Origin: Candidatus Limnocylindria bacterium
GTDB taxonomy: Bacteria; Chloroflexota; Limnocylindria; QHBO01
Direction of reading: 5' to 3'
Assembly (NCBI GenBank): GCA_038253355.1
Contig: JBBSHF010000001.1
Coordinates: 933 to 64,932, forward strand
Length of the DNA stretch: 64,000 nt
Shown: in pieces, positions 1-64,000 of the stretch
Layout of the letters: the number at the start of each line of letters is the position of its first letter
Numbering within the stretch: the stretch's first letter is position 1
The notes under the pieces: generated by a model
Databases searched by the model: none
What the model saw: the letters and a program-made list of their open reading frames with translations, nothing else
Told to the model about the DNA's origin: nothing
Position numbers and translations under genes: made by a program

Positions 1-1
1 C

Positions 2-310
2 AACTTCCGCCGAGACCAATCCGAAACGGAGCTGCGGCCATTCCTCGCCGACGCCGAAGCGCGACTCATCCACTGCCAGGTGGCGCCAGACCTTCTCGCG
101 GAGCGTTATGCGACACGGATAGGTGCCCCCGGCCGCCACTCGGCTCACCGGGACGAGGCACGCCTTGGCGCCCTGACCGATGAGCTCGCCGAGGGTCGCT
201 TCGAACCGCTGCGTCTCGACATTCCCACGCTGCGCGTCGACACGACCTCCGGCTACCGCCCGCTGCTCGGCGAGATCGTGGCTTTCGCCGCCGGCGCGGT
301 GGCAGCGTGA
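2..310 (+). CDS. 3' end of an unidentified protein; the ORF is open from the window edge (partial)
   Basis: Frame is open from nt 2 to the TGA at 308-310 with GC3-rich codon usage. No family was recognised from the 102 aa visible. Confidence 0.4.
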   Translation, partial: NFRRDQSETELRPFLADAEARLIHCQVAPDLLAERYATRIGAPGRHSAHRDEARLGALTDELAEGRFEPLRLDIPTLRVDTTSGYRPLLGEIVAFAAGAVAA

Positions 311-365
311 CCACGGTGCCAGCGTGACCGCGGTGCCAGCGTGACCGCGGTGGAGGCGTGACGAC
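298..365. repeat. 17-bp direct tandem repeat x4 (GGTGSCAGCGTGACCRC) spanning the upstream stop and the recG start
   Basis: Read directly. Units lie at 298-314, 315-331, 332-348 and 349-365. Copies 2 and 3 are identical; copies 1 and 4 differ at 2-3 positions. Confidence 0.75.
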
Positions 366-2448
366 GCTGCAGGCTCCACGTCAGCTCGATGCAGACGACC
401 TGGACCAGCCTCTGCGCAGCGTCCTGCCCGACCTTGCTCGGCACGCCGCGGCGCTCCAGCGGCTGGGGATCGCCACACCGCGGCAGGCGCTCTTCTACCT
501 GCCGTTCCGCTACGACGACTTCAGCGACCTGCGGCCGCTCGCCGGCCTGATCCCCGATGAGAAGCAGTCCGCCCAGGTCCGTGTCGACTCGCTGAAGATC
601 GAGAAGGGCTTCGGCCGCAAGCCCCAGCGGGTCATCGCGCAGCTCTCCGACGCCAGCGGCAGCGCCGAGGCGGTCTGGTTCGGTCGCCGCTACGTCGAGA
701 CGAGGCTGCATCCTGGCGACGAGATCGTGGTCAGCGGCAAGGTCACCGAGCGTGGCTGGCGCGCCCAGTTCACCAGCCCCGACTTCTCGCCGGCGGGCAG
801 CGAATCGGTGCATACGGCGCGGGTCGTGCCGGTGTACCGCCTCTCCGGTGGCGTCACCCAGAAGCGCGTCCGTGAGCTCCTGGCGCGCATCCTTGACCGA
901 TGCCTGCCGCTCGTCGCAGATCCGCTCCGGTTTGATGAGCGTGAAGGCCTTCCCGGCCTGACCGATGCGCTGCACACCGCGCACTTCCCTGAAGAGACCG
1001 ATGACGTCATCCCGGCACTCGACCGCCTTGCCTTCGACGAGCTGCTCGCCCTGCAGCTGACCCTTGCCCAGGCGCGCGCCGCACGGTCGGGCCTGCGTGG
1101 TCCGCGGGTGGGCGTGGCGCCGCAGCAGCTCGCCACGATCATCGCGCAGCTCCCCTTTGCGCTGACTGGTGATCAACAACGCGCGGTCAGCGAAATCGTC
1201 GCCGATCTCGCCTCTGAGCAGCCGATGCGACGCCTGCTGCAGGGGGACGTCGGGAGCGGCAAGACGGCGGTCGCGGCGGTCGCCCTGGCGGCAGCGGTGC
1301 ACGCCGGCTGGCAGGGCGCCCTGATGGCGCCCACTGAGATCCTGGCCCGGCAGCACCACGCCGGGTTGGCCCCGTTGCTCGGGGCGCTCGACGTGCGCGC
1401 CGAGTTCCTGTCCGGATCACTGGCTTCCGGCGAGAAGCGGAAGGTGCACGACGCCATCGAGTCGGGCGAGGCGCAGGTCGTCATCGGTACGCACGCGGTG
1501 ATCAGCGAGGCGGTCACCTTCCCGCGCCTGGGCCTCGCGGTGGTCGACGAGCAGCACCGCTTCGGGGTCGGGCAGCGGGCCCGACTGCAGGCCAAGGGCG
1601 ATCGGCTGGAGCCGCACGTCCTGGCGCTGACCGCCACGCCGATCCCGCGCACCCTGGCCCTGACGGTCTACGGCGACCTGTCGATCAGCACCATCCGCGA
1701 GCTGCCGCCCGGCCGGCAGCCGATTCGCACCGAGCTGCGCGACCGCCGTGCGCTGCCGAAGATCGAGGCCTTCGTGGCGGACGAAGCGGCGGAGGGGCGG
1801 CAGTCGTTCGTGGTCGTGCCGCTGGTCAACGAATCGGAGGCCCTCAGCGTGGCTTCCGCTGAAGCCGAGGCGGAGCGGCTGCGCGACCGGCTGCCGGCGC
1901 TGCGCATCGGCCTGGTGCATGGCCAGCAGAAGGCGGCCGCACGCGACCAGACGATGCATGCCTTCGCCGCCGGGCAGCTTGACCTGCTGGTGGCGACCAC
2001 GGTCGTCGAGGTCGGGATCGACGTGCCGAACGCGTCGGTGATGCTCATCGAGGACGCGGAGCGCTTCGGCCTGGCGCAGCTGCACCAGCTGCGCGGGCGC
2101 GTCGGTCGTGGTGCTGACCGGTCCTTCTGCATCCTGCTCTCCGACTCGGACGACGAGATGGCGCGTCGACGCCTGGAGGTGGTCCGCGGCTCTTCGGACG
2201 GCTTCGCCATCGCGGAGGCCGACCTGCAGCTGCGTGGCGCCGGCAACGTGCTGGGCACCCGCCAGTCCGGCCTGCCACCGCTGCGCGTGGCCTCGCTGTT
2301 CGAGCCGCGCCACCTGCGTCTCGCCGAGCGCGCGCGGGAGCTGGCCGACGTACTGGTCAGCGCTGATCCCGACCTGCGCGATCGTCCCGGGCTGGCCCGC
2401 CTGCGCGAGGACTTCGCTCCGCTCGAGGAGGAGGGTGGCGCTGCCTGA
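358..2448 (+). CDS. recG: ATP-dependent DNA helicase RecG
   Basis: Walker A GDVGSGKT and a DEQHRFGV (DEQH) motif, with helicase C-terminal motifs. 696 aa is typical for RecG. Confidence 0.9.
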   Translation: MTTLQAPRQLDADDLDQPLRSVLPDLARHAAALQRLGIATPRQALFYLPFRYDDFSDLRPLAGLIPDEKQSAQVRVDSLKIEKGFGRKPQRVIAQLSDASGSAEAVWFGRRYVETRLHPGDEIVVSGKVTERGWRAQFTSPDFSPAGSESVHTARVVPVYRLSGGVTQKRVRELLARILDRCLPLVADPLRFDEREGLPGLTDALHTAHFPEETDDVIPALDRLAFDELLALQLTLAQARAARSGLRGPRVGVAPQQLATIIAQLPFALTGDQQRAVSEIVADLASEQPMRRLLQGDVGSGKTAVAAVALAAAVHAGWQGALMAPTEILARQHHAGLAPLLGALDVRAEFLSGSLASGEKRKVHDAIESGEAQVVIGTHAVISEAVTFPRLGLAVVDEQHRFGVGQRARLQAKGDRLEPHVLALTATPIPRTLALTVYGDLSISTIRELPPGRQPIRTELRDRRALPKIEAFVADEAAEGRQSFVVVPLVNESEALSVASAEAEAERLRDRLPALRIGLVHGQQKAAARDQTMHAFAAGQLDLLVATTVVEVGIDVPNASVMLIEDAERFGLAQLHQLRGRVGRGADRSFCILLSDSDDEMARRRLEVVRGSSDGFAIAEADLQLRGAGNVLGTRQSGLPPLRVASLFEPRHLRLAERARELADVLVSADPDLRDRPGLARLREDFAPLEEEGGAA

Positions 2449-2999
2449 TGCGGGTCATTGCCGGCAGCGCGCGCGGCGTTGCGCTGATCGCGCCCAGGGA
2501 TCGCGCCACTCGACCGATCAGCGACCGGGTCAAGGAGACCCTCTTTGGGATCCTGGGCGAGCGCGTGCTGGACGCGATCGTCCTCGACCTGTACGCAGGC
2601 AGCGGGGCCATCGGCATCGAGGCGCTCTCCCGCGGCGCGGCGCACTGCACCTTCGTGGAACGTGGCCGCCCGGCGCTGGCGGCGCTGACCGGCAACCTGC
2701 AGCGAACCCGCCTCGACGCTGCGGCAACAGTGCGATCCGGCGACGTGCTGCGCGTGCTGGGGGCCGAGCCCGATCATCGGTATGGGCTGGCCTTCCTTGA
2801 TCCGCCGTACGCCGAGCATGCTATCCTCGCGCCGCTCGAGCGCCTTCAACCGCACCTGAGCACCGATGCGATGGTGGTGGTCAAGCATTTCTGGCGGACC
2901 GCGGTGCCGTTGCCGCCCGGCCTGGCGGTCTGGCGCGAGCGGCGCTTCGGCGAAACGAGCCTCACTTTCCTGCAGACCGATGGAGCAGCCGAGCCATGA
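2448..2999 (+). CDS. rsmD: 16S rRNA (guanine966-N2)-methyltransferase RsmD
   Basis: N-terminal RVIAGSARG...DRVKE/R...LFGIL...LDLYAGSGAIGIEALSRGA motifs characteristic of RsmD. Start overlaps the recG stop (TGATG). Confidence 0.85.
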   Translation: MRVIAGSARGVALIAPRDRATRPISDRVKETLFGILGERVLDAIVLDLYAGSGAIGIEALSRGAAHCTFVERGRPALAALTGNLQRTRLDAAATVRSGDVLRVLGAEPDHRYGLAFLDPPYAEHAILAPLERLQPHLSTDAMVVVKHFWRTAVPLPPGLAVWRERRFGETSLTFLQTDGAAEP

Positions 3000-3487
3000 G
3001 CCGCGTGGCGGTCTTCCCCGGATCGTTCGATCCCATGACCAACGCCCATCTCGACGTCGCACGCCGGGCCGCCACGCTGTTCGATCGGCTGGTCATCGGC
3101 GTGCTGCACAACCCGAAGAAGCGGCCGGTCTTCGACGTCGGAGAGCGGGTGCAGCTGATTCGTGCGTCGGTGGCCGAGTTCGCCGCCAACGTCGAGGTGG
3201 AGGCCTTCGACGGCCTGACCGTCGACTTCGCCAGGCGCCAGGGGGCCGGCTTCATCGTGCGCGGGCTGCGCGCCGTCAGCGACTTTGAGGCAGAGCTGCA
3301 GATGGCCCACACCAACCGCAAGCTGGAGGCATCGGTCGATACCGCCTTCCTGATGAGCGCGCTGGAGTTCGGCTATCTGTCATCGACGCTCGCCAAGGAG
3401 GTGGCCCAGTTCGGCGGCGATATCTCGGGGATGGTGCCGCCGCCGGTCGCCGCCGCGCTCCGGGAGCGCGTGCAGGAGGCAGGCTAG
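2996..3487 (+). CDS. coaD: Phosphopantetheine adenylyltransferase
   Basis: VAVFPGSFDPMTNAHLDV nucleotidyltransferase motif (HxGH variant). 163 aa. ATGA overlap with rsmD. Confidence 0.9.
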   Translation: MSRVAVFPGSFDPMTNAHLDVARRAATLFDRLVIGVLHNPKKRPVFDVGERVQLIRASVAEFAANVEVEAFDGLTVDFARRQGAGFIVRGLRAVSDFEAELQMAHTNRKLEASVDTAFLMSALEFGYLSSTLAKEVAQFGGDISGMVPPPVAAALRERVQEAG

Positions 3488-3583
3488 GCGAGGTCTATAA
3501 TCCGCTGCAACCAGGCGCGCATCGCGTCGTCGGAGGTCTCAGCCACGGACATCATCTTCCTCGTCGAGCGGCTCGAATCGGTC

Positions 3584-4078
3584 GTGGCCAGCAGCAAGAA
3601 GCTCCCGTTGACGAACAACGTGGTCGTCGACCAGTCAGCCCTGCTCGAGCTGGTCGACCAGCTGCGCGTCTCGATCCCGGAGGAGGTGCGCCAGGCAAAG
3701 CGCATCAGCGAGGAGGCCAGCAGGATCACCGCTCGGGCCAGCGAAGAGGCCGATGCGGTCATCGCCCGCGCGCAGGAGCAGGCCGCCCAGATGCTCGAGG
3801 AGCGTGAGCTGGTGCGCATGGCGCAGCAGCGTGCTGCCGAGATCCTGGACGGCGCAAACGACGAGGGAGCCGAAGTGCGCCGTGGCGCCGACGAGTATGC
3901 CGCCGGCGTCCTGATTCGGCTGGAGGGCGAGTGCATCAAGGCGCTGACCAGCATCAAGCGCGGGATCGACATGCTCGACGAGCGTCATCGTCTGCCGGAC
4001 CCACCGCGACCCACCGACGGCCGTGAACCGGTTCTTCCCTTCGAGCAGGAGCCAGCCGAGCCAGCGCAGCAGCCATGA
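3584..4078 (+). CDS. Hypothetical coiled-coil protein (ATP synthase b-like / DivIVA-like helical protein)
   Basis: GTG is the first possible start in the open frame. Long charged heptad-like helices (EEASRITARASEEADAVIARAQEQAAQMLEERE). Conserved position between coaD and yceD. Confidence 0.5.
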   Translation: MASSKKLPLTNNVVVDQSALLELVDQLRVSIPEEVRQAKRISEEASRITARASEEADAVIARAQEQAAQMLEERELVRMAQQRAAEILDGANDEGAEVRRGADEYAAGVLIRLEGECIKALTSIKRGIDMLDERHRLPDPPRPTDGREPVLPFEQEPAEPAQQP

Positions 4079-4611
4079 CCTCGTTCAACGCCGCGGGTCT
4101 GCTGCGGGAGCCACCCGGAGCGTTCCGCGACTTCCGCCTGCACGATCACTACGTCACCCTCGGGCCGGAGCTGGAGCTGGCCGGACCGATCGAGCTCGAC
4201 CTCCGGCTGCAGCGCACCAACCGCGGCGTCCTGGTGCGCGGCCGCGTCAATGCCCCGCTGCGGCGCACCTGCGCGCGCTGCCTCGATCCATATGTCGATG
4301 AGGTCGGGGTCGAGATCGCCGAGGAGTTCCTGCCGAGCGTGGACCCCGACAGTGGCACGCCGCTCGCGGCGCCGGACGAGGGCGAGGGAGTGCTGGCCAT
4401 CAACGCGCACCACGAGATCGAGCTGGACCCGGTGCTGCACGACGAGCTGCTGCTCACCGAGCCGATGCACCCGCTGTGTCGCCCTGATTGTCCGGGTCTG
4501 TGCGTGACCTGTGGGCAGAGCCTGGCGGGCGCTGCGCACGACCACGGCGAGCCGGAGATCGATCCGCGCCTCGCTGTCCTGGCGCGGCTCCTCGACCACG
4601 CTGACCGGTAG
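4075..4611 (+). CDS. yceD: YceD/DUF177 family protein (large ribosomal subunit accumulation, upstream of rpmF)
   Basis: CxxC...CxxxCxxLCxxC cysteine signature (CARCLDPY...CRPDCPGLCVTCGQSL) and the classic position immediately upstream of rpmF. Confidence 0.8.
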   Translation: MTSFNAAGLLREPPGAFRDFRLHDHYVTLGPELELAGPIELDLRLQRTNRGVLVRGRVNAPLRRTCARCLDPYVDEVGVEIAEEFLPSVDPDSGTPLAAPDEGEGVLAINAHHEIELDPVLHDELLLTEPMHPLCRPDCPGLCVTCGQSLAGAAHDHGEPEIDPRLAVLARLLDHADR

Positions 4612-4635
4612 TCGCGGGGGGTACGCGGGCTGGGG

Positions 4636-4666
4636 TTCGCCAGAGTGCTCGATCGCCGACTATACT
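4636..4666 (+). promoter_or_regulatory. Candidate promoter for rpmF-plsX (-10 TATACT at 4661-4666, followed by GCGGCG)
   Basis: TATACT hexamer with a GC-rich discriminator. Same motif family as the other ribosomal promoters in this window. Confidence 0.35.
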
Positions 4667-4703
4667 GCGGCGTCCCGTTCGAACGTCTTCCGAGGAGTCA
4701 CGC

Positions 4704-4907
4704 GTGGGTGTTCCCAAGCGAAAAGTGTCAAAGGCCCGCCAGGGCGAGCGTCGAGCCCACCTGGCGATCAGCGCGCCGCCGCTGGTCGAGTGCGACCACT
4801 GCCATGAGCTGAAGCGCGCGCATCACGTGTGCCCGACGTGTGGCTATTACGATGGTCGCGAGGCGGTCCCGGTCCGGTCGGCCACGCCGGCGGAGGGCCA
4901 GGGCTGA
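4704..4907 (+). CDS. rpmF: 50S ribosomal protein L32
   Basis: GVPKRKVSKARQGERRAH...CxxC...CPTCG zinc-ribbon L32 signature. GTG start with GAGGAG RBS at 4693-4698. Confidence 0.9.
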   Translation: MGVPKRKVSKARQGERRAHLAISAPPLVECDHCHELKRAHHVCPTCGYYDGREAVPVRSATPAEGQG

Positions 4908-4920
4908 CGCCCACACGCTG

Positions 4921-5985
4921 ATGCGCATCGCGGTCGATGCGATGGGCGGGGACCACGCCCCCCGCGAGGTCGTTCGTGGCGCCCTCAATTACGCGGCATC
5001 GCACGCCGACGAAGTGATCCTGGTCGGCGACCTGCTGCGCATCGAGCGCGAGATCAACGAGTACGGCCACGGCCGACCGGCGAGCGTGCGCTTCGTCGAC
5101 GCCCCCGAGGTGATCGGGATGGGGGAGGCGCCCGCGGCTGCGCTGCGTGTCAAGCGGCGCGCCTCGATCCGGGTCGCCACCGACCTGGTGCGCAATGGTG
5201 AGGCCGATGCGGTGGTCAGCGCCGGCTCGACCGGTGCCCAGATGGCGGCGGCGATCCTGCGGCTTGGCCGCATCGAGGGGATCGACCGACCGGCGCTGCC
5301 GGCGCACATGGTCACCGCCACCGGTCCGATCATGCTGCTCGATGTGGGCGCCAACGTCGATTCGGACGCCGCCAACCTCGTCCAGTTCGCGGCGATGGGC
5401 GCCATCTTCGCTGAGCGCGTGCTCAGAGTGACGCGGCCACGGGTCGCACTCCTCAACATCGGCGAGGAGCCGGAGAAGGGCGATGTGCTCACCCGCGAGG
5501 CGAACGTGCTGCTGCGCGCCAGCGACCTCAATTTCGTGGGCAACGTCGAGGCGCACGAGATGATCGGTCACGTGGCCGATGTGGTCGTCTGTGACGGCTT
5601 CGTGGGCAACGTCGTGATCAAGCTCTTCGAGGGCCTCACCGGCTACATCTTTCGCGCGCTGCGCAGCGACCTGCAGCAGGGCCCCATGGCGCCGCTGGCG
5701 CTGCTGGCCCTGAAGCCCGGCTTCGAGCGCATCAAGCAGCGCTTCGACTACGAGCAGTACGGTGGCTCGCCACTGCTCGGTGTGCGTGGGGTCAGCATCG
5801 TGACCCACGGACGGGCCAAGGCCTGCATGGTCGAGCATGCCATCCGGGTCGCCTCCGAGGCTGCCGCCGCTCACATTCCGCAGGTCATCGCCGACTGGAG
5901 TCGCAGCCATCCGTTGCCGTCGTCGTCCGACGATCGTCGGACGGCCAGCCAGGCGGTCGCGGCCGGCCCGGAAGTCGGGGACTGA
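4921..5985 (+). CDS. plsX: Phosphate acyltransferase PlsX
   Basis: MRIAVDAMGGDHAP N-terminus and a GNVxxK motif. Start was chosen at the conserved M; the ORF is open further upstream. Confidence 0.9.
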   Translation: MRIAVDAMGGDHAPREVVRGALNYAASHADEVILVGDLLRIEREINEYGHGRPASVRFVDAPEVIGMGEAPAAALRVKRRASIRVATDLVRNGEADAVVSAGSTGAQMAAAILRLGRIEGIDRPALPAHMVTATGPIMLLDVGANVDSDAANLVQFAAMGAIFAERVLRVTRPRVALLNIGEEPEKGDVLTREANVLLRASDLNFVGNVEAHEMIGHVADVVVCDGFVGNVVIKLFEGLTGYIFRALRSDLQQGPMAPLALLALKPGFERIKQRFDYEQYGGSPLLGVRGVSIVTHGRAKACMVEHAIRVASEAAAAHIPQVIADWSRSHPLPSSSDDRRTASQAVAAGPEVGD

Positions 5986-5990
5986 ATCGG

Positions 5991-6431
5991 ATGGCCGCCG
6001 CCCATCGGCCAGTCGAGGACGGTTCGGGGCTGCAGGCACGACGGCTGGCGCTGCTGGCACTCTTCGAGGCCGAGTTCCGTCCGACCCAGGCGAGCGCCGC
6101 GATGGAGCGCCTGGCCGCGGACCGCGATCTCGAGGCCGACATCGTCGAGCATGCTCGACGGATCGTGCAGGGGGTTGCCGAACATCGGCCTGAGCTGGAC
6201 CAGCGGATCGCCGAAGTGGCGCCCGCCATCCCGGTCGCGGAGCTTGGCAAAGTCGAGCGTACGATCCTGCGGAGCGCGCTGTTCGAGGTGCTATACTCCG
6301 CCGCGACCCCGAGCGGGGAGGCGATCAGCGATGCCGTGTCCCTCGCCCGGATCTATGCCGGAGATGCGGCCCGCCGCCTCGTGAACGGCGTCTTGGGGAG
6401 CATTGCTAGATCATCGGGTGGAGGTGTCTGA
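5991..6431 (+). CDS. nusB: NusB-family transcription antitermination protein
   Basis: [28 protein letters not shown] and [12 protein letters not shown] match the NusB helical motifs. Confidence 0.7.
6289..6297 (+). promoter_or_regulatory. Candidate extended -10 promoter (TGcTATACT followed by CCGCCGCG) inside the 3' end of the nusB-like gene, 137 nt upstream of acpP
   Basis: Exact TGcTATACTCCGC motif shared with the rplS and rpsB upstream regions. Confidence 0.35.
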
Positions 6432-6433
6432 CG

Positions 6434-6676
6434 GTGACCGACGGTACGACGTATGACCGGCTCAAGAAGATCATTGTCGAGCAGTTGGGCGTGGACGAGG
6501 AAGAGGTTACGCCGCAGGCCTCGTTCGTCGAGGACCTCAACGCCGACTCGCTCGACCTGGTCGAGCTGATCATGAGCCTCGAGGAGGAGTTCGGGATCGA
6601 GATCTCGGACGAGGACGCGGAGAAGATCCAGAAGGTCTCCGACGCGACCGAGTACATCGAGGAGCATCAGCAGTAG
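6434..6676 (+). CDS. acpP: Acyl carrier protein
   Basis: DSLDLVEL phosphopantetheine-attachment motif. 80 aa. GTG start with GGTGGAGGTG RBS. Confidence 0.9.
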
Positions 6677-6685
6677 CATTCGTCG

Positions 6686-7414
6686 ATGGCAGCTCCGCGC
6701 ATCGACGAGCTGGGTGACCGTCTGGGCATCAGGCTTCGCGAGCCCGAAGCCATCCAGCAGGCGTTCGTCCACAGCTCCTATTTCAATGAGAACCCGCGGG
6801 GCGTCATTGGCCACAACGAGCGCCTCGAGTTCTTGGGCGACGCGGTTGTCGGCCTGGTCGTCAGCCGCTTCCTGTACGAGCGCTATCCGGATGAAGACGA
6901 GGGATTTCTGACAGCGCGTCGCGCGGCGCTGGTCAACCGCGACGCCCTCGCTGCACTCGCACTGCAGCTTCAGCTCGACCGCTACCTGCTTCTCGGCCGA
7001 GGTGAGGCCGATGCCGGCGGCGCCACCCGTCCCTCACTGCTCGCCGCCACCTTCGAGGCGGTCGCGGGCGCCGTCTTCCTGGCGGAAGGGGTCGATGCGC
7101 TGGGCGACTGGCTGCGGCCGCTCTTCGCCGAGCGGCTTGAGGCGCCCGGCGATGGCGACGGTCCACCGAAGTCGGCCAAGAGCCGCCTGCAGGAGTGGAC
7201 GCAGCGCCATCGGCACACCAAGCCGCGCTACGAGCTGGTCGCCACCGGTGGCCCGCCGCACGAGCAGACCTTCCAGGTGGCCGCTGTGCTCGACGGTCGA
7301 CGGCTGGCGATTGGCGAGGGATCGAGCCGACAGCGCGCCGAGGAGAATGCGGCCGCCGCTGCATTGGTCGCGCTCGCCGCAGAAACGGCGAAGCCGGAAC
7401 GCGCTCACCGGTGA
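6686..7414 (+). CDS. rnc: Ribonuclease III
   Basis: ERLEFLGDAVVGLVV RNase III signature, with a dsRBD at the C-terminus. Confidence 0.9.
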   Translation: MAAPRIDELGDRLGIRLREPEAIQQAFVHSSYFNENPRGVIGHNERLEFLGDAVVGLVVSRFLYERYPDEDEGFLTARRAALVNRDALAALALQLQLDRYLLLGRGEADAGGATRPSLLAATFEAVAGAVFLAEGVDALGDWLRPLFAERLEAPGDGDGPPKSAKSRLQEWTQRHRHTKPRYELVATGGPPHEQTFQVAAVLDGRRLAIGEGSSRQRAEENAAAAALVALAAETAKPERAHR

Positions 7415-10400
7415 GCCGGCTGCGCGAGCTGCGGCTGCACGGCTTCAAGACCTTCGCCGATCCGACGCGCTTCGTCTTCGAACCGGGCGTCAACGCCGTC
7501 ATCGGTCCCAATGGCAGCGGCAAGAGCAACATGGCCGATGCGGTGCGCTGGGTGCTCGGCGAGCAATCGAATCGCTCGCTGCGCACGCGTCGTGCCGACG
7601 ATGTGATCTTTGCCGGCTCGCAGCATCGCCAGCCGCAGGGGATGGCCGAGGCCGTCCTCACCCTGGACAACGCCGATGGCTGGCTGCCGATCGACTTCGG
7701 TGAGGTCAGCATCGGACGGCGCGCATATCGCTCCGGGGAGAGCGAGTACCTGATCAACGGGGCACGCGCCCGCCTGCGGGACGTGGTTGAGCTGCTGGGC
7801 GAGGGACGCCTGGGCGCCAACGAGCTGGTGGTGGTTGGCCAGGGAACGGTCGATGCCGCCCTGTCGCTGCGCCCCGAGGAGCGTCGCCAGCTCTTCGAGG
7901 AGGCGGCCGGCGTCAAGGGTCTGCAGGTGCGCAAGAACGAGGCGATGGCCCGCCTCGCCAAGGCACGCGATAACCTGACGCGGATCACCGACCTGATCGG
8001 CGAGCTCAGGCCGCAGGTCCGCCGGCTCAGCGCACAGGCGCAGCACCAGCAGGAACACGACGGGCTGCTGCTCCACGCGCGGGCCCTCGTCGGGGAGTCG
8101 CACCGGCGTCGCGAGCGTGCTGCGCGGGCCGGACTCGGTGAGGTGCGCCGGCGGGCTGCTGCCGCCGAGGCTGCACTCGAGTCGCTGCGAGCGGAGCAGC
8201 AGGCCGGCCAGGCCGAGCAGCAGGCTGCCGAGGAGCGCTACTGGCAGGCAGAGGCCGCGGCGCGCGCCGCGGCTGAGCAGCGCGAATCGACGCGCGAGGC
8301 GCTGATCCGGGCCGAGAGTCGATCCGACGCGATGGCGGCGCGCCGCGAGGAGCTGCGCGCCGCCATCGAGCTCGGCGACCGTGAGCTGGCCGCGGCCCGC
8401 CGGGCGCGGGCGGGGCTGGTCGAGATGGCGCCTGAGGCCGAGATCGCTGCTGTCCTGGCGCGATCCACGGCGGCAGAAGGTGACTGGCAGGGGACGATCG
8501 CGATGCTGGCCGCCGCCGACGCTGAGCTGCTTGCCGCCGAGGACGCACTGGCCGAGGCGCGTCTTCGCGACGCGGAGCGGCTGGCCGCCGACGCACGACG
8601 CCGCGAGACGCTCTCCGCCACGCTCGCCCGACGAGAGCGACTCGAACGAGATCTGGCCGCGCAGGGTGAGATGTTGGCGCGGAGCCAGGCTGCGGTCGAG
8701 GCGGCGCGAACAGCGCTCTCCGCGGCGGACGCGCAGGAGGACGCAGCGCACCGGCGCATGCTCGCGGTCCAGGCCGCGTTGGCCACCGCGCAGCAAGCCG
8801 CTGATGCGACCCGCCTGCGGGCTGCGCAGCTGGCCGGGCAGGCAGAGACGGTCCGAGGCGAGCTCGCCGCGCTGCGCGAGCGGACGGAGGGCGGCAATCG
8901 GCTGGGGGCGCTGCTCGCCGCTGGCGGCTGGTCGACCCTGCTCGACGCCGTCGCCGCTCCCGAGGAAACGTGGCCAGCGATCGAGGCGCTGGTTGGTGGT
9001 GAGCTTGGCGAGGCGCTGCTGTGGCGAGACCAGGAGCTCAGCGGTGACCTTGACGTCGGCCGCGGCGTCGCGCGCCTGCTGGCCGGAGGTCCCGCAGCAG
9101 CCGGTCGCAGCGCGGCGGCCGAGCGCGAGGCCGCGTTGCGCGCGGTCGGTGCGACCCGGACAGTGGCCGAGTGGGCAGGGGCGGCCGACGTGCCGGCCAT
9201 CTTTCATCGGGCCGTGGTGGCCGCCGATCTCGCCGCGCTGCTGCGGGGCTGGCGCGACCTGCCCGCGGGCTGGTCGGCGGTGACGGTCCAGGGCGACCTG
9301 GCTGATGCTCGCGGCGTGCTGACCCTGCGCGGCCGGGCCGAGCCTGCTGGCGGCAGTGCTGCGCGGGCCCACGCCCGACGACGCGAACTGGCGGAGCGGA
9401 TGGAGGCGCTCAGCGCCGAGGAGCTGCAGGCCGCCGCCACCACCGAGGGCGCTGCCTCAGAGCTCGAGCGGCTGCGTCGCGAGCTCGCCGAGGTGCGGCA
9501 CGCGCACGAGGAGGCAGAACGCGTGACGCGCCGCGCACGCGCCGAAGCCGATCTGGTGCAGGCAAACCGGGAACGCGGCGAGCGTGAGGCGGCGGAGCTC
9601 GACACCCAGCTGCGGCGCGCCCGGGCTGCCGAGGCGACAGCGGGGAGCACTCCGGACGCCAGGACGCCGGGCGATGGGCAGCTCGACCGCCTCACGCTCG
9701 CTGTCGTCGAGGCGCGCCGCCGTCGAGACACCGTGGCCGCCGAGCGCGACAGCGCGCGCGCCGGGTGGCAGGAGGCGCGCGCGGCAGCCGAGGCGGTCGA
9801 GACGAGCAGCGTCGGGCAGCGACGCGAGCGCGGTCTTCTCGAGGCGCGGGTGGTGCAGCATGAAGCGGCGCTTCCCACGCAGCGCGCGGTGCTGGCCACG
9901 ATCGAGCAGGAGTCGACGACGGCCGGCGACCTGCTTGCGGCGGCGCACACACGCGACGGCCTGGCTGCCCGAGCGCGTGCCGCGGCCGATGCCGAGCGTG
10001 AGCGGCTGCGCGCGGAGCTGCTTGCCAAGGAGCGCGGCAGCGGAGCCGCCGCTGCACGCTTCGGCGAGCTGGAGCGTGACGCGCAGGCATCGGCGATCGA
10101 GGCCTCGCGACAGGAGGACGCGCTCAGCGCGCTGGAGCGCGAGCGCGAGCTCGCCCTGGAGAGCCTTCCAGAGGCGGATGAGCCGTCAACGGTCGGCCAG
10201 TCGCCCGAATCTGAAGACCCACAGCTTTTCGGGATGGACGAGGCGAGCCTCGATACGGAGCTGCGCCGTGTGCGTCGCACGCTCGGCCAGATCGGATCGG
10301 TCAACCCGTTTGCCGTCGAGGAACATCGCGAGCTCGCCGCGCGGCTCGACGACGTGTCGACGCAGGATGGCGACCTGCGCGGCGCCATCGGCTCCACTGA

Positions 10401-10929
10401 AGAGCTGCTCGGACGACTGGACGCCGAGATCGCCGACAAGTTCAACCTGGCCTTCTCGGCGATCGGCGATCGCTTCGACGAGTTCTACCGGCTCCTCTTC
10501 GCCGGGGGTTCGGCGGCGCTGCAGATGAGCGACGACAGCGACGGCAGCGACGGAATCGACGGCGAGTCGCCTGGCGGTATCGAGATCGTGGTGCGTCCGC
10601 CCGGCAAGCGGCCGCAGCGACTGGCCATGCTCTCCGGTGGAGAGCGCGCGCTGACCGGCGTGGCGCTGCTCTTCGCCATGCTGAGCGTCAATCCAGTCCC
10701 GTTCTGCATTCTCGACGAGGTGGATGCTGCGCTCGACGAGGCGAACATCGGCCGCTTTGCCGATGCGCTGCGCAAACTCAGTGAGACGATCGACTTCGTG
10801 GTGATCACCCACAACCGCGCGACCATGGAGGTGGCCGACACGATCTACGGCGTGACCATGACCGATGCGGCCGTGAGCCGCATCCTGTCCCTGCGCCTGA
10901 CCGATCTGCCGGTCGAGGTGCATGCCTAG
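7411..10929 (+). CDS. smc: Chromosome segregation protein SMC
   Basis: N-terminal Walker A GPNGSGKSN; very long Ala/Arg/Glu-rich coiled coil; C-terminal LSGGERALTGVALLFAM...ILDEVDAALD signature. GTG start overlaps the rnc stop (GTGA). Confidence 0.9.
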   Translation: MSRLRELRLHGFKTFADPTRFVFEPGVNAVIGPNGSGKSNMADAVRWVLGEQSNRSLRTRRADDVIFAGSQHRQPQGMAEAVLTLDNADGWLPIDFGEVSIGRRAYRSGESEYLINGARARLRDVVELLGEGRLGANELVVVGQGTVDAALSLRPEERRQLFEEAAGVKGLQVRKNEAMARLAKARDNLTRITDLIGELRPQVRRLSAQAQHQQEHDGLLLHARALVGESHRRRERAARAGLGEVRRRAAAAEAALESLRAEQQAGQAEQQAAEERYWQAEAAARAAAEQRESTREALIRAESRSDAMAARREELRAAIELGDRELAAARRARAGLVEMAPEAEIAAVLARSTAAEGDWQGTIAMLAAADAELLAAEDALAEARLRDAERLAADARRRETLSATLARRERLERDLAAQGEMLARSQAAVEAARTALSAADAQEDAAHRRMLAVQAALATAQQAADATRLRAAQLAGQAETVRGELAALRERTEGGNRLGALLAAGGWSTLLDAVAAPEETWPAIEALVGGELGEALLWRDQELSGDLDVGRGVARLLAGGPAAAGRSAAAEREAALRAVGATRTVAEWAGAADVPAIFHRAVVAADLAALLRGWRDLPAGWSAVTVQGDLADARGVLTLRGRAEPAGGSAARAHARRRELAERMEALSAEELQAAATTEGAASELERLRRELAEVRHAHEEAERVTRRARAEADLVQANRERGEREAAELDTQLRRARAAEATAGSTPDARTPGDGQLDRLTLAVVEARRRRDTVAAERDSARAGWQEARAAAEAVETSSVGQRRERGLLEARVVQHEAALPTQRAVLATIEQESTTAGDLLAAAHTRDGLAARARAAADAERERLRAELLAKERGSGAAAARFGELERDAQASAIEASRQEDALSALERERELALESLPEADEPSTVGQSPESEDPQLFGMDEASLDTELRRVRRTLGQIGSVNPFAVEEHRELAARLDDVSTQDGDLRGAIGSTEELLGRLDAEIADKFNLAFSAIGDRFDEFYRLLFAGGSAALQMSDDSDGSDGIDGESPGGIEIVVRPPGKRPQRLAMLSGGERALTGVALLFAMLSVNPVPFCILDEVDAALDEANIGRFADALRKLSETIDFVVITHNRATMEVADTIYGVTMTDAAVSRILSLRLTDLPVEVHA

Positions 10930-11928
10930 ATGTTCCGCCGCCGCCGCACCGAAGGCGCGCCTCCGCCGGATGCGCCGGATGAGCCGCTGGCTGCCCAGCC
11001 GATGACCGTCGCGCGGCCGCGCCGCGAGCCGAGTGGCATGGGGCTGCGCGGCCGGCCGAGCGGCCTGGGTGCTCGCCTGCGCTCGATCCTGGGTGTCGCC
11101 ACTCCGGCTGGCGAGGCGACCTGGGACGAGATCGAGGAGGCGCTCATCGGCGCGGACGTCGGCCCGACGACCAGCCTGGAGCTGATCGACGCGGCGCGCG
11201 AGCGCTATCGGCGCAGCGGCGGCCGCACCGGCGACGACGTGCGCCGCCTTCTCGCCGACGAGGTCCGCGAGCGGCTCGAGCGAGTCGGCTCGGGACGCTT
11301 CGAGCTGGGTTCGGCACCATCGGTCATTCTCTTCGTGGGCGTCAACGGCACGGGCAAGACGACCACCATCGCCAAGCTGGCTGCGCGTCTGAAGGCGGAG
11401 GGTCACAGCCTGCTGCTGGCGGCGGGCGACACCTTCCGGGCGGCCGCGATCGAGCAGTTGCGCATCTGGGGCGAGCAGGTCGGCGTGCCCGTCGTCGCTC
11501 AGCGAGCCGGAGCCGATCCGAGCGCGGTCGCCTTCGATGCGTTGACGGCCGCCGAGTCGCGTGGCACCGAGGTGGTGCTGATCGACACCGCCGGGCGGTT
11601 GCACAACAAGACGCAGCTGATGGCCGAGCTGACCAAGATGCGGCGGGTGATCGAGCGGCGGCTGCCCGGCCAGCCGCGTCATGTGCTGCTGGTCCTGGAC
11701 GCGACGACCGGGCAGAACGGGCTCGCCCAGGCCGAGACGTTCAGCGCCGAGGCCGGGATCACCGGGATCGTGCTCACCAAGCTGGACGGGACCGCCAGGG
11801 CCGGCGTGGCGGTGGCCATCGCCAGCCGGCTGGGCGTGCCGATCGTCTTCGTCGGCGTCGGCGAGGAGCTCGACGCGCTCGCGCCGTTCGATCCCGCCTC
11901 GTACGTGGAGTGGCTCTTCGCCGCCTGA
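10930..11928 (+). CDS. ftsY: Signal recognition particle receptor FtsY
   Basis: SRP GTPase NG domain: GVNGTGKTTTIAKLA, DTFRAAA, DTAGR, TKLDGTA. Confidence 0.9.
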   Translation: MFRRRRTEGAPPPDAPDEPLAAQPMTVARPRREPSGMGLRGRPSGLGARLRSILGVATPAGEATWDEIEEALIGADVGPTTSLELIDAARERYRRSGGRTGDDVRRLLADEVRERLERVGSGRFELGSAPSVILFVGVNGTGKTTTIAKLAARLKAEGHSLLLAAGDTFRAAAIEQLRIWGEQVGVPVVAQRAGADPSAVAFDALTAAESRGTEVVLIDTAGRLHNKTQLMAELTKMRRVIERRLPGQPRHVLLVLDATTGQNGLAQAETFSAEAGITGIVLTKLDGTARAGVAVAIASRLGVPIVFVGVGEELDALAPFDPASYVEWLFAA

Positions 11929-12028
11929 GGGGCCCGACGCGTTGCCGCTCGACCCGACCGGTAGTAGCATGGGCCGCCGCGCGCCGGTCGCCCGGCGCGA
12001 CTGATTGTCAGCCCGCATCGGTCCACCC

Positions 12029-13363
12029 ATGTTCGAGTCCCTATCCGCGCGGCTGCAGAGCGTCACCGAGCGCCTCCGCGGCAAGGCGAAGATCACCGAG
12101 GCCGACCTCGACGTCGCGCTGCGCGAGATCCGCCTGGCGTTGCTGGAGGCGGACGTCAACTTCAAGGTCGTCAAGCCGTTCGTGGCGCATGTCCGCGAGC
12201 GCGCGCTCGGCAGCGAGGTCCTGACCGGGCTGCATCCCGGCCAACACGTCGTCAAGATCGTCCACGACGAGCTGGTTGCCACGCTCGGTGGGGAGCAGCA
12301 TGTCCTGCAGCTCGCCGAGAAACCGTCGGTTCTGATGCTGATCGGGCTGCAGGGATCGGGCAAGACGACGACCGCGGCCAAGCTGGCCGTGCGCCTGCGC
12401 CAGGAGGGCCGCAAGCCGCTGCTGGTGGCGGCCGATGTATACCGGCCCGCGGCCGTCGATCAGCTCGTGCAGCTCGGCGACCAGATCGGGATCGAGGTCC
12501 ATAGTCGCCCGCTCGGCACACCTGCGCTCGAGGTCGCGCGCAGCGGCCTCGAGGATGCTCGCCAGCGCGGCTTCGACCTCGTCATCGTGGACACCGCCGG
12601 GCGGCTGCACGTCGACGAGCCGATGATGGACGAGCTGGTGCGGATCGTCGGCGTGGTGACGCCGGCCGAGACGCTGCTGGTGGTCGACGCGATGACGGGC
12701 CAGGAAGCGGTGCGCGTGGCGGAGGCATTCCACGCTCGGCTGCCGGTCACCGGGCTGGTGCTCACCAAGATGGACGGCGACGCGCGCGGTGGCGCGGCGC
12801 TCTCGATTCGGCAGACGACCGGCCTGCCCATCAGCTTCATCGGTACCGGTGAACGGACCGACGGGCTCGAGCCGTTCCATCCCGACCGGCTCGCTCAGCG
12901 GATCCTGGGCATGGGTGACATCCTGTCGCTGGTCGAGCGCGTTCAGGAGAACGTCGACCAGGTGGAGGCAGAACGCGTCGCGCAGCGCATGATGGAGGCG
13001 CGCTTCACGCTCGAGGACTTCCGCAGCCAGCTGCAGCAGATCAAGAAGATGGGACCCATCGGCCAAGTGCTGCAGCTGATCCCCGGCGCCGGGCAGATGG
13101 CCAGTGCCGCGCAGCAGGCGGTCGACGACGGCCAGCTGAAGCGGATCGAGGCGGTCATCGACTCGATGACGACCCAGGAGCGCCGCCGTCCCGAGCTCAT
13201 CAAGGCCAGCCGTCGTCGGCGCATCGCGCTCGGCAGCGGCACTTCGACCGCGGAGGTCAACCGCGTGCTGAAGCAGTTCGGCGAGATGCAGCGCCTGATG
13301 AAGCAGCTCGGCGGCCGGCTGCCGAAGCTGGGCGGCGGCCTCAGCGGTCTCTTCGGTCGTTAG
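12029..13363 (+). CDS. ffh: Signal recognition particle protein Ffh
   Basis: MFESLSARLQ N-terminus, GLQGSGKTTTAAKLA, DTAGR, TKMDGDARGG, and an M-domain with the GMGD motif. Confidence 0.9.
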   Translation: MFESLSARLQSVTERLRGKAKITEADLDVALREIRLALLEADVNFKVVKPFVAHVRERALGSEVLTGLHPGQHVVKIVHDELVATLGGEQHVLQLAEKPSVLMLIGLQGSGKTTTAAKLAVRLRQEGRKPLLVAADVYRPAAVDQLVQLGDQIGIEVHSRPLGTPALEVARSGLEDARQRGFDLVIVDTAGRLHVDEPMMDELVRIVGVVTPAETLLVVDAMTGQEAVRVAEAFHARLPVTGLVLTKMDGDARGGAALSIRQTTGLPISFIGTGERTDGLEPFHPDRLAQRILGMGDILSLVERVQENVDQVEAERVAQRMMEARFTLEDFRSQLQQIKKMGPIGQVLQLIPGAGQMASAAQQAVDDGQLKRIEAVIDSMTTQERRRPELIKASRRRRIALGSGTSTAEVNRVLKQFGEMQRLMKQLGGRLPKLGGGLSGLFGR

Positions 13364-13380
13364 GGACGGTTCGGAGCCGC

Positions 13381-14946
13381 ATGCATCGCCTGGTCATCGC
13401 GCTCACCGCGCTCCTGACGCTGGCCGGCGCCGTGGTCGTCGGCGGCTACCTGGCCTTCTTCAGCGCATCGACCGATCGCGCCGCAGCGGCGGTCCCGGCC
13501 GATGCACCGATCTACCTGAGCATCTATCTGCAGCCTTCGGCCGGGCAGCAGATGAACCTCGGCCGGCTGATCGGCCGGCTGCCCGGCTTCGGCGACGAGG
13601 CCGCGCTGAACACCAAGATCGACGAGGCCGTGCAGCAGCTGCTGACGGGCCGCGGCTTCGACTATCGGCGTGACCTGAAGCCGTGGCTGGGCGACCAACT
13701 GGCCGTGGCGGTGACGCCGCAGGGTGCCAAACTGGGAGACGCGCAGGTGCTCGTGCTCGCCTCGGTCAAGGACCGCGCCGCAGCTGCTGCGGCGCTGGCG
13801 CGGCTGAGCTCAGTGGAGGGCGCCAAACCGTCAGAGGAGACGCATGCCGGCGTGACGCTGACCATCGGCCCATCGAACGCGTATGCATTCCTCGACGATG
13901 GCAGCCTGGTGGCTATCGGTCGCGATGCCGCACAGGTCAATGCAGCGATCGACGCCAGCTCGGGCGCACGTCCCTCGCTCGCCAAGCAGGCAGCCTTCGG
14001 TACGGCGATGGCCGCCCTGCCGAGCGATCGTCTCGCGTCGGCGTATCTCGATCTCGACCGCCTGGCCAGCGCGGCGGAGATGCCCGGTCAGCTCGAGGGG
14101 TTCTCGACCGCCAGCCTGGCGCTCGTTGCGCAGCCTGAGGGGGTCGAGCTGGTCGGGAGCGCGCCGTTCGACCAGCGCGTGGCGGGCCAATCGCAGCGCG
14201 CCGGCTTCGCGCTTTCGGGTGAGCCGTCCAGCCTCTCGGCCTGGATGCCAGCCACGACCCAGGCTGAGGCAGTGGTCTTCGGCCTGCGCGGCCTGCTGGA
14301 GAGCGCCGAAGCGCGCATCGGGCAGCAGCCGGGCGCCGAGAGCCTGGCGCAGAACATCACCCGGCTGCGGGCCATCGTGGCGTTCGGGCTGGGCCTCAAC
14401 GTCGATACGGACATCCTGCCGCTGCTCGACCGGGAGACCGGGCTGGCGTTGACCAGTGTCGGTCCGGGAGTACCGCGCGGCCAGCTGCTGCTGCGACCGA
14501 GCGACGCCGCGGCGGCGCAGCGGGCGCTGGAGCGCATCCGCGCGGCGCTCACCAGCCGCGGCGCACGGACGACGTTGCGGCAGGACGCCTCGGCGGTGAT
14601 CACCACCGTCGAGGTGCCACAGATCGGCAGCGTGTCGTACGCGCTCACCGATGGCGTCGTCGTCCTGGCCCTCATGCCCGATGACGTGGCTGCGGCATTG
14701 GCTGCCCGCGCCGGCGGCGAGGCGCTTGCCGGATCGGGTGGCTATCGGAGCACATTTGAGGCTGTGGGCGGTCGCGGCGGCAGCGAGCTGTACGTCGATC
14801 TTCCGCGCGCCCTGAGCGCGAGCGGGTTGCGAATCGACCTCCCGGCCCAGACACGCGATATGCTCACCCATGTCAGCGCGGTCGGATTGACGCTGCCCGC
14901 CCGCGCCGATCGCATCGAGTTTCATCTGATCGTGACCATCCACTGA
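13381..14946 (+). CDS. Membrane-anchored hypothetical protein (DUF3352-like)
   Basis: N-terminal TM helix (LVIALTALLTLAGAVVVGGYLAFF) followed by a large Ala-rich extracytoplasmic domain. Family assignment is from memory only. Confidence 0.5.
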   Translation: MHRLVIALTALLTLAGAVVVGGYLAFFSASTDRAAAAVPADAPIYLSIYLQPSAGQQMNLGRLIGRLPGFGDEAALNTKIDEAVQQLLTGRGFDYRRDLKPWLGDQLAVAVTPQGAKLGDAQVLVLASVKDRAAAAAALARLSSVEGAKPSEETHAGVTLTIGPSNAYAFLDDGSLVAIGRDAAQVNAAIDASSGARPSLAKQAAFGTAMAALPSDRLASAYLDLDRLASAAEMPGQLEGFSTASLALVAQPEGVELVGSAPFDQRVAGQSQRAGFALSGEPSSLSAWMPATTQAEAVVFGLRGLLESAEARIGQQPGAESLAQNITRLRAIVAFGLGLNVDTDILPLLDRETGLALTSVGPGVPRGQLLLRPSDAAAAQRALERIRAALTSRGARTTLRQDASAVITTVEVPQIGSVSYALTDGVVVLALMPDDVAAALAARAGGEALAGSGGYRSTFEAVGGRGGSELYVDLPRALSASGLRIDLPAQTRDMLTHVSAVGLTLPARADRIEFHLIVTIH

Positions 14947-14999
14947 GCGCGACAATCAACGAAGTTCGCAATCGACCGCAACAGAGAGGTAAGCATCAC

Positions 15000-15344
15000 T
15001 TGGCAGTTCGCATCCGATTGACGCGCGTGGGGGCCACCAAGCGGCCCTCCTATCGCGTCATCGCCATTGACAGCCGTCGTGCCCGCGACGGACGGGCCCT
15101 GGAGATCCTGGGCTTCTACGATCCGCTGACCGATCCCGCCACCGTGCAGATCGACGCCGACCGGCTGACCGCCTGGATCGACAAGGGTGCGCTGCCGTCC
15201 GAGACCGTCTCGAAGCTGATGCGCCAGGCCGGCATCGGCAAGGAGGCGACGGCCGGCGCCAGCGAGACCAATGCGCCGAGCAAGTCGACCGCCAGGCCGC
15301 GCGCACGCAAGCCGAAGGCTGGCGAAGCGACGGCCGCGAAGTGA
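15000..15344 (+). CDS. rpsP: 30S ribosomal protein S16
   Basis: (M)AVRIRLTRVGATKRPSYRVIAIDSRRARDGRALEILGFYDP. TTG start with GAGAGGT RBS. Basic C-terminal extension. Confidence 0.9.
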   Translation: MAVRIRLTRVGATKRPSYRVIAIDSRRARDGRALEILGFYDPLTDPATVQIDADRLTAWIDKGALPSETVSKLMRQAGIGKEATAGASETNAPSKSTARPRARKPKAGEATAAK

Positions 15345-15577
15345 AGGAGTTCCTCGACTACGTCGCCCGCTCGCTGGTGGACAATCCCGACGGCATTCAC
15401 ATCGACATCGAGGAGCGAGACGATCAGGTCGACCTGACCCTCGCCGTGGACGAGACCGACATGGGCCGCGTCATCGGCCGCGACGGTCGCATCGCCAATG
15501 CCATCCGCAGCCTGCTGCGCGTCATGGGCGCGCGGGACGGACGTCATGTTGAGCTGGAGATCGTCGCAAACGACTGA
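15341..15577 (+). CDS. KH-domain RNA-binding protein (UPF0109/YlqC family)
   Basis: GRVIGRDGRIANAIRSL KH motif. Conserved position between rpsP and rimM. GTGA overlap with rpsP. Confidence 0.8.
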   Translation: MKEFLDYVARSLVDNPDGIHIDIEERDDQVDLTLAVDETDMGRVIGRDGRIANAIRSLLRVMGARDGRHVELEIVAND

Positions 15578-16061
15578 GCGTCTGGCCGTCGCGCGGGTCA
15601 CCGGCGCCAAGGGGCTGCGGGGCTCGTTGCGCATCGAGCCGCTCACCGACTGGCCGGAGCGCCTGGCGCGTGGCGCCGAGATCTTCGTCGAGGATGAGGC
15701 TGAACCGCGGCGCATTGTCGAAGTGCAGTGGGGCGGCCGCGTGCCGAGCCTGTCCATCGATCTGGTGACCACGCGCGAGGCCGCCGAGGCGCTGGTCGGT
15801 CGCTACCTGGAGGTCGAGGCGCGCGAGCTGCCGGCCGGCAGCTACTACTGGCACCAGCTCGAGGGCCTGCACGTGACCGATGAGGCGGGCACCGAGCTCG
15901 GCACGCTGACCGAGGTCTTTCGGGCCGGCGAGAACGAGGTCTACCGCATCGAAGGCGGACCCGACGGCGAGCTGCTCGTCCCGGCCCTGCGCGACGTCAT
16001 CCGCGAGGTGAACATCGACGCGGGGCGCATGGTCGTGCGCTACGAGACCGAGGATGTCTGA
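15546..16061 (+). CDS. rimM: Ribosome maturation factor RimM
   Basis: [18 protein letters not shown]-terminal motif and a PRC barrel at the C-terminus. Start at the first conserved M; the ORF is open upstream. Confidence 0.8.
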
Positions 16062-16818
16062 GCCCGAGGCGACCGAGCGCCTGCGGATCGAGGTGGTGAC
16101 CCTCTTTCCAGAGCTGTTCGATGCGCCGCTGCACGCCTCGGTGATCGGCAGGGCCGTTGAGCGCGGCATCATTCGCTTCGACGTGCATGACCTGCGCGAG
16201 CATGGGCTGGGTCGTCATCGGTCTGTCGACGACTACCCATACGGCGGGGGAGCGGGCATGGTCATCCGCCCCGAGCCGCTGTACGCGGCGATCGAGCCGC
16301 TGCGCGACGCCGGCGCCCAGGTCATCCTGCTGGATCCTGCCGGAGAACGCCTGACCGACGCGCTGGCGCGTGAGCTTGCCGTCCTGCCACACCTGGCCCT
16401 GGTGTGCGGCCGCTACGAAGGCGTTGATGAGCGTGCGCGCGGGATGGCGGACCGTGAGGTGAGCATCGGCGACTACGTGCTCACCGGCGGCGAGCTGCCG
16501 GCCCTGGTGCTCATCGATGCGCTGGCCCGGCTGGTGCCGGGCGTCATCGAGGCCGATTCTCACGAGGGCGATTCGTTCGCCGCTGGCCTGCTCGAGTATC
16601 CGCAGTACACGCGCCCCGAATCATTCCGCGGCATGGAGGTGCCGCCGGTGCTGCTCTCCGGCCATCACGGCGAGGTCGATCGCTGGCGCCGTCGCGAGGC
16701 GTTGCGGCGCACCCTGGAGCGGCGTCCCGACCTGCTGGCCCATGCGCCGCTCAGCGATGCCGACAAGCGCATCCTCGACGATCTGCGCGGGGGCGGCGAC
16801 CACCAGCCACCGGGGTAG
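16054..16818 (+). CDS. trmD: tRNA (guanine37-N1)-methyltransferase TrmD
   Basis: [24 protein letters not shown] and [11 protein letters not shown] motifs. Confidence 0.9.
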
Positions 16819-16819
16819 T

Positions 16820-16849
16820 TTGCGACGGCTCCGGCCGCGTTGCTATACT
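16820..16849 (+). promoter_or_regulatory. rplS promoter candidate: -35 TTGCGA (16820-16825), 18-nt spacer, extended -10 TGcTATACT (16841-16849)
   Basis: Near-consensus hexamers, correct spacing, and a CCGC discriminator. Confidence 0.5.
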
Positions 16850-16853
16850 CCGC

Positions 16854-16882
16854 GGCGTCGCGACCGCTGCGGTTGCGACGCC
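16854..16882 (+). promoter_or_regulatory. rplS 5' leader inverted repeat (GGCGTCGCGACC-gctgc-GGTTGCGACGCC), a possible L19 autoregulatory hairpin
   Basis: 12-bp arms with one mismatch, immediately downstream of the -10 and inside a ~115-nt leader. Confidence 0.4.
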
Positions 16883-16966
16883 CCATGTGCGCCTCGGCCA
16901 CGCGGCAGGCACGCTCATGCCATTGGTAAGCCGCGGGTAATGCCGCAGTAATGAGGTCGCCCTAGG

Positions 16967-17317
16967 ATGAACGTCATCAAGGAGCTCGAGCGCGAGCAGC
17001 TCCGGAGCGACGTACCAGAGATCGCTCCCGGCGACACGGTGCGCGTCTCGGTCAAGGTCGTCGAGGGTAGCCGAGAGCGGATCCAGGTCTTCGAGGGTAC
17101 CGTCATGCGCATGCGCAACGGCGGCCTGAACAAGTCGATCACCGTGCGCCGTATCGCCAGCGGCGTCGGGGTGGAGCGCACCTTCATGGTGCATGCACCG
17201 CGCATCGACAAGATCGAGGTGGTTCGTCACGGTGTTGCTCGTCGAGCGCAGCTCTTCTTCCTCCGCGGTCGCGTCGGAAAGTCGGCAACGCTGCGCGAGC
17301 GTCGTCCCGGCCGCTGA
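16967..17317 (+). CDS. rplS: 50S ribosomal protein L19
   Basis: [12 protein letters not shown]...[25 protein letters not shown]...ITVRRI. Confidence 0.9.
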
Positions 17318-17321
17318 CCTG

Positions 17322-18068
17322 ATGACCGATCTCCGTTGGGGATCGGTGGCTCCCCGACCCGGCGCCCGTCGCCGCAAGCACTCGCCGCCGCGTGACGCGC
17401 ACATGCGCCACGAGCGGGAGCTCCGCCTGGCTGGCTTCCAGCGCATCGCCGGCCTGGACGAGGTCGGGCGCGGCTCGCTCGCTGGCCCGGTGGTCGCCGC
17501 CGCGGTGATGCTTCCCGAGCGTCATCGGATCAAGGGGCTGCGCGACTCGAAGGTGCTCGCCCGATCTCGCCGTGAAGCGCTCTACGAGCTCATCCTGGAC
17601 CGCGCCGATGGTGTCGGCGTCGGCTGCGTGGAGGTTGACGTGATCGACGCGATCAATATCCTGCAGGCCACCAAGCTTGCCATGGCACAGGCGCTCGACC
17701 GCCTGTGTGAGCCGCCGGATCACCTGGTCATCGATGCGCTGACGCTGCGCGAGGTCGACCTCCCACAGCGGGCGATCATCGACGGCGACGCGATTTCCGC
17801 TTCGATCGCTGCTGCGTCGATCGTCGCCAAGGTGACCCGCGATCGGATCTGCGACGAGCTGGACGAACGCTACCCGGCGTATGGCTTCACTCGGAACAAG
17901 GGCTACGGGACCCGTTTCCATTACGACGCCCTTGTCGCCGAGGGGCCCTGCGCCTGGCATCGACGCACCTTTGCGCCCATCCGCATGCTCCTCGCCGGCC
18001 GGCAGCTCTCGCTCGACCTGCTGCTCGAGGCGCCCGTGCACGAAGACGAGATCGACCTGCTCGACTGA
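17322..18068 (+). CDS. rnhB: Ribonuclease HII
   Basis: GLDEVGRGSLAGPVVAAAV active-site motif (D-E-D-D family); KGLRDSK. Confidence 0.85.
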   Translation: MTDLRWGSVAPRPGARRRKHSPPRDAHMRHERELRLAGFQRIAGLDEVGRGSLAGPVVAAAVMLPERHRIKGLRDSKVLARSRREALYELILDRADGVGVGCVEVDVIDAINILQATKLAMAQALDRLCEPPDHLVIDALTLREVDLPQRAIIDGDAISASIAAASIVAKVTRDRICDELDERYPAYGFTRNKGYGTRFHYDALVAEGPCAWHRRTFAPIRMLLAGRQLSLDLLLEAPVHEDEIDLLD

Positions 18069-18114
18069 TCCATCCTGTGGTTGCTCGCCTCCCGCGAAGG
18101 AGCCGACTGGACTC

Positions 18115-18486
18115 GTGGGCGACCCGCGTCACGACCTGGGCCTTGCCGCGGAGGCGGCGGTCGCGGCCTGGCTGGAAGCCGATGGCTGGCGCGTGCTCGC
18201 GCGCCGCTGGCGCGTTACCGAAGGCGAGCTCGACCTGGTCTGCCTTGACCCGTCCGCGATCCTCGTTGCGATCGAGGTGCGCGCGCGCCGGACGCCTCGT
18301 GCCGGCAGTGCCCTGGAGAGCATTGATCGCCGCCGCCTGCGGAGGCTGCGCGGCGCCCTCGGCCGCTACCTGGCGCTCGGCGCAGCGCCGCACGCCGGAG
18401 CGCGCATCGACCTGGTGACCGTCAGCCCTGAGCCGGGCACTGACCGCTGGCGGCTGGTGCGCCATCCATCGGTCGATGCCTGGTGA
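18115..18486 (+). CDS. yraN: YraN/UPF0102 family endonuclease
   Basis: GxxAEDLAAxYL-type N-terminus (GLAAEAAVAAWLEADGWRVLARRWR), GELDLV, and the conserved position after rnhB. GTG start with GAAGGAG RBS. Confidence 0.75.
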   Translation: MGDPRHDLGLAAEAAVAAWLEADGWRVLARRWRVTEGELDLVCLDPSAILVAIEVRARRTPRAGSALESIDRRRLRRLRGALGRYLALGAAPHAGARIDLVTVSPEPGTDRWRLVRHPSVDAW

Positions 18487-18490
18487 GGGG

Positions 18491-19402
18491 TTACGAGGCG
18501 AAGATCTTCTCGAGCAGCAGGATCGAGGCGATGTACGGCCGCGAGATCGGGTAGATCCCATGCCGATCGACTGCCGTCTGACCCTGGTAGTAGGCGGCCA
18601 GCACCTTCGCCTTGTCGCCGTGATAGCGATGCAGGTAATGCTGCAGGAGGCGCACGCCGGCCCGCACATTGTGATGCGCATTATGCGGATTGACCCGCTC
18701 GTTCAGCATTCCCGCGACCCACTCGGCGGTCGCTGGCAAGAGCTGCATGATCCCGATCGCCCCCGCGTAGCTCGTCACGCTCTGCTGCCACCCCGATTCC
18801 TGCCAGGCGACGGCCAGGGCAAACGCAGGTGCCACGTCAAAGCGTTTCGCTTCGGCCTCGATGACGCGCCGAACCGCGGCACGCCTGGCAACGGTCGAGG
18901 CCATGGCGCTCGACATGCCGATATGGGCCGCGGGCGTGGTCGCCCCGGGCCGGGCGGCACCCGCAGCGCCCGCCTTGGGTGGGATGCGCAGCACGCTGCC
19001 GATACGGATGAACGAGCGGTTGCCGATCCTGTTCGCGCTGACGATGGCCGAGATGGTCGTGCCGTGGCGTCGGGCGATCGAGGTGAGGGTGTCACCGAAG
19101 CGGACGCGATAGCTGCGCCAGCCAGCATTGCCGGAAGCCGCGGCTTTCTTGACCGTCGCCTTGCTGACGGGCGGGGAGACATGCAGTCGCTGACCGGCAT
19201 AGATGAGATCGGGATTGCGCAATCGATTCAGGGCCACGATGCGCGCGACGCTGGTGTGCTCGCGCCGGGCGATGGCGGTCAGCGTGTCGCCGACAGTCAC
19301 AACGACGTCGCGGGCGGCCACCGTGGCCACCAGCGGCGGCACGGCGGCCAGCATGCCGGTGAGTGCGCCGACGGCAAGCAGTCCTTTGAGGCGGGGGTGC
19401 AT
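18491..19402 (-). CDS. Secreted LysM-domain lytic transglycosylase (2x LysM + SLT domain)
   Basis: Signal peptide MHPRLKGLLAVGALTGMLAAV. Two LysM repeats (VGDTLTAIARRE..., RFGDTLTSIARRHG...). C-terminal SLT motifs ESGWQQ...GAIGIMQL...AYYQG. Confidence 0.8.
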   Translation of the reverse strand: MHPRLKGLLAVGALTGMLAAVPPLVATVAARDVVVTVGDTLTAIARREHTSVARIVALNRLRNPDLIYAGQRLHVSPPVSKATVKKAAASGNAGWRSYRVRFGDTLTSIARRHGTTISAIVSANRIGNRSFIRIGSVLRIPPKAGAAGAARPGATTPAAHIGMSSAMASTVARRAAVRRVIEAEAKRFDVAPAFALAVAWQESGWQQSVTSYAGAIGIMQLLPATAEWVAGMLNERVNPHNAHHNVRAGVRLLQHYLHRYHGDKAKVLAAYYQGQTAVDRHGIYPISRPYIASILLLEKIFAS

Positions 19403-19572
19403 CGCTCCTCGGGTTGTGCGGTTCGGTGGGGATGCTAGAAGCGGTGGTGGAATGGTCAAGGTACCTGCGCGTGGCCCACGCAGTACTTGCGTACCGTTCG
19501 GGTGCGGTCGGATGGGGAGCGCGGCGGCACAGCCCCCGGGCCGATGGCCGGGGGCCGGTGGATGCGATCGGA

Positions 19573-19581
19573 TGCTATACT
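19573..19581 (+). promoter_or_regulatory. rpsB promoter candidate: extended -10 TGcTATACT followed by CCCGC, with a ~180-nt leader
   Basis: Motif identical to the rplS and acpP candidates. Confidence 0.4.
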
Positions 19582-19762
19582 CCCGCTGGCCCGATTCCCG
19601 CGGTTGTACATCGCCGTGCACCCGGATCGGGCGGAATACCCCATTACACACGTCCGCTGATTCGGCGGCCATCGGTGCCCTGACTGCGACCGCGCGTCGC
19701 GCCCGGGTCGGCCGTTTTACGAAGACGACGGCGGGCGGAGGAAAGAACCGGAGGAATCACTC

Positions 19763-20749
19763 ATGGCTGCAGCCAGCATGAAGCAGCTGCTCGAGGCCGG
19801 CGTCCATTTCGGACACCAGACCCGGCGCTGGAACCCGAAGATGCGCGAGTACATCTTCGCCGAGCGCAACGGAATCCACATCATCGACCTGGCACAGACG
19901 GTCACCCGCCTCGACGCGGCGCTCGACTTCATCCGCCAGACGATTCGGCACGGCGATAGCATCCTGTTCGTCGGCACCAAGAAACAGGCCCAGGAATCGT
20001 TGAGGACCGAGGCCGAGCGCAGCGGCCAGCACTACGTCAACAACCGGTGGCTCGGCGGCATGCTGACCAACTTCACGACCATCAAGCGGCGCGTGCAGCG
20101 GCTCGATGCGCTGGAAGCGCGCCGTGACGCGGGCGAGTTCGAGCGGCTGACCAAGAAGGAGGCCAGCAAGCTCACCGAAGAGATCGAGAAGCTCAACCGC
20201 GCGCTGGGCGGCATCCGGCGCATGCGGCGCGTGCCTGGCGCCATGTTCGTGGTCGACCCGCACCGCGAGTCGATCGCGGTCGCCGAGGCGCGACGGCTCG
20301 AGATCCCGATCGTCGCCATCACCGATACGAACTGCGACCCCGATCTCATCGACTGGGTGATCCCCGGCAACGATGACGCGATCCGCGCCGTGAAGCTCAT
20401 CTGCGGCCTGGCCGCCGATGCGGTCCTCGAAGCGCTGCAGGAGCGCCAGTCGCGGCTCGACGAGGAGTTCGAGCAGGCCGAGGCGCTACCGCCGGTCGAC
20501 GAGGCGGCGCTGGCCAACGAGTCCGACTACAGCGCGGCGCTCGCCAGCGGGGAGGCGCTCGTCTTCGAGCCCGAGCCGGAGGAGGACGAGGACGAAGAGC
20601 GTCGCGCTCGTGCTCGCCGCGCTGCCGAGGTCGACGAGATGGACGAGGTGAGCGCAGCGGGCGCGGTGGGCACTGTAGACGAGGTGCCCGCGGAGCCGGC
20701 CGAGAAGGAGCCGGCCGAGAAGGAACCCGCCGAGAAGGAGCCGGCCTGA
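19763..20749 (+). CDS. rpsB: 30S ribosomal protein S2 with an acidic repetitive C-terminal tail
   Basis: [31 protein letters not shown]. Confidence 0.9.
20698..20742 (+). repeat. 3 x 15-bp in-frame tandem repeat (GCCGAGAAGGAGCCG) encoding (AEKEP)3 at the rpsB 3' end
   Basis: Read directly. Confidence 0.6.
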
Positions 20750-20791
20750 AGCGCCGAGAGCGGCAGCGGTCGATTCAACAAGGAAGGAAGC

Positions 20792-21427
20792 ATGACCAGC
20801 ACGATGATCAAGCCGGAGGACGTGAAGCGCCTTCGCGAGAAGACGGGCGCGGGCATCATGGATTGCAAGCGTGCCCTGGAGGAGTCTGACGGCGAGGTCG
20901 ACAGGGCGGTCGTCTGGCTGCGCGAGAAGGGCCTGGCCACGGCAGCCAAGAAGGCGGGACGTAGCGCCCGCGAGGGGATCGTGACCAGCTACATCCATCA
21001 CGGCTCGCGGCTGGGCGTCCTGCTGGAGCTGAACTGCGAGACCGATTTCGTGGCGCGCACGGACGACTTCCAACAGCTGGCACGCGAGCTGGCGATGCAG
21101 GTCGCCGGGCTGGCGCCGCTGTACGTCTCCCGCGACGATGTGCCGGCCGAGGTGCTCGACGAGCGCAAGCAGGCGTTCGCCGAGGACGCCCGCATCGATG
21201 GCCGTCCGGCCGACCGGCTCCCGATGATCGTGGAAGGCAAGCTCAACAAGTGGCTTGAGTCGGTCTGCCTGCTCGAGCAGCCGTTCCGCGACACCGATCG
21301 CAAGATCGGCGACCTGATCAGCGACAAGGTGGCCGTGCTGGGCGAGAACATCCGCGTTGCTCGCTTCGTGCGCATGGCCGTGGGCGAGAGCGCCGCGCAG
21401 GCCAGCGAGGATGCGGAGGCCGCCTAG
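20792..21427 (+). CDS. tsf: Elongation factor Ts (short form)
   Basis: VKRLREKTGAGIMDCKRAL UBA-like N-terminus; LGVLLELNCETDFVAR. Confidence 0.9.
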   Translation: MTSTMIKPEDVKRLREKTGAGIMDCKRALEESDGEVDRAVVWLREKGLATAAKKAGRSAREGIVTSYIHHGSRLGVLLELNCETDFVARTDDFQQLARELAMQVAGLAPLYVSRDDVPAEVLDERKQAFAEDARIDGRPADRLPMIVEGKLNKWLESVCLLEQPFRDTDRKIGDLISDKVAVLGENIRVARFVRMAVGESAAQASEDAEAA

Positions 21428-22174
21428 GTGACGCTCGCCGCAACCTCCGCCGCTCCGGTCTACTCCCGTGTGCTGCTCAAGCTCTCGGGCGAGGCGCTGA
21501 TGGGCTCGCAGGGGTACGGGATCGACCCGGTGGTGGCGCGGGCCATCGCACTGCAGGTGGCCGAGGCGACGCAGGGTGGCGTCCAGGTGGCGATCGTGGT
21601 CGGCGGCGGCAACATCTTCCGCGGCCTCGCCGCGGCGGCACACGGCATGGATCGGGCCATCGGCGATTACATGGGGATGCTGGCGACCGTCATGAACGGT
21701 CTCGCCATCCAGGATGCGCTCGAGCAGCTCGACTGTCCGACGCGCGTGATGAGTGCGATCGCCATGAACGAGATCTGCGAGCCGTACATCCGCCGCCGCG
21801 CGGTGCGCCACCTCGAGAAGGGCCGCGTGGTGGTCCTGGTGGCCGGCACCGGCAATCCGTACTTCACGACCGATACGGCCGCGACGCTGCGCGCGGTGGA
21901 GATCGCCGCCGAGGTCATCCTCAAGGCGACCCGGGTGGACGGGGTGTACGATGCCGATCCCGAGAAGGAACCCAACGCGCAGCGCTACACGCGGATCGGC
22001 TATACCGAGCTGCTGGCGAATCGCCTGGAGGCACTCGATGCCACGGCCGTGAGCTTGGCGATGGACAACGAGATGCCCATCGTGGTGTTCGACATGACCC
22101 AGCCCGGCAACATTGTCCGCGCGGTGCGCGGCGAACCGATCGGAACGCTGATCGCTGGAGAGGTGACCCGATGA
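21428..22174 (+). CDS. pyrH: UMP kinase
   Basis: [11 protein letters not shown]; [10 protein letters not shown]. Confidence 0.9.
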
Positions 22175-22728
22175 CGCACGAAGCCCTCGCCGCCGTCGAG
22201 CCGAAGATGCAGCGCGCCATCGAAGCCATGGAGCGCGATTTCAGCGCCGTCCGCACCGGGCGCGCCTCGACCGCCCTGGTTGAGCGCATCAACGTCGACT
22301 ACTACGGCAGTCCCACGCCGCTCAACCAGATTGCCGGCATCTCGACACCTGACGCGCACCTGATCGTGATCCAGCCATGGGACCGATCGGTCCTGTCGGC
22401 GATCGAGAAAGCGATCACCAAGAGCGACATCGGTCTGACGCCAAACGTGGACGGCACCGTCGTGCGCCTCAACGTGCCGCCGCTCACCGAGGAGCGCCGT
22501 CGCGAGATGGTCAAGCAGGTCCGTCGTCGGATGGAAGAGGCACGGGTCGAGGTGCGCAATCTCCGCCGCGATGCCGCCGACCAGCTCAAGAAGGCGATGC
22601 GCGACGGTGACCTGTCCGAGGACGAGGAGCGCCGCGAGCTCGAATCACTGCAGAAGCTGACCGACCGCCACACCGATGCCGTGGATTCGCGCGGTGAGCG
22701 CAAAGAAGCTGAAGTGATGGAGGTCTGA
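22171..22728 (+). CDS. frr: Ribosome recycling factor
   Basis: [28 protein letters not shown]...[11 protein letters not shown]. Confidence 0.9.
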
Positions 22729-22771
22729 CGAGCTGCCGCTCCGTGAGCACCCGCGACACGTCGCGATCATC

Positions 22772-23425
22772 ATGGACGGCAACCGTCGCTGGGCGGCGTC
22801 GCGTGGCCTGCCCAGCATCGCCGGGCACGTCCAGGGCGTGGAGGCCATCAAGCCAATCGTGCGGGTCGCACCCGACCGCGGCATCGAGGTCCTTTCGCTG
22901 TACGTCTTCAGCCAGGAGAATTGGCGTCGCCCCGATGAGGAGGTGAGCGGCCTGTTCGGTCTGATCGACGGTGCCGTGCGCCAGAACACCGATGAGCTCG
23001 TCGAGCAGGGCGTCCGCGTGCGTGTCATCGGGCGCCTGCATGAGGCCCCCAGTGATGTGCAACGGTCCATCCGGGAAGCCGAGGAACGAACCCGGGGTGG
23101 CGGGCGAATGGAGCTGAACATCGCGTTCAACTACTCCGGGCGCAACGAAGTCATCGATGCCGTGCGGGCCATCGTGGCCGCCGGCGTGTCCGCTGCCGAC
23201 GTCGACGAAGAGCGCATCGCGGAGCAGCTGTACACCGCCGGCCAGCCTGACCCGGATCTGATCGTGCGCACCGGCGGCGAGCAGCGCACCAGCAACTTCC
23301 TGCTCTGGCAGGGCGCGTACGCCGAGCTGGTCTTCTGCCCGATCCTGTGGCCCGATTTTCGGATGGCCGATCTCGATGCCGCCCTGGCCGAGTTCGCTCG
23401 TCGCCAGCGGCGTTACGGGGCCTAG
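22772..23425 (+). CDS. uppS: Undecaprenyl diphosphate synthase. Conserved N-terminal residues (PRHVAII) are encoded in-frame upstream of the first ATG, so the true start is uncertain
   Basis: DGNRRWA, ALTLYVFSQENWRR-like (LSLYVFSQENWRRP) and RTGGEQRTSNFLLWQ motifs. The frame is open from 22718, with no ATG/GTG/TTG before 22772. Confidence 0.85.
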   Translation: MDGNRRWAASRGLPSIAGHVQGVEAIKPIVRVAPDRGIEVLSLYVFSQENWRRPDEEVSGLFGLIDGAVRQNTDELVEQGVRVRVIGRLHEAPSDVQRSIREAEERTRGGGRMELNIAFNYSGRNEVIDAVRAIVAAGVSAADVDEERIAEQLYTAGQPDPDLIVRTGGEQRTSNFLLWQGAYAELVFCPILWPDFRMADLDAALAEFARRQRRYGA

Positions 23426-23428
23426 GAG

Positions 23429-24328
23429 GTGCTGCGCACCCGCGTCATCAGCGCCGCGACCCTGGGGCCGCTGGTGGTGCTGGTCGTTCTCATCGGCGAA
23501 CCGTGGCTATCGCTGATGGTCGGGCTGATCGCCTTTCTGGCGCTGGTCGAGCTGATCGCGCTGCTGGATGCCGGTGGCTTTGAGCCTCCGCAGGTGCTCG
23601 GCCTGCTGATCGGTCTGGCGATGACGGCGGCCGGGCTGGTCGCCGCCAATCAGGCGCAGGTCGGTGGCCTGCTCAGCGACCTGCTGCGCGCCACCGACCC
23701 CCCGGGCCTGGTGGCCATCGTCTTTGCCGGGTCGCTCATCCTGCTGGGCGTGGTCGGCTTCACCCGCGCCGACCCGGGGAAGGGTTTCGTGACCTGGGCA
23801 GTCACCACCTTCGGCGTGGGCTACGTGGGCGTCCTGGCACCGTTCTTCGTGCTGGTCGCGCACCTCGGACCGCCGGGCGGAACCGCGACGACGCCCCTGG
23901 GGCTGCTGAATCTGCATTCCGGTACCGCTTGGAGCCTGATGCTGATCCTCGTGGTATGGGGCTATGACAGCGGCGCCTACCTGAGCGGACGCTGGCTCGG
24001 GCGGCGGCGTCTGATCGACCATATCAGCCCCTCGAAGACCGTCGAGGGGTTGGCTGGCGGGCTGGTGACGTGCACGATCGCCGCAGGGATCGGCGCGGCG
24101 CTGATCGGGCTGCCAGCCTGGCAGCCGCTGATCATCGGTCCGCTGGTCGGCCTCGGCGCCCAGGCGGGCGACCTCGCCGAGTCGATGCTGAAGCGCGCCG
24201 CGGGGCGCAAGGAGTCGGGCTTCCTTGTTCCCGGGCACGGCGGGATCCTGGATCGGATCGACTCGTTTCTCTTCGCGGCGCCGATCCTGGCCGCCTGGGC
24301 GCTGCTGGTTGCCGGCTTCGGCCTGTGA
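23429..24328 (+). CDS. cdsA: Phosphatidate cytidylyltransferase
   Basis: Multi-TM protein with a SPSKTVEGLAGG signature and a C-terminal GGILDRxDS motif. Confidence 0.85.
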   Translation: MLRTRVISAATLGPLVVLVVLIGEPWLSLMVGLIAFLALVELIALLDAGGFEPPQVLGLLIGLAMTAAGLVAANQAQVGGLLSDLLRATDPPGLVAIVFAGSLILLGVVGFTRADPGKGFVTWAVTTFGVGYVGVLAPFFVLVAHLGPPGGTATTPLGLLNLHSGTAWSLMLILVVWGYDSGAYLSGRWLGRRRLIDHISPSKTVEGLAGGLVTCTIAAGIGAALIGLPAWQPLIIGPLVGLGAQAGDLAESMLKRAAGRKESGFLVPGHGGILDRIDSFLFAAPILAAWALLVAGFGL

Positions 24329-25473
24329 CCGGTGTCGCCCTGCTCGGCTCAACGGGGTCGATCGGCCGCCAGACGCTCGAGGTGATCGCCGCGCATCGCG
24401 ATCGCTTCACGCTGCGCGGATTGGCGGCCGGACATGCCGATCCCAGCTTCATCGCGCAGCTCGCCGAGTGGCCCGCCGCGCGCGCCTGGACGCCCGGGAC
24501 ACGGCCCGACGATCTGACTTCAACGCGGTGGGCCGATGGTGGCCTGAGCGAGCTCGCCACCGCCGATGGGGTGGAGCTCGTGGTGGTGGCCACCACCGGC
24601 ATGACCGCGCTGCCCGCGGTCCTGGCGGCGCTCTCCGCTGGGCGCCGCGTCGCCCTGGCCAACAAGGAGACGCTGGTCACCGGCGGGCACCTGGTGACGC
24701 GCCTGCTCGACGAGCGTGGCGGTGACCCACTCGACCTGCTGCGGCCCATCGACAGCGAGCACTCGGCGATCTGGCAATGCCTGCTCGGCGAGCGGCTGGA
24801 CAGCGTGACGCGCCTGGTGCTGACTGCCAGCGGCGGACCGTTCCTCGATCGCCGTGCTGACCAGCTGACGGACGTGACGCCCGCCGAGGCCCTCGCTCAT
24901 CCGACCTGGCGGATGGGCCCCAAGATCACGATCGACTCGGCGACGCTCGTCAACAAGGCGTTCGAGGCGATTGAGGCCAGATGGCTGTATCGGGTGGCCT
25001 ACAGTAAGATTGCGGCCGTGATCCACCCCCAGAGCGTCGTGCACTCGCTCGTCGAGTTCCGCGACGGCTCGTTCAAGGCCCAGCTTGGCGTGCCCGACAT
25101 GCGACTGCCCATCCAGTTCGCGCTGAGCTATCCCGATCGGCTGCCCTCGCCGGCCCGCCACGCTCCCCCCGAGATGTGGGGCGACCTGCATTTCGCCGCG
25201 CTGCAGCAAGGCCACTTTCCGGCGTATGACATCGTGCGTGACGCGGCGTCCGCCGGCGGCAACCGGGGTACCGTCCTGAACGCTGCGGACGAGGTGGCGG
25301 TCGCCGCCTTCCTGTCGGGGAGCATCCCCTTTCCGCGCATCGGCGCGGTGATCGAGGCAGCGGTCGATCGCTGGGGGAGCGACGGCGAGCCGCAGCTCGA
25401 TGCGCTGAGGGCGCTCGATAGCGAGGTGCGCGGTGCACTGAGCATCGAGCTCGGCATGCAGGTCGGTGCCTGA
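24325..25473 (+). CDS. dxr: 1-deoxy-D-xylulose 5-phosphate reductoisomerase
   Basis: VALLGSTGSIGRQTL NADPH-binding N-terminus; LANKETLV; SEHSAI. GTGA overlap with cdsA. Confidence 0.9.
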   Translation: MTGVALLGSTGSIGRQTLEVIAAHRDRFTLRGLAAGHADPSFIAQLAEWPAARAWTPGTRPDDLTSTRWADGGLSELATADGVELVVVATTGMTALPAVLAALSAGRRVALANKETLVTGGHLVTRLLDERGGDPLDLLRPIDSEHSAIWQCLLGERLDSVTRLVLTASGGPFLDRRADQLTDVTPAEALAHPTWRMGPKITIDSATLVNKAFEAIEARWLYRVAYSKIAAVIHPQSVVHSLVEFRDGSFKAQLGVPDMRLPIQFALSYPDRLPSPARHAPPEMWGDLHFAALQQGHFPAYDIVRDAASAGGNRGTVLNAADEVAVAAFLSGSIPFPRIGAVIEAAVDRWGSDGEPQLDALRALDSEVRGALSIELGMQVGA

Positions 25474-26594
25474 TGGCGATTCTCGGCACCGCGCTGGCCT
25501 TCATCGGCGTGCTGGTGGTGCTGGTGCTGGTCCATGAGCTCGGCCACTTCGTCGTGGCAAAGCTGGCCGGCATCACCGTCCAGGAGTTCGGCGTCGGCTT
25601 CCCGCCGCGGATCGCGTCGGTCACCTGGCGCGGGACGCGCTACTCGGTCAACTGGATCCCGCTCGGCGGTTTCGTCAAGATGCTCGGCGAGGACGGCGAC
25701 CTCGAGGCGGAAAAAATGCGCGAGCGCGGTATCTCCGACGCGGCGATCGAGCGTGCCATGGTCGGCGCCTTCAACCGTAAGCCGGTCGTGGTCCGCCTGG
25801 CGGTCCTCTTCGCCGGGGTGGTCATGAACTTTCTGCTGGCCGCCGTGCTGTTCAGCTGGGCCTTCAGCGTGTCCCAGCCGGTCGGCGTGCCGCCGCTGAC
25901 GGTGACCGAGATCCAGGCCGACAGCCCGGCGCAGGGTCGCCTGCAGGTGGGTGACCGGATCGTCTCGGTCGATGACCGTCAGTTCCCGCGCGCCCTGGGT
26001 ATGGTCGACTACATCGGCGCACAGGCGGGTCACCAGGTGAAACTGCAGGTCGTTCGAGATGGCAAGCCGATCGAGGTCGCGGTGACGCCTCGCCACCTGA
26101 GCGATGCGCAGCGCGAGGCGGGCAAGGGTCCGGTCGGCTTCGGCCTGCGCTCCGAGGTGGTGATGGCTCCGCCGCGCGCCGCCTCGCTGCCCGAGGCCAT
26201 CGGCGCGGGCGTGGGCGTGACTGCCGACATCGCCGTTCAGATCCCGGGCGGTCTGGCGCGCACCGTGGCAGGGCTCATCGGCCTGGCCCCGAACACCGGC
26301 GACGCGCGCGGACCGATCGGTATCGCGCAGGCCACCGGGGAGGTGCTCTCCGAGCCGCTCTTCAGCCAGCTCACCTTCGTTGGGCTGCTCTCCGTCAACC
26401 TGGCCGTGCTCAACGTGCTGCCCTTCCCGCCGCTCGACGGCGGCCGCATCGCGGTCACCCTGCTCGAGGCGGTCCGGCGGCGTCGACTGCCGGCCGAGCG
26501 CGAGGCGCTCATCTACCTGACCGGCTTCCTGGTGCTCATCGCACTGGTCATCCTGATCTCGATCCAGGACATCCAGCGCCTGCCGGGAGGCTAG
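25473..26594 (+). CDS. rseP: RIP zinc metalloprotease RseP (site-2 protease)
   Basis: HELGHFVVAK (HExxH) in TM1; a PDZ domain; LDGG motif in the C-terminal TM region. Confidence 0.85.
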   Translation: MAILGTALAFIGVLVVLVLVHELGHFVVAKLAGITVQEFGVGFPPRIASVTWRGTRYSVNWIPLGGFVKMLGEDGDLEAEKMRERGISDAAIERAMVGAFNRKPVVVRLAVLFAGVVMNFLLAAVLFSWAFSVSQPVGVPPLTVTEIQADSPAQGRLQVGDRIVSVDDRQFPRALGMVDYIGAQAGHQVKLQVVRDGKPIEVAVTPRHLSDAQREAGKGPVGFGLRSEVVMAPPRAASLPEAIGAGVGVTADIAVQIPGGLARTVAGLIGLAPNTGDARGPIGIAQATGEVLSEPLFSQLTFVGLLSVNLAVLNVLPFPPLDGGRIAVTLLEAVRRRRLPAEREALIYLTGFLVLIALVILISIQDIQRLPGG

Positions 26595-26645
26595 GCAAGC
26601 TTCGTTCGGCCACCGCCCGCGGCGGCCACATCGGTCAATCCGGCG

Positions 26646-26675
26646 TTGGCCAAGATCGGCTTCGGCTGGTATACT
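26646..26675 (+). promoter_or_regulatory. nusA-infB operon promoter candidate: -35 TTGGCC (26646-26651), 18-nt spacer, extended -10 TGgTATACT (26667-26675)
   Basis: Read directly. Same -10 family as the other promoters. Confidence 0.45.
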
Positions 26676-26728
26676 TCGCTCGGTTTCGCCGGCCGTGCTG
26701 AAGCCAAATCGATACGTGTTGCGTAGTG

Positions 26729-26762
26729 ACGTGGGTCGGTTCGCCAACCCACGTTTGTTTTT
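26729..26762 (+). terminator. Intrinsic-terminator-like attenuator in the nusA leader: perfect 8-bp stem ACGTGGGT / ACCCACGT, 10-nt loop, then TTGTTTTT
   Basis: Read directly. Lies between the candidate promoter and the nusA RBS (GGAGGTG at ~26776). Confidence 0.5.
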
Positions 26763-26784
26763 CGTCTGCGAGAGCGGAGGTGCG

Positions 26785-27915
26785 ATGGTGAGCCGAGATT
26801 TCATCGGTGCTCTGCTGCAGCTGAATGCGGAGAAGGGTGTCCCCAAGGAGATCCTGATCGAGACGCTGGAGCAGGCCATCGAGTCGGCCTATCGTCGGAA
26901 TGCCGAGGCGCCGGAGAACGTGGTCGTCAAGGTTGACCCCGAGTCCGGCCAGATCAGCGTCTTCCGCGAGTACGACGTGGTCGCCACGCCCGAAGAGGTC
27001 GAGGACCCTGAGCTGCAGATGCTGGTCGCCGAGGCGCAGCAGATCGACCCGGCGACTGGTGTCGGCAGCAAGGTCCGTGTTCCAGAGAACGTGACACAGG
27101 CTCAGCTGGGCCGCATCGCCGCGCAGACCGCCGGGCAGGTCTACCGCCAGCGCCTGCGCGAGGCCGAGCGCGACGTGGTCTACAGCCAGTACGCCAGCCG
27201 CGAGGGCGAGATCATGACCGGCGTGGTGCATCGCACCACCGACTCGGCCGTGGTGCTCGATATGGGCAAGGGCGTCGAGGCGGTCCTGGCGGTCAGCGAA
27301 CAGCTGCCGTCGGAGCACTACCGCATCGGCCAGCATCTGAAGGTCTACGTGCTGGAGGTGCGTCGTACGACGCGCGGGCCGGTGCTCGTCGTGAGCCGCA
27401 CGCACCGTGGCTTCCTGCGGCGCCTGATGGAAATGGAGATCCCCGAGATCTACAACGGCACGGTCGTCATCCGCGGCATCGCACGCGAGGCCGGGAGCCG
27501 TTCCAAGGTGGCGGTCGAGAGCCGCCAGGCAGGGGTCGACGCCAAGGGCGCGGCGGTCGGACAGCGCGGCGCGCGCATCCAGGCGATCGTCGCCGAGCTG
27601 AACGGCGAGAAGGTCGACGTCGTGCTCTGGCACGAGGACGCCGGGCAGTACGTGGCAGAGGCGCTCTCGCCAGCCGAGGTGCTCAGCGTGCGCATCGACG
27701 AGGAGCACAAGATCGCCAACGTGGTGGTTCCCGAGCGTCAGCTCTCGCTGGCCATCGGCAAGGAGGGCCAGAACGCCAGGCTTGCCGCAAAGCTGACCGG
27801 CTGGCGGATTGACATCCGCTCTGACGCGGGCGTGGCCGCCGCCGCAGGCGGTGAGCCCGGCGACGAGGGCCGGGTTGCCACGGAGGCGCCGGTCGATGCC
27901 GAAGCGACGACCTGA
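26785..27915 (+). CDS. nusA: Transcription termination/antitermination factor NusA
   Basis: S1 plus two KH domains (IAIGKEGQNARLAAKLTGWRIDI). 376 aa. Confidence 0.9.
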   Translation: MVSRDFIGALLQLNAEKGVPKEILIETLEQAIESAYRRNAEAPENVVVKVDPESGQISVFREYDVVATPEEVEDPELQMLVAEAQQIDPATGVGSKVRVPENVTQAQLGRIAAQTAGQVYRQRLREAERDVVYSQYASREGEIMTGVVHRTTDSAVVLDMGKGVEAVLAVSEQLPSEHYRIGQHLKVYVLEVRRTTRGPVLVVSRTHRGFLRRLMEMEIPEIYNGTVVIRGIAREAGSRSKVAVESRQAGVDAKGAAVGQRGARIQAIVAELNGEKVDVVLWHEDAGQYVAEALSPAEVLSVRIDEEHKIANVVVPERQLSLAIGKEGQNARLAAKLTGWRIDIRSDAGVAAAAGGEPGDEGRVATEAPVDAEATT

Positions 27916-28168
27916 GCATATCCCGATGCGAACCTGCGCGGTCTGCCGCCAGGTTCACCCGAAGCGATCGATGACCCGCTTGGTGCGCGGTGCCGGCGGA
28001 ACCATCGGACCCGATGCCAGCGGCCAGGCCGCCGGTCGGGGAACGTATGTCTGTGAAGATCCTGCCTGTCGGGACCCGCGACGCCTGGCCGAGGCTGTGC
28101 AGCGAGCGCTCGGCGCGACGTTCGAGCCGGATGTGCCCGTAGACGAGGAGAACCATGCCGCCACGTAG
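27896..28168 (+). CDS. ylxR: YlxR/RnpM (DUF448) family RNA-binding protein
   Basis: MRTCAVCRQVHPKRSMTRLVR...GRGTYVCEDPAC motif. Conserved nusA-ylxR-infB position. Confidence 0.8.
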   Translation: MPKRRPEHIPMRTCAVCRQVHPKRSMTRLVRGAGGTIGPDASGQAAGRGTYVCEDPACRDPRRLAEAVQRALGATFEPDVPVDEENHAAT

Positions 28169-30065
28169 ATATCAACCGCGCCGCGGGCCACGCCCGCAGC
28201 GTCGCCGCAGCGCGCCGCCCGCAGGCGCGGTCGCCACCGAAACCCCGGTTGCCGTTCGTCAGCAGGGCCCGGTCGAGCTGCCCAGCTCGATCGCGGTCAA
28301 GGACCTGGCCACCGCGCTGTCGGTGAGCCATGCCGACATCATCAAGGAGCTGATCCGCAACGGGATCTTCGCCACCATCAACCAGACGATCGACTTCGAC
28401 ACCGCATCGCTGGTCGCTGCCGAGCTCGGCTTCGAGGCGGTGGAAGGGGGCAGCGCCGAGCGTGCCGCCGCCCAGGCGGCCGCGCAGCAGGAGATCGTGG
28501 CACCCGGCTCCGACGAGGAGGGCGCCGGCAAGCCGGTGCTGTGGGCCGACGAGGACGCTGCCGATCTCGAGACACGTGCGCCGATCGTGACCGTCATGGG
28601 CCATGTCGACCACGGCAAGACCAGCCTGCTCGACGCGGTGCGCAGCACCGCGGTGGCGACCGGTGAGCGCGGCGGGATCACCCAGCACATAGGTGCCTCG
28701 GAGATCACGCACAACGACAGGCGGATCGTCTTCCTGGACACGCCCGGCCACGAGGCCTTCACCGCGATGCGCGCGCGGGGCGCGCAGGTGACCGATATCG
28801 CGGTCATCGTGGTGGCCGCCGACGACGGGGTCATGCCCCAGACCCGCGAGGCCATCGACCACGTCCGTGCGGCGCGCGTGCCGATGATCGTGGCGCTCAA
28901 CAAGATCGACAAGCCTGATGCCAACCCGGATCGCGTCAAGCAGGAGCTGGCCGACATCGGCGTCCTGATCGAGGAGTACGGCGGCGACGTGATCGCCGTG
29001 CCGGTGAGCGCCAAGCAGGGGACCGGCCTCGACACGCTGATGGAGATGATCCTGCTCGTGGCGGACCTGCAGGATCTGAAAGCGAACCCGAACCGGCCGG
29101 CGATCGGCACGATCGTCGAGTCGAAGGTCGACAAGGGCCGCGGCAGTGTGGCGACCGTGCTCGTCCAGACGGGTACGCTGCACACTGGCGACATCGTGGT
29201 CGTGGGTCGCACCTTCGGCCGCATCCGCGCGCTGCAGAACGCGGCCGGCAAGCGGGTCAAGACCGCTGAGCCAGCGAGCGCGGTCGAGATCCTTGGCCTG
29301 AACGAGGTTCCCCAGGCTGGCGATATCCTGCGCGTGGTGTCCGACGAGAAGACGGCGCGCGACCTGGCCGAGACCGCAGCCCGCGCGCCGGGCAACGGCG
29401 ACGGCAAGACCGCCTTCAGCCTCGAGGACATCAGCGCCCAGATCCAGGCCAGCGAGGTCAAGGAACTGCGCGTGGTGCTCAAGACCGACGTGCAGGGCTC
29501 GCTCGGCGCGATCCGGCATTCCCTCGAGCGCCTGAACAATCCGGAGGTGCGGATCAACATCCTGCGCGAGGGCGCCGGCGACATCAACGAGTCGGACATC
29601 CTGCTCGCGTCGGCCTCCGACGCGATCGTGATCGGCTTCAACACCAAGCTCGATCCAGGTGCGCAGCGGTCGGTCGACGCGTCCGGTGTGGACGTGCGTC
29701 TGTACGACGTCATCTACAAGCTGACCGATGACATTGGCGCGGCGCTCACCGGCATGCTCGCACCCAAGATGGTCGAGCACGTCGAGGGCCACGCCGAGGT
29801 GCGGATGGTCATCAAGGCGGGCAAGGCCGGGTTCGTGGCCGGCTCGTACGTCACCGATGGACGCATGCTGCGCGGCGCTGGCGCCCGCCTGCTCCGTGGC
29901 GGCGCGCTCATCGAGGAGACGCGGATCGACTCGCTGAAGCGCTTCAAGGACGACGTCCGTGAGGTGGCCACCGGGTTCGAGTGCGGCATCAGCCTGGCCA
30001 GCGGCGAGGTGGCGGAGGGCGACGTCATCGAGTGCTTCCAGGTGGTCGCGGAGCAGCCGGCCTGA
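28155..30065 (+). CDS. infB: Translation initiation factor IF-2
   Basis: GTPase G1 [28 protein letters not shown], plus the C-terminal beta-barrel domains. Confidence 0.9.
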
Positions 30066-30083
30066 GGGCTGGCCCAGAGACCG

Positions 30084-30470
30084 ATGACCCAGCGCACGCG
30101 TCGGCTGGATAGCCAGATCCAGCAGGAGCTCATGGAGCTGCTGCAGCGCGAGATGAAGGATCCGCGCATCGGCTTCGCGACGATCACCCGCGTCGAGACG
30201 GCACGCGACCTGAGTTCGGCGCGGGTCTGGGTCAGCGTGCTCGGCAGCGAGGAGGAGCGCGAGCAGAGCATCGCGGCGCTCGTCGCTGCCGCTCCCTGGC
30301 TGCGCCGCCGCCTCGCCAGCCGGTTGACGCTGCGCAACGTGCCGCAGCTGGTCATGCGTCGCGACGAATCGATCGAGGCCGGCGACCGGGTCCTGCGCCT
30401 GCTGCGCGAGATCGAAGACGGCGATCATCCCGCGGACCCCGGTGACGACGATGCGGGGGCGCGGCCGTGA
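30084..30470 (+). CDS. rbfA: Ribosome-binding factor A
   Basis: RRLDSQIQQELMELLQREMKDPRIGFATITRVETARDLSSARVWVSVLG. Confidence 0.85.
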   Translation: MTQRTRRLDSQIQQELMELLQREMKDPRIGFATITRVETARDLSSARVWVSVLGSEEEREQSIAALVAAAPWLRRRLASRLTLRNVPQLVMRRDESIEAGDRVLRLLREIEDGDHPADPGDDDAGARP

Positions 30471-31450
30471 GCATGGCCGAGGTCGGGCGCCTCATCCGTG
30501 ACGCGCGGCGAGTGACCGCCATCTGCCATGAGAACCCCGATGCCGACACGCTCGGCGCGGGGATGGCCATTCGCCTCGCCGCCGAACGGCTGGGCAAGCA
30601 GGCCGAGGTGGTCTGCGCCGATCCGCCACCTCCGTTCCTGTCGTTCCTGCCGCGCATCGACGAGGTGCGCAGCGCGCCGGGCCTCGAGCCGGATGTCGCG
30701 GTGATCGTGGATGCCGGCGACCTGTCGCGCACCGGCAACATCGCTACCCAGCACGCCGAGTGGCTGGCGCGGGCCCAGATCGTGAACATCGACCATCACG
30801 TTTCCAACCCCGGCTTCGGAATTGCGCAGCTCATTGACCCCGATGCCGCGGCAACCTGTGAGCTGGTCGCGCTGCTGCTGCCCACGCTGGGTGTCCCGCT
30901 CGACGAGGAGATGGCGACCCTGCTGATGGCGGGGATTGTGCAGGATACGCACACCTTCGCCCATCCAAACGCCACGCCACGGACGCTGCGCGTGTCTGCC
31001 GAGCTGGTCGAGGCCGGCGCACCGCTGTCGGCGATCAACCGCGCCGTCTACGCCGACAAGCCGTACGCAACTCTTGCGCTGTGGGGGCTGATGCTGGCCA
31101 GCATCGGTCAGCGCTGCGACGGGCGGATCGTGTACGCCTCGATGACCGGCGCCATGCTTGCCCAGACCGGATCGCAACAGAACGCCTCGGAGGGCTTCGT
31201 GGACCTGCTCGGCTCGACCCGTGCGGCAGATGTGACGGTCCTGCTCAAGGAGGCCGAGCCGAGCGTAACCCGCGTGAGCGTGCGCACCACTCAGCGGGCC
31301 GATGCAGTGGCGATCACCGGCGCGTTCGGTGGCGGCGGCCACGCGCGCGCGGCCGGCTGCACGCTCGAGTCGCCGATCGACGAGGCGCGTGAGCGAGTCC
31401 TGGCCGAATGCGGGCGTGAGCTCGCCAGGGCCGATGCTCGGGGTCGTTAA
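30467..31450 (+). CDS. nrnA: DHH-family bifunctional oligoribonuclease/pAp phosphatase (NrnA-like nanoRNase)
   Basis: DHH motifs: HENPDADTLGAG, DAGD, NIDHHVSN; plus a DHHA1 GGGH motif. Confidence 0.8.
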   Translation: MSMAEVGRLIRDARRVTAICHENPDADTLGAGMAIRLAAERLGKQAEVVCADPPPPFLSFLPRIDEVRSAPGLEPDVAVIVDAGDLSRTGNIATQHAEWLARAQIVNIDHHVSNPGFGIAQLIDPDAAATCELVALLLPTLGVPLDEEMATLLMAGIVQDTHTFAHPNATPRTLRVSAELVEAGAPLSAINRAVYADKPYATLALWGLMLASIGQRCDGRIVYASMTGAMLAQTGSQQNASEGFVDLLGSTRAADVTVLLKEAEPSVTRVSVRTTQRADAVAITGAFGGGGHARAAGCTLESPIDEARERVLAECGRELARADARGR

Positions 31451-32306
31451 CCTCGACAAGCCGGTTGGGCCGACCTCTCACGACATGGTCGGCCTGCTGC
31501 GGCGGCTGACCGGCATGCGGCGCATTGGTCACGCTGGCACGCTCGACCCGTTGGCCTCCGGCGTGCTGCCGATCCTGTTGGGGCCGGCCACCCGCCTGAG
31601 CGAGGAGCTGACCGGCGGCGCCAAGCGCTACGACGCGGTGATCCGCCTGGGCTGGCGTTCGGTGACCGATGATGCGCAGGGCCCGCTCGAGCGGGGCTGC
31701 GCACCGCCAGCGGACGCGGAGGTGGAAGCGGCGCTGCGGGGCTTCGTGGGCACCTTCGAGCAGCGGCCGCCGGCCTTTTCGGCGCGCAAGCAGGACGGTC
31801 GTACGGGGCACCGCGCCGCCCGGGCGGGGGAGCCGCTTGACCTGCCGTCGCGGCCGGTCAGCATCTCGGCGATCGACGTGCTGGGCTTTGAGGCGGGGGA
31901 TGACCGGCTCGACGTGCGCATCGACCTGCGCTGCGGCGCGGGCACCTACGTGCGCTCGCTGGCGCGTGATTTGGGCGACCAGCTCGGCTGCGGCGGGCAT
32001 CTGCACGCGTTGCGACGCACCGAGGCGGCCGGGCTGCTGGTCAGCGATGCGGTCACGCCGGCGCGGCTGGAGGCGCTCGCCGCTGACGGTCGGCTCGAGG
32101 AGGCGATCCTCCCCGTCGCCGAGGTGCTGCCGCTGCCGCAGCTGCGCCTCGATGTGTCCGATGCCGAACGATTCCTGCACGGCCTGGTGCTCAGCATCCG
32201 TGCCGAGGGGAACGGTCGGCACGCGGTGTTCGCCGAGCGCAGGTTCCTGGGGGTCGGCACGTTGCAGGCGGGACTCCTTCAGCCTGACAAGGTCCTTGCC
32301 GAATGA
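31434..32306 (+). CDS. truB: tRNA pseudouridine55 synthase TruB
   Basis: GVVNLDKPVGPTSHD; GHAGTLDPLASGVLPIL (catalytic Asp). Confidence 0.9.
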   Translation: MLGVVNLDKPVGPTSHDMVGLLRRLTGMRRIGHAGTLDPLASGVLPILLGPATRLSEELTGGAKRYDAVIRLGWRSVTDDAQGPLERGCAPPADAEVEAALRGFVGTFEQRPPAFSARKQDGRTGHRAARAGEPLDLPSRPVSISAIDVLGFEAGDDRLDVRIDLRCGAGTYVRSLARDLGDQLGCGGHLHALRRTEAAGLLVSDAVTPARLEALAADGRLEEAILPVAEVLPLPQLRLDVSDAERFLHGLVLSIRAEGNGRHAVFAERRFLGVGTLQAGLLQPDKVLAE

Positions 32307-32316
32307 CGGTCGCCCA

Positions 32317-33270
32317 ATGAGGATCGATGCGGTCGCGCGCGCCGTGGCGCTCGCCGACCTGCCATCGATCGGTCCGGCCGTGCTCAGCATGGGCGTCTTC
32401 GACGGCGTGCACCGTGGCCACCAGCGGCTGCTCGCCGCCACGCGCACCAGGGCCGCCGCGACCGGGTCAGCGAGCGTCGCGTTGGTCTTCGACCCGCCGC
32501 CCGACGAGGTGCTGCGGCCTGGCGTCCACGTTCCGCGCCTCGCGCCGCTGGCCGTCACCCTGGAACGGATCCTGGCCATGGGCATCGATCACGCCATCGC
32601 GCTGCGCTTCGGCGACGCGCTGCGCGCCCTGTCTGCCGAGGAGTTCGTGACGGCGCTTGCGCCGGCGATCGATCTGCGCGGACTGCTGATGACCCCGGAG
32701 AGTGCCTTCGGCCGCGGCCGCGGCGGGACGCTGGAGGGGATGCGGCAGCTCGGGGCTGAGCGCGGCTTCGAGGTGACCGCGCTCGAGCGGCTGTCGGTGG
32801 ACGGGGCACCGATCTCGTCGTCGCGGATCCGGAATGCCATCGCCGAGGGCGACGTCGTGGGCGCAGGCGAACTGCTCGGGCGGCCGCCGCTGCTCATCGG
32901 TACCGTCGTGACCGGGGATCGCCGCGGCCGCGAACTGGGATTTCCGACCGCCAACCTCGCGTTCGCCTATCGGCCGGCCATGCCACCCCTGGGCATCTAC
33001 GTCGGCAGCGCCGCGGTGCCGGAGCGCCAGGTCGGGCCGATGCATCCGGCGCTGGTCAGCATCGGGGTGCGCCCGACCTTCCACGATGAGGGGCGTGTCC
33101 TGGCTGAGGTCTTCCTGCTCGACTTCGATGGCGACCTGTACGGCACACAGCTGGAGGTGCAGCTCCTGACGCGGCTGCGCGAGGAGCGCCGCTTCGACAA
33201 CGCCGAATCCCTGGTGGCCCAGATGCGACGCGACGAGACCGATGCGCGCGCCTTCCTGAAGCTGAAATGA
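32317..33270 (+). CDS. ribF: Bifunctional riboflavin kinase / FMN adenylyltransferase
   Basis: GVFDGVHRGHQ nucleotidyltransferase motif and a C-terminal riboflavin kinase domain (PTANL, GIYV). Confidence 0.9.
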   Translation: MRIDAVARAVALADLPSIGPAVLSMGVFDGVHRGHQRLLAATRTRAAATGSASVALVFDPPPDEVLRPGVHVPRLAPLAVTLERILAMGIDHAIALRFGDALRALSAEEFVTALAPAIDLRGLLMTPESAFGRGRGGTLEGMRQLGAERGFEVTALERLSVDGAPISSSRIRNAIAEGDVVGAGELLGRPPLLIGTVVTGDRRGRELGFPTANLAFAYRPAMPPLGIYVGSAAVPERQVGPMHPALVSIGVRPTFHDEGRVLAEVFLLDFDGDLYGTQLEVQLLTRLREERRFDNAESLVAQMRRDETDARAFLKLK

Positions 33271-33326
33271 GCCCGTCGGCAGCGCTCCGCACGGAAAGCG
33301 GTCAGATGGCGGCGTTCCGGCCATTC

Positions 33327-33335
33327 TGCTAGCAT
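33327..33335 (+). promoter_or_regulatory. rpsO promoter candidate: extended -10 TGcTAGCAT
   Basis: TGn + TAnnnT hexamer, 33 nt upstream of the rpsO GTG start. Confidence 0.35.
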
Positions 33336-33367
33336 GCGTCGGTTAGGAAACGAATGTGGAGGAACGT

Positions 33368-33637
33368 GTGCCGCTCGCCCAGGACGCGAAGAGCGCGATC
33401 GTCGATGACTACGCCACGCATGATGGCGATACCGGTTCCCCGGAGGTGCAGATCGCGCTTCTCACCGAGCGGATCCAGTCGCTGACGGAGCACCTGCGCA
33501 CTTACCAGAACGACAACCATTCGCGTCGTGGTCTGCTCAAGCTCGTCGGCCAGCGCCGGCGCCTCTTGGCCTACCTGGTCCGCAATGACGTGGACCGTTA
33601 TCGCGCGGTGATCGGTCGACTGGGGCTGCGTCGCTAA
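33368..33637 (+). CDS. rpsO: 30S ribosomal protein S15
   Basis: GTG start (GGAGG RBS at 33358-33362) gives the S15-length N-terminus. [20 protein letters not shown]; [13 protein letters not shown]. Confidence 0.9.
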
Positions 33638-33841
33638 TCAACCCCGCCTGCTCACGACCCAAGCGCCGTCCAGGCCCTGGGTTTCGCCATTTCGGCATCG
33701 AACCGCCGAACCGAGCGCAGCTCCCGCGCAATTACCCGAGGAGCAGCGTCCGTCAGACCGCCGCCCGCCCCCTTGCCGAGCAAGGAAGGTGCACGGGCCG
33801 TGCGCCGGACGTGAACCACCATCAGATCATTGGAGGAATCA

Positions 33842-36454
33842 GTGGCAATCAACGTTGAGGCCGAGATCGGCAACCAGAGCTTCTCACTCGAGGCTGGCAG
33901 GCTTGCCGAACAGGCCGATGGAGCGGTGCTGGTGCGCTACGGCGACACCATGGTGCTGGCAACTGCCGTGGCGAGCAAAGAGCCGCGTGAGGGGACGGAC
34001 TTCTTCCCGCTCACGATCGATTACGAGGAGCGGATGTACGCCGCGGGCAAGATCCCGGGCGGCTTCATCAAGCGCGAGTCGCGCCCATCGGAGGCGGCCA
34101 TCCTGGCCATGCGCCTCACCGACCGGCCGATCCGGCCCCTCTTCCCGAAGGGCTACCGCAACGACGTGCAGGTCGTCCTGACCGTCCTCTCCGCCGACCA
34201 GGAGAACGATCCGGACATCCTCGCGCTCAATGGCGCGTCGGCGGCGCTCTCGATCAGCAACATCCCGTTCATGGGACCCGTCGGCGCCGTGCGCGTCGGC
34301 TACATCGATGGCCGGTTCGTGACCAACCCGACGACCAGCCAGTTGGCCGAGAGCCAGCTCGACCTCGTGGTGGCGGGTACCCGCGACGCGGTGATGATGG
34401 TCGAGGCCGGCGCCAAGATCCTGCCCGAGGCGGTCATGGCCGACGCCATCGACTACGGGCAGCGCGAGCTGCAGAAGAGCATCGACCTGCAGGAAAAGCT
34501 GGTCGCCACGGCCGGGACGCCCAAGAAGCTGCCGTTCATCGGTCCGAAGGCGGACTCGGTGGCCAAGCTGGGCAAGGCCCTGGGCAGCGGCGCGGCAGAC
34601 TTCGTGGTCTTCGACCTGGAGACAACCGCCATGAAGCCGGGGAACGGCTACATCGTCGACATCGCCGCACTGCGCGTGCGTGACGGCCAGGTGGTCGATC
34701 GCTTCGAGTCGCTCGTGAATCCGGGCAGCTCGATCGTCGGGCACCAGGTGCACGGCATCTCGGACGAGGACGTCTCGAACGCGCCGACGGCCGCCGAGAT
34801 CCTGCCGAAATTCGCCGAGTGGGTTGGCGACGCGGCACTGGTCGCGCACAACGTCAGCTTCGATCTGCCATTCGTGCTGCGTCACCTGCCGACCGACATC
34901 AAGTGGGAGCCCAGCGCGGTCTACGACACGCTGGAGCTGGCGTACCAGCTCTATCCGGAAGCCGGAAGCTACAAGCTCGCCGACCTCGTCCGCTTCGTGT
35001 TCGGGCGCGAGCACCAGGCGGCGCATCGTGCCATGCCAGACGCGCAGGCCACGGCCGACCTGTTCATCGACCTGACCAAGGGCCTGTCCGGGCGCCTGGA
35101 CGCGGTGCGCGGCGATATCGCCGCCGAGATCCGCCGCGGACGCGAGGGTTACAACCGCTCCGAACAGGGGCAGCGCATGGAGGATATCCGGCGCCGCCAC
35201 GGCATCGGCAAGGACCTGATGGACGTGCTGACCAAGGGCACCGTGCGTGAGCTGGTGCTCTCCGAGGGGGTGCGTCTCGACGGTCGCGACACAACCACCA
35301 TCCGCCCCATCAGCGTGGAGGTCGGCATCCTGCCGCGGACCCACGGCTCGGGCCTCTTCACCCGCGGACAGACGCAGGTCCTGTCGATCGCCACGCTCGG
35401 CCCGTCGAGCGACGTGCAGCGCCTCGACACCATCTCGCCCGAGACGGAGAAGCGCTACATCCACCACTACAACATGCCGCCCTACTCGGTCGGCGAGGCC
35501 AAGTTCATGCGCGGCCCCGGCCGTCGCGAGATCGGGCATGGTGCCCTCGCCGAGCGGGCGCTGCTGCCGGTCCTGCCAACCGTCGACGAGTTCCCGTACG
35601 TCATCCGCGTGGTGAGCGAGGCGGTGAGCAGCAACGGCTCGACCTCGATGGCGTCCACCTGCGGCAGCACGCTTGCCCTGATGGACGCCGGCGTGCCCAT
35701 CAAGGCGCCGGTGGGCGGCGTGGCGATGGGCCTCATCAGCGACCAGGCCACTGGCCGCCATGCGGTGCTCACCGACATCAGCGGCAAGGAAGACGCCTAC
35801 GGCGACATGGACTTCAAGGTGACCGGCACGTCCGAGGGCGTCACGGCGCTGCAGATGGACATCAAGACCGCCGGCATCACGCCGGAGATCATGCGCAATG
35901 CGCTCGAGCAGGCTCGCCTGGGTCGGCTTTTCATCCTGGACAAGATGACCGCCACGATCAGCGCCAGCCGCAGTGAGCTGAGCCAGTACGCGCCGCGGAT
36001 CATCACCATCAAGATCCCGATCGACAAGATCCGCGACGTCATCGGCGCGGGTGGCAAGGTGATTCGCCAGATCACCGCTGAGACCGGCACCCAGATCAAC
36101 GTCGAGGACGACGGCACGATCCAGATCGCGTCGACCTCGAGCGAGGCCTCCGACAAGGCAGTGCGCTGGATCGAGGGCCTGACGCGTGACGTCGAGGTTG
36201 GCAAGGAGTACCTCGGCAAGGTGACCCGGATCATGAACTTCGGTGCCTTCGTCGAGATCCTGCCCGGCAAGGAGGGACTGGTGCACATCAGCCAGCTCGC
36301 CGATTACCGGGTGCCGCGCGTCGAGGACGTGGTCAGCATCGGCGACGAGCTGATGGTGGTCGTGACCGAGATCGACCGGATGGGCCGCGTCAACCTGTCG
36401 CGGCGCGCCGCCATGGAGCGTCACATGGCCAAGGCGGGCGCGGGCCAGTCCTAG
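33842..36454 (+). CDS. pnp: Polyribonucleotide nucleotidyltransferase (PNPase), with a DnaQ/RNase T-like DEDDh 3'-5' exonuclease domain inserted in the inter-core helical domain
   Basis: Both RNase PH cores are present ([26 protein letters not shown]...; [10 protein letters not shown]...[35 protein letters not shown]), followed by KH and S1 domains. Start is GTG 33842 after the GGAGGAA RBS. Length is ~870 aa against a typical ~710 aa. Confidence 0.9.
34583..35075 (+). other. In-frame DEDDh (DnaQ-like / RNase T-Orn-like) exonuclease domain embedded in pnp (residues ~252-415 in the frame numbered from TTG 33830)
   Basis: Exo [11 protein letters not shown] (D262, E264), Exo [15 protein letters not shown] (D345), Exo [17 protein letters not shown] (H399, D404). 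Flanked by the PNPase helical-domain sequence on both sides. Confidence 0.8.
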
Positions 36455-36461
36455 ACCGATG

Positions 36462-36487
36462 GGTGCGGCGCCATGCGGCGCCGCACC
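36462..36487 (+). terminator. Perfect 11-bp GC-rich hairpin (GGTGCGGCGCC-atgc-GGCGCCGCACC), 8 nt after the pnp stop codon
   Basis: Read directly. No U-tract, so this is either a GC-type terminator or an RNase III / 3'-protective stem. Confidence 0.4.
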
Positions 36488-36520
36488 ACGCAACCGCACC
36501 ACGGAGGGCGGCACAGCTCG

Positions 36521-37186
36521 ATGAGCACCGAGGCGCTGCTCGAAAGGGTCGCCGAGGAGGCTCGCGACTGCACGCGCTGCGCCCTCAGCGCACGACGAAC
36601 CCGCGCGGTCCCCGGTGAGGGCAACCCGCTCTCCTATGTGCTGCTGGTCGGCGAGGGTCCTGGCGCGCGCGAGGACGCAACCGGGCGTCCGTTCGTGGGG
36701 CCGGCGGGCCAGGTGCTCGACGAGCTGCTGCACAGCATCGGCTGGGCGAGGTCGGACGTGTTCATCACCAACGTGGTGAAATGCCGGCCGCCCGGTAACC
36801 GCGACCCGGAGCCCGGCGAGGTTGCCGCCTGCGGGGCGTTCCTGGAACGACAGGAGGCCGCGCTGGATCCCGCGGTGATCGTCACCCTTGGGCGCGTGTC
36901 GCTGCAGGCCTACCTGCCCGGCTCGCGGATTTCATCGGTGCATGGTCAGGTTCGAAGATCGGGCGGACGCTACATCTTTCCGATGTACCATCCTGCGGCG
37001 GCGTTGCACCAGGCTTCGTTGCGGGAGACGCTCTTCCGCGATATCGGCAGGCTGCCCGCGGCGCTGCATGACGCCCGACAGGCCATGGGGGCCGAGCGGG
37101 TGGCATCGGTCAAGACAATCCAGGTCGAGGCATCGTCCGCCGCCGAACAACACCCCGACGACCAGCAACAGCTGACTCTCTTCTAG
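36521..37186 (+). CDS. udg: Uracil-DNA glycosylase, family 4 (4Fe-4S type)
   Basis: CTRCALS...GEGPGAREDATGRPFVGPAGQVLDELL...NVVKCRPPGNRDPEPGEVAACGAFL family-4 motifs. Start at the conserved M after GGAGGG. Confidence 0.8.
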   Translation: MSTEALLERVAEEARDCTRCALSARRTRAVPGEGNPLSYVLLVGEGPGAREDATGRPFVGPAGQVLDELLHSIGWARSDVFITNVVKCRPPGNRDPEPGEVAACGAFLERQEAALDPAVIVTLGRVSLQAYLPGSRISSVHGQVRRSGGRYIFPMYHPAAALHQASLRETLFRDIGRLPAALHDARQAMGAERVASVKTIQVEASSAAEQHPDDQQQLTLF

Positions 37187-37193
37187 GAGCACC

Positions 37194-38858
37194 ATGGCAG
37201 ACACCCTGCGCATTATCCCGCTCGGCGGGGTGGGCGAGGTCGGGAAGAACATCACCGTCATCGAGGCGTCCGGGGAGATCCTGGTCGTCGATTGCGGGCT
37301 CGCCTTCCCCGAGCCGGAGATGCTCGGCATCGACCTCGTCATCCCCGACGTCACCTACCTGGAACAGAACCGCGACCGGGTGCGCGCCATCTTCATCACG
37401 CACGGCCACGAGGACCACACCGGCGCGCTGCCGTACGTCCTGCCCAAGGTCCCCGGCACGCCGATCTACGCCACCCGGCTCACCCAGGGGCTGATCACCG
37501 GCAAGCTCAAGGAGCACCACCTGCTCGAGATGACGACGCAGCACGAGGTCGAGCCAGGGGTCGAGGTCGGCATCGGCGCATTCAAGGTCATCCCCTTTCG
37601 CGTCAATCACTCGATCCCCGATGGCGTTGGCTACGCCATCCGCACGCCGCTCGGCACCGTGGTCCATACCGGCGACTTCAAGTTCGACCTGAACCCGCCC
37701 GATGGCCGACGCGCCGACCTGGGGCTGATCGCCGAGATCGGCAACGCGGGGGTCGAGTTTCTGCTCTCCGACTCGACGCGGGCCGAGAGGGAGGGCTACA
37801 CCCTCTCGGAGTCGACCGTGGGCGTCTCGCTTGATCGCCTCATCGGCGAGGCGCCGGGACGGGTGATCGTGGCCACCTTCGCCAGCAACATCGGTCGGGT
37901 GCAGCAGGTGGTCGACGCCGCGGCGGCGCACGGTCGCAAGATGGTCGCCCTGGGCCGCAGCATGGAGCAGAACACGGCGATCGCGGTGGAGCTCGGCTAC
38001 CTCGACCCGCGAGACGGCACACTGGTGCGCAAGGACCAGCTGCAACGGCTTGCCAAGGAGAAGCTGGTGGTGATGACCACCGGTTCGCAGGGTGAGCCGA
38101 TGTCCGGGCTGACGCGCATGAGCAACCGCGACCACCGTAACGTGAGCATCGAGCCGGGCGACACGGTCATCGTCTCCGCCTCGCCGATCCCCGGCAACGA
38201 GGAGGCGGTGGCCAAGACGATCGACAACCTGTTCAAGGAAGGCGCCATGGTGATGTACGAGCCGCTGCAGCACTGCCATGTCTCGGGCCACGGCTCGCGC
38301 GAGGAGCTGAAGCTCATGCTCGGCCTGGTCAAGCCGCGCCACTTCATCCCGGTGCACGGCGAGTACCGCATGCTCGTGCAGCACGCTCTGCTGGCCGAGG
38401 GCGCAGGGGTCGACGTCGACAAGATCTTCGTACTGGAGAACGGCCAGAAGGTCGAGTTCGACGGGCAGCGTGCACGCCTGGCGGGCAGCGTGCCGGCCGG
38501 CGCGGTGCTGGTCGACGGGCTGGCCACCATCGACGGTGTCGACGGGGTGATCCTGCGCGATCGGCGCATGCTGGCCAGCGACGGCGTGGTGATGGTGGCC
38601 CTGACGGTCGATACCCGCACCGGGCAGCCGATCAGCGGCCCCGACCTGCTGGGGCGTGGCTTCCTCTCGGATCCAGACGATCCGATCATGGAGGCAGCGC
38701 GCGCGCACCTGGCCGATGCGCTGCGCCAGGCGCCCAAGGATGATCACACCGCCGAGGCAGGCTACCTCAAGACCAAGATTCGCGACATCCTGTCGCGCTT
38801 CTTCTTCGACCGCACCAAGCGTCGGCCCATGATCCTGCCCATCGTCATGGAGGTGTAG
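37194..38858 (+). CDS. rnj: Ribonuclease J
   Basis: Metallo-beta-lactamase motif ITHGHEDHTGALPYVL, plus beta-CASP and C-terminal domains. 554 aa. Confidence 0.9.
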   Translation: MADTLRIIPLGGVGEVGKNITVIEASGEILVVDCGLAFPEPEMLGIDLVIPDVTYLEQNRDRVRAIFITHGHEDHTGALPYVLPKVPGTPIYATRLTQGLITGKLKEHHLLEMTTQHEVEPGVEVGIGAFKVIPFRVNHSIPDGVGYAIRTPLGTVVHTGDFKFDLNPPDGRRADLGLIAEIGNAGVEFLLSDSTRAEREGYTLSESTVGVSLDRLIGEAPGRVIVATFASNIGRVQQVVDAAAAHGRKMVALGRSMEQNTAIAVELGYLDPRDGTLVRKDQLQRLAKEKLVVMTTGSQGEPMSGLTRMSNRDHRNVSIEPGDTVIVSASPIPGNEEAVAKTIDNLFKEGAMVMYEPLQHCHVSGHGSREELKLMLGLVKPRHFIPVHGEYRMLVQHALLAEGAGVDVDKIFVLENGQKVEFDGQRARLAGSVPAGAVLVDGLATIDGVDGVILRDRRMLASDGVVMVALTVDTRTGQPISGPDLLGRGFLSDPDDPIMEAARAHLADALRQAPKDDHTAEAGYLKTKIRDILSRFFFDRTKRRPMILPIVMEV

Positions 38859-38865
38859 CGAGGAC

Positions 38866-41214
38866 GTGACCAGCCGTCGAGGCAGCGCCACGCGGCGCCG
38901 ACGATCGACGCGCCGGCGGCGTCGGGCCGCGAACACCTTCCGCCTCAGCGGCCGGCTGGTGCGCGAGGTGCTGGCGCTCGTGCTCGTGCTCCTGGCGATC
39001 ATCAGCGTGATCGCGCTGTTCGCGCCGAACGCCGGCGCGATCGTGCGACCCTGGCATGACCTGCTGCAGCAGCTGTTGGGCTGGGGGATCGCCTTCGCCG
39101 CGCCGCTGCTGGTCGGCTTCGCCCTGATGCTGTGGATGAAGGCCATGCCGGCCGAGCGCTGGATGGCTGCGAGCGGCGCCAGCCTGGTCGCGCTGTCGCT
39201 GCTGGGCATGTTCCAGCTGGGCGGCGGGGGAGGCGGCAGCATCGGTTCCGCGGTGAATGTGATCGCGGTCGGCGCGGTTGGCGCGGTCGGCGCGTGGATC
39301 GTGCTGGCACTGCTCTTCGTGGTCGGACTGCTGCTCTATTTCAACATGACGCTGGGCGATGTGATCGCGGCGTGGATGCAGCGCCGCGAGAATCGCCTGG
39401 AGCTCGAGGAAGCCGAGGCGCGGCGGAGCGCTGCTGCCGAGCGGCGGCAGCGCGGTGTGCAGCAGCCCGCCCCGGAGCTCGTCAGCGAGGCGAAGCCCGG
39501 CCTCCTGGCGCGCGTTCGCGGCGCGTTGGGCGGAGGAACGGAACAGGACGAGCCGCCGGTCATCGTGCGGCGGCAGCGGCCGGAGCCATCGGCCAACGGG
39601 TCGTCGGCGGCGAGGCCGCGGCTCGTGCTGGAGGCCGGTGCGGTTGCGCCGGCGGAGGCATCGGTCAGCATGGAAGTACTCGAGACCGATGAATCCGCGC
39701 ATCTCGCCGAGGTGGGACACAGCGCGGAGACGAACGATGCAGCGCTCGAGGCCACGCCGCGCACCTGGGATCTGCCGCGACTCGAGATGCTGGCCGACGC
39801 GCCAGAGTCCAGCGCCGCGCAGATGGACCTCACCGCCAAGGGGCAGCGCATCCGCGAGACGCTGGGAAACTTCAGGATCGGCGTGAAGGTGGCGCGCATC
39901 CAGGAGGGCCCGGTCGTCACGCAGTACGCGCTCGACGTGGAGCCTGGCGTCAAGCTCAGCCGCATCGAGGGCCTGGCGGACAACCTGGCGCTGGCGCTGG
40001 CGGCGCGCTCGATCCGCATCCAGGCGCCGATCCCCGGCGAGCCGTACGTCGGGATCGAGATTCCGAACAATGCCTTCGACCTGGTGACCCTCAAGGAGGT
40101 GCTCGCCAGCAATAACTTCACCGAGGCCGCGACCCACTCGAAGCTCGCCTTCGCGCTGGGCCAGGACGTGGCCGGTCAGCCGTTCAGCGCCGACCTGTCG
40201 AAGATGCCGCACGTGCTCATCGCGGGGGCGACGGGCTCGGGCAAGAGCGTGTGCGTCAACGGCATCATCGCCTCGCTGCTGATGAACGCCACGCCCGCCG
40301 AGGTGAAGCTGATCCTGATCGACCCCAAGCGGGTGGAGCTGGCGCAGTACAAGGGCATCCCGCACCTGCTGTGCGAAGTGATCGTCGAGCCGGACAAGGC
40401 GGTCAATGCTCTCAAATGGACGGTCGGCACCATGGAGAGCCGTTACCACGAGTTCGCGCAGCGCGGCGTGCGCAACATCGCCGGCTACAACGGGGCGCTG
40501 CGTCCGGGCGAGCCGCGGATGCCATACCTGGTGATCATCATCGACGAGCTGGCCGATCTGATGATGGTCAGCGCCTACGAGGTCGAGGCGACGGTCACGC
40601 GCATCGCGCAGCTGGCGCGAGCCACCGGGATCCACCTGGTCGTCGCGACGCAGCGACCGAGCGTGCAGGTGATCACCGGCCTGATCAAGGCCAACATCCC
40701 GTCGCGCATTGCATTCGCGATGACCAGCGGGATCGATTCGCGCACGATCCTCGACACGGTGGGCGCGGAGGACCTGCTGGGCCGCGGCGACATGCTCTAC
40801 CAGCCCATCGACGCGCCGCGCGCTGTCCGGTTGCAGGGCGTCCTGGTGACCGATGCCGAGATCGAGGAGGTCGCGCGTCATTGGCGCGCCCAGGGCGGTC
40901 CCCAGTATCGGCCGGAGATCACCGCTCCCAAGCGCGACGGCCGAGCGGGCGGTCAGCCGGGCGAGGACGACGAGGACGATGACGCCGACGCGTTGCTGAG
41001 CCAGGCGATCGACATCGTGCGGCGTTCGGACAAGGCATCGGCGTCGCTGTTGCAGCGCCGGCTGCGCGTCGGCTACGCCCGGGCGGCGCGGATGCTCGAC
41101 CAGATGGAGGACCGCGGCATCGTCGGCCCGGCCGATGGCAGCCGTTTCCGCGAGGTGATGGTCACCACTGACGGGTGGGGCGGGGACATGGAGCCCCACG
41201 GGGAGGAGCGATGA
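38866..41214 (+). CDS. ftsK: DNA translocase FtsK/SpoIIIE
   Basis: N-terminal TM helices. Motor domain GATGSGKSVCVNGIIASLL, IIIDELADLM, and a C-terminal gamma wHTH domain. Confidence 0.9.
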   Translation: MTSRRGSATRRRRSTRRRRRAANTFRLSGRLVREVLALVLVLLAIISVIALFAPNAGAIVRPWHDLLQQLLGWGIAFAAPLLVGFALMLWMKAMPAERWMAASGASLVALSLLGMFQLGGGGGGSIGSAVNVIAVGAVGAVGAWIVLALLFVVGLLLYFNMTLGDVIAAWMQRRENRLELEEAEARRSAAAERRQRGVQQPAPELVSEAKPGLLARVRGALGGGTEQDEPPVIVRRQRPEPSANGSSAARPRLVLEAGAVAPAEASVSMEVLETDESAHLAEVGHSAETNDAALEATPRTWDLPRLEMLADAPESSAAQMDLTAKGQRIRETLGNFRIGVKVARIQEGPVVTQYALDVEPGVKLSRIEGLADNLALALAARSIRIQAPIPGEPYVGIEIPNNAFDLVTLKEVLASNNFTEAATHSKLAFALGQDVAGQPFSADLSKMPHVLIAGATGSGKSVCVNGIIASLLMNATPAEVKLILIDPKRVELAQYKGIPHLLCEVIVEPDKAVNALKWTVGTMESRYHEFAQRGVRNIAGYNGALRPGEPRMPYLVIIIDELADLMMVSAYEVEATVTRIAQLARATGIHLVVATQRPSVQVITGLIKANIPSRIAFAMTSGIDSRTILDTVGAEDLLGRGDMLYQPIDAPRAVRLQGVLVTDAEIEEVARHWRAQGGPQYRPEITAPKRDGRAGGQPGEDDEDDDADALLSQAIDIVRRSDKASASLLQRRLRVGYARAARMLDQMEDRGIVGPADGSRFREVMVTTDGWGGDMEPHGEER

Positions 41215-42503
41215 CCGCAGGGCTGCATAAGCTCGGCGACGTGCTGCGCAGCGCTCGCGAGGCAAAGGGCGTCGAGCTCGGGCGGGTCGAGCGCGATACC
41301 AAGATTCGGGCGCGCTACCTCGCGGCCCTCGAGAGCGGGGAGTACCGCGAGCTGCCGGGCGCGGTCTACACGAAGGGATTCCTGCGCAACTACGGCCTCT
41401 ACCTGGGCCTGGATCCAGAGTACCTGATCGACCTGTATCGCCTGGAGAGCGGCGCAACGCGGAGCGAACGAAGGTCCCTGCCAGCGCCGCCGCGGCCGCT
41501 CGCCGCTCGCCGCTCGCGCGCCTTCGTGGTGACGCCCGGAGCCGTGGTCGCGGCGCTGCTGACAGTGCTCGTGGCGGCCCTGGTCTACTACTTCGTGCGT
41601 GAGTTCGTGACCTTCGCCGGAACGCCCGACCTGCGTATCAGTGAGCCTGCCGGGGACGTGGCCGCCTACCACGATCGCGAATACACCATCCGCGGCGTGA
41701 CTGCGCCGAACTCGCGGGTGGTGGTTACCAATGCGGACCGGCAGAGTCCGCAGGGCCTTGCCGACGGTCAGGGCAACTTCGCCATCACGGTCAAGCTGTT
41801 TCCTGGATCCAACCTGATCACGATCGTTGCCAGCGATCCGGTGACGAAGCGCGACAGCGAATCCATCAGCCGCACGATCAACGTCGTCAATGCCGTTCCG
41901 AGCGCGAGCCCCGGGCCGCAGCTCGCGGTCGATCGGCCCGCGGACAGGGCGCGCGTCTCGGGGCCGCTGAAGGTCAGCGGGCGCGGCGCCGCCGGCTCGA
42001 AACTGGCCCTGACTGCCAAGCTGGTGTCCGCCGCGAAGCCGACCTTCATCGTGACCGACGCCAATGGCCGGCCAGTCAAGCTACCCGCCGCCGCGCAAGC
42101 CTCCCCCAGGCAGGGCACAGTCCAGGTGGCAGCCGACGGCACGTTCTCGGCGACGATGAGCCTGGCGCCCGGCACGTGGGACGTGAGCATCGCTGCACAA
42201 GGGGGCGCGCGCGCGCCGGTCGTGCGTCGCGTCACGGTAGCGAGCGCCGCCGGATTGGCCGGCGTGCTGGCCATCGGCGGGGGACCGTCGTACCTCGAGA
42301 TCTATCAGGATGGCAAGCCCAAGGCCGGCGTGTCGGGCGGGATCAGCCAGCCCGGGCAGCGAATCAGTCTCGCGGCGAAGAGCGCGCTGCGCATTCGCGC
42401 CGGGAATGCCGGGGCGGTCGACCTGACCATCAACGGCCTGCACATCGGTCCAATGGGAGCGTCGGGCGCGGTCGTCGAATGGCGCGTCACCCTGAATCCG
42501 TAG
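41211..42503 (+). CDS. RodZ-like HTH (XRE) membrane protein with a C-terminal DUF4115-like domain
   Basis: N-terminal XRE HTH (LGDVLRSAREAKGVELGRVERDTKIRARYLAALESGEY), one TM segment, Ig-like middle region, and a RodZ C-terminal-like domain. ATGA overlap with ftsK. Confidence 0.7.
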   Translation: MTAGLHKLGDVLRSAREAKGVELGRVERDTKIRARYLAALESGEYRELPGAVYTKGFLRNYGLYLGLDPEYLIDLYRLESGATRSERRSLPAPPRPLAARRSRAFVVTPGAVVAALLTVLVAALVYYFVREFVTFAGTPDLRISEPAGDVAAYHDREYTIRGVTAPNSRVVVTNADRQSPQGLADGQGNFAITVKLFPGSNLITIVASDPVTKRDSESISRTINVVNAVPSASPGPQLAVDRPADRARVSGPLKVSGRGAAGSKLALTAKLVSAAKPTFIVTDANGRPVKLPAAAQASPRQGTVQVAADGTFSATMSLAPGTWDVSIAAQGGARAPVVRRVTVASAAGLAGVLAIGGGPSYLEIYQDGKPKAGVSGGISQPGQRISLAAKSALRIRAGNAGAVDLTINGLHIGPMGASGAVVEWRVTLNP

Positions 42504-42522
42504 CGGAGCAAGATAGGGAGTC

Positions 42523-43011
42523 ATGGCAGAGTCTTCGTTCGACGTCGTCAGCGAGTTCGATCAGCAGGAGCTGGTCAACGCGCTCGACCAGGTGCGCCGC
42601 GAGCTCGCGACGCGCTACGACCTCAAGAGCAGCAAGTCGTCACTGGAGCTGGGCAAGGAAGAGGTCACGCTGCAGACCGACGATGAGTACCACGCCACTG
42701 CGATCAAGGATCTCGTGCAGACGAAGGCAGTGCGCCGTGGCCTCTCGCTGAAGATCTTCGACTGGGGCAAGATCGAGCCGGCGGCAGGCGGCACGGTGCG
42801 CCAGCACATCGGCCTCAAGCGAGGGCTGACCAGCGAGCAGGCCAAGGAGCTGTCGAAGAGGATCCGCGACCAGTTTCCCAAGGCCAAGCCCTCGGTGCAG
42901 GGTGATTCGGTGCGGGTCAGCGCCAAAAGCAAGGACGAGCTGCAGTACGTGATCGCCTTCCTGCGCGAGCTCGACTACGCGGTCGAGCTGCAGTTCCAGA
43001 ACTACCGCTAG
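42523..43011 (+). CDS. yajQ: YajQ/UPF0234 family nucleotide-binding protein
   Basis: SFDVVSEFDQQELVNALDQVRRELATRYDLK signature. 162 aa. Confidence 0.85.
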   Translation: MAESSFDVVSEFDQQELVNALDQVRRELATRYDLKSSKSSLELGKEEVTLQTDDEYHATAIKDLVQTKAVRRGLSLKIFDWGKIEPAAGGTVRQHIGLKRGLTSEQAKELSKRIRDQFPKAKPSVQGDSVRVSAKSKDELQYVIAFLRELDYAVELQFQNYR

Positions 43012-43022
43012 GCTCCAGACCG

Positions 43023-43538
43023 ATGTTCGTGACCGTTCCCCCCAGCGACGAGGCCCTCGAAGCCGCCGCCGGGCGTTTGGGGCTGGCGCTGCGCGAGCGC
43101 GGCTGGCGGCTGGCCACGGCCGAGTCGTGCACCGGTGGTCTGGTTGGGCACGCCATCACGGCGATCCCGGGCTCGAGCGACTACTACGTGGGCGGCGCAA
43201 TCTGCTACTGGGACCGTGCCAAGGAGGTCGAGCTCGGCGTGCCGCACCACCTCATCGCCGAGCATGGCGCCGTCTCGCCACAGGTCGCGGCGGCGATGGC
43301 CGACGGCGCGCGCAAACGGTTCGACGTGCACGTCGGGCTATCGGTCACCGGGATCGCCGGTCCTGAGGGCGGCAGCACGGACAAGCCCGTCGGGCTGGTC
43401 TACCTGGGCGTGGTCTGCCGCGGGCACCCGCCCACGGTCGAGCGCAATATCTGGCCATTCGATCGCGACGGCAACAAGCGCGCCTCCGCGCTGCGCGTCA
43501 TCGAGCTCGCGGCCGGGCTGGTCGAGGCTGGCGGGTGA
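43023..43538 (+). CDS. CinA C-terminal domain protein (NMN deamidase PncC-like)
   Basis: LATAESCTGGLVGHAITAIPGSS...VGLSVTGIAGPEGG. Confidence 0.8.
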   Translation: MFVTVPPSDEALEAAAGRLGLALRERGWRLATAESCTGGLVGHAITAIPGSSDYYVGGAICYWDRAKEVELGVPHHLIAEHGAVSPQVAAAMADGARKRFDVHVGLSVTGIAGPEGGSTDKPVGLVYLGVVCRGHPPTVERNIWPFDRDGNKRASALRVIELAAGLVEAGG

Positions 43539-43609
43539 TCGCTCGCCAACCGTACCGTGCCCCGCCGCGCACGGAGCTTGGCCCGCTGTGCGGGGCGGGA
43601 AACTAGGGA

Positions 43610-45031
43610 ATGGTTCGTCCCGGGGAGCGGATCCACGTCATCGGGATCGCCGGCTCGGGCGCGGCGGGCACCGCGCTGCTCTGCTCGCTGGCCGGCGCGA
43701 TGGTCGACGGTTGCGACCTCGACGCCCCGTCGCCGTACACGCCGCCGCTCGACGCAGCCGGCGTGCGATGGGTCGCGGGGCACGACCCGGTACACCTGGC
43801 CGGCGTCGAGCGGGTGGCCGTCACACCGGCGCTGCGAGCCCATCCCGACCTGCCCGAGCTCGTCGCCGCGCGGGCGGGGGGATTGCCGGTGGTGCCCTGG
43901 CAGGCGCTCCTCGGTGAGCTGATGGGGGAGCGCGGCCATCTCGGCCTGGCCGTCACCGGCACGCACGGCAAGTCGACCACCACCGCGCTGCTCGGCCACC
44001 TGCTGATCGGCGCCGGATTGGACCCGACCGTCGAGGTCGGCGCGTACATCGCCGACTGGCGCGCCACGGTGCGGCCCGGCGGAGGAGCGCCCTTCGTGGT
44101 CGAGGCGGACGAGTTCGGCGACAACTTCCTGCACTACCACCCGGCGGCGGTGATCCTGACCAACGTCGAGATGGATCATCCGGACTTTTTTGCCGATCGG
44201 GCCGCGGTGCTCGATAGCTTCGAGCGCTTCGTGCGCGGCATGACGCCGGACGATCGCGTGGGCGGACGATTGTTGCTGGCTGCCGCCGGCGATCCCGGCG
44301 CGGAGGCCCTCCTCGCGCGGCTGGGAGATTGGGCAGGTCGCGTGGAGCGCTACGGGCCCGGCGGCTCGGTGGTGGCCACCGGTGTCGAGTACTCGCTCGC
44401 TGGTACGGCCTTCAGCCTGTTCGGGCACCAGTTCGAGATGGGCCTGGCGGGGCCGCACAACGTGCTCAACGCCACCGCGGCGCTGTCCCTGGCACGCACG
44501 CTCGGAGCGTCGCTGCAGTCCCTGGCCGAAGCGCTGCGCACCTTCCGCGGAGCCGGGCGCCGCATGGAGCTGATCGCCGATACTGCGGGCGTGACGATCT
44601 ACGACGACTACGGCCATCATCCGACCGAGGTGCGCGCGGCCCTGGCGGCTGCCCGCCAGATGGTCGGCGCCCGTCGCCTGTGGGCCGTCTTCGAGCCGCA
44701 CATGTACTCGCGCACGGCACTCTTCATCGACGAGTTCGCCCAGGCCTTCACCGATGCCGATGAGGTTGTCATCGCCGACATCTTTGCCTCGCGCGATACC
44801 GATACCTCCCTGACCTCGGCGGAGGCAGTCGCTGATGCCATCGAGCGCACCTCCGGGGTGCCGGCCATGGCCGGCGGCGACGTGGAGGCCACCGCCCGCT
44901 ACGTCGCCGATCACTTGCGCGCCGGTGACGCGGTGCTGGTCATGGGAGCGGGCAAGAGCTACCGCATCGCGCGCAGCCTCGCCGATGCGCTGGCCAGCGG
45001 TATCCTCGATCGGCCGCGGGCGCTGTCGTGA
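43610..45031 (+). CDS. Mur ligase family protein (MurC/Mpl-like UDP-N-acetylmuramate-L-alanine ligase type)
   Basis: N-terminal Rossmann-like HVIGIAGSGAAG, Mur ligase P-loop GTHGKSTTTALLGHLL, and central and C-terminal Mur domains. Confidence 0.7.
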   Translation: MVRPGERIHVIGIAGSGAAGTALLCSLAGAMVDGCDLDAPSPYTPPLDAAGVRWVAGHDPVHLAGVERVAVTPALRAHPDLPELVAARAGGLPVVPWQALLGELMGERGHLGLAVTGTHGKSTTTALLGHLLIGAGLDPTVEVGAYIADWRATVRPGGGAPFVVEADEFGDNFLHYHPAAVILTNVEMDHPDFFADRAAVLDSFERFVRGMTPDDRVGGRLLLAAAGDPGAEALLARLGDWAGRVERYGPGGSVVATGVEYSLAGTAFSLFGHQFEMGLAGPHNVLNATAALSLARTLGASLQSLAEALRTFRGAGRRMELIADTAGVTIYDDYGHHPTEVRAALAAARQMVGARRLWAVFEPHMYSRTALFIDEFAQAFTDADEVVIADIFASRDTDTSLTSAEAVADAIERTSGVPAMAGGDVEATARYVADHLRAGDAVLVMGAGKSYRIARSLADALASGILDRPRALS

Positions 45032-45405
45032 GCGGCGCCCGCGCGGTCGTCCTTGGCGCCTTCCTGGCGCTCGCCGTGGCGATCGCCGAACAGGGACTGG
45101 TGCGGCTCGTGGCGGCATCGGGCGCCAAGGATCGGCCGGCCTTGATCCTTGTCCTGCTGCTGGCGGCCTTCCTGGGGGTGCTGACCGCGGTCGTGACCCG
45201 CATGCTGCGCCTGCCGGGCGCCACCGCGCCAACCGCGCTGGTCCTGGGCTGGACGCTGGTGCCCGCCGTGCTGGGATTGATCCCCAGCGCCGCGACCGCG
45301 CTGTTTGCCGGCGATGCCGGGCTCACCTCGTCGGAGGCGCTGTCGCTGGCGGTCGCCACCATCGCCGCCGCAGTGACGCTTGGGCTCCCAGCCGACCGAG
45401 GCTGA
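45028..45405 (+). CDS. Small hydrophobic membrane protein, translationally coupled to the Mur ligase gene (GTGA overlap)
   Basis: Three or four predicted TM helices; GC3-rich codon usage. Confidence 0.45.
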   Translation: MSGARAVVLGAFLALAVAIAEQGLVRLVAASGAKDRPALILVLLLAAFLGVLTAVVTRMLRLPGATAPTALVLGWTLVPAVLGLIPSAATALFAGDAGLTSSEALSLAVATIAAAVTLGLPADRG

Positions 45406-45494
45406 TGGACGACGAGCTGCGCTTCGGGGGTCTCGGATGGGACGCATCGGTCCGAGCGCGAGGGACCATCCTACCGCGGAGCGTCCCTAACTAG

Positions 45495-45522
45495 TTGCAT
45501 AAGCAACCAATGGTGCTATGAT
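45495..45522 (+). promoter_or_regulatory. Pirin promoter: -35 TTGCAT, 16-nt spacer, extended -10 TGcTATGAT. The -10 ends 6 nt before the ATG, so the mRNA is leaderless. Palindrome GTTGCATAAGCAAC overlaps the -35
   Basis: Read directly. Confidence 0.45.
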
Positions 45523-45528
45523 GGGCGC

Positions 45529-46536
45529 ATGCCAGCCATCACCGTCGACGACATCACCATCCTGCCGTGCATCGCGGCACCTGATCAAATCACCCGCCTC
45601 GAGCGCGCCGTGTTGAGCGTGACGACCGCACCGCGCGGCGTCGAAGGCGAGGGCTTCCCGGTGCGGCGCGCCTTCGCCGGGGTCGACCTCGGCGTCCTCG
45701 ACCCATTCATTCACCTCGATCAGATGGGAGAGGTCGAATACGTGCCCGGCGAGCCGAAAGGCACGCCATGGCACCCGCATCGGGGATTCGAGACAGTCAC
45801 CTATATGATGGACGGCACTTTCGAGCACAGCGATTCGAACGGCGGTGGGGGAGTCATCACCAACGGCGATACGCAGTGGATGACGGCCGGCGCCGGCATT
45901 CTGCACATCGAGAAGCCACCCGAGTCGCTGGTGATCAGCGGCGGACTCTTCCACGGCATCCAGCTATGGGTGAATCTGCCGGCCGCCCAGAAATGGTTGC
46001 CGCCGCGCTACCAGGACATCCGCGCCGGTCAGGTCGCGCTGCTCGCATCGGCCGACGGGGGAGCGCTGGTACGCGTCATCGCCGGCGAGATCGCCGCCCA
46101 CGAGGGTCCAGGCTCGACCTACACGCCGATGACGCTGGTGCACGCGACGCTGAGTCCTGAGGCCGAGCTCACGTTGCCGTGGCGCGCCGACTACAACGCA
46201 CTCGTCTACGTGCTGGCCGGAAACGGCAGTGTCGGCGTCGACCGCACGCCAGTGCAGAGCGGCCAGCTCGCCGTCTTTGGCGTCGGCAACGCCATGCGTG
46301 TAGCCGCATCGCACTCGCAGGAGAGCCGGAGCCCGAACCTTGACGTGCTGCTCCTGGGTGGACGACCGATTCGCGAGCCGGTCGCCTGGGCGGGCCCGTT
46401 CGTGATGAACACCCGTGATGAGGTGATGCAGGCCTTCACCGACTACCAGGCCGGCCGCCTTGGCTCCATTCCGGCGGTCCACGGCGCATCGACCTCGCTG
46501 CGGGAGTCGCAGCCGGGCGCCAACGAGCACGCATGA
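45529..46536 (+). CDS. Pirin-family cupin protein (quercetin 2,3-dioxygenase-like)
   Basis: FPVRRAFAG...PWHPHRGFETVTYMMDG...HSD...GD(T)QWMTAGAGILHIE cupin metal-binding motifs. Confidence 0.85.
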   Translation: MPAITVDDITILPCIAAPDQITRLERAVLSVTTAPRGVEGEGFPVRRAFAGVDLGVLDPFIHLDQMGEVEYVPGEPKGTPWHPHRGFETVTYMMDGTFEHSDSNGGGGVITNGDTQWMTAGAGILHIEKPPESLVISGGLFHGIQLWVNLPAAQKWLPPRYQDIRAGQVALLASADGGALVRVIAGEIAAHEGPGSTYTPMTLVHATLSPEAELTLPWRADYNALVYVLAGNGSVGVDRTPVQSGQLAVFGVGNAMRVAASHSQESRSPNLDVLLLGGRPIREPVAWAGPFVMNTRDEVMQAFTDYQAGRLGSIPAVHGASTSLRESQPGANEHA

Positions 46537-47072
46537 CCGAGCTCAACCTGCGGCGGAGGCGGAGGCGGGGGCGGCGGACACGTCGAAATGACCGACCTGG
46601 GCCACGGGTCATCGTCGAGATTGAGGGCCTCATCGTCGGCTATAGCGACCCCACCGAGAGGTGACCGAGGATCGGCCGATTCTCCTCTGCCTCCTGGAGG
46701 GCACCGGCGCAGATTGATCGTGTCCGGATCAAGCTTCGCGGCCTTATGGCTACTGAAGTCAACTCTTCATGGAATCCCGACGGCCTAGTTCCTCATGTTC
46801 CTTGACATGTAAACGCTTTCGGTCCACGATGAAACCGACGGCAACGGTCGCATAGAAGGTTGCTATTCCGCACGAGGTCTGTCGGCTGCGCGCCTCGACG
46901 AGGATTTCGTCCGACCCGACGGTGGACAACTCAACCGATGGTCGGGGCGGATGTGGATGTCTAGCCTCCCTTCTCAGCGGGCGGCAAAGCTCCTCTCGGG
47001 AGAGGAGGCGGTGCGATACGATACGAGATGACACTCCTGAGCGCGCTCCATATGAAGCAGGGAGAGACTCTC

Positions 47073-47498
47073 ATGCGCGTTATGCGGATACTGTTCGGCC
47101 TGTCGCTACTTGCAGCGATGCTCACCGCCTCGCCGGTTGCGGCAGACGGGAGATGCAATGGACAGCGAGGCATCCAGGTTTGGGCCGACTCGGGGTTCTC
47201 GGGAAGCAGCACTGTCTGGTGCCAAAATAATACTGGCGGCATCGCCATACCCGACCTGTCGACTCACCACGAGGGAGGCCAGTGGTGGCCTCAGAGCTGG
47301 AACGACGCGATCAGCTCGTTCCAGACGTTCAACATGTCCAGCACATTGCCCACATGCTTCTATCAAAACAGCAACTATGGCTCGACCTACTGGCGCTATA
47401 ACGGCAACCAGTCGATCCAGTACGTCGGCCTCGATAGGAACGACCAGTTCTCTTCGCTCCTGGTCGCCTGGCCGAAGTACAACTACTGCGGATCGTAG
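47073..47498 (+). CDS. Secreted single-domain beta-gamma crystallin-fold protein (killer-toxin / SMPI-inhibitor-like), in a lower-GC islet
   Basis: Signal peptide MRVMRILFGLSLLAAMLTASPVAADG. Two Greek-key motifs (VWADSGFSGSS...SWNDAISSF and FYQNSNYGS...RNDQFSSLL). Four Cys residues. AGGGAGAG RBS. Confidence 0.6.
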   Translation: MRVMRILFGLSLLAAMLTASPVAADGRCNGQRGIQVWADSGFSGSSTVWCQNNTGGIAIPDLSTHHEGGQWWPQSWNDAISSFQTFNMSSTLPTCFYQNSNYGSTYWRYNGNQSIQYVGLDRNDQFSSLLVAWPKYNYCGS

Positions 47499-47513
47499 AG
47501 GGAACGAACGTTC

Positions 47514-48404
47514 GTGCGCACTCTGGCGGACGCCGCGTCGGTCGACGACTCGGCGCCCGCCCTTGAAGCCCACAGTCTATCGAAGCGCTACAGACGCGGC
47601 GTCTGGGCGCTGCGAGCGATCGATGTGTCGTTTCCCCCAGGCGCAATCATCGGTCTCGTAGGTCCCAACGCGGCCGGCAAATCCACGCTCATCAAGACCT
47701 GGGTGGGCTTCGAACGGCCGACGAGCGGGTTCGTCAGGGTCGATGGCTTCGATCCGTTTCGGCAACGGCACGAGGTCATCCAGCGGCTGGCCTACATTTC
47801 CCAGCGCACACCGCTCTACCGCCAGCTGACCGTGGGCGAACACGTCGAGTTCGCCCGAATCCTTCGGCCCGGCTTCGACGCTCGTCTTGCATTCTCGCGC
47901 CTTGATGCCCTGGACATTCCTCGCCGCGCCTCGGTGGCGGAGGTGTCCGGCGGTCAAGCTGCCCAGCTAGCGCTGACCATCGCTCTCGCCACACGGGCGC
48001 ACACGATCTTGCTGGATGAGCCCCTGGCGAGTCTCGATCCGCTCGCGCGCCGGGAATTCCTGAGTGCTCTCCGCATGGCCGTCCGGACCGAAGGACTCAC
48101 CGCGCTACTGTCAAGCCACATCGTGACCGACGTGGAGCAGGTCGCCGATCGCATCGTCGTCCTTGGCGTGGGACGCAAACTCCTCGATGAGTCCGTCGAC
48201 GCCATCGTCCGCAACCACGCAGTAGCCCGAAATGGGACGGCATTGCCGCCCGGCGCATCCGAGGTCGCGGCCATCACCGACTCGAGCGGACAGCCGATAC
48301 GCGTTCTCCGCACCAACGGCAGCATCGATGGGCTTGAGACACCGGGGGTTGAGGATGTGGTGATGGCCTATCTGGCCGCAGGGCGCACCGATCGGCCCAC
48401 ATGA
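47514..48404 (+). CDS. ABC transporter ATP-binding protein
   Basis: Walker A GPNAAGKST, ABC signature LSGGQAAQ, Walker B ILLDEP. Confidence 0.8.
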   Translation: MRTLADAASVDDSAPALEAHSLSKRYRRGVWALRAIDVSFPPGAIIGLVGPNAAGKSTLIKTWVGFERPTSGFVRVDGFDPFRQRHEVIQRLAYISQRTPLYRQLTVGEHVEFARILRPGFDARLAFSRLDALDIPRRASVAEVSGGQAAQLALTIALATRAHTILLDEPLASLDPLARREFLSALRMAVRTEGLTALLSSHIVTDVEQVADRIVVLGVGRKLLDESVDAIVRNHAVARNGTALPPGASEVAAITDSSGQPIRVLRTNGSIDGLETPGVEDVVMAYLAAGRTDRPT

Positions 48405-49375
48405 TGGCGCGCTCGTTGGCAGCACTTCGAATCTCAGCGAAGCTCGATCGCTTTGAGCTGCTTACCGTGTTGGTGGTAACGGTGGTTGGGCTCGCAGCCG
48501 TGCTGCTTGTCGGGTTGCGCCTCCATTCCTTCGCGCCGAGCGCGCACTGCCAGGAGCTCGTCTGGCGCGGCTTCTCTTCGCAGGATCTGCGCGCATGCCC
48601 AGGCCTCCTGGAATTCGTCCAGTTCGACACTTCGTTCACCGGCAACGCCATGGTTGCCATGAGCGTCGCACCGTTCGCCATCGGAACGCTGCTTGGATCG
48701 CCCCTCGTCGCTCGTGAGATCGATACTGGCACCTCGGAACTGGCCTGGTCGCTCACGGTGTCCCGCACCCGCTGGCTCGTGGGTCGCCTGTTGCCGCTGT
48801 TGGCCGCGGTGCTCCTGGCGTCTCTCATCCTTGGCTTCGCGGCCGAATGGTTAGAGCATGCCCGGTTCTCGGTTGTTCCCCCGGCTGAGAGCTTTCGAGA
48901 CTACGGCAGCCGTGGGCCTCTCCTGGCCGCCCGCGCTCTAACGGCATTCAGCATTGGGATCCTCGTCGGAACTGTCCTGGGCCGAACGGTGCCTGCCCTG
49001 GTGCTGACCGCGGCCGCATGTGTTGTCGTCTATTTCTCGCTTTCAACAGCCGCGCTCGCTCTTCAACCTCTCGAGACGGTAACCACCTCGCAGGCACAAC
49101 AAGATATCGGTGCTCTCAACGTCCGCCTGGCTTGGCGAACGCCCGCTGGCCAAGTGTTGAGTGACGAGCAGGCACGGCGGACGATCCCGGCGAACTCCTC
49201 CGATCCGGAAGCCGCCATCCTCTGGCTGAACGAGCACTACCAGGGCGTCTCGATGATCATTCCGGGCACGCAGATGCCGCGTATGGCGTGGACCGAGTCC
49301 GCGCTCCAAGGTTCGGTTGTGCTGGTGGCTTTCGGAGGCGCGCTGATGCTGGTACGTCGCCGACGACCCTTCTAG
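48401..49375 (+). CDS. ABC-2 type transporter permease
   Basis: About six predicted TM helices. Translationally coupled to the ATPase gene (ATGATG overlap). Confidence 0.6.
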   Translation: MMARSLAALRISAKLDRFELLTVLVVTVVGLAAVLLVGLRLHSFAPSAHCQELVWRGFSSQDLRACPGLLEFVQFDTSFTGNAMVAMSVAPFAIGTLLGSPLVAREIDTGTSELAWSLTVSRTRWLVGRLLPLLAAVLLASLILGFAAEWLEHARFSVVPPAESFRDYGSRGPLLAARALTAFSIGILVGTVLGRTVPALVLTAAACVVVYFSLSTAALALQPLETVTTSQAQQDIGALNVRLAWRTPAGQVLSDEQARRTIPANSSDPEAAILWLNEHYQGVSMIIPGTQMPRMAWTESALQGSVVLVAFGGALMLVRRRRPF

Positions 49376-49582
49376 GGGAATGAGGGTCAACTCGAGGAAG
49401 GCGCTCCATCGTCATGTCGCGCCGTGACCTCGGTTCCCTGGAACGTCACATAACTATCATTTGCGGAAGTAGCATCGCGACACGCGGCTGGGTAGCTCGT
49501 GGGTGCTCCAGGACGAATGGCGAGAGTACCGGGAGCTGATCGGGCGATGGCCGGGCCGGCGTCACCGGCGCAACCTGAGCGC

Positions 49583-49831
49583 ATGACGAATTCATCGCGA
49601 GGTGTGCGCTGGTTCGGCGGCCTGGGGCTGGCGTCCGGCGCGCTGCTCAGCGTTGCGGCGCCGCTGGCCGGTACGGAGCTCGCGGACCTGCTGGGCGGCT
49701 ACGGCACGATGCTGGCGCTCAGCGCTGGATACCTGCTCGGCGGGCTGTGGCTGCTCGGCCTGGGTCACTCTCGGCGCGTCGCGCGCGAGCGGTCGGCGAT
49801 CGCGAACGAGGTGATTTCGATTCGGCGCTGA
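49583..49831 (+). CDS. Small two-TM membrane protein (hypothetical), overlapping the convergent 3' end of the methyltransferase ORF
   Basis: GC3-rich coding-like codon usage and two hydrophobic helices. Uncertain. Confidence 0.3.
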   Translation: MTNSSRGVRWFGGLGLASGALLSVAAPLAGTELADLLGGYGTMLALSAGYLLGGLWLLGLGHSRRVARERSAIANEVISIRR

Positions 49832-50549
49832 TGGCCCGCTGACGCATCACCTCGAAGCCAATGACGGCGGCCGAGGCGGCCGTCCCGAGTGATGGCGCAT
49901 CGGTGCGTGCATAGGGGATGCGCACCTGGAGGTCGGCGCGCTCCAAGACGGCTTGCGCCAGGCCACGGCGCTCCCCGCCGATCAACAGGAAGAGCGGCGG
50001 GCGCAGGTCCGCGGCATACAGGGATTGCGCGCCGGCGGAATCGGTGGCGACCGCAATCTGCAGCCCGGCTTCGGCGAGACGTTGTGCGGCTGCCAGCGGA
50101 TCAGCGGCCAGGGCGATGGGCAGCAGCTCAGACGCGCCGGCCGAAGCTCGTGCGACGATGGCAGTCGCCGCCTCCCAGCTGCGCGGCCGGATCACCAGCC
50201 CGCTGGTCCCTGCGGCATACAGCGAGCGCAGCGCCGTTCCGAAGTTGTAGGGGTCCTCGACGCCATCGAGCATCACCACGCAGGCGTCCGCGACGGCCAG
50301 CTCGGCGAGCTGCACGTACCGTCGCTCCCCCACCTCGGCGAGCATGCCGCCGTGGCTGCGGCCGGAAGCGAGCGCGTCGATCTCGGCGCGTGGCAGTCGC
50401 TCAACCGGCACGCCGCGCCGCGTGCTGAGCGCCACGATGCGGCGCGCCTCGTGGTCGGCGCGCACGCCCTCGGCGGCGATCAGCACGCGGTGGATTGGTC
50501 GCGATTCCGCGCGCAACGCGGCCTCGATCGAAATATGGCCCTCGAGCAC
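49719..50549 (-). CDS. TrmH/SpoU-family RNA 2'-O-methyltransferase (RlmB-like)
   Basis: SpoU motifs LDGVEDPYNFGTALRS, LLIGGERRGL, IPYARTDAPSLGTAASAAVIGFE. The last ~35 codons are low-complexity because the ORF runs on to the first stop. Confidence 0.75.
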   Translation of the reverse strand: MLEGHISIEAALRAESRPIHRVLIAAEGVRADHEARRIVALSTRRGVPVERLPRAEIDALASGRSHGGMLAEVGERRYVQLAELAVADACVVMLDGVEDPYNFGTALRSLYAAGTSGLVIRPRSWEAATAIVARASAGASELLPIALAADPLAAAQRLAEAGLQIAVATDSAGAQSLYAADLRPPLFLLIGGERRGLAQAVLERADLQVRIPYARTDAPSLGTAASAAVIGFEVMRQRAISAESKSPRSRSPTARARRAESDPGRAATARRAGIQR

Positions 50550-50551
50550 CG

Positions 50552-51889
50552 TCAGCGACGCGCGGAGCGCGTTCCGCCGGGGCGACGACCGGCGGAATCG
50601 AGCTCAGCGGCGATCGCCTGCGGCAGGTGGCCCGAGATGCGAACGCCGCCGGGGAGGTAGTGCTCCTTCACGTCGCCGCTGGTGCGTGCCCGTGCCACGA
50701 GCTCGCCGCGCTCGTACGGGATCAGCGCGTCGACCGCGACCATCTGCTCTCGGAGCACGTTGGCGATCTGCTGCAGCAGGCCGGGCAGGCCCTCGCCGTC
50801 GGCGGCGCTCACGTAGGCGACCCGATCGCTGAGCGGCATCGGCACCCCCTGGCGGGCCACATCGAGGAGGTCGATCTTGCTGAACACCGCGATGCGCGGC
50901 TTGTCGCCGGCGCCCAGCTCGATGAGCACCGCCTGCACGGCTGCCTGCTGGCCCACGAAGTCGGCATCGGCGGCGTCGACCACCTCCAGCAGCAGGTCGG
51001 CGCGCAGCACCTCCTCGAGCGTGGCGCGGAAGGCGTCGATCAGGTCGTGCGGGAGCTTGTTGATGAATCCCACGGTATCGGTCATGACCACGTGCTGGCC
51101 CGAGGGAAGCACCACCCGCCGGGAGGTCGGATCGAGTGTGGCGAATGGCATGTCGGCGGCATATACGTTGGCGTTGGCGAGCGCGTTGAGCAGCGTGCTT
51201 TTCCCGGCATTGGTGTAGCCCACCAGGGCGACCGTGGGTACCTGCTTGCGCTCACGTTGGCGTGCAGCGGTCGACCGATGGCGCTTCACGGTCTCCAGCT
51301 CAGCGCGAAGCCTGCGGATCTTCTCGCCGATCAGCCGCCGGTCGGTCTCGAGCTGGCTCTCGCCGGGTCCCCGGGTACCGATGCCGCCGCCCGTGCGCGA
51401 CAGGTGCGTCCACAGGCGGGTCAGCCGCGGAAGGTGATACTCGAGCTGGGCCAGCTCGACCTGCAGACGGCCCTCGCGGGTGCGCGCGTGGCGGGCGAAG
51501 ATGTCGATGATCAGCGCCGAACGGTCCAGGACCTTGCAGTCGAGCAGCTTTTCCAGGTTGCGCTGCTGATTCGGTGACAGCTCGTCGTCGACAACCAGCA
51601 CGTTGAAGTCGCTGGACGCCTTCTCATCGAGCAGCTCGGCGGCACGGCCCTTGCCGAAGTAGTAGCCGGGATCCGGCTGGGGCCGGCGCTGGAAGGCGCT
51701 GCCCACCACGCTCGCGCCGGCGGTTTCGGCCAGTGAAGCGAGCTCGGCCAGGCTCCGTGAGATCGGCCAGCTGCCGTGGTGTGGGTCGTCGAGCCCGATG
51801 AGAAACGCGCGCTCATCGGCCGCCGTGAGGTCGATCATGCGGTTTGGGTCGGTCATATCGGTCAATTCATGGTAGCCGATGCGGCGCAC
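50552..51889 (-). CDS. hflX: GTPase HflX
   Basis: VALVGYTNAGKSTLLNALA G1 motif, DTVGF, and an HflX N-terminal domain. Start uncertain; alternative M codons lie downstream. Confidence 0.85.
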   Translation of the reverse strand: MRRIGYHELTDMTDPNRMIDLTAADERAFLIGLDDPHHGSWPISRSLAELASLAETAGASVVGSAFQRRPQPDPGYYFGKGRAAELLDEKASSDFNVLVVDDELSPNQQRNLEKLLDCKVLDRSALIIDIFARHARTREGRLQVELAQLEYHLPRLTRLWTHLSRTGGGIGTRGPGESQLETDRRLIGEKIRRLRAELETVKRHRSTAARQRERKQVPTVALVGYTNAGKSTLLNALANANVYAADMPFATLDPTSRRVVLPSGQHVVMTDTVGFINKLPHDLIDAFRATLEEVLRADLLLEVVDAADADFVGQQAAVQAVLIELGAGDKPRIAVFSKIDLLDVARQGVPMPLSDRVAYVSAADGEGLPGLLQQIANVLREQMVAVDALIPYERGELVARARTSGDVKEHYLPGGVRISGHLPQAIAAELDSAGRRPGGTRSARR

Positions 51890-51971
51890 CGGTACCTTTC
51901 ACCCACTATTGCTTTGTGAGCCGGAGGACCATGATCAGGCCCAGCAGGAACGCGCCGCAGCTGAGGTGAAG

Positions 51972-53609
51972 ATGGATAACCGCGACGCTGTACCGGGGAG
52001 CGACGGCTCGCACGCGCACCTGCGGCCGACCCTGATGCGCCTGCAGCTGGTCGCGGCGATCGCACTGAGCGGTCTGGTTGGCCTCAGCATCGAGCGTTTC
52101 TTCAGCCTGCTCGTCCCCGGCTCCGCGACGCTGGCGGCGCTCTGCGCGTTGGCGGGCATGCTGCTCACCGGCGCGGCGGTGGCGCCCATTGCGCTCGTCC
52201 CGCTGCGGCGTTTGACCGAGGACCTGCAGGTCCGCTACGAAATCGCCTTGGCCGACGCCCTGTCCGATGGCCTGACCAGGCTGGGCAATCATCGCGCATT
52301 CCAGGAGGAGCTCGATCGACAGGTCGAGCAGGCCTTGCGCTATGGGGCGCCGCTTGCCCTGGTGCTCATCGACCTCGACGACTTCAGGGCGGTGAACGAT
52401 GCGGTGGGCCATGTCGGCGGAGATCACGCGCTGACCCGCACGGGACGTGTCGTGGAGGCTTCGATTCGCCGCCCGGACCGCGCATTTCGGATCGGGGGCG
52501 ACGAGTTCGCCTTGCTGCTTCCGCACGCTGACGCGGATGGGGCGCGGGTCGTGGCCCGCCGACTGCTGGCGGCCTCGCTTCAGCCGGGCAGGGCAGCCGA
52601 CGGCCTGTCCGAAGGGCTCTCCTTCTCGGCTGGTATCTCGACGATCCCCGCGTTCGCGGCCAACCGGAGCGAGCTGCACGCCCAGGCCGATGCCGCGCTG
52701 TACGCTGCCAAGCGCGCCGGACGGACCATCGTGGAGGTATTCGAGCCGTCGATCAGCCCTGCGCTGCCGTTGACCGATGCGTCGGCCGCCGTGGCCGAGC
52801 TGATCGCGCGGAACCAGATGCTCGGTGTCTACCAACCGGTTGTCGATCTGTCTAACGGCGGGATCATCGGCTACGAAGGCCTGACGCGTCCGCAGCCGCC
52901 GTCGCCGTTCGAGACTCCAGCGCAGTTGTTCGATGCCGCCGAGGCGAGCGGCCGGGTCATGGCACTCGATCTCGCCTGCGCCGAAGAGCTGGTTCACGGA
53001 GCGCGCTTTTTGCCGCCCACCCAGTTTCTGAGCGTCAACCTCTCACCGACGACCATCGAGGCACCCGAGTTCGGGGCATCGAGCATGCTCGCCATCCTGG
53101 CCCGGCACAACTTCCCGCCAGCTCAGTTGGTGATCGAGCTCACCGAGCGCGAGTCGATCACGGACATGGTGCTCCTGCGCAAGAAGCTCGAGGACTGCCG
53201 CCGCGCGGGCATTCGCCTGGCGGCCGATGACATCGGCGCCGGGAACTCGGGCCTGCGCCTGCTCAGCGAGCTTCGCTTCGACATCCTCAAGGTCGACCTC
53301 GGGCTGGTGCAGCGCAGCGCGGCCGATGGCCTGTCGAGCGCCGTGGTGCGCTCGGTGGTGGATCTTGCCGCACGGACCGCTGCGCTGGTCATCGCGGAGG
53401 GCGTCGAGGACGATCGGCAGCTGGTACAGGTCGCCGCGCTGGGGATCACGGCTGCCCAGGGATACCTGCTCGGCCGGGGGGGTCCCCTGCCCGTCCGCGG
53501 TCGGCGATCGGCCCCCGTGGTCGAAGAGCCTGCCGAAGATCTCGGCCCGCACGCGGCCTGGCGGCAGTCGATCGGCCTCTCCGGGGCGACCCTGCCGATC
53601 CGCGTCTAG
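51972..53609 (+). CDS. Membrane-anchored GGDEF-EAL protein (diguanylate cyclase / phosphodiesterase; EAL motif reads EGL)
   Basis: Two N-terminal TM helices. RIGGDEFALLL (GGDEF intact). EAL domain: YEGLTR, DDIGAGNSGL, QGYLLGRG. RBS GAGGTGAAG. Confidence 0.8.
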   Translation: MDNRDAVPGSDGSHAHLRPTLMRLQLVAAIALSGLVGLSIERFFSLLVPGSATLAALCALAGMLLTGAAVAPIALVPLRRLTEDLQVRYEIALADALSDGLTRLGNHRAFQEELDRQVEQALRYGAPLALVLIDLDDFRAVNDAVGHVGGDHALTRTGRVVEASIRRPDRAFRIGGDEFALLLPHADADGARVVARRLLAASLQPGRAADGLSEGLSFSAGISTIPAFAANRSELHAQADAALYAAKRAGRTIVEVFEPSISPALPLTDASAAVAELIARNQMLGVYQPVVDLSNGGIIGYEGLTRPQPPSPFETPAQLFDAAEASGRVMALDLACAEELVHGARFLPPTQFLSVNLSPTTIEAPEFGASSMLAILARHNFPPAQLVIELTERESITDMVLLRKKLEDCRRAGIRLAADDIGAGNSGLRLLSELRFDILKVDLGLVQRSAADGLSSAVVRSVVDLAARTAALVIAEGVEDDRQLVQVAALGITAAQGYLLGRGGPLPVRGRRSAPVVEEPAEDLGPHAAWRQSIGLSGATLPIRV

Positions 53610-54619
53610 CCGTCTCGGTCGACGATCCGCGTCATGAGGCGAAGCGCGCGCCGCACGATGATCTCGGAGCTTGCGTCACGCTCGCTCGCTGCGATCCAGG
53701 TGATGCGTGGGTCGCGGCCGAACCAGGTCAGCTGCCGTTTGGCGTACTGACGGGTGCGGACGACGGTAGCGGCGATTGCCTGCTCCAGGGTCCACTCCCC
53801 CACCAGGTGACGGATCGCCTCAGCGTAGCCATGGCCGCTCATCGATGCCAGCTCGGGACCGTAACCGGCATTCAGCAGCGCGCGCGCCTCGGTGAGGAGG
53901 CCGTGGGCGAACATGAGCCGGGTGCGCTCGGCGATGCGCGCCTCCAGCACCTCGCGCGGTCGCTGCAGCCCGATGAGGCACACACGCCCATCGTACGGCT
54001 CGCTCCCCGGCCGTGCCGTGCTGCCCGACTCGGCTCGCTCCAGGGCACGCAGCACCCGTCGCGGATTGCGCAGGTCCGTGCTGGCCGCGACCTCGGGCGC
54101 CAGCTGGCTCAGGCGTTCGGCGAGCGCCACCAGCCCCATTGACTCGAGCTCATCGGTCAGACGCCGGCGTGCTCCCGCTGATCCGGGCCGGGGTCCGAAG
54201 TCGTAGCCGTCGAGAAGTGCCGAGACGTACAGGCCGGCGCCTCCGACGAGCAGCGGAAGGCGGCCGCGGGCGGCGATCTGTGGGAGGAGGGCTCGGGCGG
54301 GTGCGACCCAGTCCGCGACGGTGAAGCGCTCGTCCGGCGCGACGAGGTCGAGCAGGTGGTGTGGCACCGCTTCTTGCTCGGCGACCGAGGGCTTCGCCGT
54401 TCCGACATCCATGCCGCGGTAGACCTGCCGTGAGTCGGCCGACAGGATCTCGACGGGGATCAGCATGGCGAGCTCCAGGGCCAGCTCGCTCTTGCCCGAG
54501 GCCGTGGGGCCGACGATCGCCAGCAGCGGCAGGGTGTCCGTACTCAGCCGACCTCGACGAGCCGTTGGACGAGCTCGATCGATCGGGCGCGGCCACTCCC
54601 CCGCTCCGCCTCGATGCAC
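53606..54619 (-). CDS. miaA: tRNA dimethylallyltransferase MiaA
   Basis: LLAIVGPTASGKSELALELA P-loop; SADSRQVYRGMDVGTAKP. Start uncertain; the ORF 5' end overlaps the ymdB 3' end. Confidence 0.85.
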   Translation of the reverse strand: MHRGGAGEWPRPIDRARPTARRGRLSTDTLPLLAIVGPTASGKSELALELAMLIPVEILSADSRQVYRGMDVGTAKPSVAEQEAVPHHLLDLVAPDERFTVADWVAPARALLPQIAARGRLPLLVGGAGLYVSALLDGYDFGPRPGSAGARRRLTDELESMGLVALAERLSQLAPEVAASTDLRNPRRVLRALERAESGSTARPGSEPYDGRVCLIGLQRPREVLEARIAERTRLMFAHGLLTEARALLNAGYGPELASMSGHGYAEAIRHLVGEWTLEQAIAATVVRTRQYAKRQLTWFGRDPRITWIAASERDASSEIIVRRALRLMTRIVDRDG

Positions 54620-55352
54620 ACCGCGTTGAAGCTCACCGGCCCCTCGGCCACCGCGAAGCGCGTCGGCAGGTGGCGCAGGAAGCGCGGCAGCACCGTCTCG
54701 ATGCTCATGCCGATGATCGAGTCGCGCGGCCCGGTCATGCCGATGTCGCTGATGAAGCCGGTCCCCTTTGGCAGCACGCGCGCGTCGGCAGTGGGGACGT
54801 GGGTATGGGTGCCGACCACGGCGCTGACCCGTCCGTCGAGATGCCAGCCCATGGCGTTCTTCTCCGATGTGATCTCGCAGTGGAAGTCGACGATGCGCAC
54901 CGGCGGCAGCTCGACCGCCGCCTCGTCGAGCAGGCGATCCATGGCGGTGAACGGCGAATCGAGCTGATTCATGAAGACCCGGCCCATGACGTTGACCACC
55001 GCGACATCGCCACCATCGGGCAGGTGATGGATCAGCCAGCCGCGCCCCGGGGCCTCGTCGGGATAGTTCATCGGCCGCAGGACCGGACGGTCGGTGTCCA
55101 GGTAGTCGTAGATCTCGCGCTTGTCCCAGATGTGGTTGCCGGTGGTGATCACTTCGACCCCGCCGTCGAGCATCTCCTCGGCCAGCGAAGGCGTGATCCC
55201 CATCCCGGCCGCCAGGTTCTCGCCGTTGGCGATCACCATGTCCAGGTCGAGCTCGCGACGCAGCTGCGGCAGCAGCTGGTGCACTGCCTGGCGGCCCGGC
55301 TTACCGATGATGTCGCCGATGACCAGGCAGCGCAGCAGCTGCGTGCGCTCGG

Positions 55353-55356
<4 letters not shown>
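54544..55356 (-). CDS. ymdB: YmdB-family metallophosphoesterase (2',3'-cNMP phosphodiesterase)
   Basis: [15 protein letters not shown]...[13 protein letters not shown]...GNHIWDK...DFHCE(I)TSEK calcineurin-like motifs. GTG start overlaps the rny stop (GTGA). Conserved rny-ymdB pairing. Confidence 0.8.
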
Positions 55357-56885
<1,529 letters not shown>

Positions 56886-57008
56886 CGGCTCCTCCGGTCG
56901 ATGGAGCCCGTATGGGCGATGTGCACCCGGTCGGGCGCGTCAGGTACTTCAATCAGGCGGCGGGTCGACCGGTTGCGCGTGCCTCTCAGCCGACCGAACC
57001 TTTGGCGG

Positions 57009-57014
57009 AGTGTA
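57009..57014 (-). promoter_or_regulatory. Possible rny promoter -10 (TACACT followed by CCGCC), reading on the minus strand
   Basis: Resembles the TATACT-CCGC family. Roughly 125 nt upstream of the rny start. Weak. Confidence 0.3.
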
Positions 57015-57046
57015 GCGCAACTCTTGTCGGCGGATGCTCGGTGGCC

Positions 57047-57997
57047 TCAGACCGCGAAAATACGCCCCATGAGACGGACCATGTCGAGATCGCGGGGCAG
57101 GAAGTCCTGCAGCATGATGCGCTGGGCACCGGCGGCTTCGAGGCTGCGCACGCGCTCCCAGGCCTCGTCGGGCGTGCCCATGATCCAGCGTTCGCGTCGC
57201 TCGGCCAGCCAGGCGCGTGGATCCTCCTCGGAGGTGGTGATCGTCAGCAGCTGGCCGATGCGATCCTGGAGCTCGGACTCTGTCTCGGCGACCAGCACGC
57301 CGACCATGGCCGAGCGGACCACCTCGTCGGGGTCGCGGCCGATGGCCTCGCACGCTTCGCGCACGCGGCCATAGGCCTCGCGCACGCGATCGGGGGTGGC
57401 GGATTGACGGTTGAACTCATCGGCATAGGTGGCAACCAGTCGCGCCAACCGTGGGCCGCCATCGCCGCCCAGGATGAGATGCGGGTGTCGCTGCTGGGTC
57501 CCGGCCGGGCGTGGGTTGAAGCGCGCGCCGCGGACCTGCCAATGCTCGCCGGCGAACCGCCAGCCATCGGGTTCGGTCCACAGGCCATGCACGATGGCCA
57601 GCGCCTCCTCGAGCATGTCGTAGCGTTCGCGTAGCGGTGGAAAGGGAATGCCCAGCTCGCCGTGTTCGGTCTCGTTCCAGCCGGCACCCATGCCGAGCTC
57701 GATGCGCCCGCCGCTCATCTCGTCGACGGTCGCCACCATCTTGGCGAAGGGGCCCGGAATGCGGAAGGTCACCGGTGAGACGAGCGTGCCGAGGTGGATG
57801 CGTTCCGTCTCGCGAGCCAGGCCCGCGAGAGTCGCCCAGGCATCGGTCGTGGGCAGGCCTGCCTCGCCGGGGAACGAGGTGTAGTGGTCGGAGCGGAAGA
57901 ATGCCTCGATCCCCGCCTCGCTGGCGGTGCGCGCCAGGACCAGGATCTCATCGTAGCTGAGCCCTTGCTGGGGCTCGCACATCAGGGCGAATCTCAT
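57047..57997 (-). CDS. LLM-class (luciferase-like) F420-dependent oxidoreductase family protein
   Basis: TIM-barrel LLM motifs: SDHYTS, GTLVSPVTFR, GRIELGMGAGW. F420 versus FMN specificity cannot be told from sequence alone. Confidence 0.75.
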   Translation of the reverse strand: MRFALMCEPQQGLSYDEILVLARTASEAGIEAFFRSDHYTSFPGEAGLPTTDAWATLAGLARETERIHLGTLVSPVTFRIPGPFAKMVATVDEMSGGRIELGMGAGWNETEHGELGIPFPPLRERYDMLEEALAIVHGLWTEPDGWRFAGEHWQVRGARFNPRPAGTQQRHPHLILGGDGGPRLARLVATYADEFNRQSATPDRVREAYGRVREACEAIGRDPDEVVRSAMVGVLVAETESELQDRIGQLLTITTSEEDPRAWLAERRERWIMGTPDEAWERVRSLEAAGAQRIMLQDFLPRDLDMVRLMGRIFAV

Positions 57998-58009
57998 GAG
58001 CTCAGCCTA

Positions 58010-58546
58010 TCAGCGCCAGTCATCGGCGGACCGGAGCGCCGCGCGAACCGTCTCGGGGTCGAATCCGCGGCGTATCAGGAACGCGCCGAGTCGTTGCAGC
58101 GCCCGTGGCTCGTCGGGCAGGGGCCGGCCGCGCAGGTGGCGCGCGATGGCCGTGCGCGCCCGCTCCAGCTCGGTGCGCGGCAGCACTTCATCTTCGTTGG
58201 GTGGCGTGGGCCGTTCCATGTCGCGCAGCTCCTCGACGACGTCGCGCTGCACGCCGCGCTGGCGCAGCTCCGCCTCCACCAGGCGCCGACCGCGTGGCGC
58301 GTGCCGGTCGCGCTGCTCGGCCCACCAACGAGCGAAGGACTCGTCGTCAACGTAGCCCAGCTCCACCAGCCGTTCGATTGCGGCCTCGCGCACCTCGTCG
58401 CTGATGCCGGAGCGTCGCAGCCGCCCCTCGAGCTCCCAGCGGCTGCGCGGGCGAGCGCCCAGATAGCGAGCCGCGATCTCCATGGCGGCGGGCAGGTCGG
58501 GCGCGGGGTGCTCCTGCGGCGGGAAGCGGCGACGGCGCCGGGACAT
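58010..58546 (-). CDS. recX: Recombination regulator RecX
   Basis: Three-helix repeats (YVDDESFARWW...RGRRLVEAELRQRGV). Conserved position downstream of recA. Confidence 0.8.
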   Translation of the reverse strand: MSRRRRRFPPQEHPAPDLPAAMEIAARYLGARPRSRWELEGRLRRSGISDEVREAAIERLVELGYVDDESFARWWAEQRDRHAPRGRRLVEAELRQRGVQRDVVEELRDMERPTPPNEDEVLPRTELERARTAIARHLRGRPLPDEPRALQRLGAFLIRRGFDPETVRAALRSADDWR

Positions 58547-58567
58547 CGGTCTGGAGGGAGCTCCTGC

Positions 58568-59650
58568 CTATTCGACCTCGGGAATCCCCTCGACACCCAC
58601 CTCGATGCTGGCCACCTTGCCGCGGATCTCCGAATCGACCCTGGCGGCGATCTCCGGGTTCGTCTTGAAGAACTCGCGGGCGTTCTCGCGTCCCTGGCCG
58701 AGGCGGATGTCACCGTAGTTGAACCAGGCACCGGTCTTCGACAGGATGCCGGCGGCGATTCCGACGTCGAGCAGGCCGCCCTCGCGGCTGATGCCCTCGT
58801 TGTACATGATGTCGAACTCGGCCACGCGGAACGGGCTGGCGACCTTGTTCTTGACCACCTTGACGCGGGTCCGGCTGCCGATCGCATCGGTTCCGATCTT
58901 AAGCGTCTCGATGCGGCGGATGTCGAGACGCACCGAGCAGTAGAACTTCAGCGCGCGGCCGCCCGGCGTGGTTTCGGGGTTGCCGAACATGACCCCGATC
59001 TTCTCGCGCAGCTGGTTGGTGAATACCAGCGCCGTGTTGGAGCGGTTGATGGCACCCGTCAGCTTGCGCAGGGCCTGGCTCATCAGGCGTGCCTGGAGGC
59101 CAACGTGAGCGTCGCCCATGTCGCCCTCGATCTCGGCACGAGGGACCAGCGCGGCCACCGAGTCGACGATCACCACGTCGACGCCATTGCTGCGGATGAG
59201 CGTTTCGGCGATCTCCAGCGCCTGCTCACCGGTATCGGGCTGCGAGACGAGCAGCTCGTCGACATCGAGTCCGACGTTGCGCGCGTAGGTCGGGTCGAGC
59301 GCATGTTCGGCATCGATGAAGGCCACGATCCCGCCGGCACGCTGCGCATTGGCGGCAATGTGGTAGCAGAGCGTCGTCTTGCCGCTGGACTCCGGCCCGA
59401 AGATCTCGGTGATCCTGCCGCGCGGGATGCCCCCCACGCCGAGCGCCAGGTCCAGGGCAATCGACCCGCTGGGGATCACCTCGACGCTCATCATGGCGCC
59501 CTTGTCGCCGAGGCGCATGATCGCGCCACGCCCGAACTGCTTCTCGATCTGCAGGATCGCCGCGTCGACGGCTCGACCCCGTTCTCCGCTCCGCTCTCCG
59601 TTACGCTGGGCAGGGGTCTCGGCCTGGGCCTGTGCCACCGGGGCATCCAT
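58568..59650 (-). CDS. recA: Recombinase RecA
   Basis: [10 protein letters not shown] Walker A; [11 protein letters not shown]; [10 protein letters not shown]; [20 protein letters not shown] loop L2. Confidence 0.95.
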
Positions 59651-59938
59651 GTTCGCTCGGCTCCTTTTCGATGTTCCGCTGCCGGCGAATCAGGTCATTC
59701 GTCGCTGGCGGTGGGTTCGCTGCGCGGCTTGCGCTTTGGTTTGATCACCTCGGTCGACATGGGCGGCTCGTAGGCCGATGTCGGTTGGATCTTGGCCGCC
59801 TTCTCCTTCGGCTTGCGCTTCTCCTGACGGCGCGGTCGATCTCGGCTCCCCATCTTGTCTCTCGAACCTCCGCTTGGCCGATCGAGGTGGCCGTAGCCTG
59901 CACCACTGGCCCTTACCGGGCCGTTACTGGCGGCTTAC

Positions 59939-61063
59939 TTACCTCGTGTCGGCACGCTCATACTGCCCCGCCACGGACTCTCGCAGTGACGCGAACGACC
60001 CGTCGGCGAGTGCCGAACGGATGCGTCGCATCAGGTCGAGAGTATAGGTGACGTTGTGGAGCGAAGCGAGGCGATAGGCGAGCAGCTCCCCGGCCCGGAA
60101 CAGGTGCGCGAGGTAGGCCCGCGAGTAGTCGCGGCAGGTCTCGCAGCGGCACTCCACGTCGAGCGGCGACGGGTCGTCCACGAAGCGCGCGTTGCGCAGG
60201 TTCAGTCGCCCCTCGCTGGTCCACAGCTGGCCGTTGCGCGCCACGCGGGTGGGCAGCACGCAGTCGAACAGGTCGATTCCACGCTCGACGCCGGTGAAGA
60301 AGTCGAGCGGCGAGCCGACACCCATCAGGTAGCGCACGCGTGGGTCGTCGCCCAGCGTCTCGGCTACCACGTCGAGTGTGGCAGCCATCTCACGCTTCGT
60401 CTCTCCGACCGACAGGCCACCGATCGCCAGGCCATCGAACGGCAGCCGTGCCACTTCGGCAACGGAGCGCTGGCGAAGGGACGCGTCGACTCCGCCCTGG
60501 ATGATGCCGAACAGCGCCTGGTCCCCGCGCGTGTGGGCTGCCAGGCAGCGCTCCGCCCAGCGGTGCGTGCGGGTCATCGCCTCCTCGACCTCGGAGTGTG
60601 GACGCGTCGCATCCAGCAGCTGGTCGAAGGCCATGACGATATCGCTGCCAAGCAGCTCCTGGATCTCCATCGAGCGTTCCGGTGTCAGCCGCTGCTGCGA
60701 GCCGTCGAGGTGCGAGGCGAAGGTGACACCATCGTCGTCCACGCGCCCCAGGTGCGCGAGGCTGAAGACCTGGAAGCCGCCCGAATCGGTCAATATCGGT
60801 CCATCCCAGGCCATGAACCGATGCAGGCCGCCCAGGCGCGCGACGCGTTTGGCGCCTGGGCGCAGGCTGAGATGGTAGGCGTTGCCCAGGATGATCTGCG
60901 TGCCGGCGTCGCGCAGATCGGTGGGGGTCAGGCTCTTGACCGTCGCCTGCGTCCCGACCGGCATGAACTGCGGCGTCTGGATCGCGCCGTGCGGCGTCGT
61001 CAGCGTGCCGAGCCGCGCACGACCGGTGGTGGTGGGGCTGACGCTGAAGCTGATCGGCCCCAC
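59939..61063 (-). CDS. tgt: Queuine tRNA-ribosyltransferase
   Basis: GRARLGTLTTPHGAIQTPQFMPVGT; QIILGNAYHL; C-terminal zinc site CxCxxC...H. Confidence 0.9.
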   Translation of the reverse strand: MGPISFSVSPTTTGRARLGTLTTPHGAIQTPQFMPVGTQATVKSLTPTDLRDAGTQIILGNAYHLSLRPGAKRVARLGGLHRFMAWDGPILTDSGGFQVFSLAHLGRVDDDGVTFASHLDGSQQRLTPERSMEIQELLGSDIVMAFDQLLDATRPHSEVEEAMTRTHRWAERCLAAHTRGDQALFGIIQGGVDASLRQRSVAEVARLPFDGLAIGGLSVGETKREMAATLDVVAETLGDDPRVRYLMGVGSPLDFFTGVERGIDLFDCVLPTRVARNGQLWTSEGRLNLRNARFVDDPSPLDVECRCETCRDYSRAYLAHLFRAGELLAYRLASLHNVTYTLDLMRRIRSALADGSFASLRESVAGQYERADTR

Positions 61064-61064
61064 G

Positions 61065-61271
61065 CTAGGTCCGATGAGTGTGGTTGCTTAGAGCCGAGCG
61101 CATCGTGAAATAGATGAATGCGCCGATACCGTCACGCGCTGCGGCAATCAGCGCACCGTAGCCCAGATGATTTCCGGGCGTGTTTCTGTCGGTGACAAAC
61201 GTGAAGCCGATTGTGACCGCCGCAATGATCGCCACGACCAAAGCCAATTTCCAACGGAGGCTGCTGACCAT
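61065..61271 (-). CDS. Small two-TM membrane protein, translationally coupled upstream of tgt (hypothetical)
   Basis: MVSSLRWKLALVVAIIAAVTIGFTFV...GALIAAARDGIGAFIYF. Lower local GC; no clear RBS. Confidence 0.35.
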   Translation of the reverse strand: MVSSLRWKLALVVAIIAAVTIGFTFVTDRNTPGNHLGYGALIAAARDGIGAFIYFTMRSALSNHTHRT

Positions 61272-61305
61272 GTGTGCAAGAGGATAGGCTACCGATGATT
61301 GAGAG

Positions 61306-61812
61306 GTGTACCGCGTGCGACTGGCCGATTGGCCCCGAATGCCATACCTGAACGACGAGCTGCGCGAGTGGATCGCGCTGCAGCTGCGCACCCTTGGCGT
61401 CGAGGAGATCGCCGTCTACGCCGTCGAGGCGGGTGGCGACGATGAGCAGCGCCGCGTCCTGGTGGCCACCGAGGTCGGTCTGCTGGATGGCGTGTACGCG
61501 CCCCGCGGATCGACTGCACGCTATGCATTGAATGCCCAGCTCTACCCGTGGCAGGCGGTGCGCGAGGTCGATCTGCGAGTCGAAACCTACCGCGTCTGGG
61601 CGCTCGAGCACCGCACCCGCTGGCATCTGCGCATGGCGCGCCCCGCCTTCGAGAGCGCCACCGAGTCGGCCGAGCTGGGAGCGGCCCTGGCAGACTTCGC
61701 CAAGGTCAGCGCGGTGATGGCCGAGCCGTCCGGCTGGTCCTCATCTGACGAGACCGATGCGATCACTCCCCCACCCAGGCCCCGCGTCCTGCCACCGCCC
61801 GAGCAAGGTTGA
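61306..61812 (+). CDS. Hypothetical protein
   Basis: 168-codon ORF with GC3-rich usage. No recognisable motifs. Confidence 0.4.
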   Translation: MYRVRLADWPRMPYLNDELREWIALQLRTLGVEEIAVYAVEAGGDDEQRRVLVATEVGLLDGVYAPRGSTARYALNAQLYPWQAVREVDLRVETYRVWALEHRTRWHLRMARPAFESATESAELGAALADFAKVSAVMAEPSGWSSSDETDAITPPPRPRVLPPPEQG

Positions 61813-62022
61813 GCTTCCGACCCGCCTCCGGAGTCGCTTGAGCGCCGGGCCCTCGCCCGACCTGTCAGATGTCGGTCGCAGGCGCGTTAACCCGGTCGGG
61901 CTCGAGCGGGTGCGCCTTCAACGAGGCATTTGAGCGTGGAATCCGGGCGCGCACCGACCGCCGCAAGCGCTGGACTTCGTTAGGGCGACTGACACCGACG
62001 CATGCACCTTCGGTGAGGCGCT

Positions 62023-63096
62023 TCAGGCGATGAGCATCGCGTCGCCGAAGCTGAAGAACCGATACCCCCGCTCCAGTGCCGTGCGATAGGCCGCCAGGAC
62101 CGTGTCCCGCGCTCCGAAGGTCGTGGCGTTGGGCATTCCGGCCTGCACGAAGGCGGTCACCAGCAGCAGCAGCGAGCTGCGCGGCAGATGGAAGTTGGTG
62201 ATCAGCGCGTCCACGCCACCGAACCGATACGGCGGCGTGACATACAGGTCGCTCCAGCCGCTCTGCGCGTCATCGCGGGCGGCGGTTTCGAGGACGCGGA
62301 CGCTGGTCGTGCCGACGGCTACGACCCGGTCGCCGGCTGCGCGGGTTTCCCGCAACGCCTGACGGGTCGCGGCCGAAATCTCGTACCACTCGCGGTGGAT
62401 GTGATGCTCGTCGACGAACTCACCGTCCAGCGGCCGGAAGGTGTCGAGGCCCACGTGCAGCGTCACGCTCGCCCGCCGCACGCCATGCGCCTCGAGCGAG
62501 GAGAGCAGCGCCGGCGTGAAGTGCAGGCCGGCGGTCGGCGCGGCCGCCGAGCCCGGCGGTAGCGCGTACACGGTCTGGTAGCGCTCCGCGGGAGCCGACC
62601 GATCGTGGATGTAGGGCGGCAGGGGCATCTCGCCGGCGGCGGCCATCACGGTCTGCGGGTCACGCTCGAAGCGGACCGCGCGCGTCCCGTCGACGAGCCG
62701 CTCCCCCACCTCGACCTGATCGCCCGAGCCGAGCGTCAATCGGGCGCCGACCCGCAGTCGAGCCGAGGGTCGCACGAGCGCCTCCCAGCGACCGGTCGCA
62801 TCGTCCAGCGGGCGCAGCAGCAGGACTTCAGCGGCACCCCCACCGGATCGGACGGCCGTCAGGCGCGCTGGGATGACGCGGCTGTCGTTGACGACCAGCA
62901 GGTCGCCCGCGCGTAGCTCCTCGCCCATCTCGGCGAAATGGCGATGGCGCAGCGCGACTCGCCCGGCAGCGGACGCGCGCCGGTCCAGGACGAGCAGCCG
63001 CGAGGCATCGCGCGGCTCGGCCGGCGTCTGCGCGATCGCATCGGGCGGCAGGTCGTAGGCGAAGTCGTCGACCCGCAGCCGGGACGCATCGGTCAT
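62023..63096 (-). CDS. queA: S-adenosylmethionine:tRNA ribosyltransferase-isomerase
   Basis: LRVDDFAYDLPPDAIAQTPAEPRDASRLLVL; VNDSRVIPARL; C-terminal GTTSVR. Confidence 0.9.
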   Translation of the reverse strand: MTDASRLRVDDFAYDLPPDAIAQTPAEPRDASRLLVLDRRASAAGRVALRHRHFAEMGEELRAGDLLVVNDSRVIPARLTAVRSGGGAAEVLLLRPLDDATGRWEALVRPSARLRVGARLTLGSGDQVEVGERLVDGTRAVRFERDPQTVMAAAGEMPLPPYIHDRSAPAERYQTVYALPPGSAAAPTAGLHFTPALLSSLEAHGVRRASVTLHVGLDTFRPLDGEFVDEHHIHREWYEISAATRQALRETRAAGDRVVAVGTTSVRVLETAARDDAQSGWSDLYVTPPYRFGGVDALITNFHLPRSSLLLLVTAFVQAGMPNATTFGARDTVLAAYRTALERGYRFFSFGDAMLIA

Positions 63097-63164
63097 GCGT
63101 TCATGCTATCGGCCGAGGAGGACGCCCGACCGGGGGAGCCGGCCGGGCGCATCGGTGTGTGGGC

Positions 63165-64000
63165 CTACTTGACGAGCGAAGCGATCCAGTCCTGCGCGAA
63201 GTAGACCAGGAACAGGATCGAGACGAGCCACATCAGCGGATGGATCTCGCCCATCTTGCCGCGGACCAGCTTGATGAGCGTCCAGGCGATGAACCCGGCA
63301 CCGATGCCAACCGTGATGTCGTAGGTCAACGGCATCAGGATCATGGTCAGCAGCGCAGGCAGTCCCTCCTCGACGTCGTTCACCGGGATGTCACGGATCA
63401 GGGTGAACATCAGGTACCCGACCAGCACCAGTGCCGGAGCGGTGGCGACACCGGGGACGATGCCGGCGATCGGTGACAGGAAGACGGCCAGCAGGAAGAG
63501 GATCCCGGTGACCACCGAGGTCAGGCCGGTCCGTCCCCCTTCAGCGACGCCCGCGGCGCTCTCGATATAGGTCGTGTTGGACGATACGCCGCCCAGGCCG
63601 CCGGCGACCGCCGCCAGGCTATCCACCATCAGGACGCGGCCGACGCCGGGTACCGATCCGTCAGGGCGCGCCAGACCTGCCTCAGCAGCGACGCCGGTCA
63701 CCGTTCCCATGGTGTCGAAGAAGTCAGTGAGCATGATCGCGAAAATCGTCAGCAGGGCCACGATCAGGGGCAGCTTGGCGGGATCAAAGACCTCGGTGAG
63801 ATTGAACTTGCCGAGCGTCGTGAAGCTGGGTGCCGCCGAGAAGTCCGCCGGGATCTTGGCCACCCCCAGCAGCAGGGCGATGATGGTCGTGGCCACGATG
63901 CTGATGATCAGGGCGGCCCGAATCTTCATGACGTACAGGACGACCGTGATTGCCAGGCCGATGAGGAACACGAACTGCGCGGCAGTCGTTGGATACGAGA
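63165..64000 (-). CDS. NCS2-family nucleobase permease (AzgA/PbuG-like), 5'-truncated by the window edge
   Basis: Multi-TM protein with NCS2 motifs (TTYIESAAGVAEGGRTGLT...). The ORF continues past nt 64000. Confidence 0.8.
   Translation of the reverse strand, partial: SYPTTAAQFVFLIGLAITVVLYVMKIRAALIISIVATTIIALLLGVAKIPADFSAAPSFTTLGKFNLTEVFDPAKLPLIVALLTIFAIMLTDFFDTMGTVTGVAAEAGLARPDGSVPGVGRVLMVDSLAAVAGGLGGVSSNTTYIESAAGVAEGGRTGLTSVVTGILFLLAVFLSPIAGIVPGVATAPALVLVGYLMFTLIRDIPVNDVEEGLPALLTMILMPLTYDITVGIGAGFIAWTLIKLVRGKMGEIHPLMWLVSILFLVYFAQDWIASLVK

Follow-up and report, generated by a model that had tools for sequence, protein, structure and literature searches.

The TATACT elements that recur upstream of rpmF, acpP, rplS, rpsB and nusA in a 64,000-nucleotide stretch of DNA from Candidatus Limnocylindria (Chloroflexota), analyzed here in full and called the window, are very probably promoters to which RNA polymerase is directed by this organism's primary (σ70/SigA-type) sigma factor. 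A first-pass annotation of the sequence had described a recurring extended -10 signature followed by CCGC, and had proposed that it defines the housekeeping sigma promoter. The assignment to the primary sigma is supported by gene orientation, conserved footprints, -35 elements at some sites, rare codons, leaderless geometry and avoidance in coding DNA, whereas TATACT does not account for all promoters, as TATAAT, TACACT, TAGAAT/TAGCAT and TACCAT are conserved elsewhere. The signal is of a known kind, and these are almost certainly ordinary σ70-type promoters in an uncultured soil bacterium of the Chloroflexota. We found no description of promoters for Limnocylindria in the literature, and none concerning TATACT in Chloroflexi.

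All eight sites named by the first-pass annotation are present where it had placed them (Table 1), as are the -35 elements and spacers that it had noted for rplS, nusA and the pirin-family gene; the nine letters at acpP, rplS and rpsB are identical (TGCTATACT), and those at nusA read TGGTATACT. Its view that such a recurrence is very unlikely to arise by chance also holds: when chance expectation in the window was taken from dinucleotide-preserving shuffles (n = 2000), none reached the observed counts for TATACT (6 vs 0.74 expected), TGNTATACT (4 vs 0.049), TATACTCC (3 vs 0.083) or TGCTATACTCCGC (2 vs 0.001). The loose pattern TGNTANNNT showed no overall enrichment in the window (9 vs 10.4 expected), and therefore the signal lies in the specific hexamer and its location; the idea that any TG followed by TANNNT is informative by itself was dropped on the same ground. 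All five plus-strand copies of TATACT lie 37–200 nt upstream of, and co-oriented with, rpmF, acpP, rplS, rpsB and nusA, so that five of the six copies in the window stand upstream of gene starts. The sixth, absent from the first-pass annotation, is on the minus strand within the 3' end of tgt (60046-60041), upstream of a small ORF and recA, and is also conserved.

Table 1. Promoter elements and associated leader features in the window
Feature	Positions	Strand	Sequence	Context
Promoter near coaD, -10	3496-3501	+	TATAAT, then CCGC	upstream of the gene after coaD (~3584)
rpmF (L32, 4704-4907), -10	4661-4666	+	TATACT, discriminator GCGGCGTCC	no TG
acpP, extended -10	6289-6297	+	TGCTATACT, then CCGCC	within nusB coding sequence, 137 nt upstream of acpP start
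ffh, -35/-10 class	11942-11970	+	TTGCCG, 17 nt, TAGCAT	G-rich discriminator GGGCC
rplS, -35	16820-16825	+	TTGCGA	18-nt spacer to -10
rplS, extended -10	16841-16849	+	TGCTATACT, then CCGCGG	TG 16841-16842, hexamer 16844-16849
rplS, hairpin at predicted transcript 5' end	16857-16879	+	GUCGCGACC-GCUGC-GGUUGCGAC	9 bp including one G·U
rplS, second small leader hairpin	16933-16946	+		just upstream of Shine-Dalgarno GAGG 16953-16956, ATG 16967
rpsB, extended -10	19573-19581	+	TGCTATACT	no recognisable -35; 5' UTR ~190 nt
nusA, promoter	26646-26675	+	TTGGCC 26646-26651, 18-nt spacer, TGGTATACT	extended -10 at 26667-26675
rpsO, candidate promoter	33327-33335	+	TGCTAGCAT	32 nt upstream of corrected GTG start 33368
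Pirin-family gene, promoter	45495-45522	+	TTGCAT 45495-45500, 16-nt spacer, TGCTATGAT 45514-45522	6 nt, then ATG 45529
hflX, promoter	51869-51874	-	TACCAT	12 nt upstream of corrected ATG start 51856
rny (RNase Y), -10	57009-57014	-	TACACT	discriminator CCGCC
tgt-internal candidate promoter	60041-60046	-	TATACT	tgt 3' end, ~190 nt upstream of conserved 52-aa ORF (59853-59695) preceding recA
queA, promoter	63103-63108	-	TAGCAT	6 nt, then ATG 63096

The hexamer at the five genes matches TATAAT at five of six positions. Its bases T1, A2 and T6 are invariant across the footprints, and other genes carry variant hexamers (TATAAT, TACACT, TAGAAT/TAGCAT, TATGAT and TACCAT). Of the six copies of TATACT in the window, four have TG directly before the hexamer (TGn), as do the rpsO and pirin sites; TG is missing at rpmF, the TATAAT promoter and the tgt-internal site, and at rny a TG sits at -17/-16. 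A -35 of the form TTGnnn stands 16–18 nt upstream at nusA, ffh, the pirin gene and rplS, and at rplS it is conserved in close relatives. None is recognisable at rpsB, in distant rplS orthologs or at rpmF; promoters of the extended -10 class can tolerate such a lack, but rpmF lacks TG as well. The genome has a G+C content of 69%.

Conservation was assessed in 1.27 Mb of related DNA from 80 related genomes, where orthologous sites do not count as independent. A core of 9–11 nt is kept at rplS between diverged flanks in about 80 related genomes, and the same is seen at rpsB, nusA, rpmF and acpP. Among 76 aligned rplS sites the information content is limited to TGCTATACTCC, an 11-nt conserved island, with TATACT in 71, TGC before the hexamer in 62 and CCGCC after it in 39. 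The rplS -35 appears as TTGCCG at the identical 18-nt spacing in the close relatives (L001-L042) and is missing in the more distant group. The rpsB orthologs (n = 58) carry TATACT (32), TAGACT (15) or TACACT (9) with a variable discriminator, and 12 of 13 nusA orthologs have TATACT. For nusA, the NusA family match covers the long ORF only from residue 36 onward, which makes ATG 26785 the likely true start. Smaller comparisons gave the same picture at other genes: TATACT and the discriminator of rpmF are kept in 5/5 species, the sequence upstream of them not; the TATAAT near coaD is kept in 5/5 species, without TG; and the TACACT of rny is invariant in 7/7 species amid diverged flanks in which T (-17) and G (-16) are also kept (TGCGC before the hexamer in six of the seven, TGGGG in L207). 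The conserved TG of the first-pass annotation is thus a property of most strong sites (TGn in 70/76 rplS and 54/58 rpsB orthologs) but not of rpmF or the TATAAT promoter. Its association with translation-apparatus genes stands for rplS, rpsB, rpmF and nusA but is not specific, given acpP, the tgt-internal site, the TAGCAT of rpsO and the lack of an own promoter at rpsP.

The hexamer is confined to promoter positions in the related DNA. There are 118 copies of TATACT in the 1.27 Mb, all at four promoters or three contig ends; by our home-made gene calls, which make these counts approximate, 114 of the 118 are intergenic (intergenic DNA being 9% of the sequence), and for 111 of these a gene in the same orientation lies within 300 nt (related loci). 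No antisense TATACT was found in the 1.27 Mb, against 16.9 expected, and upstream copies of TATACT number about 111 in the related loci vs 3 of TATAAT. With the same approximation for coding counts, the frequency of TANNNT in coding DNA is 0.33 of its codon-shuffle expectation, compared with 0.74 for TANNNV and 0.95 for VANNNT; the -10-like hexamer class is avoided inside genes.

A longer form of the element reaches well beyond the Limnocylindria. A metagenome scan for the 14-mer found at acpP gave at least 120 matches in many phyla, of which only the identity of the downstream gene was used; crude ORF classes are unreliable in high-GC metagenome contigs, in which rplS promoters were wrongly placed in the antisense coding class, and the class counts were left unused. 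As a regulon survey the scan was abandoned, the element having proved generic. Among the matches listed, the 14-mer is present in contigs of 33–74% GC from many lineages and often follows TTGACA at a distance of 17 nt, with genes and tRNAs of other phyla directly behind it; this spread over many lineages therefore marks it as a generic σ70 signal. It is very improbable that the motif is read by an alternative sigma factor or is bound as an operator by a transcription factor dedicated to ribosomal-protein genes: although the 11–14 nt conserved at rplS and acpP exceed a minimal -10, the motif is one base off the textbook σ70 extended -10 TGnTATAAT, has no dyad symmetry and serves core housekeeping genes, TATAAT and other TANNNT variants hold the equivalent position at other genes, the 14-mer follows TTGACA by 17 nt in unrelated phyla, and coding DNA avoids TANNNT hexamers as a whole class.

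The rplS transcript, with a start site predicted at about 16855–16857, would begin with a hairpin whose pairs form in nearly all of 42 close relatives. This is mainly sequence conservation, with changes on both sides at one pair only; the G·U wobble favours pairing at the RNA level. In the second small hairpin of the rplS leader, pairing holds in 89% of cells, with compensatory GC to CG changes at one pair (four sequences); support for this hairpin is weak to moderate. Such conserved hairpins immediately 3' of the rplS site would suit a motif that is part of a transcribed RNA element (leader or riboswitch-like). We regard this reading, together with that of a chance or compositional artefact, as the least probable of all: the whole window has no Rfam match at gathering scores and E≤5, the motif has neither a conserved pairing partner nor conserved flanks, it also occurs inside nusB and upstream of unrelated genes, it is missing from the antisense strand of the 1.27 Mb, and an artefact is further opposed by the shuffles described above. 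Since no Rfam match was obtained, the long leaders of rplS, rpsB, nusA, pnp and infB fall outside described RNA families. An exact-protein look-up for L19 returned same-species contigs with identical DNA only, and no transcript-like contigs.

Two of the sites lie within genes, and protein-coding constraint acts on both of them. Across the acpP -10 the nusB codons read GTG CTA TAC TCC, and CTA makes up 14 of 2030 Leu codons (0.7%). The 14-mer at this site is identical in L030, L037, L041, L209-L212 and at least seven metagenome contigs, while nearby synonymous sites vary, and the element is kept in 5/5 members of one locus set and in three further loci. The TATACT in tgt is kept in 7/7 species using the disfavoured codons TAT and ACT, again with variation at adjoining synonymous sites; as a promoter it is less certain, because coding constraint (motif HNxTYTLDLM) also contributes.

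The position of the hexamer relative to start codons provides a further line of evidence. TANNNT stands exactly 6 nt before the start codon in 4 of 60 genes, vs approximately 0.2 per other distance. At the pirin-family gene, to which pirin domains were assigned, this arrangement recurs in L205, which keeps TTGCAT, the 16-nt spacer, TGGTATCAT, 6 nt and ATG, and at queA the order TA(G/C)CAT, 6 nt, ATG is found in all four species with a correctly called start codon. This implies that the pirin gene and queA would give rise to leaderless mRNAs. A hexamer 6 nt before ATG would fix the start-site geometry, as expected if +1 is the A of ATG, and it matches the published leaderless signal (Zheng et al. 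2011, PMC3160421), with TANNNT beginning 12 nt ahead of the start codon. Leaderless expression of rnc (TAGCAT, 6 nt, ATG 6674) was rejected, with the arrangement kept in 2/5 species (L209-L212 comparison) and its TAG being the acpP stop codon. In L030, L037 and L041 rnc has TAGGTT, 6 nt and GTG at the equivalent place.

By analogy with E. coli, we suggest that TATACT acts as the -10 element, with A2 and T6 captured by sigma region 2, and that the TG one base upstream provides the extended -10 contact of sigma region 3.0, a contact that would let promoters of the rpsB type work in the absence of a recognisable -35. Where present, the -35 would be the TTGCCG-like sequence 16–18 nt upstream, and transcription would begin about 7 nt past the hexamer. 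The form closest to consensus, TATACT with TG, is therefore presumably the strongest; it precedes the genes for the highly expressed L19, S2, L32, NusA and ACP, and less expressed genes may keep weaker gene-specific variants (TACACT, TAGAAT/TAGCAT and TACCAT). The sigma factor gene lies outside the window.

In its TG one base before TAnnnT, an apparently dispensable -35 (rpsB), a spacer of 16–18 nt where a -35 is present, a hexamer at -12 to -7 from the inferred start, and the occurrence of the 14-mer behind TTGACA and 17 nt in other phyla, the element resembles the E. coli σ70 extended -10 (TGnTATAAT). Unlike the E. coli case, position 5 of the hexamer is C at strong sites, the -35 is GC-shifted (TTGCCG) and an 18-nt spacer is common. 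Promoters of the high-GC Actinobacteria and Deinococcus-Thermus, with a TANNNT -10, a weak or absent -35, frequent TGn and many leaderless mRNAs, offer a second parallel: here too the DNA is GC-rich, T1, A2 and T6 alone are common to all sites, and TANNNT begins 12 nt before leaderless starts. The differences are that the phylum is Chloroflexota, that the middle positions are not free at strong promoters, and that each promoter's hexamer variant is kept across species.

The CCGC discriminator described in the first-pass annotation is strongly conserved at rplS and acpP alone; its conservation at rpsB is weak, and ffh carries GGGC instead. In addition to the primary-sigma reading, it is conceivable, though we think it rather unlikely, that TGCTATACT with a C-rich discriminator (CCGCC) marks a co-regulated class of growth-rate or stringent type for the translation apparatus, in which a C placed second after the -10 would shorten the life of open complexes and make them, like those of E. 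coli rRNA promoters, responsive to ppGpp or the initiating NTP. Haugen et al. in 2006 reportedly described a role for the base two positions past the -10 in those promoters. The CCGCC after the -10 at rplS and acpP, the translation-apparatus genes served and the contrasting G-rich ffh are points of likeness to the E. coli stringent rRNA and ribosomal-protein promoters; CC after the hexamer is conserved to at least 80% at rplS and the second C to at least 80% at nusA, in the window the hexamers of acpP, rplS, rny and the TATAAT promoter are each followed by CCGC (approximately 1.5% is expected for a given tetramer), ffh keeps the opposite, G-rich discriminator GGGCAGCC, and other organisms have the exact 14-mer ahead of tRNA genes too. 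On the other hand, GC-rich discriminators are the default at 69% G+C and therefore uninformative, the C-rich discriminator is unconserved at rpmF and nearly without information at rpsB, and in the window rpmF has GCGGC and nusA TCGCT. At acpP CCGCC is fixed but is coding there too, its bases doubling as codons (TCC GCC); rny and the gene behind the TATAAT promoter are non-translation genes, and rpsO is without the element. High-GC matches to the 14-mer, among those listed, are mostly the two promoters of rplS and acpP, with no large regulon.

A broader proposal, which we put forward as speculative and consider somewhat less probable again, is that Limnocylindria have held two promoter designs apart over long evolution, with the discriminator as a growth-rate or stringent switch and selection holding rare codons in nusB and tgt. 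The first design may combine the extended -10 TGCTATACT with a C-rich discriminator at ribosomal-protein genes, nusA, acpP and, in other lineages, tRNA genes; the second may be a -35/-10 promoter with a G-rich discriminator (TTGCCG, 17 nt, TAGAAT, GGGCAGCC) at genes such as ffh. If true, such a switch would operate in an uncultured, slow-growing soil lineage.

For a class of Chloroflexota that is abundant in soil and freshwater but uncultured, the primary-sigma reading provides a promoter model validated by comparison, consisting of a -10 TANNNT that is presumably strongest as TGCTATACT, a -35 TTGCCG at 16–18 nt and a predicted start about 7 nt downstream. This model leaves the general concept of bacterial promoter function unchanged, but it aids the annotation of operons and start codons (several gene starts were corrected here), identifies leaderless genes and candidate promoters embedded in coding sequence, and, should a member of the class be cultured, could inform the design of expression parts.

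The rpsO gene model was confirmed by an exact-protein look-up for S15, in which the relatives found were of the same species with 100% identical DNA and no transcript-like contigs appeared. At hflX, GGCTACCAT is common to the window, L203, L204 and L205, L208 has CGCTACCAT, and the same place is taken by TAGGAT in L206 and TACTAT in L207. In 65 ffh orthologs the last upstream TANNNT is TAGAAT/TAGCAT in 33 and TACACT in 11, with none found in 18; most of the 22 close relatives listed have TTGCCG or a near variant, 17–18 nt, TAGAAT/TAGCAT and then GGGCAGCC. An own promoter for rpsP was rejected, as no conserved TANNNT was found there. The real start of rpsP is a TTG 33 nt upstream of the first call, and rpsP probably shares a transcript that begins at the ffh promoter.

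Every promoter candidate of the first-pass annotation, which had read TGnTATACT plus CCGC upstream of translation-apparatus genes as an extended -10 signature, was found at its coordinates and with its sequence, and the reported -35 spacings are right (TTGCGA and TTGGCC, 18 nt; TTGCAT, 16 nt). The recurrence is as improbable by chance as had been claimed: relative to dinucleotide-preserving shuffles of the window (n = 2000; G+C 69%), TATACT occurs six times against 0.74 expected, TGNTATACT four times against 0.049, TATACTCC three times against 0.083 and TGCTATACTCCGC twice against 0.001, and none of the 2000 shuffles reached the observed count for any of the four. As a class, the loose pattern TGNTANNNT shows no enrichment in the window (9 matches, 10.4 expected); seven of the nine occupy a promoter-like position. 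The sixth TATACT copy had been overlooked and lies within tgt (table).

Coordinates of promoter elements, starts, leaders and other features
Feature	Position	Strand	Detail
rpmF TATACT	37 nt upstream of gene	plus	L32, ORF 4704-4907
acpP TATACT	137 nt upstream of gene	plus	within nusB
rplS TATACT	117 nt upstream of gene	plus	
rpsB TATACT	196 nt upstream of gene	plus	
nusA TATACT	~110 nt upstream of likely true start	plus	
tgt-internal TATACT	60046-60041	minus	within 3' end of tgt
52-aa ORF	59853-59695	minus	~190 nt downstream of tgt-internal TATACT, just before recA
ffh promoter region	11942-11978	plus	TTGCCG -35, G-rich discriminator (GGGCAGCC in relatives)
Leaderless-type signal	45517-45531	plus	TANNNT, 6 nt, ATG
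Leaderless-type signal	63108-63094	minus	TANNNT, 6 nt, ATG
Leaderless-type signal	58009-57995	minus	TANNNT, 6 nt, ATG
rpsP likely true start	TTG 14994		differs from longest/best-scoring ORF; 33 nt upstream of first call
rpsO likely true start	GTG 33368		differs from longest/best-scoring ORF; confirmed by public gene calls
nusA likely true start	ATG 26785		differs from longest/best-scoring ORF
hflX likely true start	ATG 51856	minus	differs from longest/best-scoring ORF
tgt probable start	about 61271	minus	upstream of GTG 61063
rplS leader, first hairpin	16857-16879	plus	9 bp, at predicted transcript 5' end
rplS leader, second hairpin	16933-16946	plus	small, directly 5' of Shine-Dalgarno
GTAA repeats, rplS leader	16925-16960	plus	
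GTAA repeats, tgt-recA spacer	~59930-59890	minus	
rpsB 5' UTR	19582-19777	plus	~190 nt
rny 5' UTR block	56886-56940	minus	just 5' of start codon
rny 5' UTR block, relatives' loci	L203-L208, ~9940-10000		

The gene map was drawn by codon-usage scoring, with key genes checked against NCBIfam. It comprises a yceD-like gene, rpmF, plsX, nusB, acpP, rnc, smc, ftsY, ffh, a DUF3352 gene, rpsP, a KH-domain gene, rimM, trmD, rplS, rnhB, rpsB, tsf, pyrH, frr, nusA, infB, rbfA, truB, ribF, rpsO and pnp, and on the minus strand queA, tgt, recA, recX, rny, ymdB and hflX. Related loci were collected through relatives of L19, one genome per species, giving 80 loci (L19 identity at most 93%). Nearly all belong to metagenome-assembled genomes whose label is Candidatus Limnocylindria, Limnocylindrales or Chloroflexota, which makes the source of the window an uncultured member of the Chloroflexota class Limnocylindria. 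The 80 loci total 1.27 Mb, 91% of it coding by our own gene calls. Additional loci were obtained via PlsX homologs for rpmF and acpP, and via RNase Y homologs for rny.

On both strands of these 80 loci TATACT occurs 118 times: 114 copies are intergenic, 111 of them within 300 nt of a co-oriented gene, four are coding-sense, three of these being the acpP promoter within nusB, and none is antisense. By downstream ortholog they fall to rplS (68, with 2 more assigned in error to the following gene), rpsB (30), nusA (12), acpP (3) and contig ends (3), with no copy elsewhere in the 1.27 Mb; the 118 are orthologous sites rather than independent events, and the total absence of the hexamer elsewhere is informative despite that orthology.

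Alignment on the hexamer of 76 distinct orthologous rplS sites gives TATACT in 71, a preceding TGC in 62 and a following CCGCC in 39, with information content limited to TGCTATACTCC and outer positions at background. A -35 (TTGCCG, 18-nt spacer) is common to the close relatives (L001-L042) and absent from the more distant ones in this alignment. The 58 rpsB orthologs follow TGnTA(T/G/C)ACT (TATACT 32, TAGACT 15, TACACT 9), with no visible -35. TATACT is kept in 12 of 13 nusA orthologs, while rpmF retains TATACT with GCGGCGTCC and acpP retains GAGGTGCTATACTCCGCCGCGA, each in five of five species. The rny candidate TACACT is stable in all seven species, as are the T and the G at -17 and -16 respectively, and its flanks diverge; for rpsO the sole contigs retrieved were identical in DNA.

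The two elements inside genes are informative in another way. In the nusB frame the acpP element reads GTG CTA TAC TCC; CTA accounts for 14 of the 2030 leucine codons in the genes of the window, and it is retained in all relatives, where neighbouring synonymous positions vary. The tgt-internal hexamer consists of the disfavoured codons TAT and ACT, identical in seven of seven species, with differences at adjacent synonymous sites. Downstream of it lies a conserved, basic, lysine- and arginine-rich 52-aa ORF (MGSRDRPRRQEKRKPKEK...) that has no Pfam match, was missed by our gene caller and is publicly annotated in all six relatives. When codon order was shuffled within the called genes of L001-L080, 16.9 antisense copies of TATACT (sd 3.8) were predicted in coding DNA and 0 were observed. 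TANNNT, the general -10 class, is reduced to 0.33 of what codon shuffling predicts on both strands of coding DNA, whereas the controls TANNNV, VANNNT and TBNNNT reach 0.74, 0.95 and 0.95 (own gene calls, related loci, a shuffle model without codon-pair effects); the avoidance is therefore specific to T1-A2-T6 and goes beyond a general avoidance of TA. Such a pattern would be expected if spurious -10 elements are selected against, and the acpP and tgt elements together with the coding avoidance point to selection at the level of DNA, not of protein or RNA.

TATACT is not a mark of translation genes as such, since acpP and the tgt/recA site carry it and rpsO lacks TGnTATACT. The proposal that the element defines the housekeeping sigma promoter is supported as to type, a sigma-70-type extended -10, but does not extend to every housekeeping promoter. 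Upstream regions of the related loci contain TATACT about 111 times, TAGACT 44, TAGCAT 42, TAGAAT 31, TACACT 24 and, rarely, TATAAT (3). The gene after coaD has TATAAT without TG in five of five species, hflX retains GGCTACCAT across species, and a divergent LysM/SLT gene has TTGACC, 16 nt and TAGCAT upstream. At ffh, the arrangement TTGCCG, 17-18 nt, TAGAAT or TAGCAT, then the G-rich block is complete in a majority of 22 close relatives inspected, and 33 of 65 orthologs have TAGAAT or TAGCAT as the last hexamer before the gene. Because other genes retain other stable hexamers, TGnTATACT is best read as a near-consensus -10 form and not as the definition of every promoter; it is presumably the strongest form, used by highly expressed genes. 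A separate promoter for rpsP was rejected; the corrected TTG start abuts the preceding gene directly.

The CCGC discriminator varies from gene to gene. It holds at rplS, where CC is at least 80% conserved, and at acpP, where CCGCC is fixed (also the codons TCC GCC), but not at rpsB, where the discriminator is almost free and carries almost zero information, nor at rpmF (GCGGC in the window), nusA (TCGCT) or ffh, whose conserved G-rich discriminator contrasts with the C-rich ones of rplS and acpP. Directly 3' of the hexamer, CCGC is found in the window at acpP, rplS, rny and the TATAAT promoter; at 69% GC, discriminators are GC-rich by default. The rRNA promoters of E. coli form short-lived open complexes and show a distinction between C-rich and G-rich discriminators, and by analogy a functional distinction of this kind is possible in Limnocylindria.

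A TANNNT that begins some 12 nt ahead of the initiation codon is a published signature of leaderless mRNAs (PMC3160421). In four of 60 window genes, exactly 6 nt separate the end of a TANNNT from the start codon; the other 54 distances examined have only seven further matches between them, or about 0.2 each. The pattern recurs at queA (TA(G/C)CAT, 6 nt, ATG in all four species with a correctly called start), at the pirin-family gene (TTGCAT, 16 nt, TG-n-TAT(G/C)AT, 6 nt, ATG, retained in the relative's locus L205) and at a luciferase-like gene (4 of 7 species), and genes of this pattern are probably leaderless. A hexamer 6 nt before ATG predicts a start at the seventh base after it, which would imply canonical sigma-70 geometry; this is the closest thing here to start-site evidence. 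A leaderless rnc (6674) was not confirmed: TAGCAT, 6 nt, ATG occurs in just two of five species (L209-L212 set), and at this position L030, L037 and L041 carry TAGGTT 6 nt ahead of a GTG start.

Comparative evidence thus supports the promoter interpretation with these qualifications. The sites resemble the sigma-70/SigA extended -10 class in anatomy and have features common among high-GC Terrabacteria: the TANNNT hexamer, TGn, a -35 that is weak, and probable leaderless mRNAs. Our literature search found no publication on Limnocylindria promoters and none on TATACT in Chloroflexi, so the promoter model is new for the lineage; the element itself is of a textbook kind. Exact copies of TGCTATACTCCGCC occur in at least 120 metagenome contigs (33-74% GC); among the matches listed, many have TTGACA-like hexamers 17 nt upstream and five immediately precede tRNA genes. 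Of the listed matches, 37 have a GC content of 66% or more; those that can be identified as Limnocylindria are rplS and nusB/acpP promoters (about 15 contigs), with no wide regulon among them. The element is thus generic, and the 14-mer shared by rplS and acpP reflects a pair of promoters close to one optimum, not a dispersed repeat. In a separate family of metagenome contigs of 55-59% GC outside Limnocylindria (L089, L095, L105, L111, L120, L147, L168, L182) the 14-mer lies 3' of an AT-rich tract. The block 'taccccttg(g)c', also conserved, follows downstream, together with a small membrane protein (..LYLL..W..T..F..L..WRS.L.SHEDD); the 14-mer looks like a conserved strong promoter of another phylum.

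The 118-nt rplS leader contains two conserved hairpins, the first kept in 42 close relatives with a G.U pair retained; covariation is limited, two pairs having changes on both sides. The leader matches no Rfam family. Our conjecture is that the 5' hairpin is stabilising and that the leader serves autoregulation of L19; it may be an undescribed L19 leader, on thin covariation. GTAA-containing repeats (GGTAAGccgcgGGTAATgccgcaGTAATgagg, gGTAAGTAAGccgccaGTAACggcccgGTAAGg), conserved in relatives, occur in this leader and in the tgt-recA spacer, and TAAGCC, GTAAGC and GGTAAG show strong sense bias upstream of genes in the 80 loci; the repeats may serve as hairpin loops, as stop codons in more than one reading frame or as a protein-binding site. 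The rpsB 5' UTR, also without an Rfam match, has a block cccatcacacacgctcg common to many close relatives. The rny 5' UTR block is nearly invariant in seven species (gcacatcgcccata-gggctccatcgaccggaggagccgATG) and could act as a regulatory element for RNase Y.

Three intervals, each about 1 kb long (46537-47513, 48405-49718, 53610-54543) hold no gene passing the codon-usage caller, and two have lower G+C (0.60-0.65). They may contain atypical or foreign genes; the third, from synteny with L203-L208, is probably miaA.

Follow-up and report, generated by a model that had tools for sequence, protein, structure and literature searches.

The pnp gene lies on the plus strand of the 64,000-nucleotide stretch of DNA analysed here (the window), in a conserved operon with the gene order nusA-infB-rbfA-nrnA-truB-ribF-rpsO-pnp, and is followed by genes for a UDG and RNase J. 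The nrnA gene that the initial annotation had placed upstream in the same cluster was recovered as a DHH/DHHA1 (NrnA-type) gene. The positions of these genes and of the features within pnp are listed in Table 1. The pnp gene is the organism's housekeeping copy, and its product contains a DEDDh exonuclease domain embedded within the PNPase sequence. The rpsO-pnp leader was predicted to be no better structured than shuffled sequence (z −1.07), and Rfam and tRNA scans of the 64-kb window gave no matches. The source of the fusion is an uncultured soil lineage of Chloroflexota (class Limnocylindria), represented in this analysis by metagenome-assembled sequences only; Limnocylindria MAGs come from soils and freshwaters.

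Table 1. Features of the pnp locus, with positions in the window and residues numbered as described in the text
Feature	Position	Strand	Residues, motif or evidence
DHH/DHHA1 (NrnA-type) gene	30446-31450		
rpsO	33356-33637		
pnp (PNPase-DEDDh fusion)	33842..36454	+	profile matches, start-codon context
First RNase PH core, non-catalytic	33881..34465	+	RNase_PH 18-146, RNase_PH_C 149-212
Helix 1, all-alpha domain	34550..34585	+	241-252; AF2 secondary structure and collinear alignment after in-silico deletion
DEDDh exonuclease insert (DnaQ/PolC/DinG-type)	34598..35077	+	257-416; PF00929, TIGR00573, 2p1j, Foldseek
Catalytic codon D262	34613-34615	+	Exo I, FDLETT
Catalytic codon E264	34619-34621	+	Exo I, FDLETT
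Catalytic codon D345	34862-34864	+	Exo II, HNVSFD
Catalytic codon H399	35024-35026	+	Exo III (H-x4-D), HRAMPD
Catalytic codon D404	35039-35041	+	Exo III (H-x4-D), HRAMPD
Helices 2-4, all-alpha domain	35084..35266	+	419-479, downstream of insert; AF2 and alignment
Second RNase PH core, catalytic	35270..35959	+	about 481-710; Rrp41 model 475-698
KH and S1 domains (binding of RNA)	36002..36406	+	KH 725-782, S1 788-859 (Pfam)
UDG	36473-37186		family-4-type
RNase J	37194-38858		

The gene is contained in one unbroken ORF (33830..36454, plus strand), which encodes 874 aa if counted from its first TTG at 33830. Residues are numbered from this TTG throughout, and a start at GTG 33842 shifts every residue number by −4. 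The GTG is probably the true start, because a GGAGGA sequence is located at 33832-33837 and most homologs open with VAIKVEAEIG, and translation from it would give 870 aa; the initial annotation had given about 870 aa. The segment to which that annotation had drawn attention (34583-35075) corresponds to residues 252-415, i.e. to the insert.

Profile searches showed that the host protein is a PNPase. The matches to TIGR03591 (969.4 bits, cut-off 525) and NF008805 (967.7 bits, cut-off 471) were both divided into two stretches with the insert between them. The order of the Pfam domains was RNase_PH, RNase_PH_C, RNase_T (PF00929), a second RNase_PH stretch, KH and S1, which places the exonuclease between the two PH cores in the order that had been predicted. 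The first core carries a GGFIKRE loop (residues 77-83) as the counterpart of the E. coli FFRR loop. In the second core, the phosphate site is formed by G-S-T-S-M at 603-607, in which T605/S606 are equivalent to the phosphate-binding S438/S439 of E. coli; R565/R566 are equivalent to R398/R399, and the metal site D655, D661 and K663 is equivalent to D486, D492 and K494. The roles of these E. coli residues have been described (PMC2723993). All of their counterparts were invariant in the close homologs (121/121), and the phosphorolytic site of the fusion protein is intact.

The insert matched PF00929 at residues 259-412 over the whole length of the profile (1-164 of 164), with an E-value of 2e-26 and a score of 93.9 bits (cut-off 24), and scored above the cut-off of TIGR00573 (79.2 versus 71.5). 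D262, E264, D345, H399 and D404 were each found at the residue previously assigned to them, and all five were invariant in the 121 close homologs (121/121), so that the embedded DEDDh domain, as had been proposed, is apparently catalytically complete. An AF2 model of residues 236-480 (pLDDT 95, pTM 0.90) predicts an RNase H-like alpha/beta fold for the insert. In a Foldseek search, the insert matched DinG, PolC, DnaQ and epsilon with a probability of 1.00 and an rmsd of 2.0-2.5 Å over about 170 columns. The top structural match was the exonuclease domain of S. aureus DinG (E 1e-12), and the PolC exonuclease was superimposed with an rmsd of 2.2 Å over 168 columns. Among solved structures, the best sequence match was also the PolC exonuclease (2p1j, E 1e-22, 32-33% identity; also 9qpc). 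Sequence and fold both place the insert among the DnaQ domains of the proofreading type (DnaQ/PolC/DinG).

An RNase T/Orn-like identity, which the initial annotation had also suggested, did not hold. Neither RNase T nor Orn occurred among the top 25 NCBIfam models or among the 11 PDB sequence matches of the insert at E ≤ 0.001, and RNase T appeared only at rank 26 of the Foldseek search with the insert, with 23% identity. These rankings rule out RNase T or Orn as the identity of the insert; both belong to the same DEDDh superfamily and have the same five catalytic residues, but are not the subfamily closest to the insert, which is nearest to the PolC exonuclease, S. aureus DinG and Pol III epsilon. 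The models for whole proofreading, PolC and DinG proteins remained below their cut-offs (TIGR01406, 79 versus 222.7; NF001688, 123 versus 873; NF005981, 124 versus 789). The NF005981 score indicates that the fusion protein is not a DinG, and the exonuclease domain is the only part that it has in common with Pol III epsilon, PolC and DinG.

When residues 257-416 were deleted in silico, the remaining 714 aa aligned in a single collinear stretch with the canonical PNPases 5yjj, 4nbq and 4am3, implying that the insert is a clean 160-aa insertion into the all-alpha domain, in the loop that joins helices 1 and 2. Residues 12-700 of the deleted form aligned to residues 23-707 of 5yjj with 748 bits, compared to 741 bits for the intact protein, and the PNPase portion has been kept in full, with no part lost. 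The Pfam model of the all-alpha domain (PF03726) matched below threshold (20.7 bits versus a cut-off of 24.6) and only at the last helix. The full-length AF2 model, in which the PH cores were of low confidence because the alignment lacked diverse PNPases (pLDDT 63 overall), was used solely for residues 241-480. Helical-domain sequence thus flanks the insert on both sides, as had been noted, but the insert lies inside the domain, with one helix before it and three after it, rather than at its N-terminal edge. In PNPase, the helical domain forms the face of the ring opposite S1/KH and lines the pore to the active site; it is dynamic, and the pore is thought to control the access of phosphate and NDPs (PMC2723993). 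Because the insert lies within this domain, its place would be the trimer face formed by the helical domain, in line with the earlier proposal.

The fusion architecture (PF00929 together with the PNPase domains) was present in all of the 120 best full-length matches, which were 84-95% identical and 860-915 aa long and came from many independent metagenomes in NCBI, JGI, ENA and Logan assemblies. The frame was intact here and in independent assemblies (L002, L003, L004, L006, L009 and L010). The insert had a dN/dS of 0.14 (PH cores, 0.12-0.13), and its GC content (0.66) and GC3 (0.89) were similar to those of the rest of the gene (0.65-0.71 and 0.91-0.93, respectively). In the freshwater Ca. 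Limnocylindrus cluster (P0241/P0383, 864 aa), the domain order, the insert position and the operon were the same; the insert was 39% identical, its junctions were gap-free at the same position and the DEDDh residues were kept. The agreement of order, junctions and operon at this level of identity suggests that the insertion was a single ancient event, in which an ancestor of the class Limnocylindria would have acquired a DnaQ/PolC-type DEDDh domain within pnp. Judged from these comparisons, the fusion is genuine and ancient, and it is subject to purifying selection. The initial annotation had described the insert as old and ameliorated, with host-like GC content and codon usage, and the GC and GC3 values and the identical junctions in the two branches bear this out.

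Canonical PNPases (E. coli, C. crescentus and the S. aureus group; TIGR03591) share with the fusion protein the PH cores, KH, S1, the catalytic residues and the place after rpsO, whereas the 160-aa DEDDh domain is absent from all solved PNPases that were matched. The PolC exonuclease (2p1j, 9qpc) is, like the insert, a DEDDh domain nested in a host domain, in that case the PHP domain of PolC; the host there, however, is a replicative DNA polymerase and the task is DNA proofreading, whereas the host in the fusion is a phosphorolytic ribonuclease. In DinG of S. aureus and B. subtilis, a DnaQ-type domain is likewise joined to an enzyme that moves along or processes nucleic acids, but this DEDD exonuclease is N-terminal and not nested, and its partner is an XPD-like helicase. 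The concept of the fusion is also that of the eukaryotic and plant exosome, in which an Exo9 PH ring with an S1/KH cap is combined with hydrolytic 3′-5′ exonuclease activity. Rrp44 occupies the face of the exosome ring that lies opposite to the cap; the corresponding place in PNPase is taken by the helical domain. The plant ring is still phosphorolytic (PMC5735172). The exosome hydrolases are subunits in their own right and come from other families (DEDDy Rrp6 and RNB Rrp44), whereas in the fusion a DEDDh domain is part of the same chain, and the likeness is one of analogy, not of homology of the fusion.

From the domains and residues described above, we infer that the fusion protein may be a bifunctional enzyme that combines a phosphorolytic and a hydrolytic 3′-5′ exonuclease in one chain. 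The DEDDh domain is rather likely to be an active, metal-dependent 3′-5′ hydrolase acting on the single-stranded 3′ ends that are handled by PNPase, with RNA as the favoured substrate. S. aureus DinG degrades ssRNA with Mg2+, and related DEDDh domains are able to hydrolyse RNA (PMC12525004). If the usual PNPase trimer is assumed, three phosphorolytic sites would lie within the channel, and the three DEDDh sites for hydrolysis would be on the other face of the ring, opposite to where RNA enters at KH/S1 and beside the side pore leading to each phosphorolytic site. Candidate substrates would be RNA remnants or tails beyond the reach of phosphorolysis, and the DEDDh domain could also work at low phosphate, when PNPase would otherwise run in reverse. 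The fusion would then correspond, within one polypeptide, to a PH ring to which a hydrolytic exonuclease is attached. The initial annotation had put forward the clean-up of nanoRNAs, the removal of blocked 3′ ends and the processing of DNA ends as plausible roles. Two points speak against the favoured RNA reading: the hydrolytic sites would face away from the RNA entrance, so that a direct hand-over of the threaded 3′ end is not evident, and the operon itself also codes for a nanoRNase of the NrnA type, so that the clean-up of oligonucleotides does not obviously need the DEDDh domain.

A tighter coupling of the two sites may also be envisaged, in which the distal DEDDh site would receive either an RNA 3′ end that has been threaded through the PH ring or a limit oligonucleotide that exits via the side pore, and the trimer would switch between phosphorolysis and phosphate-independent hydrolysis so that RNA is fully degraded. 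This coupling, which draws on the analogy with the exosome, is doubtful. If the coupling were true, switching between phosphorolysis and hydrolysis could represent an adaptive trait of Limnocylindria for life in soils and freshwaters, provided that phosphate is scarce there.

The substrate of the insert could be DNA instead. The domain would then be a DNA 3′-5′ exonuclease serving a role of PNPase in DNA repair, trimming the 3′ ends of ssDNA at breaks or at forks that have stalled, and would extend the phosphorolytic processing of ssDNA ends reported for bacterial PNPases. All of the insert's closest relatives are DNA enzymes (PolC, DinG, epsilon, and GIY-YIG and BRCT fusions), which points towards DNA as the substrate, at least of the ancestral domain; by sequence and fold, the nearest are the PolC and DinG exonucleases, Pol III epsilon, ExoX and ExoI, and the nearest free-standing or fused relatives occur with GIY-YIG/UVR, BRCT, helicase or PolC modules. 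In B. subtilis and E. coli, PNPase both degrades and elongates the 3′ ends of ssDNA and has a part in double-strand-break repair (PMC3241651). The UDG next door, to which the initial annotation had pointed, is present, and a family-4-type UDG gene adjoins or is near pnp in both deep branches; as evidence, however, it is weak, because in Ca. Limnocylindrus asd lies between pnp and UDG and the adjacency may be mere inherited gene order. Against a DNA substrate also stand the location of pnp in a classical translation/RNA-metabolism operon, by rpsO and RNase J, the retention of KH and S1, and the loose sugar specificity of DEDDh enzymes, DinG acting on RNA in hybrids. A dedicated DNA exonuclease appears unlikely, although not strongly so, and RNA is somewhat more likely than DNA as the substrate.

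It is considerably less probable that the insert is no longer a nuclease but a structural, 3′-end-binding or regulatory module, for example a gate of the side pore or a recruiter of partners. The dynamic, pore-lining nature of the host domain (PMC2723993) would suit such a module, and the pTM of 0.90 suggests that the insert packs rigidly with the helices. However, all of the DEDDh residues are without variation in 121/121 close homologs and are kept in the deep branch at 39% identity, a pattern that would be unexpected for a non-catalytic scaffold. Least credible, and with a chance close to nil, is an artefact or recent event (a pnp/dnaQ-like chimera, a frameshifted pseudogene, or a fresh mobile or selfish element): truncated or split records do occur in the databases (L005; L008, 472 aa + 419 aa) and many matches are shorter than 510 aa, but the split calls come from long-read MAGs and look like sequencing frameshifts, RNase J being truncated too in L008, while the intact fusion in 120/120 matches from four sources, the host-like GC3, the dN/dS and the identical junctions in two deep branches rule out a pseudogene, a recent or mobile insertion and, as the initial annotation had held, an assembly chimera.

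In a full-text search of the literature, no account of an exonuclease inserted into a PNPase came up, in agreement with the initial annotation, which had known of no such architecture; a full-text search pairing Limnocylindria with RNase terms likewise found no paper. PNPase is among the most conserved and best-studied enzymes of RNA decay, and all the solved structures that were matched share one domain plan. The fusion is an apparently lineage-wide and, by the comparisons above, selectively maintained variant (120/120 best full-length matches) in which a hydrolytic exonuclease is placed inside a phosphorolytic one. If the insert is active, the protein would be, as far as the literature search shows, the first bacterial enzyme with both chemistries in one chain, and would offer a natural experiment on the reasons for which PH rings and hydrolytic nucleases are paired in cells, as they are in the eukaryotic and plant exosomes. 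The fusion also provides a handle on the RNA (or DNA-end) metabolism of Limnocylindria, a lineage that recurs across many independent public metagenome assemblies. The annotation of the protein in databases is inconsistent: entries are named PNPase in NCBI but DNA polymerase III epsilon subunit family exonuclease in JGI, and many of them are frameshift fragments.

The pnp product was identified as a PNPase by NCBIfam (TIGR03591, 969 bits against a cut-off of 525), with the match falling into two stretches between which an insert lies, and Pfam placed an exonuclease domain in this position. The product falls under the tested definitions of both a PNPase and a DEDDh/DnaQ-like exonuclease domain, and as a whole protein it scores below the cut-offs of the epsilon, PolC and DinG models. 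The exonuclease residues D262, E264, D345, H399 and D404 lie precisely where the initial annotation had put them, and its coordinates, 34583-35075, correspond to residues 252-415. A Shine-Dalgarno sequence shortly 5′ of GTG 33842 and the N-terminus of most homologues, VAIKVEAEIG, suggest that translation probably begins at this GTG and not at TTG 33830, giving a product of 870 aa. This start would shift every residue number by -4; the earlier numbering is kept here.

Features of pnp and its surroundings in the window
Feature	Nucleotides	Residues	Remarks
rpsO-pnp leader	33638-33841		204 nt
pnp ORF	33830..36454 (+)		single, unbroken; 874 aa from first TTG
Shine-Dalgarno GGAGGA	33832-33837		TTGGAGGAATCAGTG
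RNase_PH		18-146	Pfam
RNase_PH_C		149-212	Pfam
Exonuclease insert	34598..35077 (+)	257-416	
RNase_T (PF00929)		259-412	Pfam; E 2e-26; 93.9 bits, cut-off 24; all 164 profile positions covered
Second RNase_PH stretch		between PF00929 and KH	Pfam
Basic motif	~35168-35194	447-455	helix after insert
KH		725-782	Pfam
S1		788-859	Pfam
UDG-superfamily gene	36473-37186		
DUF520 (YajQ-like) protein	42517-43011		
GGDEF-EAL protein	51876-53609		

Against solved PNPases, the intact protein aligned in two blocks (12-242 and 464-860, matching 23-251 and 313-707 of 5yjj). Once residues 257-416 had been removed computationally, the 714 aa left formed one collinear stretch with 5yjj (713 aa), 4nbq (715 aa) and 4am3 (717 aa), covering 12-700 against 23-707 with a slightly higher score (748 bits vs 741 for the intact protein), indicating that exactly one 160-residue module was gained and no part of PNPase was lost. 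An AlphaFold2 model of residues 236-480 (78-sequence alignment; pLDDT 95, pTM 0.90) predicted an alpha/beta exonuclease fold with five strands, preceded by one helix (241-252) and followed by three long ones (419-479), which places the modelled insert in the loop joining helices 1 and 2 of the all-alpha domain; a model of the entire protein reached high confidence in this region alone. The Pfam all-alpha model PF03726 stayed below threshold, with the last helix alone matched, so the evidence that the helical domain has been kept comes from the collinear alignment and the structure model. A conserved basic motif is present in the helix that follows the insert, reading E-D-x-R-R-R-H in the close clade and A-A-R-R-x-A-R/K in the divergent one; it might contact nucleic acid close to the side pore.

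The initial annotation had labelled the insert 'DnaQ / RNase T / Orn-like'. The insert scored above the cut-off of TIGR00573 for DnaQ/epsilon-family exonuclease domains (79.2 vs 71.5), and among NCBIfam models it scored highest against those of actinobacterial DEDD-GIY-YIG proteins, DinG and PolC, in their exonuclease portions. A sequence search against solved structures matched the Thermotoga PolC exonuclease 2p1j (E 1e-22), and also PolC 9qpc, S. aureus DinG 8zef, Pol III epsilon, CRISPR Cas2-DEDDh and ExoX, whereas neither RNase T nor Orn was found at E <= 0.001. Foldseek with the confident model placed DinG, PolC, a DnaQ domain and epsilon on top (rmsd 2.0-2.5 A over about 170 columns) and RNase T at rank 26, with 23% identity. 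The DnaQ part of the label therefore stands and narrows to DnaQ/PolC/DinG-like, and the insert is not RNase T/Orn-like by either search. When 1.84 billion cluster representatives were searched exhaustively with HMMER, the nearest non-PNPase relatives among the matches listed were about 40-45% identical and were small stand-alone exonucleases or fusions with BRCT, GIY-YIG/UVR, helicase or PolC modules. In PolC, too, the exonuclease is an internal domain, lying within the PHP domain, so internal insertion is known to be tolerated by this domain type.

The DEDDh residues were invariant in all 121 full-length sequences. Mean identity to the window residue was 0.82 in the insert, 0.88 in the PH cores and 0.70-0.74 in the flanking helical segments, and Nei-Gojobori dN/dS over 15 pairs of loci was 0.14, 0.12-0.13 and 0.19, respectively. 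GC3 of the insert (0.89) was close to that across the rest of pnp (0.91-0.93), in agreement with the earlier claim that its composition matches the host gene. The phosphorolytic residues are likewise intact and invariant: the E. coli metal ligands D486, D492 and K494 have their counterparts in D655, D661 and K663, and the phosphate-binding S438/S439 in T605/S606 (PMC2723993), with R565/R566 also present.

PF00929 and PNPase domains occurred together in all of the 120 best full-length database proteins (84-95% identical, 860-915 aa; NCBI, JGI, ENA and Logan assemblies), which came from Candidatus Limnocylindria or Chloroflexota where the source names a taxon. The fused frame was intact in the independent MAG loci L002, L003, L004, L006 and L009. 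A far more divergent fusion, P0241 (864 aa), was 38% identical to the query over one stretch (query 2-287, protein 198-481; HMMER), showed the same Pfam domain order, and belongs to a cluster with proteins named Candidatus Limnocylindrus sp. Its locus, L010, has nusA-infB-rbfA-nrnA-truB-ribF-rpsO-pnp as in the window and, downstream of these, asd, UDG, RNase J and ftsK. Between the two branches the junctions were gap-free and all DEDDh residues were retained, with identity of 39% in the insert vs 72% in the catalytic PH core. The intact frames in independent assemblies and the shared junctions in so distant a branch bear out the earlier view of an old insertion and not an assembly chimera; the fusion architecture and its antiquity are almost certain, and the simplest reading of the sequences is one insertion event in an ancestor of the class Limnocylindria. 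A profile search returned more fragments of divergent fusions, mostly without a taxon name; the few named were Chloroflexota or Limnocylindria, save one Solirubrobacterales-labelled fragment, probably mis-binned.

An 85%-identical copy (L001, JAICUY010000040.1) sits on a contig that binning assigned to Steroidobacteraceae (Gammaproteobacteria), and fragment P0004 is labelled Solirubrobacterales; their identity to Limnocylindria sequences suggests that both are probably mis-binned contigs rather than products of horizontal transfer. The initial search with the insert segment alone gave only proteins of <510 aa, some from Mb-scale contigs, because the fused pnp is split by frameshifts in several long-read MAGs (MFD contigs L005 and L008), which has filled databases with such fragments. 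In L008, gene calling breaks pnp into two overlapping pieces of 472 and 419 aa, and RNase J is truncated there as well.

Core structures of E. coli PNPase place the dynamic helical domain on the torus face opposite S1 and KH, where it forms part of a pore that, alongside the central channel, gives a second way in to the active site; the authors judged this pore likelier to serve phosphate and NDP than RNA (PMC2723993). Given the usual trimer, three DEDDh sites would lie on this distal face, close to the side pores. We infer that the domain would act as a hydrolytic 3′-5′ exonuclease on PNPase-associated single-stranded 3′ ends; it is probably catalytically active. RNA and DNA are both plausible substrate classes. 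RNA, which has an even chance of being the main substrate, is suggested by the nature of the host enzyme, by its operon and by the KH and S1 domains it has kept. RNA hydrolysis has been shown for related DEDDh domains, with S. aureus DinG degrading ssRNA with Mg2+ (PMC12525004), and a hydrolytic site would also release the enzyme from phosphate dependence. DNA is less likely to be the main substrate. In its favour, the close relatives of the insert are all DNA enzymes, and a part in double-strand-break repair, through processing of ssDNA 3′ ends, is reported for bacterial PNPases (PMC3241651); the UDG gene nearby argues only weakly for DNA, since asd separates UDG from pnp in Ca. Limnocylindrus. 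A pure nanoRNase role is less needed because an NrnA-type DHH/DHHA1 gene is encoded in the same operon.

The nearest functional parallel is the RNA exosome, in which a PH ring with an S1/KH cap is paired with hydrolytic exonucleases, including the DEDD enzyme Rrp6. Rrp44 sits on the face opposite the cap. In the plant exosome the ring is still phosphorolytic (PMC5735172). However, the exosome hydrolases are separate subunits of other families, whereas Limnocylindria have one polypeptide, so the comparison is an analogy only.

The full text searched, which leaves out most subscription journals and is not proof of absence, yielded neither an account of a PNPase that has an exonuclease within it nor a paper pairing Limnocylindria with an RNase term; within this scope the initial annotation, which knew of no such architecture, was upheld. 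The novelty lies in the stable joining of two familiar domains and not in a system of a new kind, and hundreds of fusion sequences are already public. Names for the full-length fusion (P0125-P0240) conflict, being 'polyribonucleotide nucleotidyltransferase' in NCBI PGAP and mostly 'DNA polymerase III epsilon subunit family exonuclease' at JGI; neither reflects the dual architecture.

Folding of the rpsO-pnp leader was not better than that of shuffled sequence (z -1.07), and scans of the 64-kb window for Rfam families and tRNA genes found none. The DUF520 and GGDEF-EAL proteins encoded downstream are unconnected to the fusion. In L011 (ERZ18644595 scaffold_554, 9800-14595), nusA(part)-infB-rbfA-nrnA-truB is repeated after pnp-asd, either by tandem duplication of the operon or as an assembly artefact. 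The UDG-superfamily gene lies directly 3′ of pnp in the window and in L009, the aspartate-semialdehyde dehydrogenase gene (asd) intervenes in L010 (region 8672-10424), and the order UDG-RNase J-FtsK-RodZ-like is kept in both branches.

Follow-up and report, generated by a model that had tools for sequence, protein, structure and literature searches.

The window analyzed here, a stretch of 64,000 nucleotides from a Candidatus Limnocylindria bacterium, contains a three-gene operon of ~2.5 kb that was very probably acquired horizontally and that belongs to a family of operons joining a small beta-gamma-crystallin gene to the two genes of an ABC transporter (Table 1). Limnocylindria is an abundant uncultured soil lineage, and the cassette would represent a cleanly delimited gene gain within it, at an insertion spot that swaps content without recognizable mobile-element machinery. 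To our knowledge, microbial beta-gamma-crystallins are widespread and have almost no assigned function except for the spore-coat Protein S, and we know of no characterized pump of the ABC-2_memb_rel type, so a mobile, conserved operon that joins the two provides a testable handle on both. We found no description of this operon family.

Composition and limits of the cassette

The initial annotation had proposed a low-GC islet of about 3 kb (46540-49580) in which GC drops from ~70% to 50-62%. The islet is real, although its extent is shorter and the dip milder than proposed. Its GC content is 63.0%, compared to 69.1% for the window; in the distribution over 3-kb windows (mean 69.1%, sd 1.7) this is the lowest value, corresponding to a z of about -3.6. 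The ATPase and permease genes rank lowest in GC3 among the 49 genes (0.76 and 0.73, respectively; mean 0.858, sd 0.04), GC3 of the small gene is 0.78, and in a window scan the tetranucleotide distance peaked at 46751 (z +4.0). Thus, the sliding-window GC/GC3 and tetranucleotide analyses that had been suggested as checks bear out the compositional anomaly. The block common to copies on other contigs has 63.3% GC compared to 69.4% in the remaining window, and this value stays at ~63% in every host context. In contrast, the region upstream of the small gene, which had been put at ~50% GC, is 61.2% GC over 536 bp, with values of 51-58% confined to 100-bp windows at 46700-46850.

The three open reading frames lie precisely where they had been annotated, and they are tightly coupled as described, with a stop-to-start gap of 15 bp between the small gene and the ATPase gene and a 4-bp overlap between the ATPase and permease genes. 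The stretch between the pirin stop codon and the shared block is not common to the three closest copies of the cassette on other contigs (L001, L002, and L003), had no convincing match in 80 Limnocylindria loci, and contains two ORFs without a Pfam match; it is either a fast-evolving host spacer or a piece of the insert. The TTGACA hexamer within this stretch is positioned as reported, but its value as a promoter element did not hold, since the hexamer occurs six times in the window compared to 8.6 expected and promoter prediction called no sigma-70-type promoter. A sigma-70 promoter at 46802 was rejected on these grounds.

The leader that follows includes a Shine-Dalgarno-like GGGAGAG 7-13 nt before the ATG of the small gene. 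The 7-bp hairpin noted in the initial annotation is present, but it is not conserved in L001 and L003; it exists in the window copy because a 15-bp segment of those two copies is missing here, and with that segment at the hairpin site only 4 pairs are left. Folding of the leader was no better than that of shuffled sequences (z 0.38), and an Rfam scan of the leader and spacers returned only a sub-threshold match to atpB RNA (20.2 bits compared to 37.4 needed, E 0.31), so that a structured RNA in these regions was rejected. At the right limit of the insert, the conserved host element is 83-96% identical to sequences that lie downstream of TrmH genes in three other loci (L025, L006, and L019).

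Table 1. Coordinates of the cassette and of associated features, numbered from the first nucleotide of the window.
Feature	Position	Strand	Basis or remark
Non-coding stretch	46537..46915	.	Pirin stop to shared block; locally 51-64% GC
TTGACA hexamer	46802..46807	+	Chance-level; outside block common to other copies
Cassette, very probably acquired	46916..49411	+	Block common to copies on other contigs (blastn); edges +/- ~30 bp
Leader / operon 5' region	46947..47072	+	Conserved with indels in L001 and L003 (alignment)
7-bp hairpin	46990..47007	+	Specific to this copy
Small secreted protein, 141 aa	47073..47498	+	Single beta-gamma-crystallin domain
First Greek-key signature, W37-ADSG-F42-S-G44	47181..47204	+	Regex on translation; exact match
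First canonical calcium motif, NDAISS, residues 77-82	47301..47318	+	Translation scan
Second canonical calcium motif, NDQFSS, residues 123-128	47439..47456	+	Translation scan
ABC ATPase, 296 aa, GTG start, DrrA-like	47514..48404	+	Motifs in translation; Pfam
ABC-2-type permease, 324 aa, six hydrophobic segments	48401..49375	+	Hydropathy scan; 4-bp ATGA overlap with ATPase gene
Conserved host non-coding element	49443..49470	+	Marks right limit of insert

Evidence for horizontal acquisition into a variable interval

Comparison by blastn identified the block at 90.6% DNA identity in L003 (8512-11009), at 84.3% in L002 (over 47446-49374), and at 92.4% in L001 (over 46993-47987), with different flanks at each. 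Genes associated with mobility occur near some of the copies: a Replic_Relax gene lies ~7.7 kb upstream of the L003 copy, an integrase gene lies ~2.4 kb downstream of the L002 copy, and a more diverged trio (L174-177) adjoins a DUF772 transposase gene and a HipA_C gene. The comparison with relatives that had been suggested revealed the cassette in none of 31 related Limnocylindria loci, of which 17 cover the HflX-to-MurC interval, these relatives being only 68-81% identical in HflX. That interval holds unrelated genes in different MAGs, and the pirin and SpoU/TrmH genes on either side of the cassette, previously described as core genes, are variably present among the relatives and so are not strictly core. 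Because the block recurs with different flanks, at 84-92% identity, and is missing from the 31 related loci, horizontal acquisition into the variable stretch between HflX/SpoU-TrmH and pirin/MurC is well supported, as the initial annotation had supposed, and the constant GC content of the block agrees with it.

We detected no tRNA in the window, no mobility gene from MurC to the GGDEF gene (such genes are confined to the vicinity of copies in other contigs), and, in the search for direct repeats at the borders that had been suggested, only short repeats at chance level. Deviant composition and patchy distribution are thus the features of a genomic island found here, while an integrase or transposase, a tRNA target, and direct repeats are not, and a classical island or integrative element at the site was rejected. 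Searches of plasmid, GenBank-phage, and IMG/VR sequences returned no match.

The lack of mobility genes, tRNA, and border repeats at the site might instead be taken to mean that no transfer occurred, and that the three genes are chance neighbors without a functional link in an ancestral, poorly expressed region whose GC dip stems from amino-acid composition or weak codon bias. The dip in the ABC genes is indeed modest (64-66% GC), and relatives differ in the content of the interval even where mobile elements are absent. However, this explanation is already contradicted by the retention of the trio in four lineages at 32-51% identity with permeases of one clade, by the presence of the same block in three other genomic contexts, by its absence from every related locus, and by the fact that GC3, and not just total GC, is lowest here; we consider it extremely improbable.

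The encoded proteins and the operon family

The small protein begins with a signal peptide (residues 1-24, with putative cleavage at VAA/D), and the mature form would comprise 117 aa with a pI of 5.4, 4 Cys, 7 Trp, and 7 Tyr. In addition to the first Greek-key signature, which matches the consensus Y/F/WxxxxY/FxG (PMC3551895), a second nearly matches it (Y97QNSNY102G103), with the Gly one position early; relatives show Y-x-G. Two canonical calcium motifs, defined by the consensus N/D-N/D-X-X-S/T-S with one per Greek key, are kept in 32 of the 42 family members, and in the family alignment W76, S81, and S82 at the first are invariant or nearly so, as D124, S127, and S128 at the second are nearly invariant. 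From its sequence, the small protein is a beta-gamma-crystallin of the calcium-binding type, with calcium binding predicted. The signal peptide and crystallin fold had been proposed in the initial annotation; the signal peptide is read from the sequence, and the fold was confirmed by alignment-based structure prediction and by fold and motif matches (a single-sequence structure prediction, with a pLDDT of 39, was discarded). The nearest structural matches are Protein S, spherulin 3a, clostrillin, and the crystallin domain of a Flavobacterium 'carbohydrate binding protein'. None of the window proteins had an exact database record, and a word-indexed protein search with the small protein returned one relative (94%), the family emerging only with full HMMER.

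Compared to the microbial calcium-binding beta-gamma-crystallins clostrillin (3I9H), Protein S (1NPS/1PRS), spherulin 3a (1HDF), nitrollin (3ENT), and flavollin (3HZB), the window protein is stand-alone and secreted, has four Cys, of which C28 and C50 are nearly invariant in its family, carries an insertion of ~25 residues between the first Greek key and the first calcium motif, and has an imperfect second Greek-key signature. It also has a fixed ABC-2 pump as partner, which we found described for none of the others. The killer-toxin-type crystallin folds (WmKT 1WKT, SKLP 1F53, AFP1 1GH5, and MiAMP1 1C01) belong to the same superfold and are also small, secreted, and disulfide-rich.

The small protein also appears to belong to the Pfam I36 superfamily, below the threshold of that family. 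The window protein itself had no match to PF03995 (Inhibitor_I36; gathering cut-off 21.1 bits) at E <= 0.1. Among ten relatives, five (P0034, P0036, P0038, P0040, and P0042) pass the cut-off with 22.2-29.6 bits, and 18 of the 42 family members match at E <= 0.01. The gene for P0040 is followed after 13 bp by a Peptidase_M10 gene, and that for another crystallin relative after 18 bp by an Amidase_6 gene; such close spacing upstream of a hydrolase gene is a layout typical of inhibitor-hydrolase pairs. Some relatives are found in phage-like contigs, the phage context of two being judged by gene content alone.

The ATPase contains Walker A (GPNAAGKST), signature (VSGGQ), and Walker B (ILLDEP) motifs and matches Pfam ABC_tran (PF00005; 1.6e-22, 81 bits compared to a cut-off of 25). 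Its best NCBIfam matches, the drrA subfamily (109 bits compared to 312) and PmtA, as well as galliderm_ABC (94 compared to 310), are all far below cut-off, indicating that it is not a member of a named NCBIfam equivalog (DrrA, PmtA, lantibiotic protection, NatA, and others); PADLOC returned only generic ATPase similarity. The permease matches Pfam ABC2_membrane_2 (PF12679; 38.1 bits compared to a cut-off of 27.2) and no NCBIfam model, and its relatives are annotated as PF26999 (ABC-2_memb_rel). Two of its loops, 39-84 (with conserved Cys50 and Cys66) and 215-299, may face outward. It follows from family membership that the ATPase and permease are predicted to form an ABC-2 (type II) exporter. 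No solute-binding protein accompanies it, the fold of the small protein being that of a crystallin.

A search for the trio elsewhere, as had been recommended, recovered the same gene order (small gene, ATPase, permease) in four lineages, represented by the window with L001 and L003, by L084-85, by L174-177, and by L178-179. Pairwise identity among the lineages is 36-50% for the small protein, 44-51% for the ATPase, and 32-40% for the permease, and in a neighbor-joining tree of 110 permeases, which carries no support values, the permeases linked to a trio group in a single clade. Purifying selection acts on all three genes, with dN/dS of 0.13-0.23 (0.17-0.23 for the ATPase); for the small gene, the L003 copy is uninformative due to an in-frame stop. 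The retention of synteny in four diverged lineages, with permeases of one clade, supports a functional link of the small protein to the pump, and the recurrence of the trio in other uncultured bacteria implies that the three parts probably work together.

The link is not obligatory for the pump. In L002, 11 codons of the small gene (FSSLLVAWPQY) persist, indicating that the ABC-only state there arose by secondary loss. None of 80 more distant ABC pairs with permeases of this family has the small gene, which, together with the nonsense codon in the L003 small gene, implies that the pump does not need the small protein. The genes upstream of 41 of the distant pairs are heterogeneous (including L9, CarboxypepD_reg, GerE, PspC, and LiaF-like), with no general small-protein partner among them. 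As for the trio itself, genes for a histidine kinase and a GerE-type response regulator precede it in L178, in L084 the next gene after it is of the GerE type, and no glycosyltransferase or lipid-synthesis genes lie beside it in any of the four lineages.

Possible functions of the trio

We tentatively propose that the cassette encodes a two-layer module for protection of the envelope, comprising a pump and a Sec-secreted binder or inhibitor. The ATPase and permease would form the exporter, while the small protein would leave the cell by Sec alone, rather than as cargo of the pump, fold outside with calcium and probably two disulfides, and complement the pump by binding or inhibiting in the extracellular space. 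Pump and small protein would jointly constitute a resistance or immunity module, and each could function on its own, which would explain both the ABC-only derivatives and the crystallin genes in other contexts. A role as binder or inhibitor, and not as cargo, is consistent with the protein's own signal peptide, the crystallin fold with two calcium motifs, the relatives that pass the Inhibitor_I36 threshold, the M10 and Amidase_6 neighbors, the regulator genes beside the trio in L178 and L084, and the PspC and LiaF-like genes upstream of some distant pairs. Counting against the proposal are the position of the window protein below the I36 threshold, the absence of SMPI from its sequence and fold matches, and the ABC pairs in which the small gene is missing or, in L003, interrupted. 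Taken as a whole, an acquired operon with this protection mechanism is the best explanation of the data, one that we would put at somewhat under an even chance. If correct, the module would be a new transferable defense unit in soil Terrabacteria.

Two known systems offer partial parallels. SMPI of Streptomyces nigrescens (MEROPS/Pfam I36) inhibits M4 metalloproteases (PMC9002140). The window family shares with I36/SMPI proteins its superfold, small size, secretion, and disulfides as well as an origin in Terrabacteria, and the relatives above the PF03995 cut-off, one of them immediately before a metalloprotease gene, add to the likeness. However, the window protein has no PF03995 match, inhibition by its family is putative, and the neighboring protease is M10 rather than M4. 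The second parallel is lantibiotic immunity by LanI with LanFEG, along with ABC-2 resistance pumps of the BcrAB/DrrAB type; the trio likewise has a DrrA-like ATPase and an ABC-2 permease, with an extracytoplasmic beta-rich protein probably co-transcribed, and the two-component regulator beside one trio and the mobile, patchy distribution of the unit extend the likeness. In contrast with LanI and LanFEG, the trio has one permease gene rather than two, and the sequence VAA/DGRC contains no lipobox. Neither the window nor the sister loci contain antibiotic or lantibiotic biosynthetic genes, and the trio would resemble LanI/LanFEG in logic only.

The initial annotation had preferred to read the small protein as a toxin or inhibitor and the transporter as its dedicated exporter or as an immunity pump. 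The small protein may be an inhibitor, but the proposal is unsupported as stated, given that the protein carries its own Sec signal, which makes a dedicated exporter needless, and that most of the permease family, including the 80 pairs above, has no such partner. A broader version, in which the small protein is an offensive toxin, a bacteriocin-like agent, or an inhibitor of competitors and the ABC-2 pair its immunity pump or exporter, is in our view unlikely. The trio is tightly linked and mobile, the pump is kept after loss (L002) or inactivation (L003) of the small gene, as with orphan immunity genes, and relatives occur in phage-like contigs. However, the known substrates of ABC-2 immunity pumps are small membrane-active peptides and not folded proteins of 13 kDa, and no maturation, leader-peptidase, or separate immunity genes are present.

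A closer association than the protection module requires can also be envisioned, in which the crystallin is an extracellular subunit of the pump, docked on the two permease loops described above and gating or targeting export in response to calcium or a ligand. We regard this as highly doubtful; were it true, ABC exporters that have a soluble beta-gamma-crystallin partner would constitute a new class, and docking would provide the first defined molecular role for microbial crystallins.

Finally, the similarity of the predicted fold to Protein S, spherulin 3a, clostrillin, and the Flavobacterium carbohydrate binding protein could point to a surface-coat or envelope-assembly module, in which the pump exports a non-protein component of the envelope, such as a glycolipid or glycan, that the crystallin binds, or the crystallin assembles on the surface in the manner of Protein S. 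The conserved pair of calcium motifs and a composition rich in Trp, Tyr, Asn, and Ser are in keeping with this, and glycans and lipids are common substrates of ABC-2 exporters (Wzm/Wzt, TagGH, and DrrABC). Nevertheless, we consider such a module quite unlikely, since none of the four lineages has glycosyltransferase or lipid-synthesis genes with the trio, a mobile three-gene unit without biosynthetic genes would be an odd vehicle for an envelope polymer, and the protease, amidase, and two-component contexts point elsewhere.

Composition, borders and host locus of the segment

The low-GC segment between the pirin gene and the TrmH-like gene (46540-49580) very probably carries an acquired operon in which a secreted crystallin-fold protein stands in conserved linkage with an ABC-2 exporter. 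GC content across the segment is 63.0%, compared to 69.1% for the 64-kb window; at z ~ -3.6 it is the lowest 3-kb stretch (mean over all such stretches 69.1%, sd 1.7). Of the 49 window genes at least 150 aa long, those for the ATPase (0.76) and permease (0.73) rank lowest in GC3 (mean 0.858, sd 0.04), with the small gene at 0.78. In tetranucleotide use, the 2.5-kb stretch from 46751 ranks second in deviation (z +4.0), so that the segment stands out by more than total GC. The dip described in the initial annotation is thus present, although its depth was overstated: the upstream spacer, put there at ~50% GC, measures 61.2% over 536 bp, and only 100-bp windows at 46700-46850 reach 51-58%. The most deviant tetranucleotide composition, above that of the cassette, belongs to a 1244-aa ORF elsewhere in the window.

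Sister copies of the cassette were found on three contigs (L001, L002 and L003), with different flanks in each; the cassette is ~63% GC in each host, and the flanks of those hosts are 65-69%. Public assemblies yielded two close relatives of the permease (92% and 86% identity) and, by word-indexed search, one of the small protein (94%). The best matches to HflX, encoded beyond SpoU/TrmH, share 68-81% amino-acid identity with it and come from MAGs labelled Candidatus Limnocylindria or Chloroflexota; the gene order GGDEF - HflX - (TrmH) - (pirin) - small membrane protein - MurC is common to 31 related loci, 17 of which cover the entire interval. By tblastn, none of the three cassette proteins had a match in any of these 31 loci, whose hosts are distant relatives at that level of HflX identity. 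This absence, together with copies amid different flanks, supports the horizontal acquisition proposed earlier.

Across the related loci, the distance between TrmH and pirin varies between 0.44 and 7.5 kb, and several lack pirin or TrmH. Where the gap is larger, it is occupied by unrelated genes whose GC resembles that of the host, among them genes for an M14 carboxypeptidase carrying CWB2 repeats, for GAF, histidine-kinase, response-regulator and cyclase proteins, for an AMP-binding enzyme and for an AlkZ-like glycosylase; the cassette therefore lies in a plasticity zone without recognisable mobility genes. The HflX-MurC interval in these loci (L004-L034) likewise contains differing genes from MAG to MAG and no mobility genes.

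On the right, homology to L003 ends at 49411 and a non-coding Limnocylindria element begins at 49443, which fixes this junction to ~30 bp. The element, whose two parts are 83-96% identical in three related loci (L025, L006 and L019), where it lies downstream of TrmH, has no Rfam match and probably serves as promoter or operator for the small membrane-protein gene after it. That gene encodes two predicted membrane helices, is conserved at the DNA level in L010, L014, L008, L021 and L009, and converges on SpoU/TrmH with a 113-bp overlap, confined to a low-complexity 3' tail past the SpoU domain. On the left, the common block begins near 46916, and the 380 bp that lead up to it from the pirin stop have no match in the sequences searched. 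No tRNA gene or integrase was found at the site, and the border direct repeats that the initial annotation had suggested seeking proved to be at chance level, as were inverted ones. Searches of PLSDB plasmids, GenBank phages and IMG/VR likewise found nothing that matched the cassette.

Positions of the cassette genes, neighbouring features and related loci
Feature	Window position (strand)	Position elsewhere	Details
1244-aa ORF	7195-10929		Tetranucleotide z 4.4
TTGACA	46802		
7-bp hairpin	46990-47007		
15-bp insert ATTTGACAAGGTTCG	Lacking; cf. 46985-46990	L001 ~300-345; L003 ~8570-8600	In leader; contains TTGACA
Small secreted protein gene	47073-47498 (+)		
Perfect 10-nt palindrome CGAACGTTCG	47505-47514		One mismatch in L001 and L003 (CGAGCGTTCG)
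ABC ATPase gene	47514-48404 (+)		
ABC-2 permease gene	48401-49375 (+)		
Non-coding element, first part AACGTCACATAACTATCATTTGCGGAAGT	49443-49470		
Non-coding element, second part GGCTGGGTAGCT	49486-49499		
Small membrane-protein ORF	~49583-49831 (+)		
SpoU/TrmH gene	49719-50549 (-)		
L003 copy	46916-49411	8512-11009	90.6% DNA identity; upstream RHS fragment, PadR-ABC-FtsX unit, Replic_Relax gene
L001 copy	46993-47987	Runs to contig end	92.4% DNA identity; upstream a third sequence, unlike L002/L003
L002 copy	47446-49374	9047-10971	84.3% DNA identity; upstream NUDIX and methyltransferase genes; tyrosine recombinase 2.4 kb downstream
Loci of Peptidase_M10/Amidase_6 neighbours		L180/L181 3708-4805; L089 5001-6122	

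Gene layout and the encoded proteins

The three ORFs lie exactly where the initial annotation had placed them. GGGAGAG precedes the ATG at 47073 (AGGAGG in the corresponding sister-copy sequence), 15 bp separate the small gene stop from the GTG start of the ATPase, and there is a 4-bp overlap between the ATPase stop and the permease ATG. The palindrome listed in the table forms a bridge between the small gene stop and the ATPase start. Two leader features singled out earlier are present but carry no evidential weight. TTGACA occurs six times in the window against 8.6 expected, and no sigma-70-type promoter was called for the copy at 46802. The hairpin is specific to the window copy because a 15-bp stretch of L001 and L003 is missing here; only four pairs are possible at the site in their leaders, and the folding of the leader does not exceed that of shuffled sequence (z 0.38).

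The small protein begins with a Sec-type signal peptide (MRVMR, hydrophobic core, VAA|D, as read from the sequence), and its mature form comprises 117 residues with a pI of 5.4, four Cys, seven Trp and seven Tyr. A full HMMER search of 1.84 billion representatives recovered 61 relatives at E <= 1e-3, nearly all small (~130-160 aa) and with signal peptides; in the family alignment W76 is invariant and C28, C50, S81, S82, D124, S127 and S128 are nearly so. The beta-gamma crystallin fold assigned in the initial annotation was borne out by structure prediction, with pLDDT rising from 39 without an alignment to 86.4 with 42 sequences, by matches of the sequence profile alone to clostrillin (1e-9) and spherulin 3a (9e-9), and by one exact Greek-key signature (W37xxxxF42xG44) and two canonical calcium motifs (NDAISS and NDQFSS), as defined previously (PMC3551895). 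Two such motifs occur in 32 of 42 family members. In Pfam, the window protein has only a sub-threshold Crystall_3 match; Inhibitor_I36 is matched by 18 of 42 relatives, its gathering score being exceeded by five of the ten checked singly. The closer kinship of the protein is with the calcium-binding crystallins, and I36 is the Pfam family that encloses it. A dN/dS of 0.125 against L001 indicates purifying selection on the small gene.

Walker A, signature and Walker B motifs are all present in the ATPase, an ordinary member of ABC_tran (1.6e-22) whose best NCBIfam matches (drrA subfamily, PmtA and similar ABC-2 partners) all fall far under equivalog cut-offs. The permease exceeds the Pfam ABC2_membrane_2 threshold, has relatives annotated as PF26999 ABC-2_memb_rel, and contains six hydrophobic segments, from which loops 39-84 (with conserved C50 and C66) and 215-299 are predicted to face outward. 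Since the cassette encodes no solute-binding protein, the ABC pair reads as an exporter.

Linkage of the small gene to the ABC pair

An ABC_tran gene and then an ABC-2_memb_rel gene come after each of three relatives of the small protein: P0034 (53% identity), P0036 (43%) and P0042 (35%). Six trio-derived permeases (window, L003, L002, L084, L174 and L178) form one clade in a neighbour-joining tree of 110 sequences computed without support values, and within this clade small protein (36-50% identity), ATPase (44-51%) and permease (32-40%) diverge in parallel. L002 retains the last eleven codons of the small gene (FSSLLVAWPQY) before the ATPase and has thus lost it secondarily; in L003 the sole defect is CGA-to-TGA at codon 32, which could be an assembly or population variant. 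Synteny, the single clade, parallel divergence and these derivatives argue for a conserved operon family, recruited once, whose pump can survive without the small protein. That the genes are accidental neighbours in an ancestral region is very improbable, being contradicted by the copies in other contexts, the absence from relatives and the permease clade.

At least 80 metagenomic loci encode permeases 28-37% identical to that of the window, almost always with the ATPase directly upstream. Among the 80 listed, which are a sample of such loci, the small gene is never upstream of the ABC pair, one locus has a weak match on the opposite strand, and the upstream genes are heterogeneous. Two further relatives of the small protein (P0049 and P0122, ~30% identity) occur on phage-like contigs (L086-L088 and L091-L093, Logan SRR138389xx) that had no match in GenBank phages or IMG/VR; they adjoin YAcAr-domain genes, amid RNR, primase, PolA, RuvB and methylase genes.

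Each part of the trio is a member of a known superfamily. No curated NCBIfam model names the small protein or permease, and our literature search found no description of the crystallin and ABC-2 pump combination, only a general review of bacterial calcium proteins. We rate the trio as a putative subfamily of ABC-2 exporters that is linked to a crystallin and travels on a small mobile unit; the linkage is useful and testable for specialists in microbial crystallins or ABC-2 pumps, and overturns no expectations.

Candidate functions of the operon

As a mechanism, we tentatively propose protection in two layers, in which the secreted crystallin would act outside the cell as a binder or inhibitor and the ABC-2 pump would act in the membrane. 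The small protein would not be cargo of the pump, because its own signal peptide makes the pump needless for its export. A binder or inhibitor is favored because the protein has the fold and motifs of calcium-stabilised binding domains, because the I36 family takes its name from the metalloprotease inhibitor SMPI (PMC9002140), and because relatives lie directly upstream of secreted hydrolase genes, the usual inhibitor-enzyme layout: P0040 is separated by 13 bp from a downstream Peptidase_M10 gene and P0096 by 18 bp from a downstream Amidase_6 gene, arrangements that may represent inhibitor-hydrolase pairs.

The initial annotation had favored a toxin or inhibitor with a dedicated exporter or immunity pump, of which the linkage stands and an inhibitor is compatible, but not the need for an exporter. 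The orphan pumps, left where the small gene was lost (L002) or interrupted (L003), speak for a toxin with an immunity pump; we nevertheless consider this unlikely, because the toxin-fold match is weak and an ABC-2 pump could hardly neutralise a folded 13-kDa protein. A surface-coat module, in which the crystallin would bind a glycan or lipid exported by the pump, is more doubtful still, as biosynthetic genes are absent.

The proposed two-layer protection resembles in logic the lantibiotic immunity system LanI + LanFEG (lipoprotein and ABC pump), of which the cassette, with no lipobox, one permease gene and no antibiotic cluster, is not a member. A histidine kinase and a GerE-type response regulator precede one trio (L178), a GerE gene follows another (L084), and PspC and LiaF-like genes lie upstream of some distant ABC pairs; with the mobile, patchy distribution of the unit, these neighbors fit an envelope-stress or resistance setting.

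Follow-up and report, generated by a model that had tools for sequence, protein, structure and literature searches.

A secreted beta-gamma-crystallin encoded with an ABC-2 exporter in a compact, apparently mobile three-gene module

The window, by which we mean the whole 64,000-nucleotide stretch of contig JBBSHF010000001.1 from a Candidatus Limnocylindria bacterium, is core chromosome, in which the module described here lies between pirin and the SpoU/HflX core genes. The gene order on the upstream side is PNPase, UDG, RNase J, FtsK, a RodZ-like gene, DUF520, a Mur ligase and pirin, and on the downstream side SpoU methylase, HflX, a GGDEF-EAL protein, MiaA and RNase Y. The module itself consists of an upstream control region and three genes in close succession, coding for a secreted beta-gamma-crystallin, an ABC transporter ATPase and an ABC-2 permease, with 15 nt separating the crystallin stop from the ATPase start and an overlap of 4 nt between the ATPase and permease genes. 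The features are as follows (window positions, + for the forward strand).

46948..49375 (+), shared, apparently mobile module of ~2.4 kb, comprising the upstream control region and three genes, delimited by homology with L001 and L024
47060..47066 (+), ribosome-binding site GGGAGAG, 6 nt 5' of the ATG, read from the sequence
47073..47498 (+), beta-gamma-crystallin precursor gene, 141 aa, stop included, from the ORF, its sequence and the L001 comparison
47073..47144 (+), Sec-type signal peptide, residues 1-24, predicted cleavage VAA/DG, from direct reading and the hydrophobic segment
47145..47495 (+), mature beta-gamma-crystallin domain, 117 aa, 13.2 kDa, pI 5.4
47154..47156 and 47220-47222 (+), Cys28 and Cys50, predicted disulfide, both nearly invariant in the family
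47181..47204 (+), Greek-key 1 hairpin W37-ADSG-F42-S-G44, matching [FYW]x4[FYW]xG
47223..47297 (+), family-specific insertion of ~25 residues, Q51-S75, in Greek key 1, from the subfamily alignment
47301..47318 (+), calcium-site motif 1, N77-D-A-I-S-S82, fitting N/D-N/D-X-X-S/T-S
47355..47357 and 47487-47489 (+), Cys95 and Cys139, predicted disulfide, from co-occurrence in the family
47361..47381 (+), Greek-key 2 hairpin Y97-QNSN-Y102-G103, glycine one position early
47439..47456 (+), calcium-site motif 2, N123-D-Q-F-S-S128, by motif match
47514..48404 (+), ABC transporter ATPase, 296 aa, ABC_tran E 1.6e-22
48401..49375 (+), ABC-2 permease, 324 aa, PF26999 ABC-2_memb_rel subfamily

The crystallin gene opens with the ATG at 47073 and closes with a TAG stop at 47496-47498. 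Its closest homologue, at 94% identity, was found on a second contig (L001), where a GGAGG is kept at the position matching the ribosome-binding site; since both conservation with L001 and the ribosome-binding site point to 47073, we place the start there. A longer reading frame beginning at 47028 was rejected, being broken by indels in the L001 homologue. The two genes differ at 20 synonymous and 10 non-synonymous sites (dN/dS 0.125), which indicates purifying selection and therefore a functional gene, not a spurious ORF, and rules out diversifying selection. The sequence-only reading from which this work started had described the codon usage as clearly foreign, with a GC content of ~56%. The measured GC content is 58.2%, not ~56%, against 69.1% for the whole window, and a large part of the deficit falls at first codon positions (46.5% GC), reflecting an amino acid composition rich in S, N, Q, T, Y and W. 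At third codon positions the GC content is 78% for the crystallin, 75% for the ATPase and 73% for the permease, compared to about 80-87% in the flanking genes; other parts of the window reach 92%. A foreign origin of the module is partly supported, more by the three genomic contexts described below than by codon usage.

The N-terminus of the precursor, read directly, has the make-up of a Sec-type signal peptide, with R2/R5, a hydrophobic core of 14 residues and then SPVAA/DG; it contains neither a twin-arginine motif nor a lipobox, and for want of the latter a lipoprotein identity was ruled out. The N-termini in the family alignment are variable and hydrophobic, with a conserved A-D-x-R-C behind them. 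The defining signatures of beta-gamma crystallins and of their calcium sites are the hairpin [FYW]x4[FYW]xG and the motif N/D-N/D-X-X-S/T-S, respectively (PMC3551895). Two hairpin signatures had been claimed for this protein. The first, WADSGFSG, is exact; the second, YQNSNYG, has its glycine one position early, and the strict signature is satisfied there only by the family consensus (YxxxxYxG), not by the window protein. In profile searches clostrillin and spherulin align with this second hairpin region. The two N-D-x-x-S-S elements are present as described, NDAISS at residues 77-82 and NDQFSS at 123-128, one per Greek key. The pattern [ND][ND]xx[ST]S occurs only five times in the six frames of the 64-kb window, and two of these five occurrences fall in the crystallin ORF, 46 residues apart. 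Across the subfamily alignment W76, I80, S81 and S82 around the first motif are invariant or nearly so, as nearly are D124, S127 and S128 in the second.

The protein also contains the four cysteines counted earlier (C28, C50, C95 and C139), and these probably form two disulfides, C28-C50 and C95-C139. For the second pair, Cys95 and the C-terminal Cys are both present in 19 family members and both missing in 12, with the C-terminal residue alone in four and Cys95 alone in none (Fisher p = 2e-6, uncorrected for phylogeny). One bond would tether the N-terminal extension of the crystallin and the other its C-terminal tail.

As a lone sequence the crystallin gives only sub-threshold crystallin matches. 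The Pfam match to Crystall_3 has an E-value of 0.03 and 14.8-15.6 bits against a cut-off of 27.3, the best PDB sequence is clostrillin with a sub-threshold E of 0.02, there is no NCBIfam match, and a PADLOC search gave nothing above threshold. A word-indexed search of 5.8 billion proteins recovered a single relative, with 94% identity, and 43 clusters, the best at 51% identity, came from an exhaustive HMMER search of 1.84 billion cluster representatives. Nearly all of these clusters contain proteins of 130-160 aa with a signal peptide and one domain, and for the most part without Pfam matches. Their consensus reads A-D-x-R-C-x-G-x-x-G-I-Q-V-W ... C ... W-N-D-R-I-S-S-x-Q-T-F-N, continued in the C-terminal part by C-x-Y-x4-Y-x-G ... 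N-D-x-x-S-S ... C. When the subfamily profile was compared with solved structures, clostrillin (6e-9), spherulin 3a (3e-7) and Protein S (1e-5) were retrieved, followed by M-crystallin and beta-B2. An AlphaFold2 model built on the family alignment reached a pLDDT of 88.9 and a pTM of 0.82, and Foldseek agrees with the crystallin fold of the modelled protein. Canonical crystallins, with 83-100 aa, align with the model over just 80-87 residues; the insertion Q51-S75 is modelled as an extra strand and a short helix (pLDDT 81-92). Together, the significant family profile and the predicted structure establish the double Greek-key fold. The proposal of a secreted protein with a signal peptide and a single beta-gamma-crystallin domain was thus borne out by the Sec-type N-terminus, the profile and the model, and the family assignment, for which a check by HMM and structure had been suggested, draws its significance from the subfamily profile and the modelled double Greek key, the lone sequence being sub-threshold.

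Further members of the family were sought in other collections. A profile scan of genomes, made with a 13-sequence crystallin alignment, found eight distant loci (L002-L009) in metagenome-assembled genomes of Chloroflexota, Actinomycetota, Acidobacteriota and Alphaproteobacteria, all of them in genomes other than that of the window. In a plasmid collection tblastn gave no match to the crystallin or the permease, and a scan of viral contigs found nothing. The fold and the calcium motifs are well known; the subfamily is unannotated.

The protein had been likened specifically to the Streptomyces killer-toxin-like protein SKLP, the yeast toxin WmKT and the protease inhibitor SMPI. This part of the sequence-only reading is not supported; the nearest structural neighbours are calcium-binding crystallins with structural or stress roles. 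Neither WmKT nor SKLP came out as closest in structure; WmKT (1wkt), SKLP (1f53), AFP1 (1gh5) and MiAMP1 (1c01) are all far more distant than the canonical crystallins, and the crystallin profile gave no sequence-level signal for killer-toxin-like proteins at E<=10. To our knowledge, proteins of the WmKT/SKLP/AFP1/MiAMP1 type are without calcium motifs, whereas the window crystallin has both, and WmKT is basic while the window protein has a pI of 5.4. As to SMPI, its family (Inhibitor_I36, PF03995) shares a Pfam clan with the crystallins and many relatives show weak PF03995 matches, but the window protein has none at E<=1 in Pfam, and SMPI was never retrieved by the crystallin profile, structure or Foldseek searches, giving no sign of closer kinship to it. 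The weak matches, found in 21 of 37 relatives (best 6.5e-7), are uninformative because the I36 model also captures ordinary crystallins; a protein named 'peptidase inhibitor family I36' by NCBI matches Protein S and clostrillin, not SMPI. This widely propagated label is not to be taken as evidence of inhibitor function, and the literature searched yielded no paper on I36 biology.

The resemblance to clostrillin, flavollin, spherulin 3a, the N-domain of Protein S and the Ciona crystallin is itself distant, with only 15-26% identity. Compared to these calcium crystallins the window protein adds a signal peptide, two probable disulfides, the 25-residue insertion and the tethered extensions, and its gene shares an operon with those of an ABC-2 exporter, a context that we do not know for any characterised calcium crystallin. 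It fits best among the calcium-binding microbial crystallins, as a secreted member with predicted calcium sites and probable disulfide reinforcement, rather than as a homologue of SKLP, WmKT or SMPI. We are highly confident that it is a Sec-exported, single-domain beta-gamma crystallin of ~13 kDa with both calcium-site motifs, encoded by the first gene of a compact ABC-2 three-gene operon within an apparently mobile module, and, jointly with this, that it belongs to a small, uncharacterised subfamily marked by the tethered A-D-x-R-C N-extension, the 25-residue Greek-key-1 insertion and the tethered C-tail.

The permease has the ABCG/NosY/PmtD-type fold with six TM segments and is served by a separate ABC ATPase, as in type-V ABC-2 exporters. 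Exporters with this fold handle amphipathic or membrane-embedded substrates, and one of them, PmtD, exports PSM peptides; lipid or drug exporters are also among the relatives of the permease. The NCBIfam models nearest to the ATPase are of the DrrA, PmtA and lantibiotic-protection types, and it scores below the cut-off of each. The PF26999 permease has ~118 homologues, some of which carry the JGI label 'multi-copper enzyme maturation permease subunit', and one distant homologue (P0165, on a 17.6-kb contig of JGI 3300043331) adjoins a HisKA_3/GerE two-component system, directly after an unannotated ORF of 150 aa. A metagenome scan with the permease added one locus with too little upstream sequence to be informative. 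The adjacent transporter had earlier been thought to fit either export of the crystallin or self-protection. The association is real, its synteny being conserved, but the export role is not likely to hold: the Sec signal of the crystallin and the ABCG/NosY/PmtD-type fold of the permease led us to reject the pump as the crystallin's exporter. Self-protection by the ABC pair is plausible.

Two further features of the permease are a pair of cysteines in loop 1 (residues 50 and 66), invariant or nearly so in 35 homologues, and a structured alpha/beta insert of ~60 residues between TM5 and TM6 (residues 225-287), which together suggest a conserved extracytoplasmic surface. At the junction of the first two genes, a palindrome with the core CGAACGTTCG (47497-47522) spans the crystallin stop and the ATPase start; it is partly conserved in L001 and not in L024, and could be a hairpin or operator setting the crystallin-to-ABC expression ratio.

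The order crystallin, ATPase and PF26999 permease recurs on the contigs of three other family members (P0002, P0046 and P0047; loci L010/L011, L014/L015 and L016), each time with unrelated flanking genes, although this conserved synteny amounts to two deep lineages only. BLASTP identities to the window versions are 42-48% for the crystallin, 51-52% for the ATPase (L010, L014 and L016) and 38-39% for the permease, from which it follows that the three genes have diverged together. Conservation of gene order across lineages supports the link between crystallin and transporter better than adjacency alone. There was no ABC neighbour beside P0045, P0016, P0035 or the eight distant loci L002-L009. 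We found no crystallin-ABC operon described in the literature searched.

Comparison with close relatives reveals a shared unit that is found in different surroundings. Homology with L001 begins ~125 bp before the start codon, near 46948, and nucleotide homology with another contig, L024, covers 47446-49374 of the window and ends with the permease gene; from these limits the cassette can be drawn at ~46948-49375. In L001, positions 2-244, just upstream of the 94%-identical crystallin module, encode what we take to be the C-terminal 80 aa of an IS256-type transposase, a fragment with no match in Pfam. L024 is a metagenomic contig of 290 kb with an ATPase and a permease 85-86% identical to those of the window and under purifying selection (dN/dS 0.17 and 0.15, respectively). 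They are located in an accessory region together with methyltransferase, acetyltransferase and NUDIX genes, and a phage-type integrase lies 2.4 kb downstream. Upstream of these intact ABC genes, at L024 ~9047-9099 (equivalent to window 47446-47498), only a frameshifted stub of the last ~17 crystallin codons is left: '...FSSLLVAWPQY', a 1-nt frameshift, then 'HCGS' and a stop. The family HMM detected no other crystallin in the 21 kb of L024 around these genes. In this lineage the exporter is maintained without the crystallin, a natural crystallin deletion. With three contexts among close relatives (window, L001 and L024), the module apparently moves between genomes.

Scans around the module for Rfam families, tRNAs, promoters and terminators, and repeats were uninformative, and there are no repeats on its two sides that would betray an insertion. 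The interval from pirin to the point where module homology begins is ~410 bp of non-coding, lower-GC DNA (46537-46947) with no Rfam match, tRNA or convincing ORF, which may be a remnant of the insertion event. Between the permease gene and SpoU, just past the end of the homology with L024, lies an ORF of 110 aa (49499-49831, +) that has hydrophobic segments and no Pfam match.

What the module does can be approached through its arrangement. The reading that we rank first, by analogy and with a probability of roughly 0.35, is that the crystallin is a putative extracellular antagonistic protein with ABC-mediated self-protection. It comes first because a small secreted folded protein with ABC genes next to it, carried on a mobile cassette and represented elsewhere by orphan exporters with a stub of the first gene, is the arrangement of a bacteriocin/immunity locus. 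Once outside the cytoplasm, the crystallin would fold into a highly stable binding module kept together by calcium and disulfides, and would act on the envelopes of other cells in a bacteriocin-like or antifungal-like manner, while the co-transcribed ABC-2 exporter would shield the membrane or envelope target of the producer itself; relatives that have lost the crystallin and retain the exporter would then represent an 'orphan immunity' system. The conserved three-gene order, the mobility of the module and the exporter-only L024 all agree with such a role, as do the exporter fold, the DrrA, PmtA and lantibiotic-protection models nearest to the ATPase, and the permease homologue found by a two-component system and a 150-aa ORF. 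A comparable architecture is found in the lactococcin 972 cluster, where, on a mobile element, putative ABC immunity genes come after the gene for a beta-sandwich bacteriocin secreted through Sec (PMC4055356). The likeness, a small Sec-dependent folded protein and then ABC genes in one operon, is one of architecture only and is used here as an analogy; the two systems differ in fold, in permease family and in gene order, and the window module has no Pfam or NCBIfam match to Lactococcin_972 at E<=1.

Several observations go against antagonism. The nearest structural relatives of the crystallin are calcium-binding structural or stress proteins and not toxins, the mature protein is mildly acidic, and the low dN/dS values (0.125-0.15) do not point to diversifying selection, a frequent mark of antagonistic effectors. 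The synteny is confined to two deep lineages, other members being without an ABC neighbour, and an exporter kept after the crystallin was lost would be expected just as well if the crystallin were a dispensable accessory protein. Moreover, immunity by ABC-2 transporters is best documented for small peptides, not for folded proteins of 13 kDa. The fuller proposal, that these loci represent an undescribed class of Sec-secreted antagonists built on the calcium-crystallin domain, borne on a 2.4-kb mobile cassette with a PF26999 immunity exporter and leaving orphan immunity cassettes behind, is a tentative one that we would rather doubt than accept.

An unlikely alternative makes the crystallin an extracytoplasmic partner of the ABC-2 machine that docks on the outer loops of the permease and serves there as acceptor, sensor or mechanically driven component, much as NosD/NosL work with NosFY, with calcium or other metal sites possibly taking part. 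In its favour, the three proteins co-diverge within one operon, the loop-1 Cys pair and the ~60-residue TM5-TM6 insert offer extracytoplasmic features on the permease side, and the multi-copper enzyme maturation label given to some homologues points the same way. It is harder to reconcile with L024, where the ABC pair is under purifying selection with no crystallin to serve, and with the majority of subfamily members, which have no ABC neighbour. Set beside NosDFY, ABCG2 and PmtCD, the window module lacks NosD, NosL and nitrous-oxide reductase genes, and its PF26999 permease differs from the NosDFY type in having its own extracytoplasmic insert and loop Cys pair.

We consider it similarly improbable that the crystallin is a calcium-binding structural, surface or stress protein like Protein S or spherulin 3a, with the ABC exporter as a co-transferred passenger. 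Proteins of precisely this type match it best in structure and profile searches, the two canonical calcium motifs are kept in the family, and purifying selection is strong. Against it, the order and close spacing of the genes are preserved between lineages with only about 50% identity, and the rare, patchy and mobile distribution is unlike that of a core structural component. Hundreds of microbial beta-gamma crystallin domains are known, very few of them with an assigned biological role beyond calcium-dependent stability.

Less probable again is a metalloprotease inhibitor related to SMPI (MEROPS I36), controlling self or foreign metalloproteases. The weak Inhibitor_I36 matches of 21 of the 37 relatives could be cited in its favour were it not that the model also captures ordinary crystallins and that the window protein itself has no match at E<=1. 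Only one positive hint is left, the sister-clade member P0008, which sits 13 nt upstream of a Peptidase_M10 gene, but this adjacency occurs in one lineage only, and there is no protease gene in or beside the module. Lastly, the idea that the crystallin ORF is a chance frame or an annotation artefact of high-GC DNA, for which one could invoke the many long spurious ORFs of this 69%-GC window and the sub-threshold Pfam score of the lone sequence, is already refuted by the 94%-identity homologue with its dN/dS of 0.125, the 43 homologous clusters, the confident structural model and the significant profile matches.

Whichever function applies, the crystallin-ABC-2 module, which is conserved and mobile and whose genes co-diverge, gives an experimental entry to function in the whole subfamily, with the exporter-only L024 as a natural 'knock-out' relative. 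Were antagonism plus immunity to be true, it would bring a new protein scaffold into bacterial warfare and give a function to the PF26999 exporter family; a partnership with the permease would extend the NosDFY-type idea of ABC-2 machines acting on extracytoplasmic proteins.

Some loci of the wider family have neighbours of other kinds. At P0008 the Peptidase_M10 gene is followed by a gene for a 202-aa unknown protein, and a homologue of the latter (43% identity) precedes P0045. The sister-clade crystallins of L012 (3708-5428) and L017 (337-1445) are 60% identical, and each adjoins an unknown protein of ~205 aa; these two share an N-terminal hydrophobic segment and 43% identity, and in L012 a Peptidase_M10 gene lies in between. 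L019 carries two differing crystallin-fold genes in tandem (249-785 and 1123-1542), of which the upstream one encodes a 178-aa protein with weak I36 and Crystall matches; behind the pair comes a 313-aa protein with a weak match to DUF4179 (anti-sigma-like). In one Chloroflexia MAG, a distant crystallin twice adjoins a secreted protein of ~460 aa without Pfam match, the crystallin coming first in L005 (5770-7669) and the large protein first in L008 (3102-4511 / 5212-6246); the N-termini of the two large proteins are alike.

Elsewhere in the window, 33830-36454 (+) encodes an 874-aa polynucleotide-phosphorylase-like protein with two RNase PH cores and KH and S1 domains. Its architecture is unusual in that the RNase PH cores are separated by an inserted exonuclease domain of the RNase_T/DEDD type (residues 259-412, E 2e-26).
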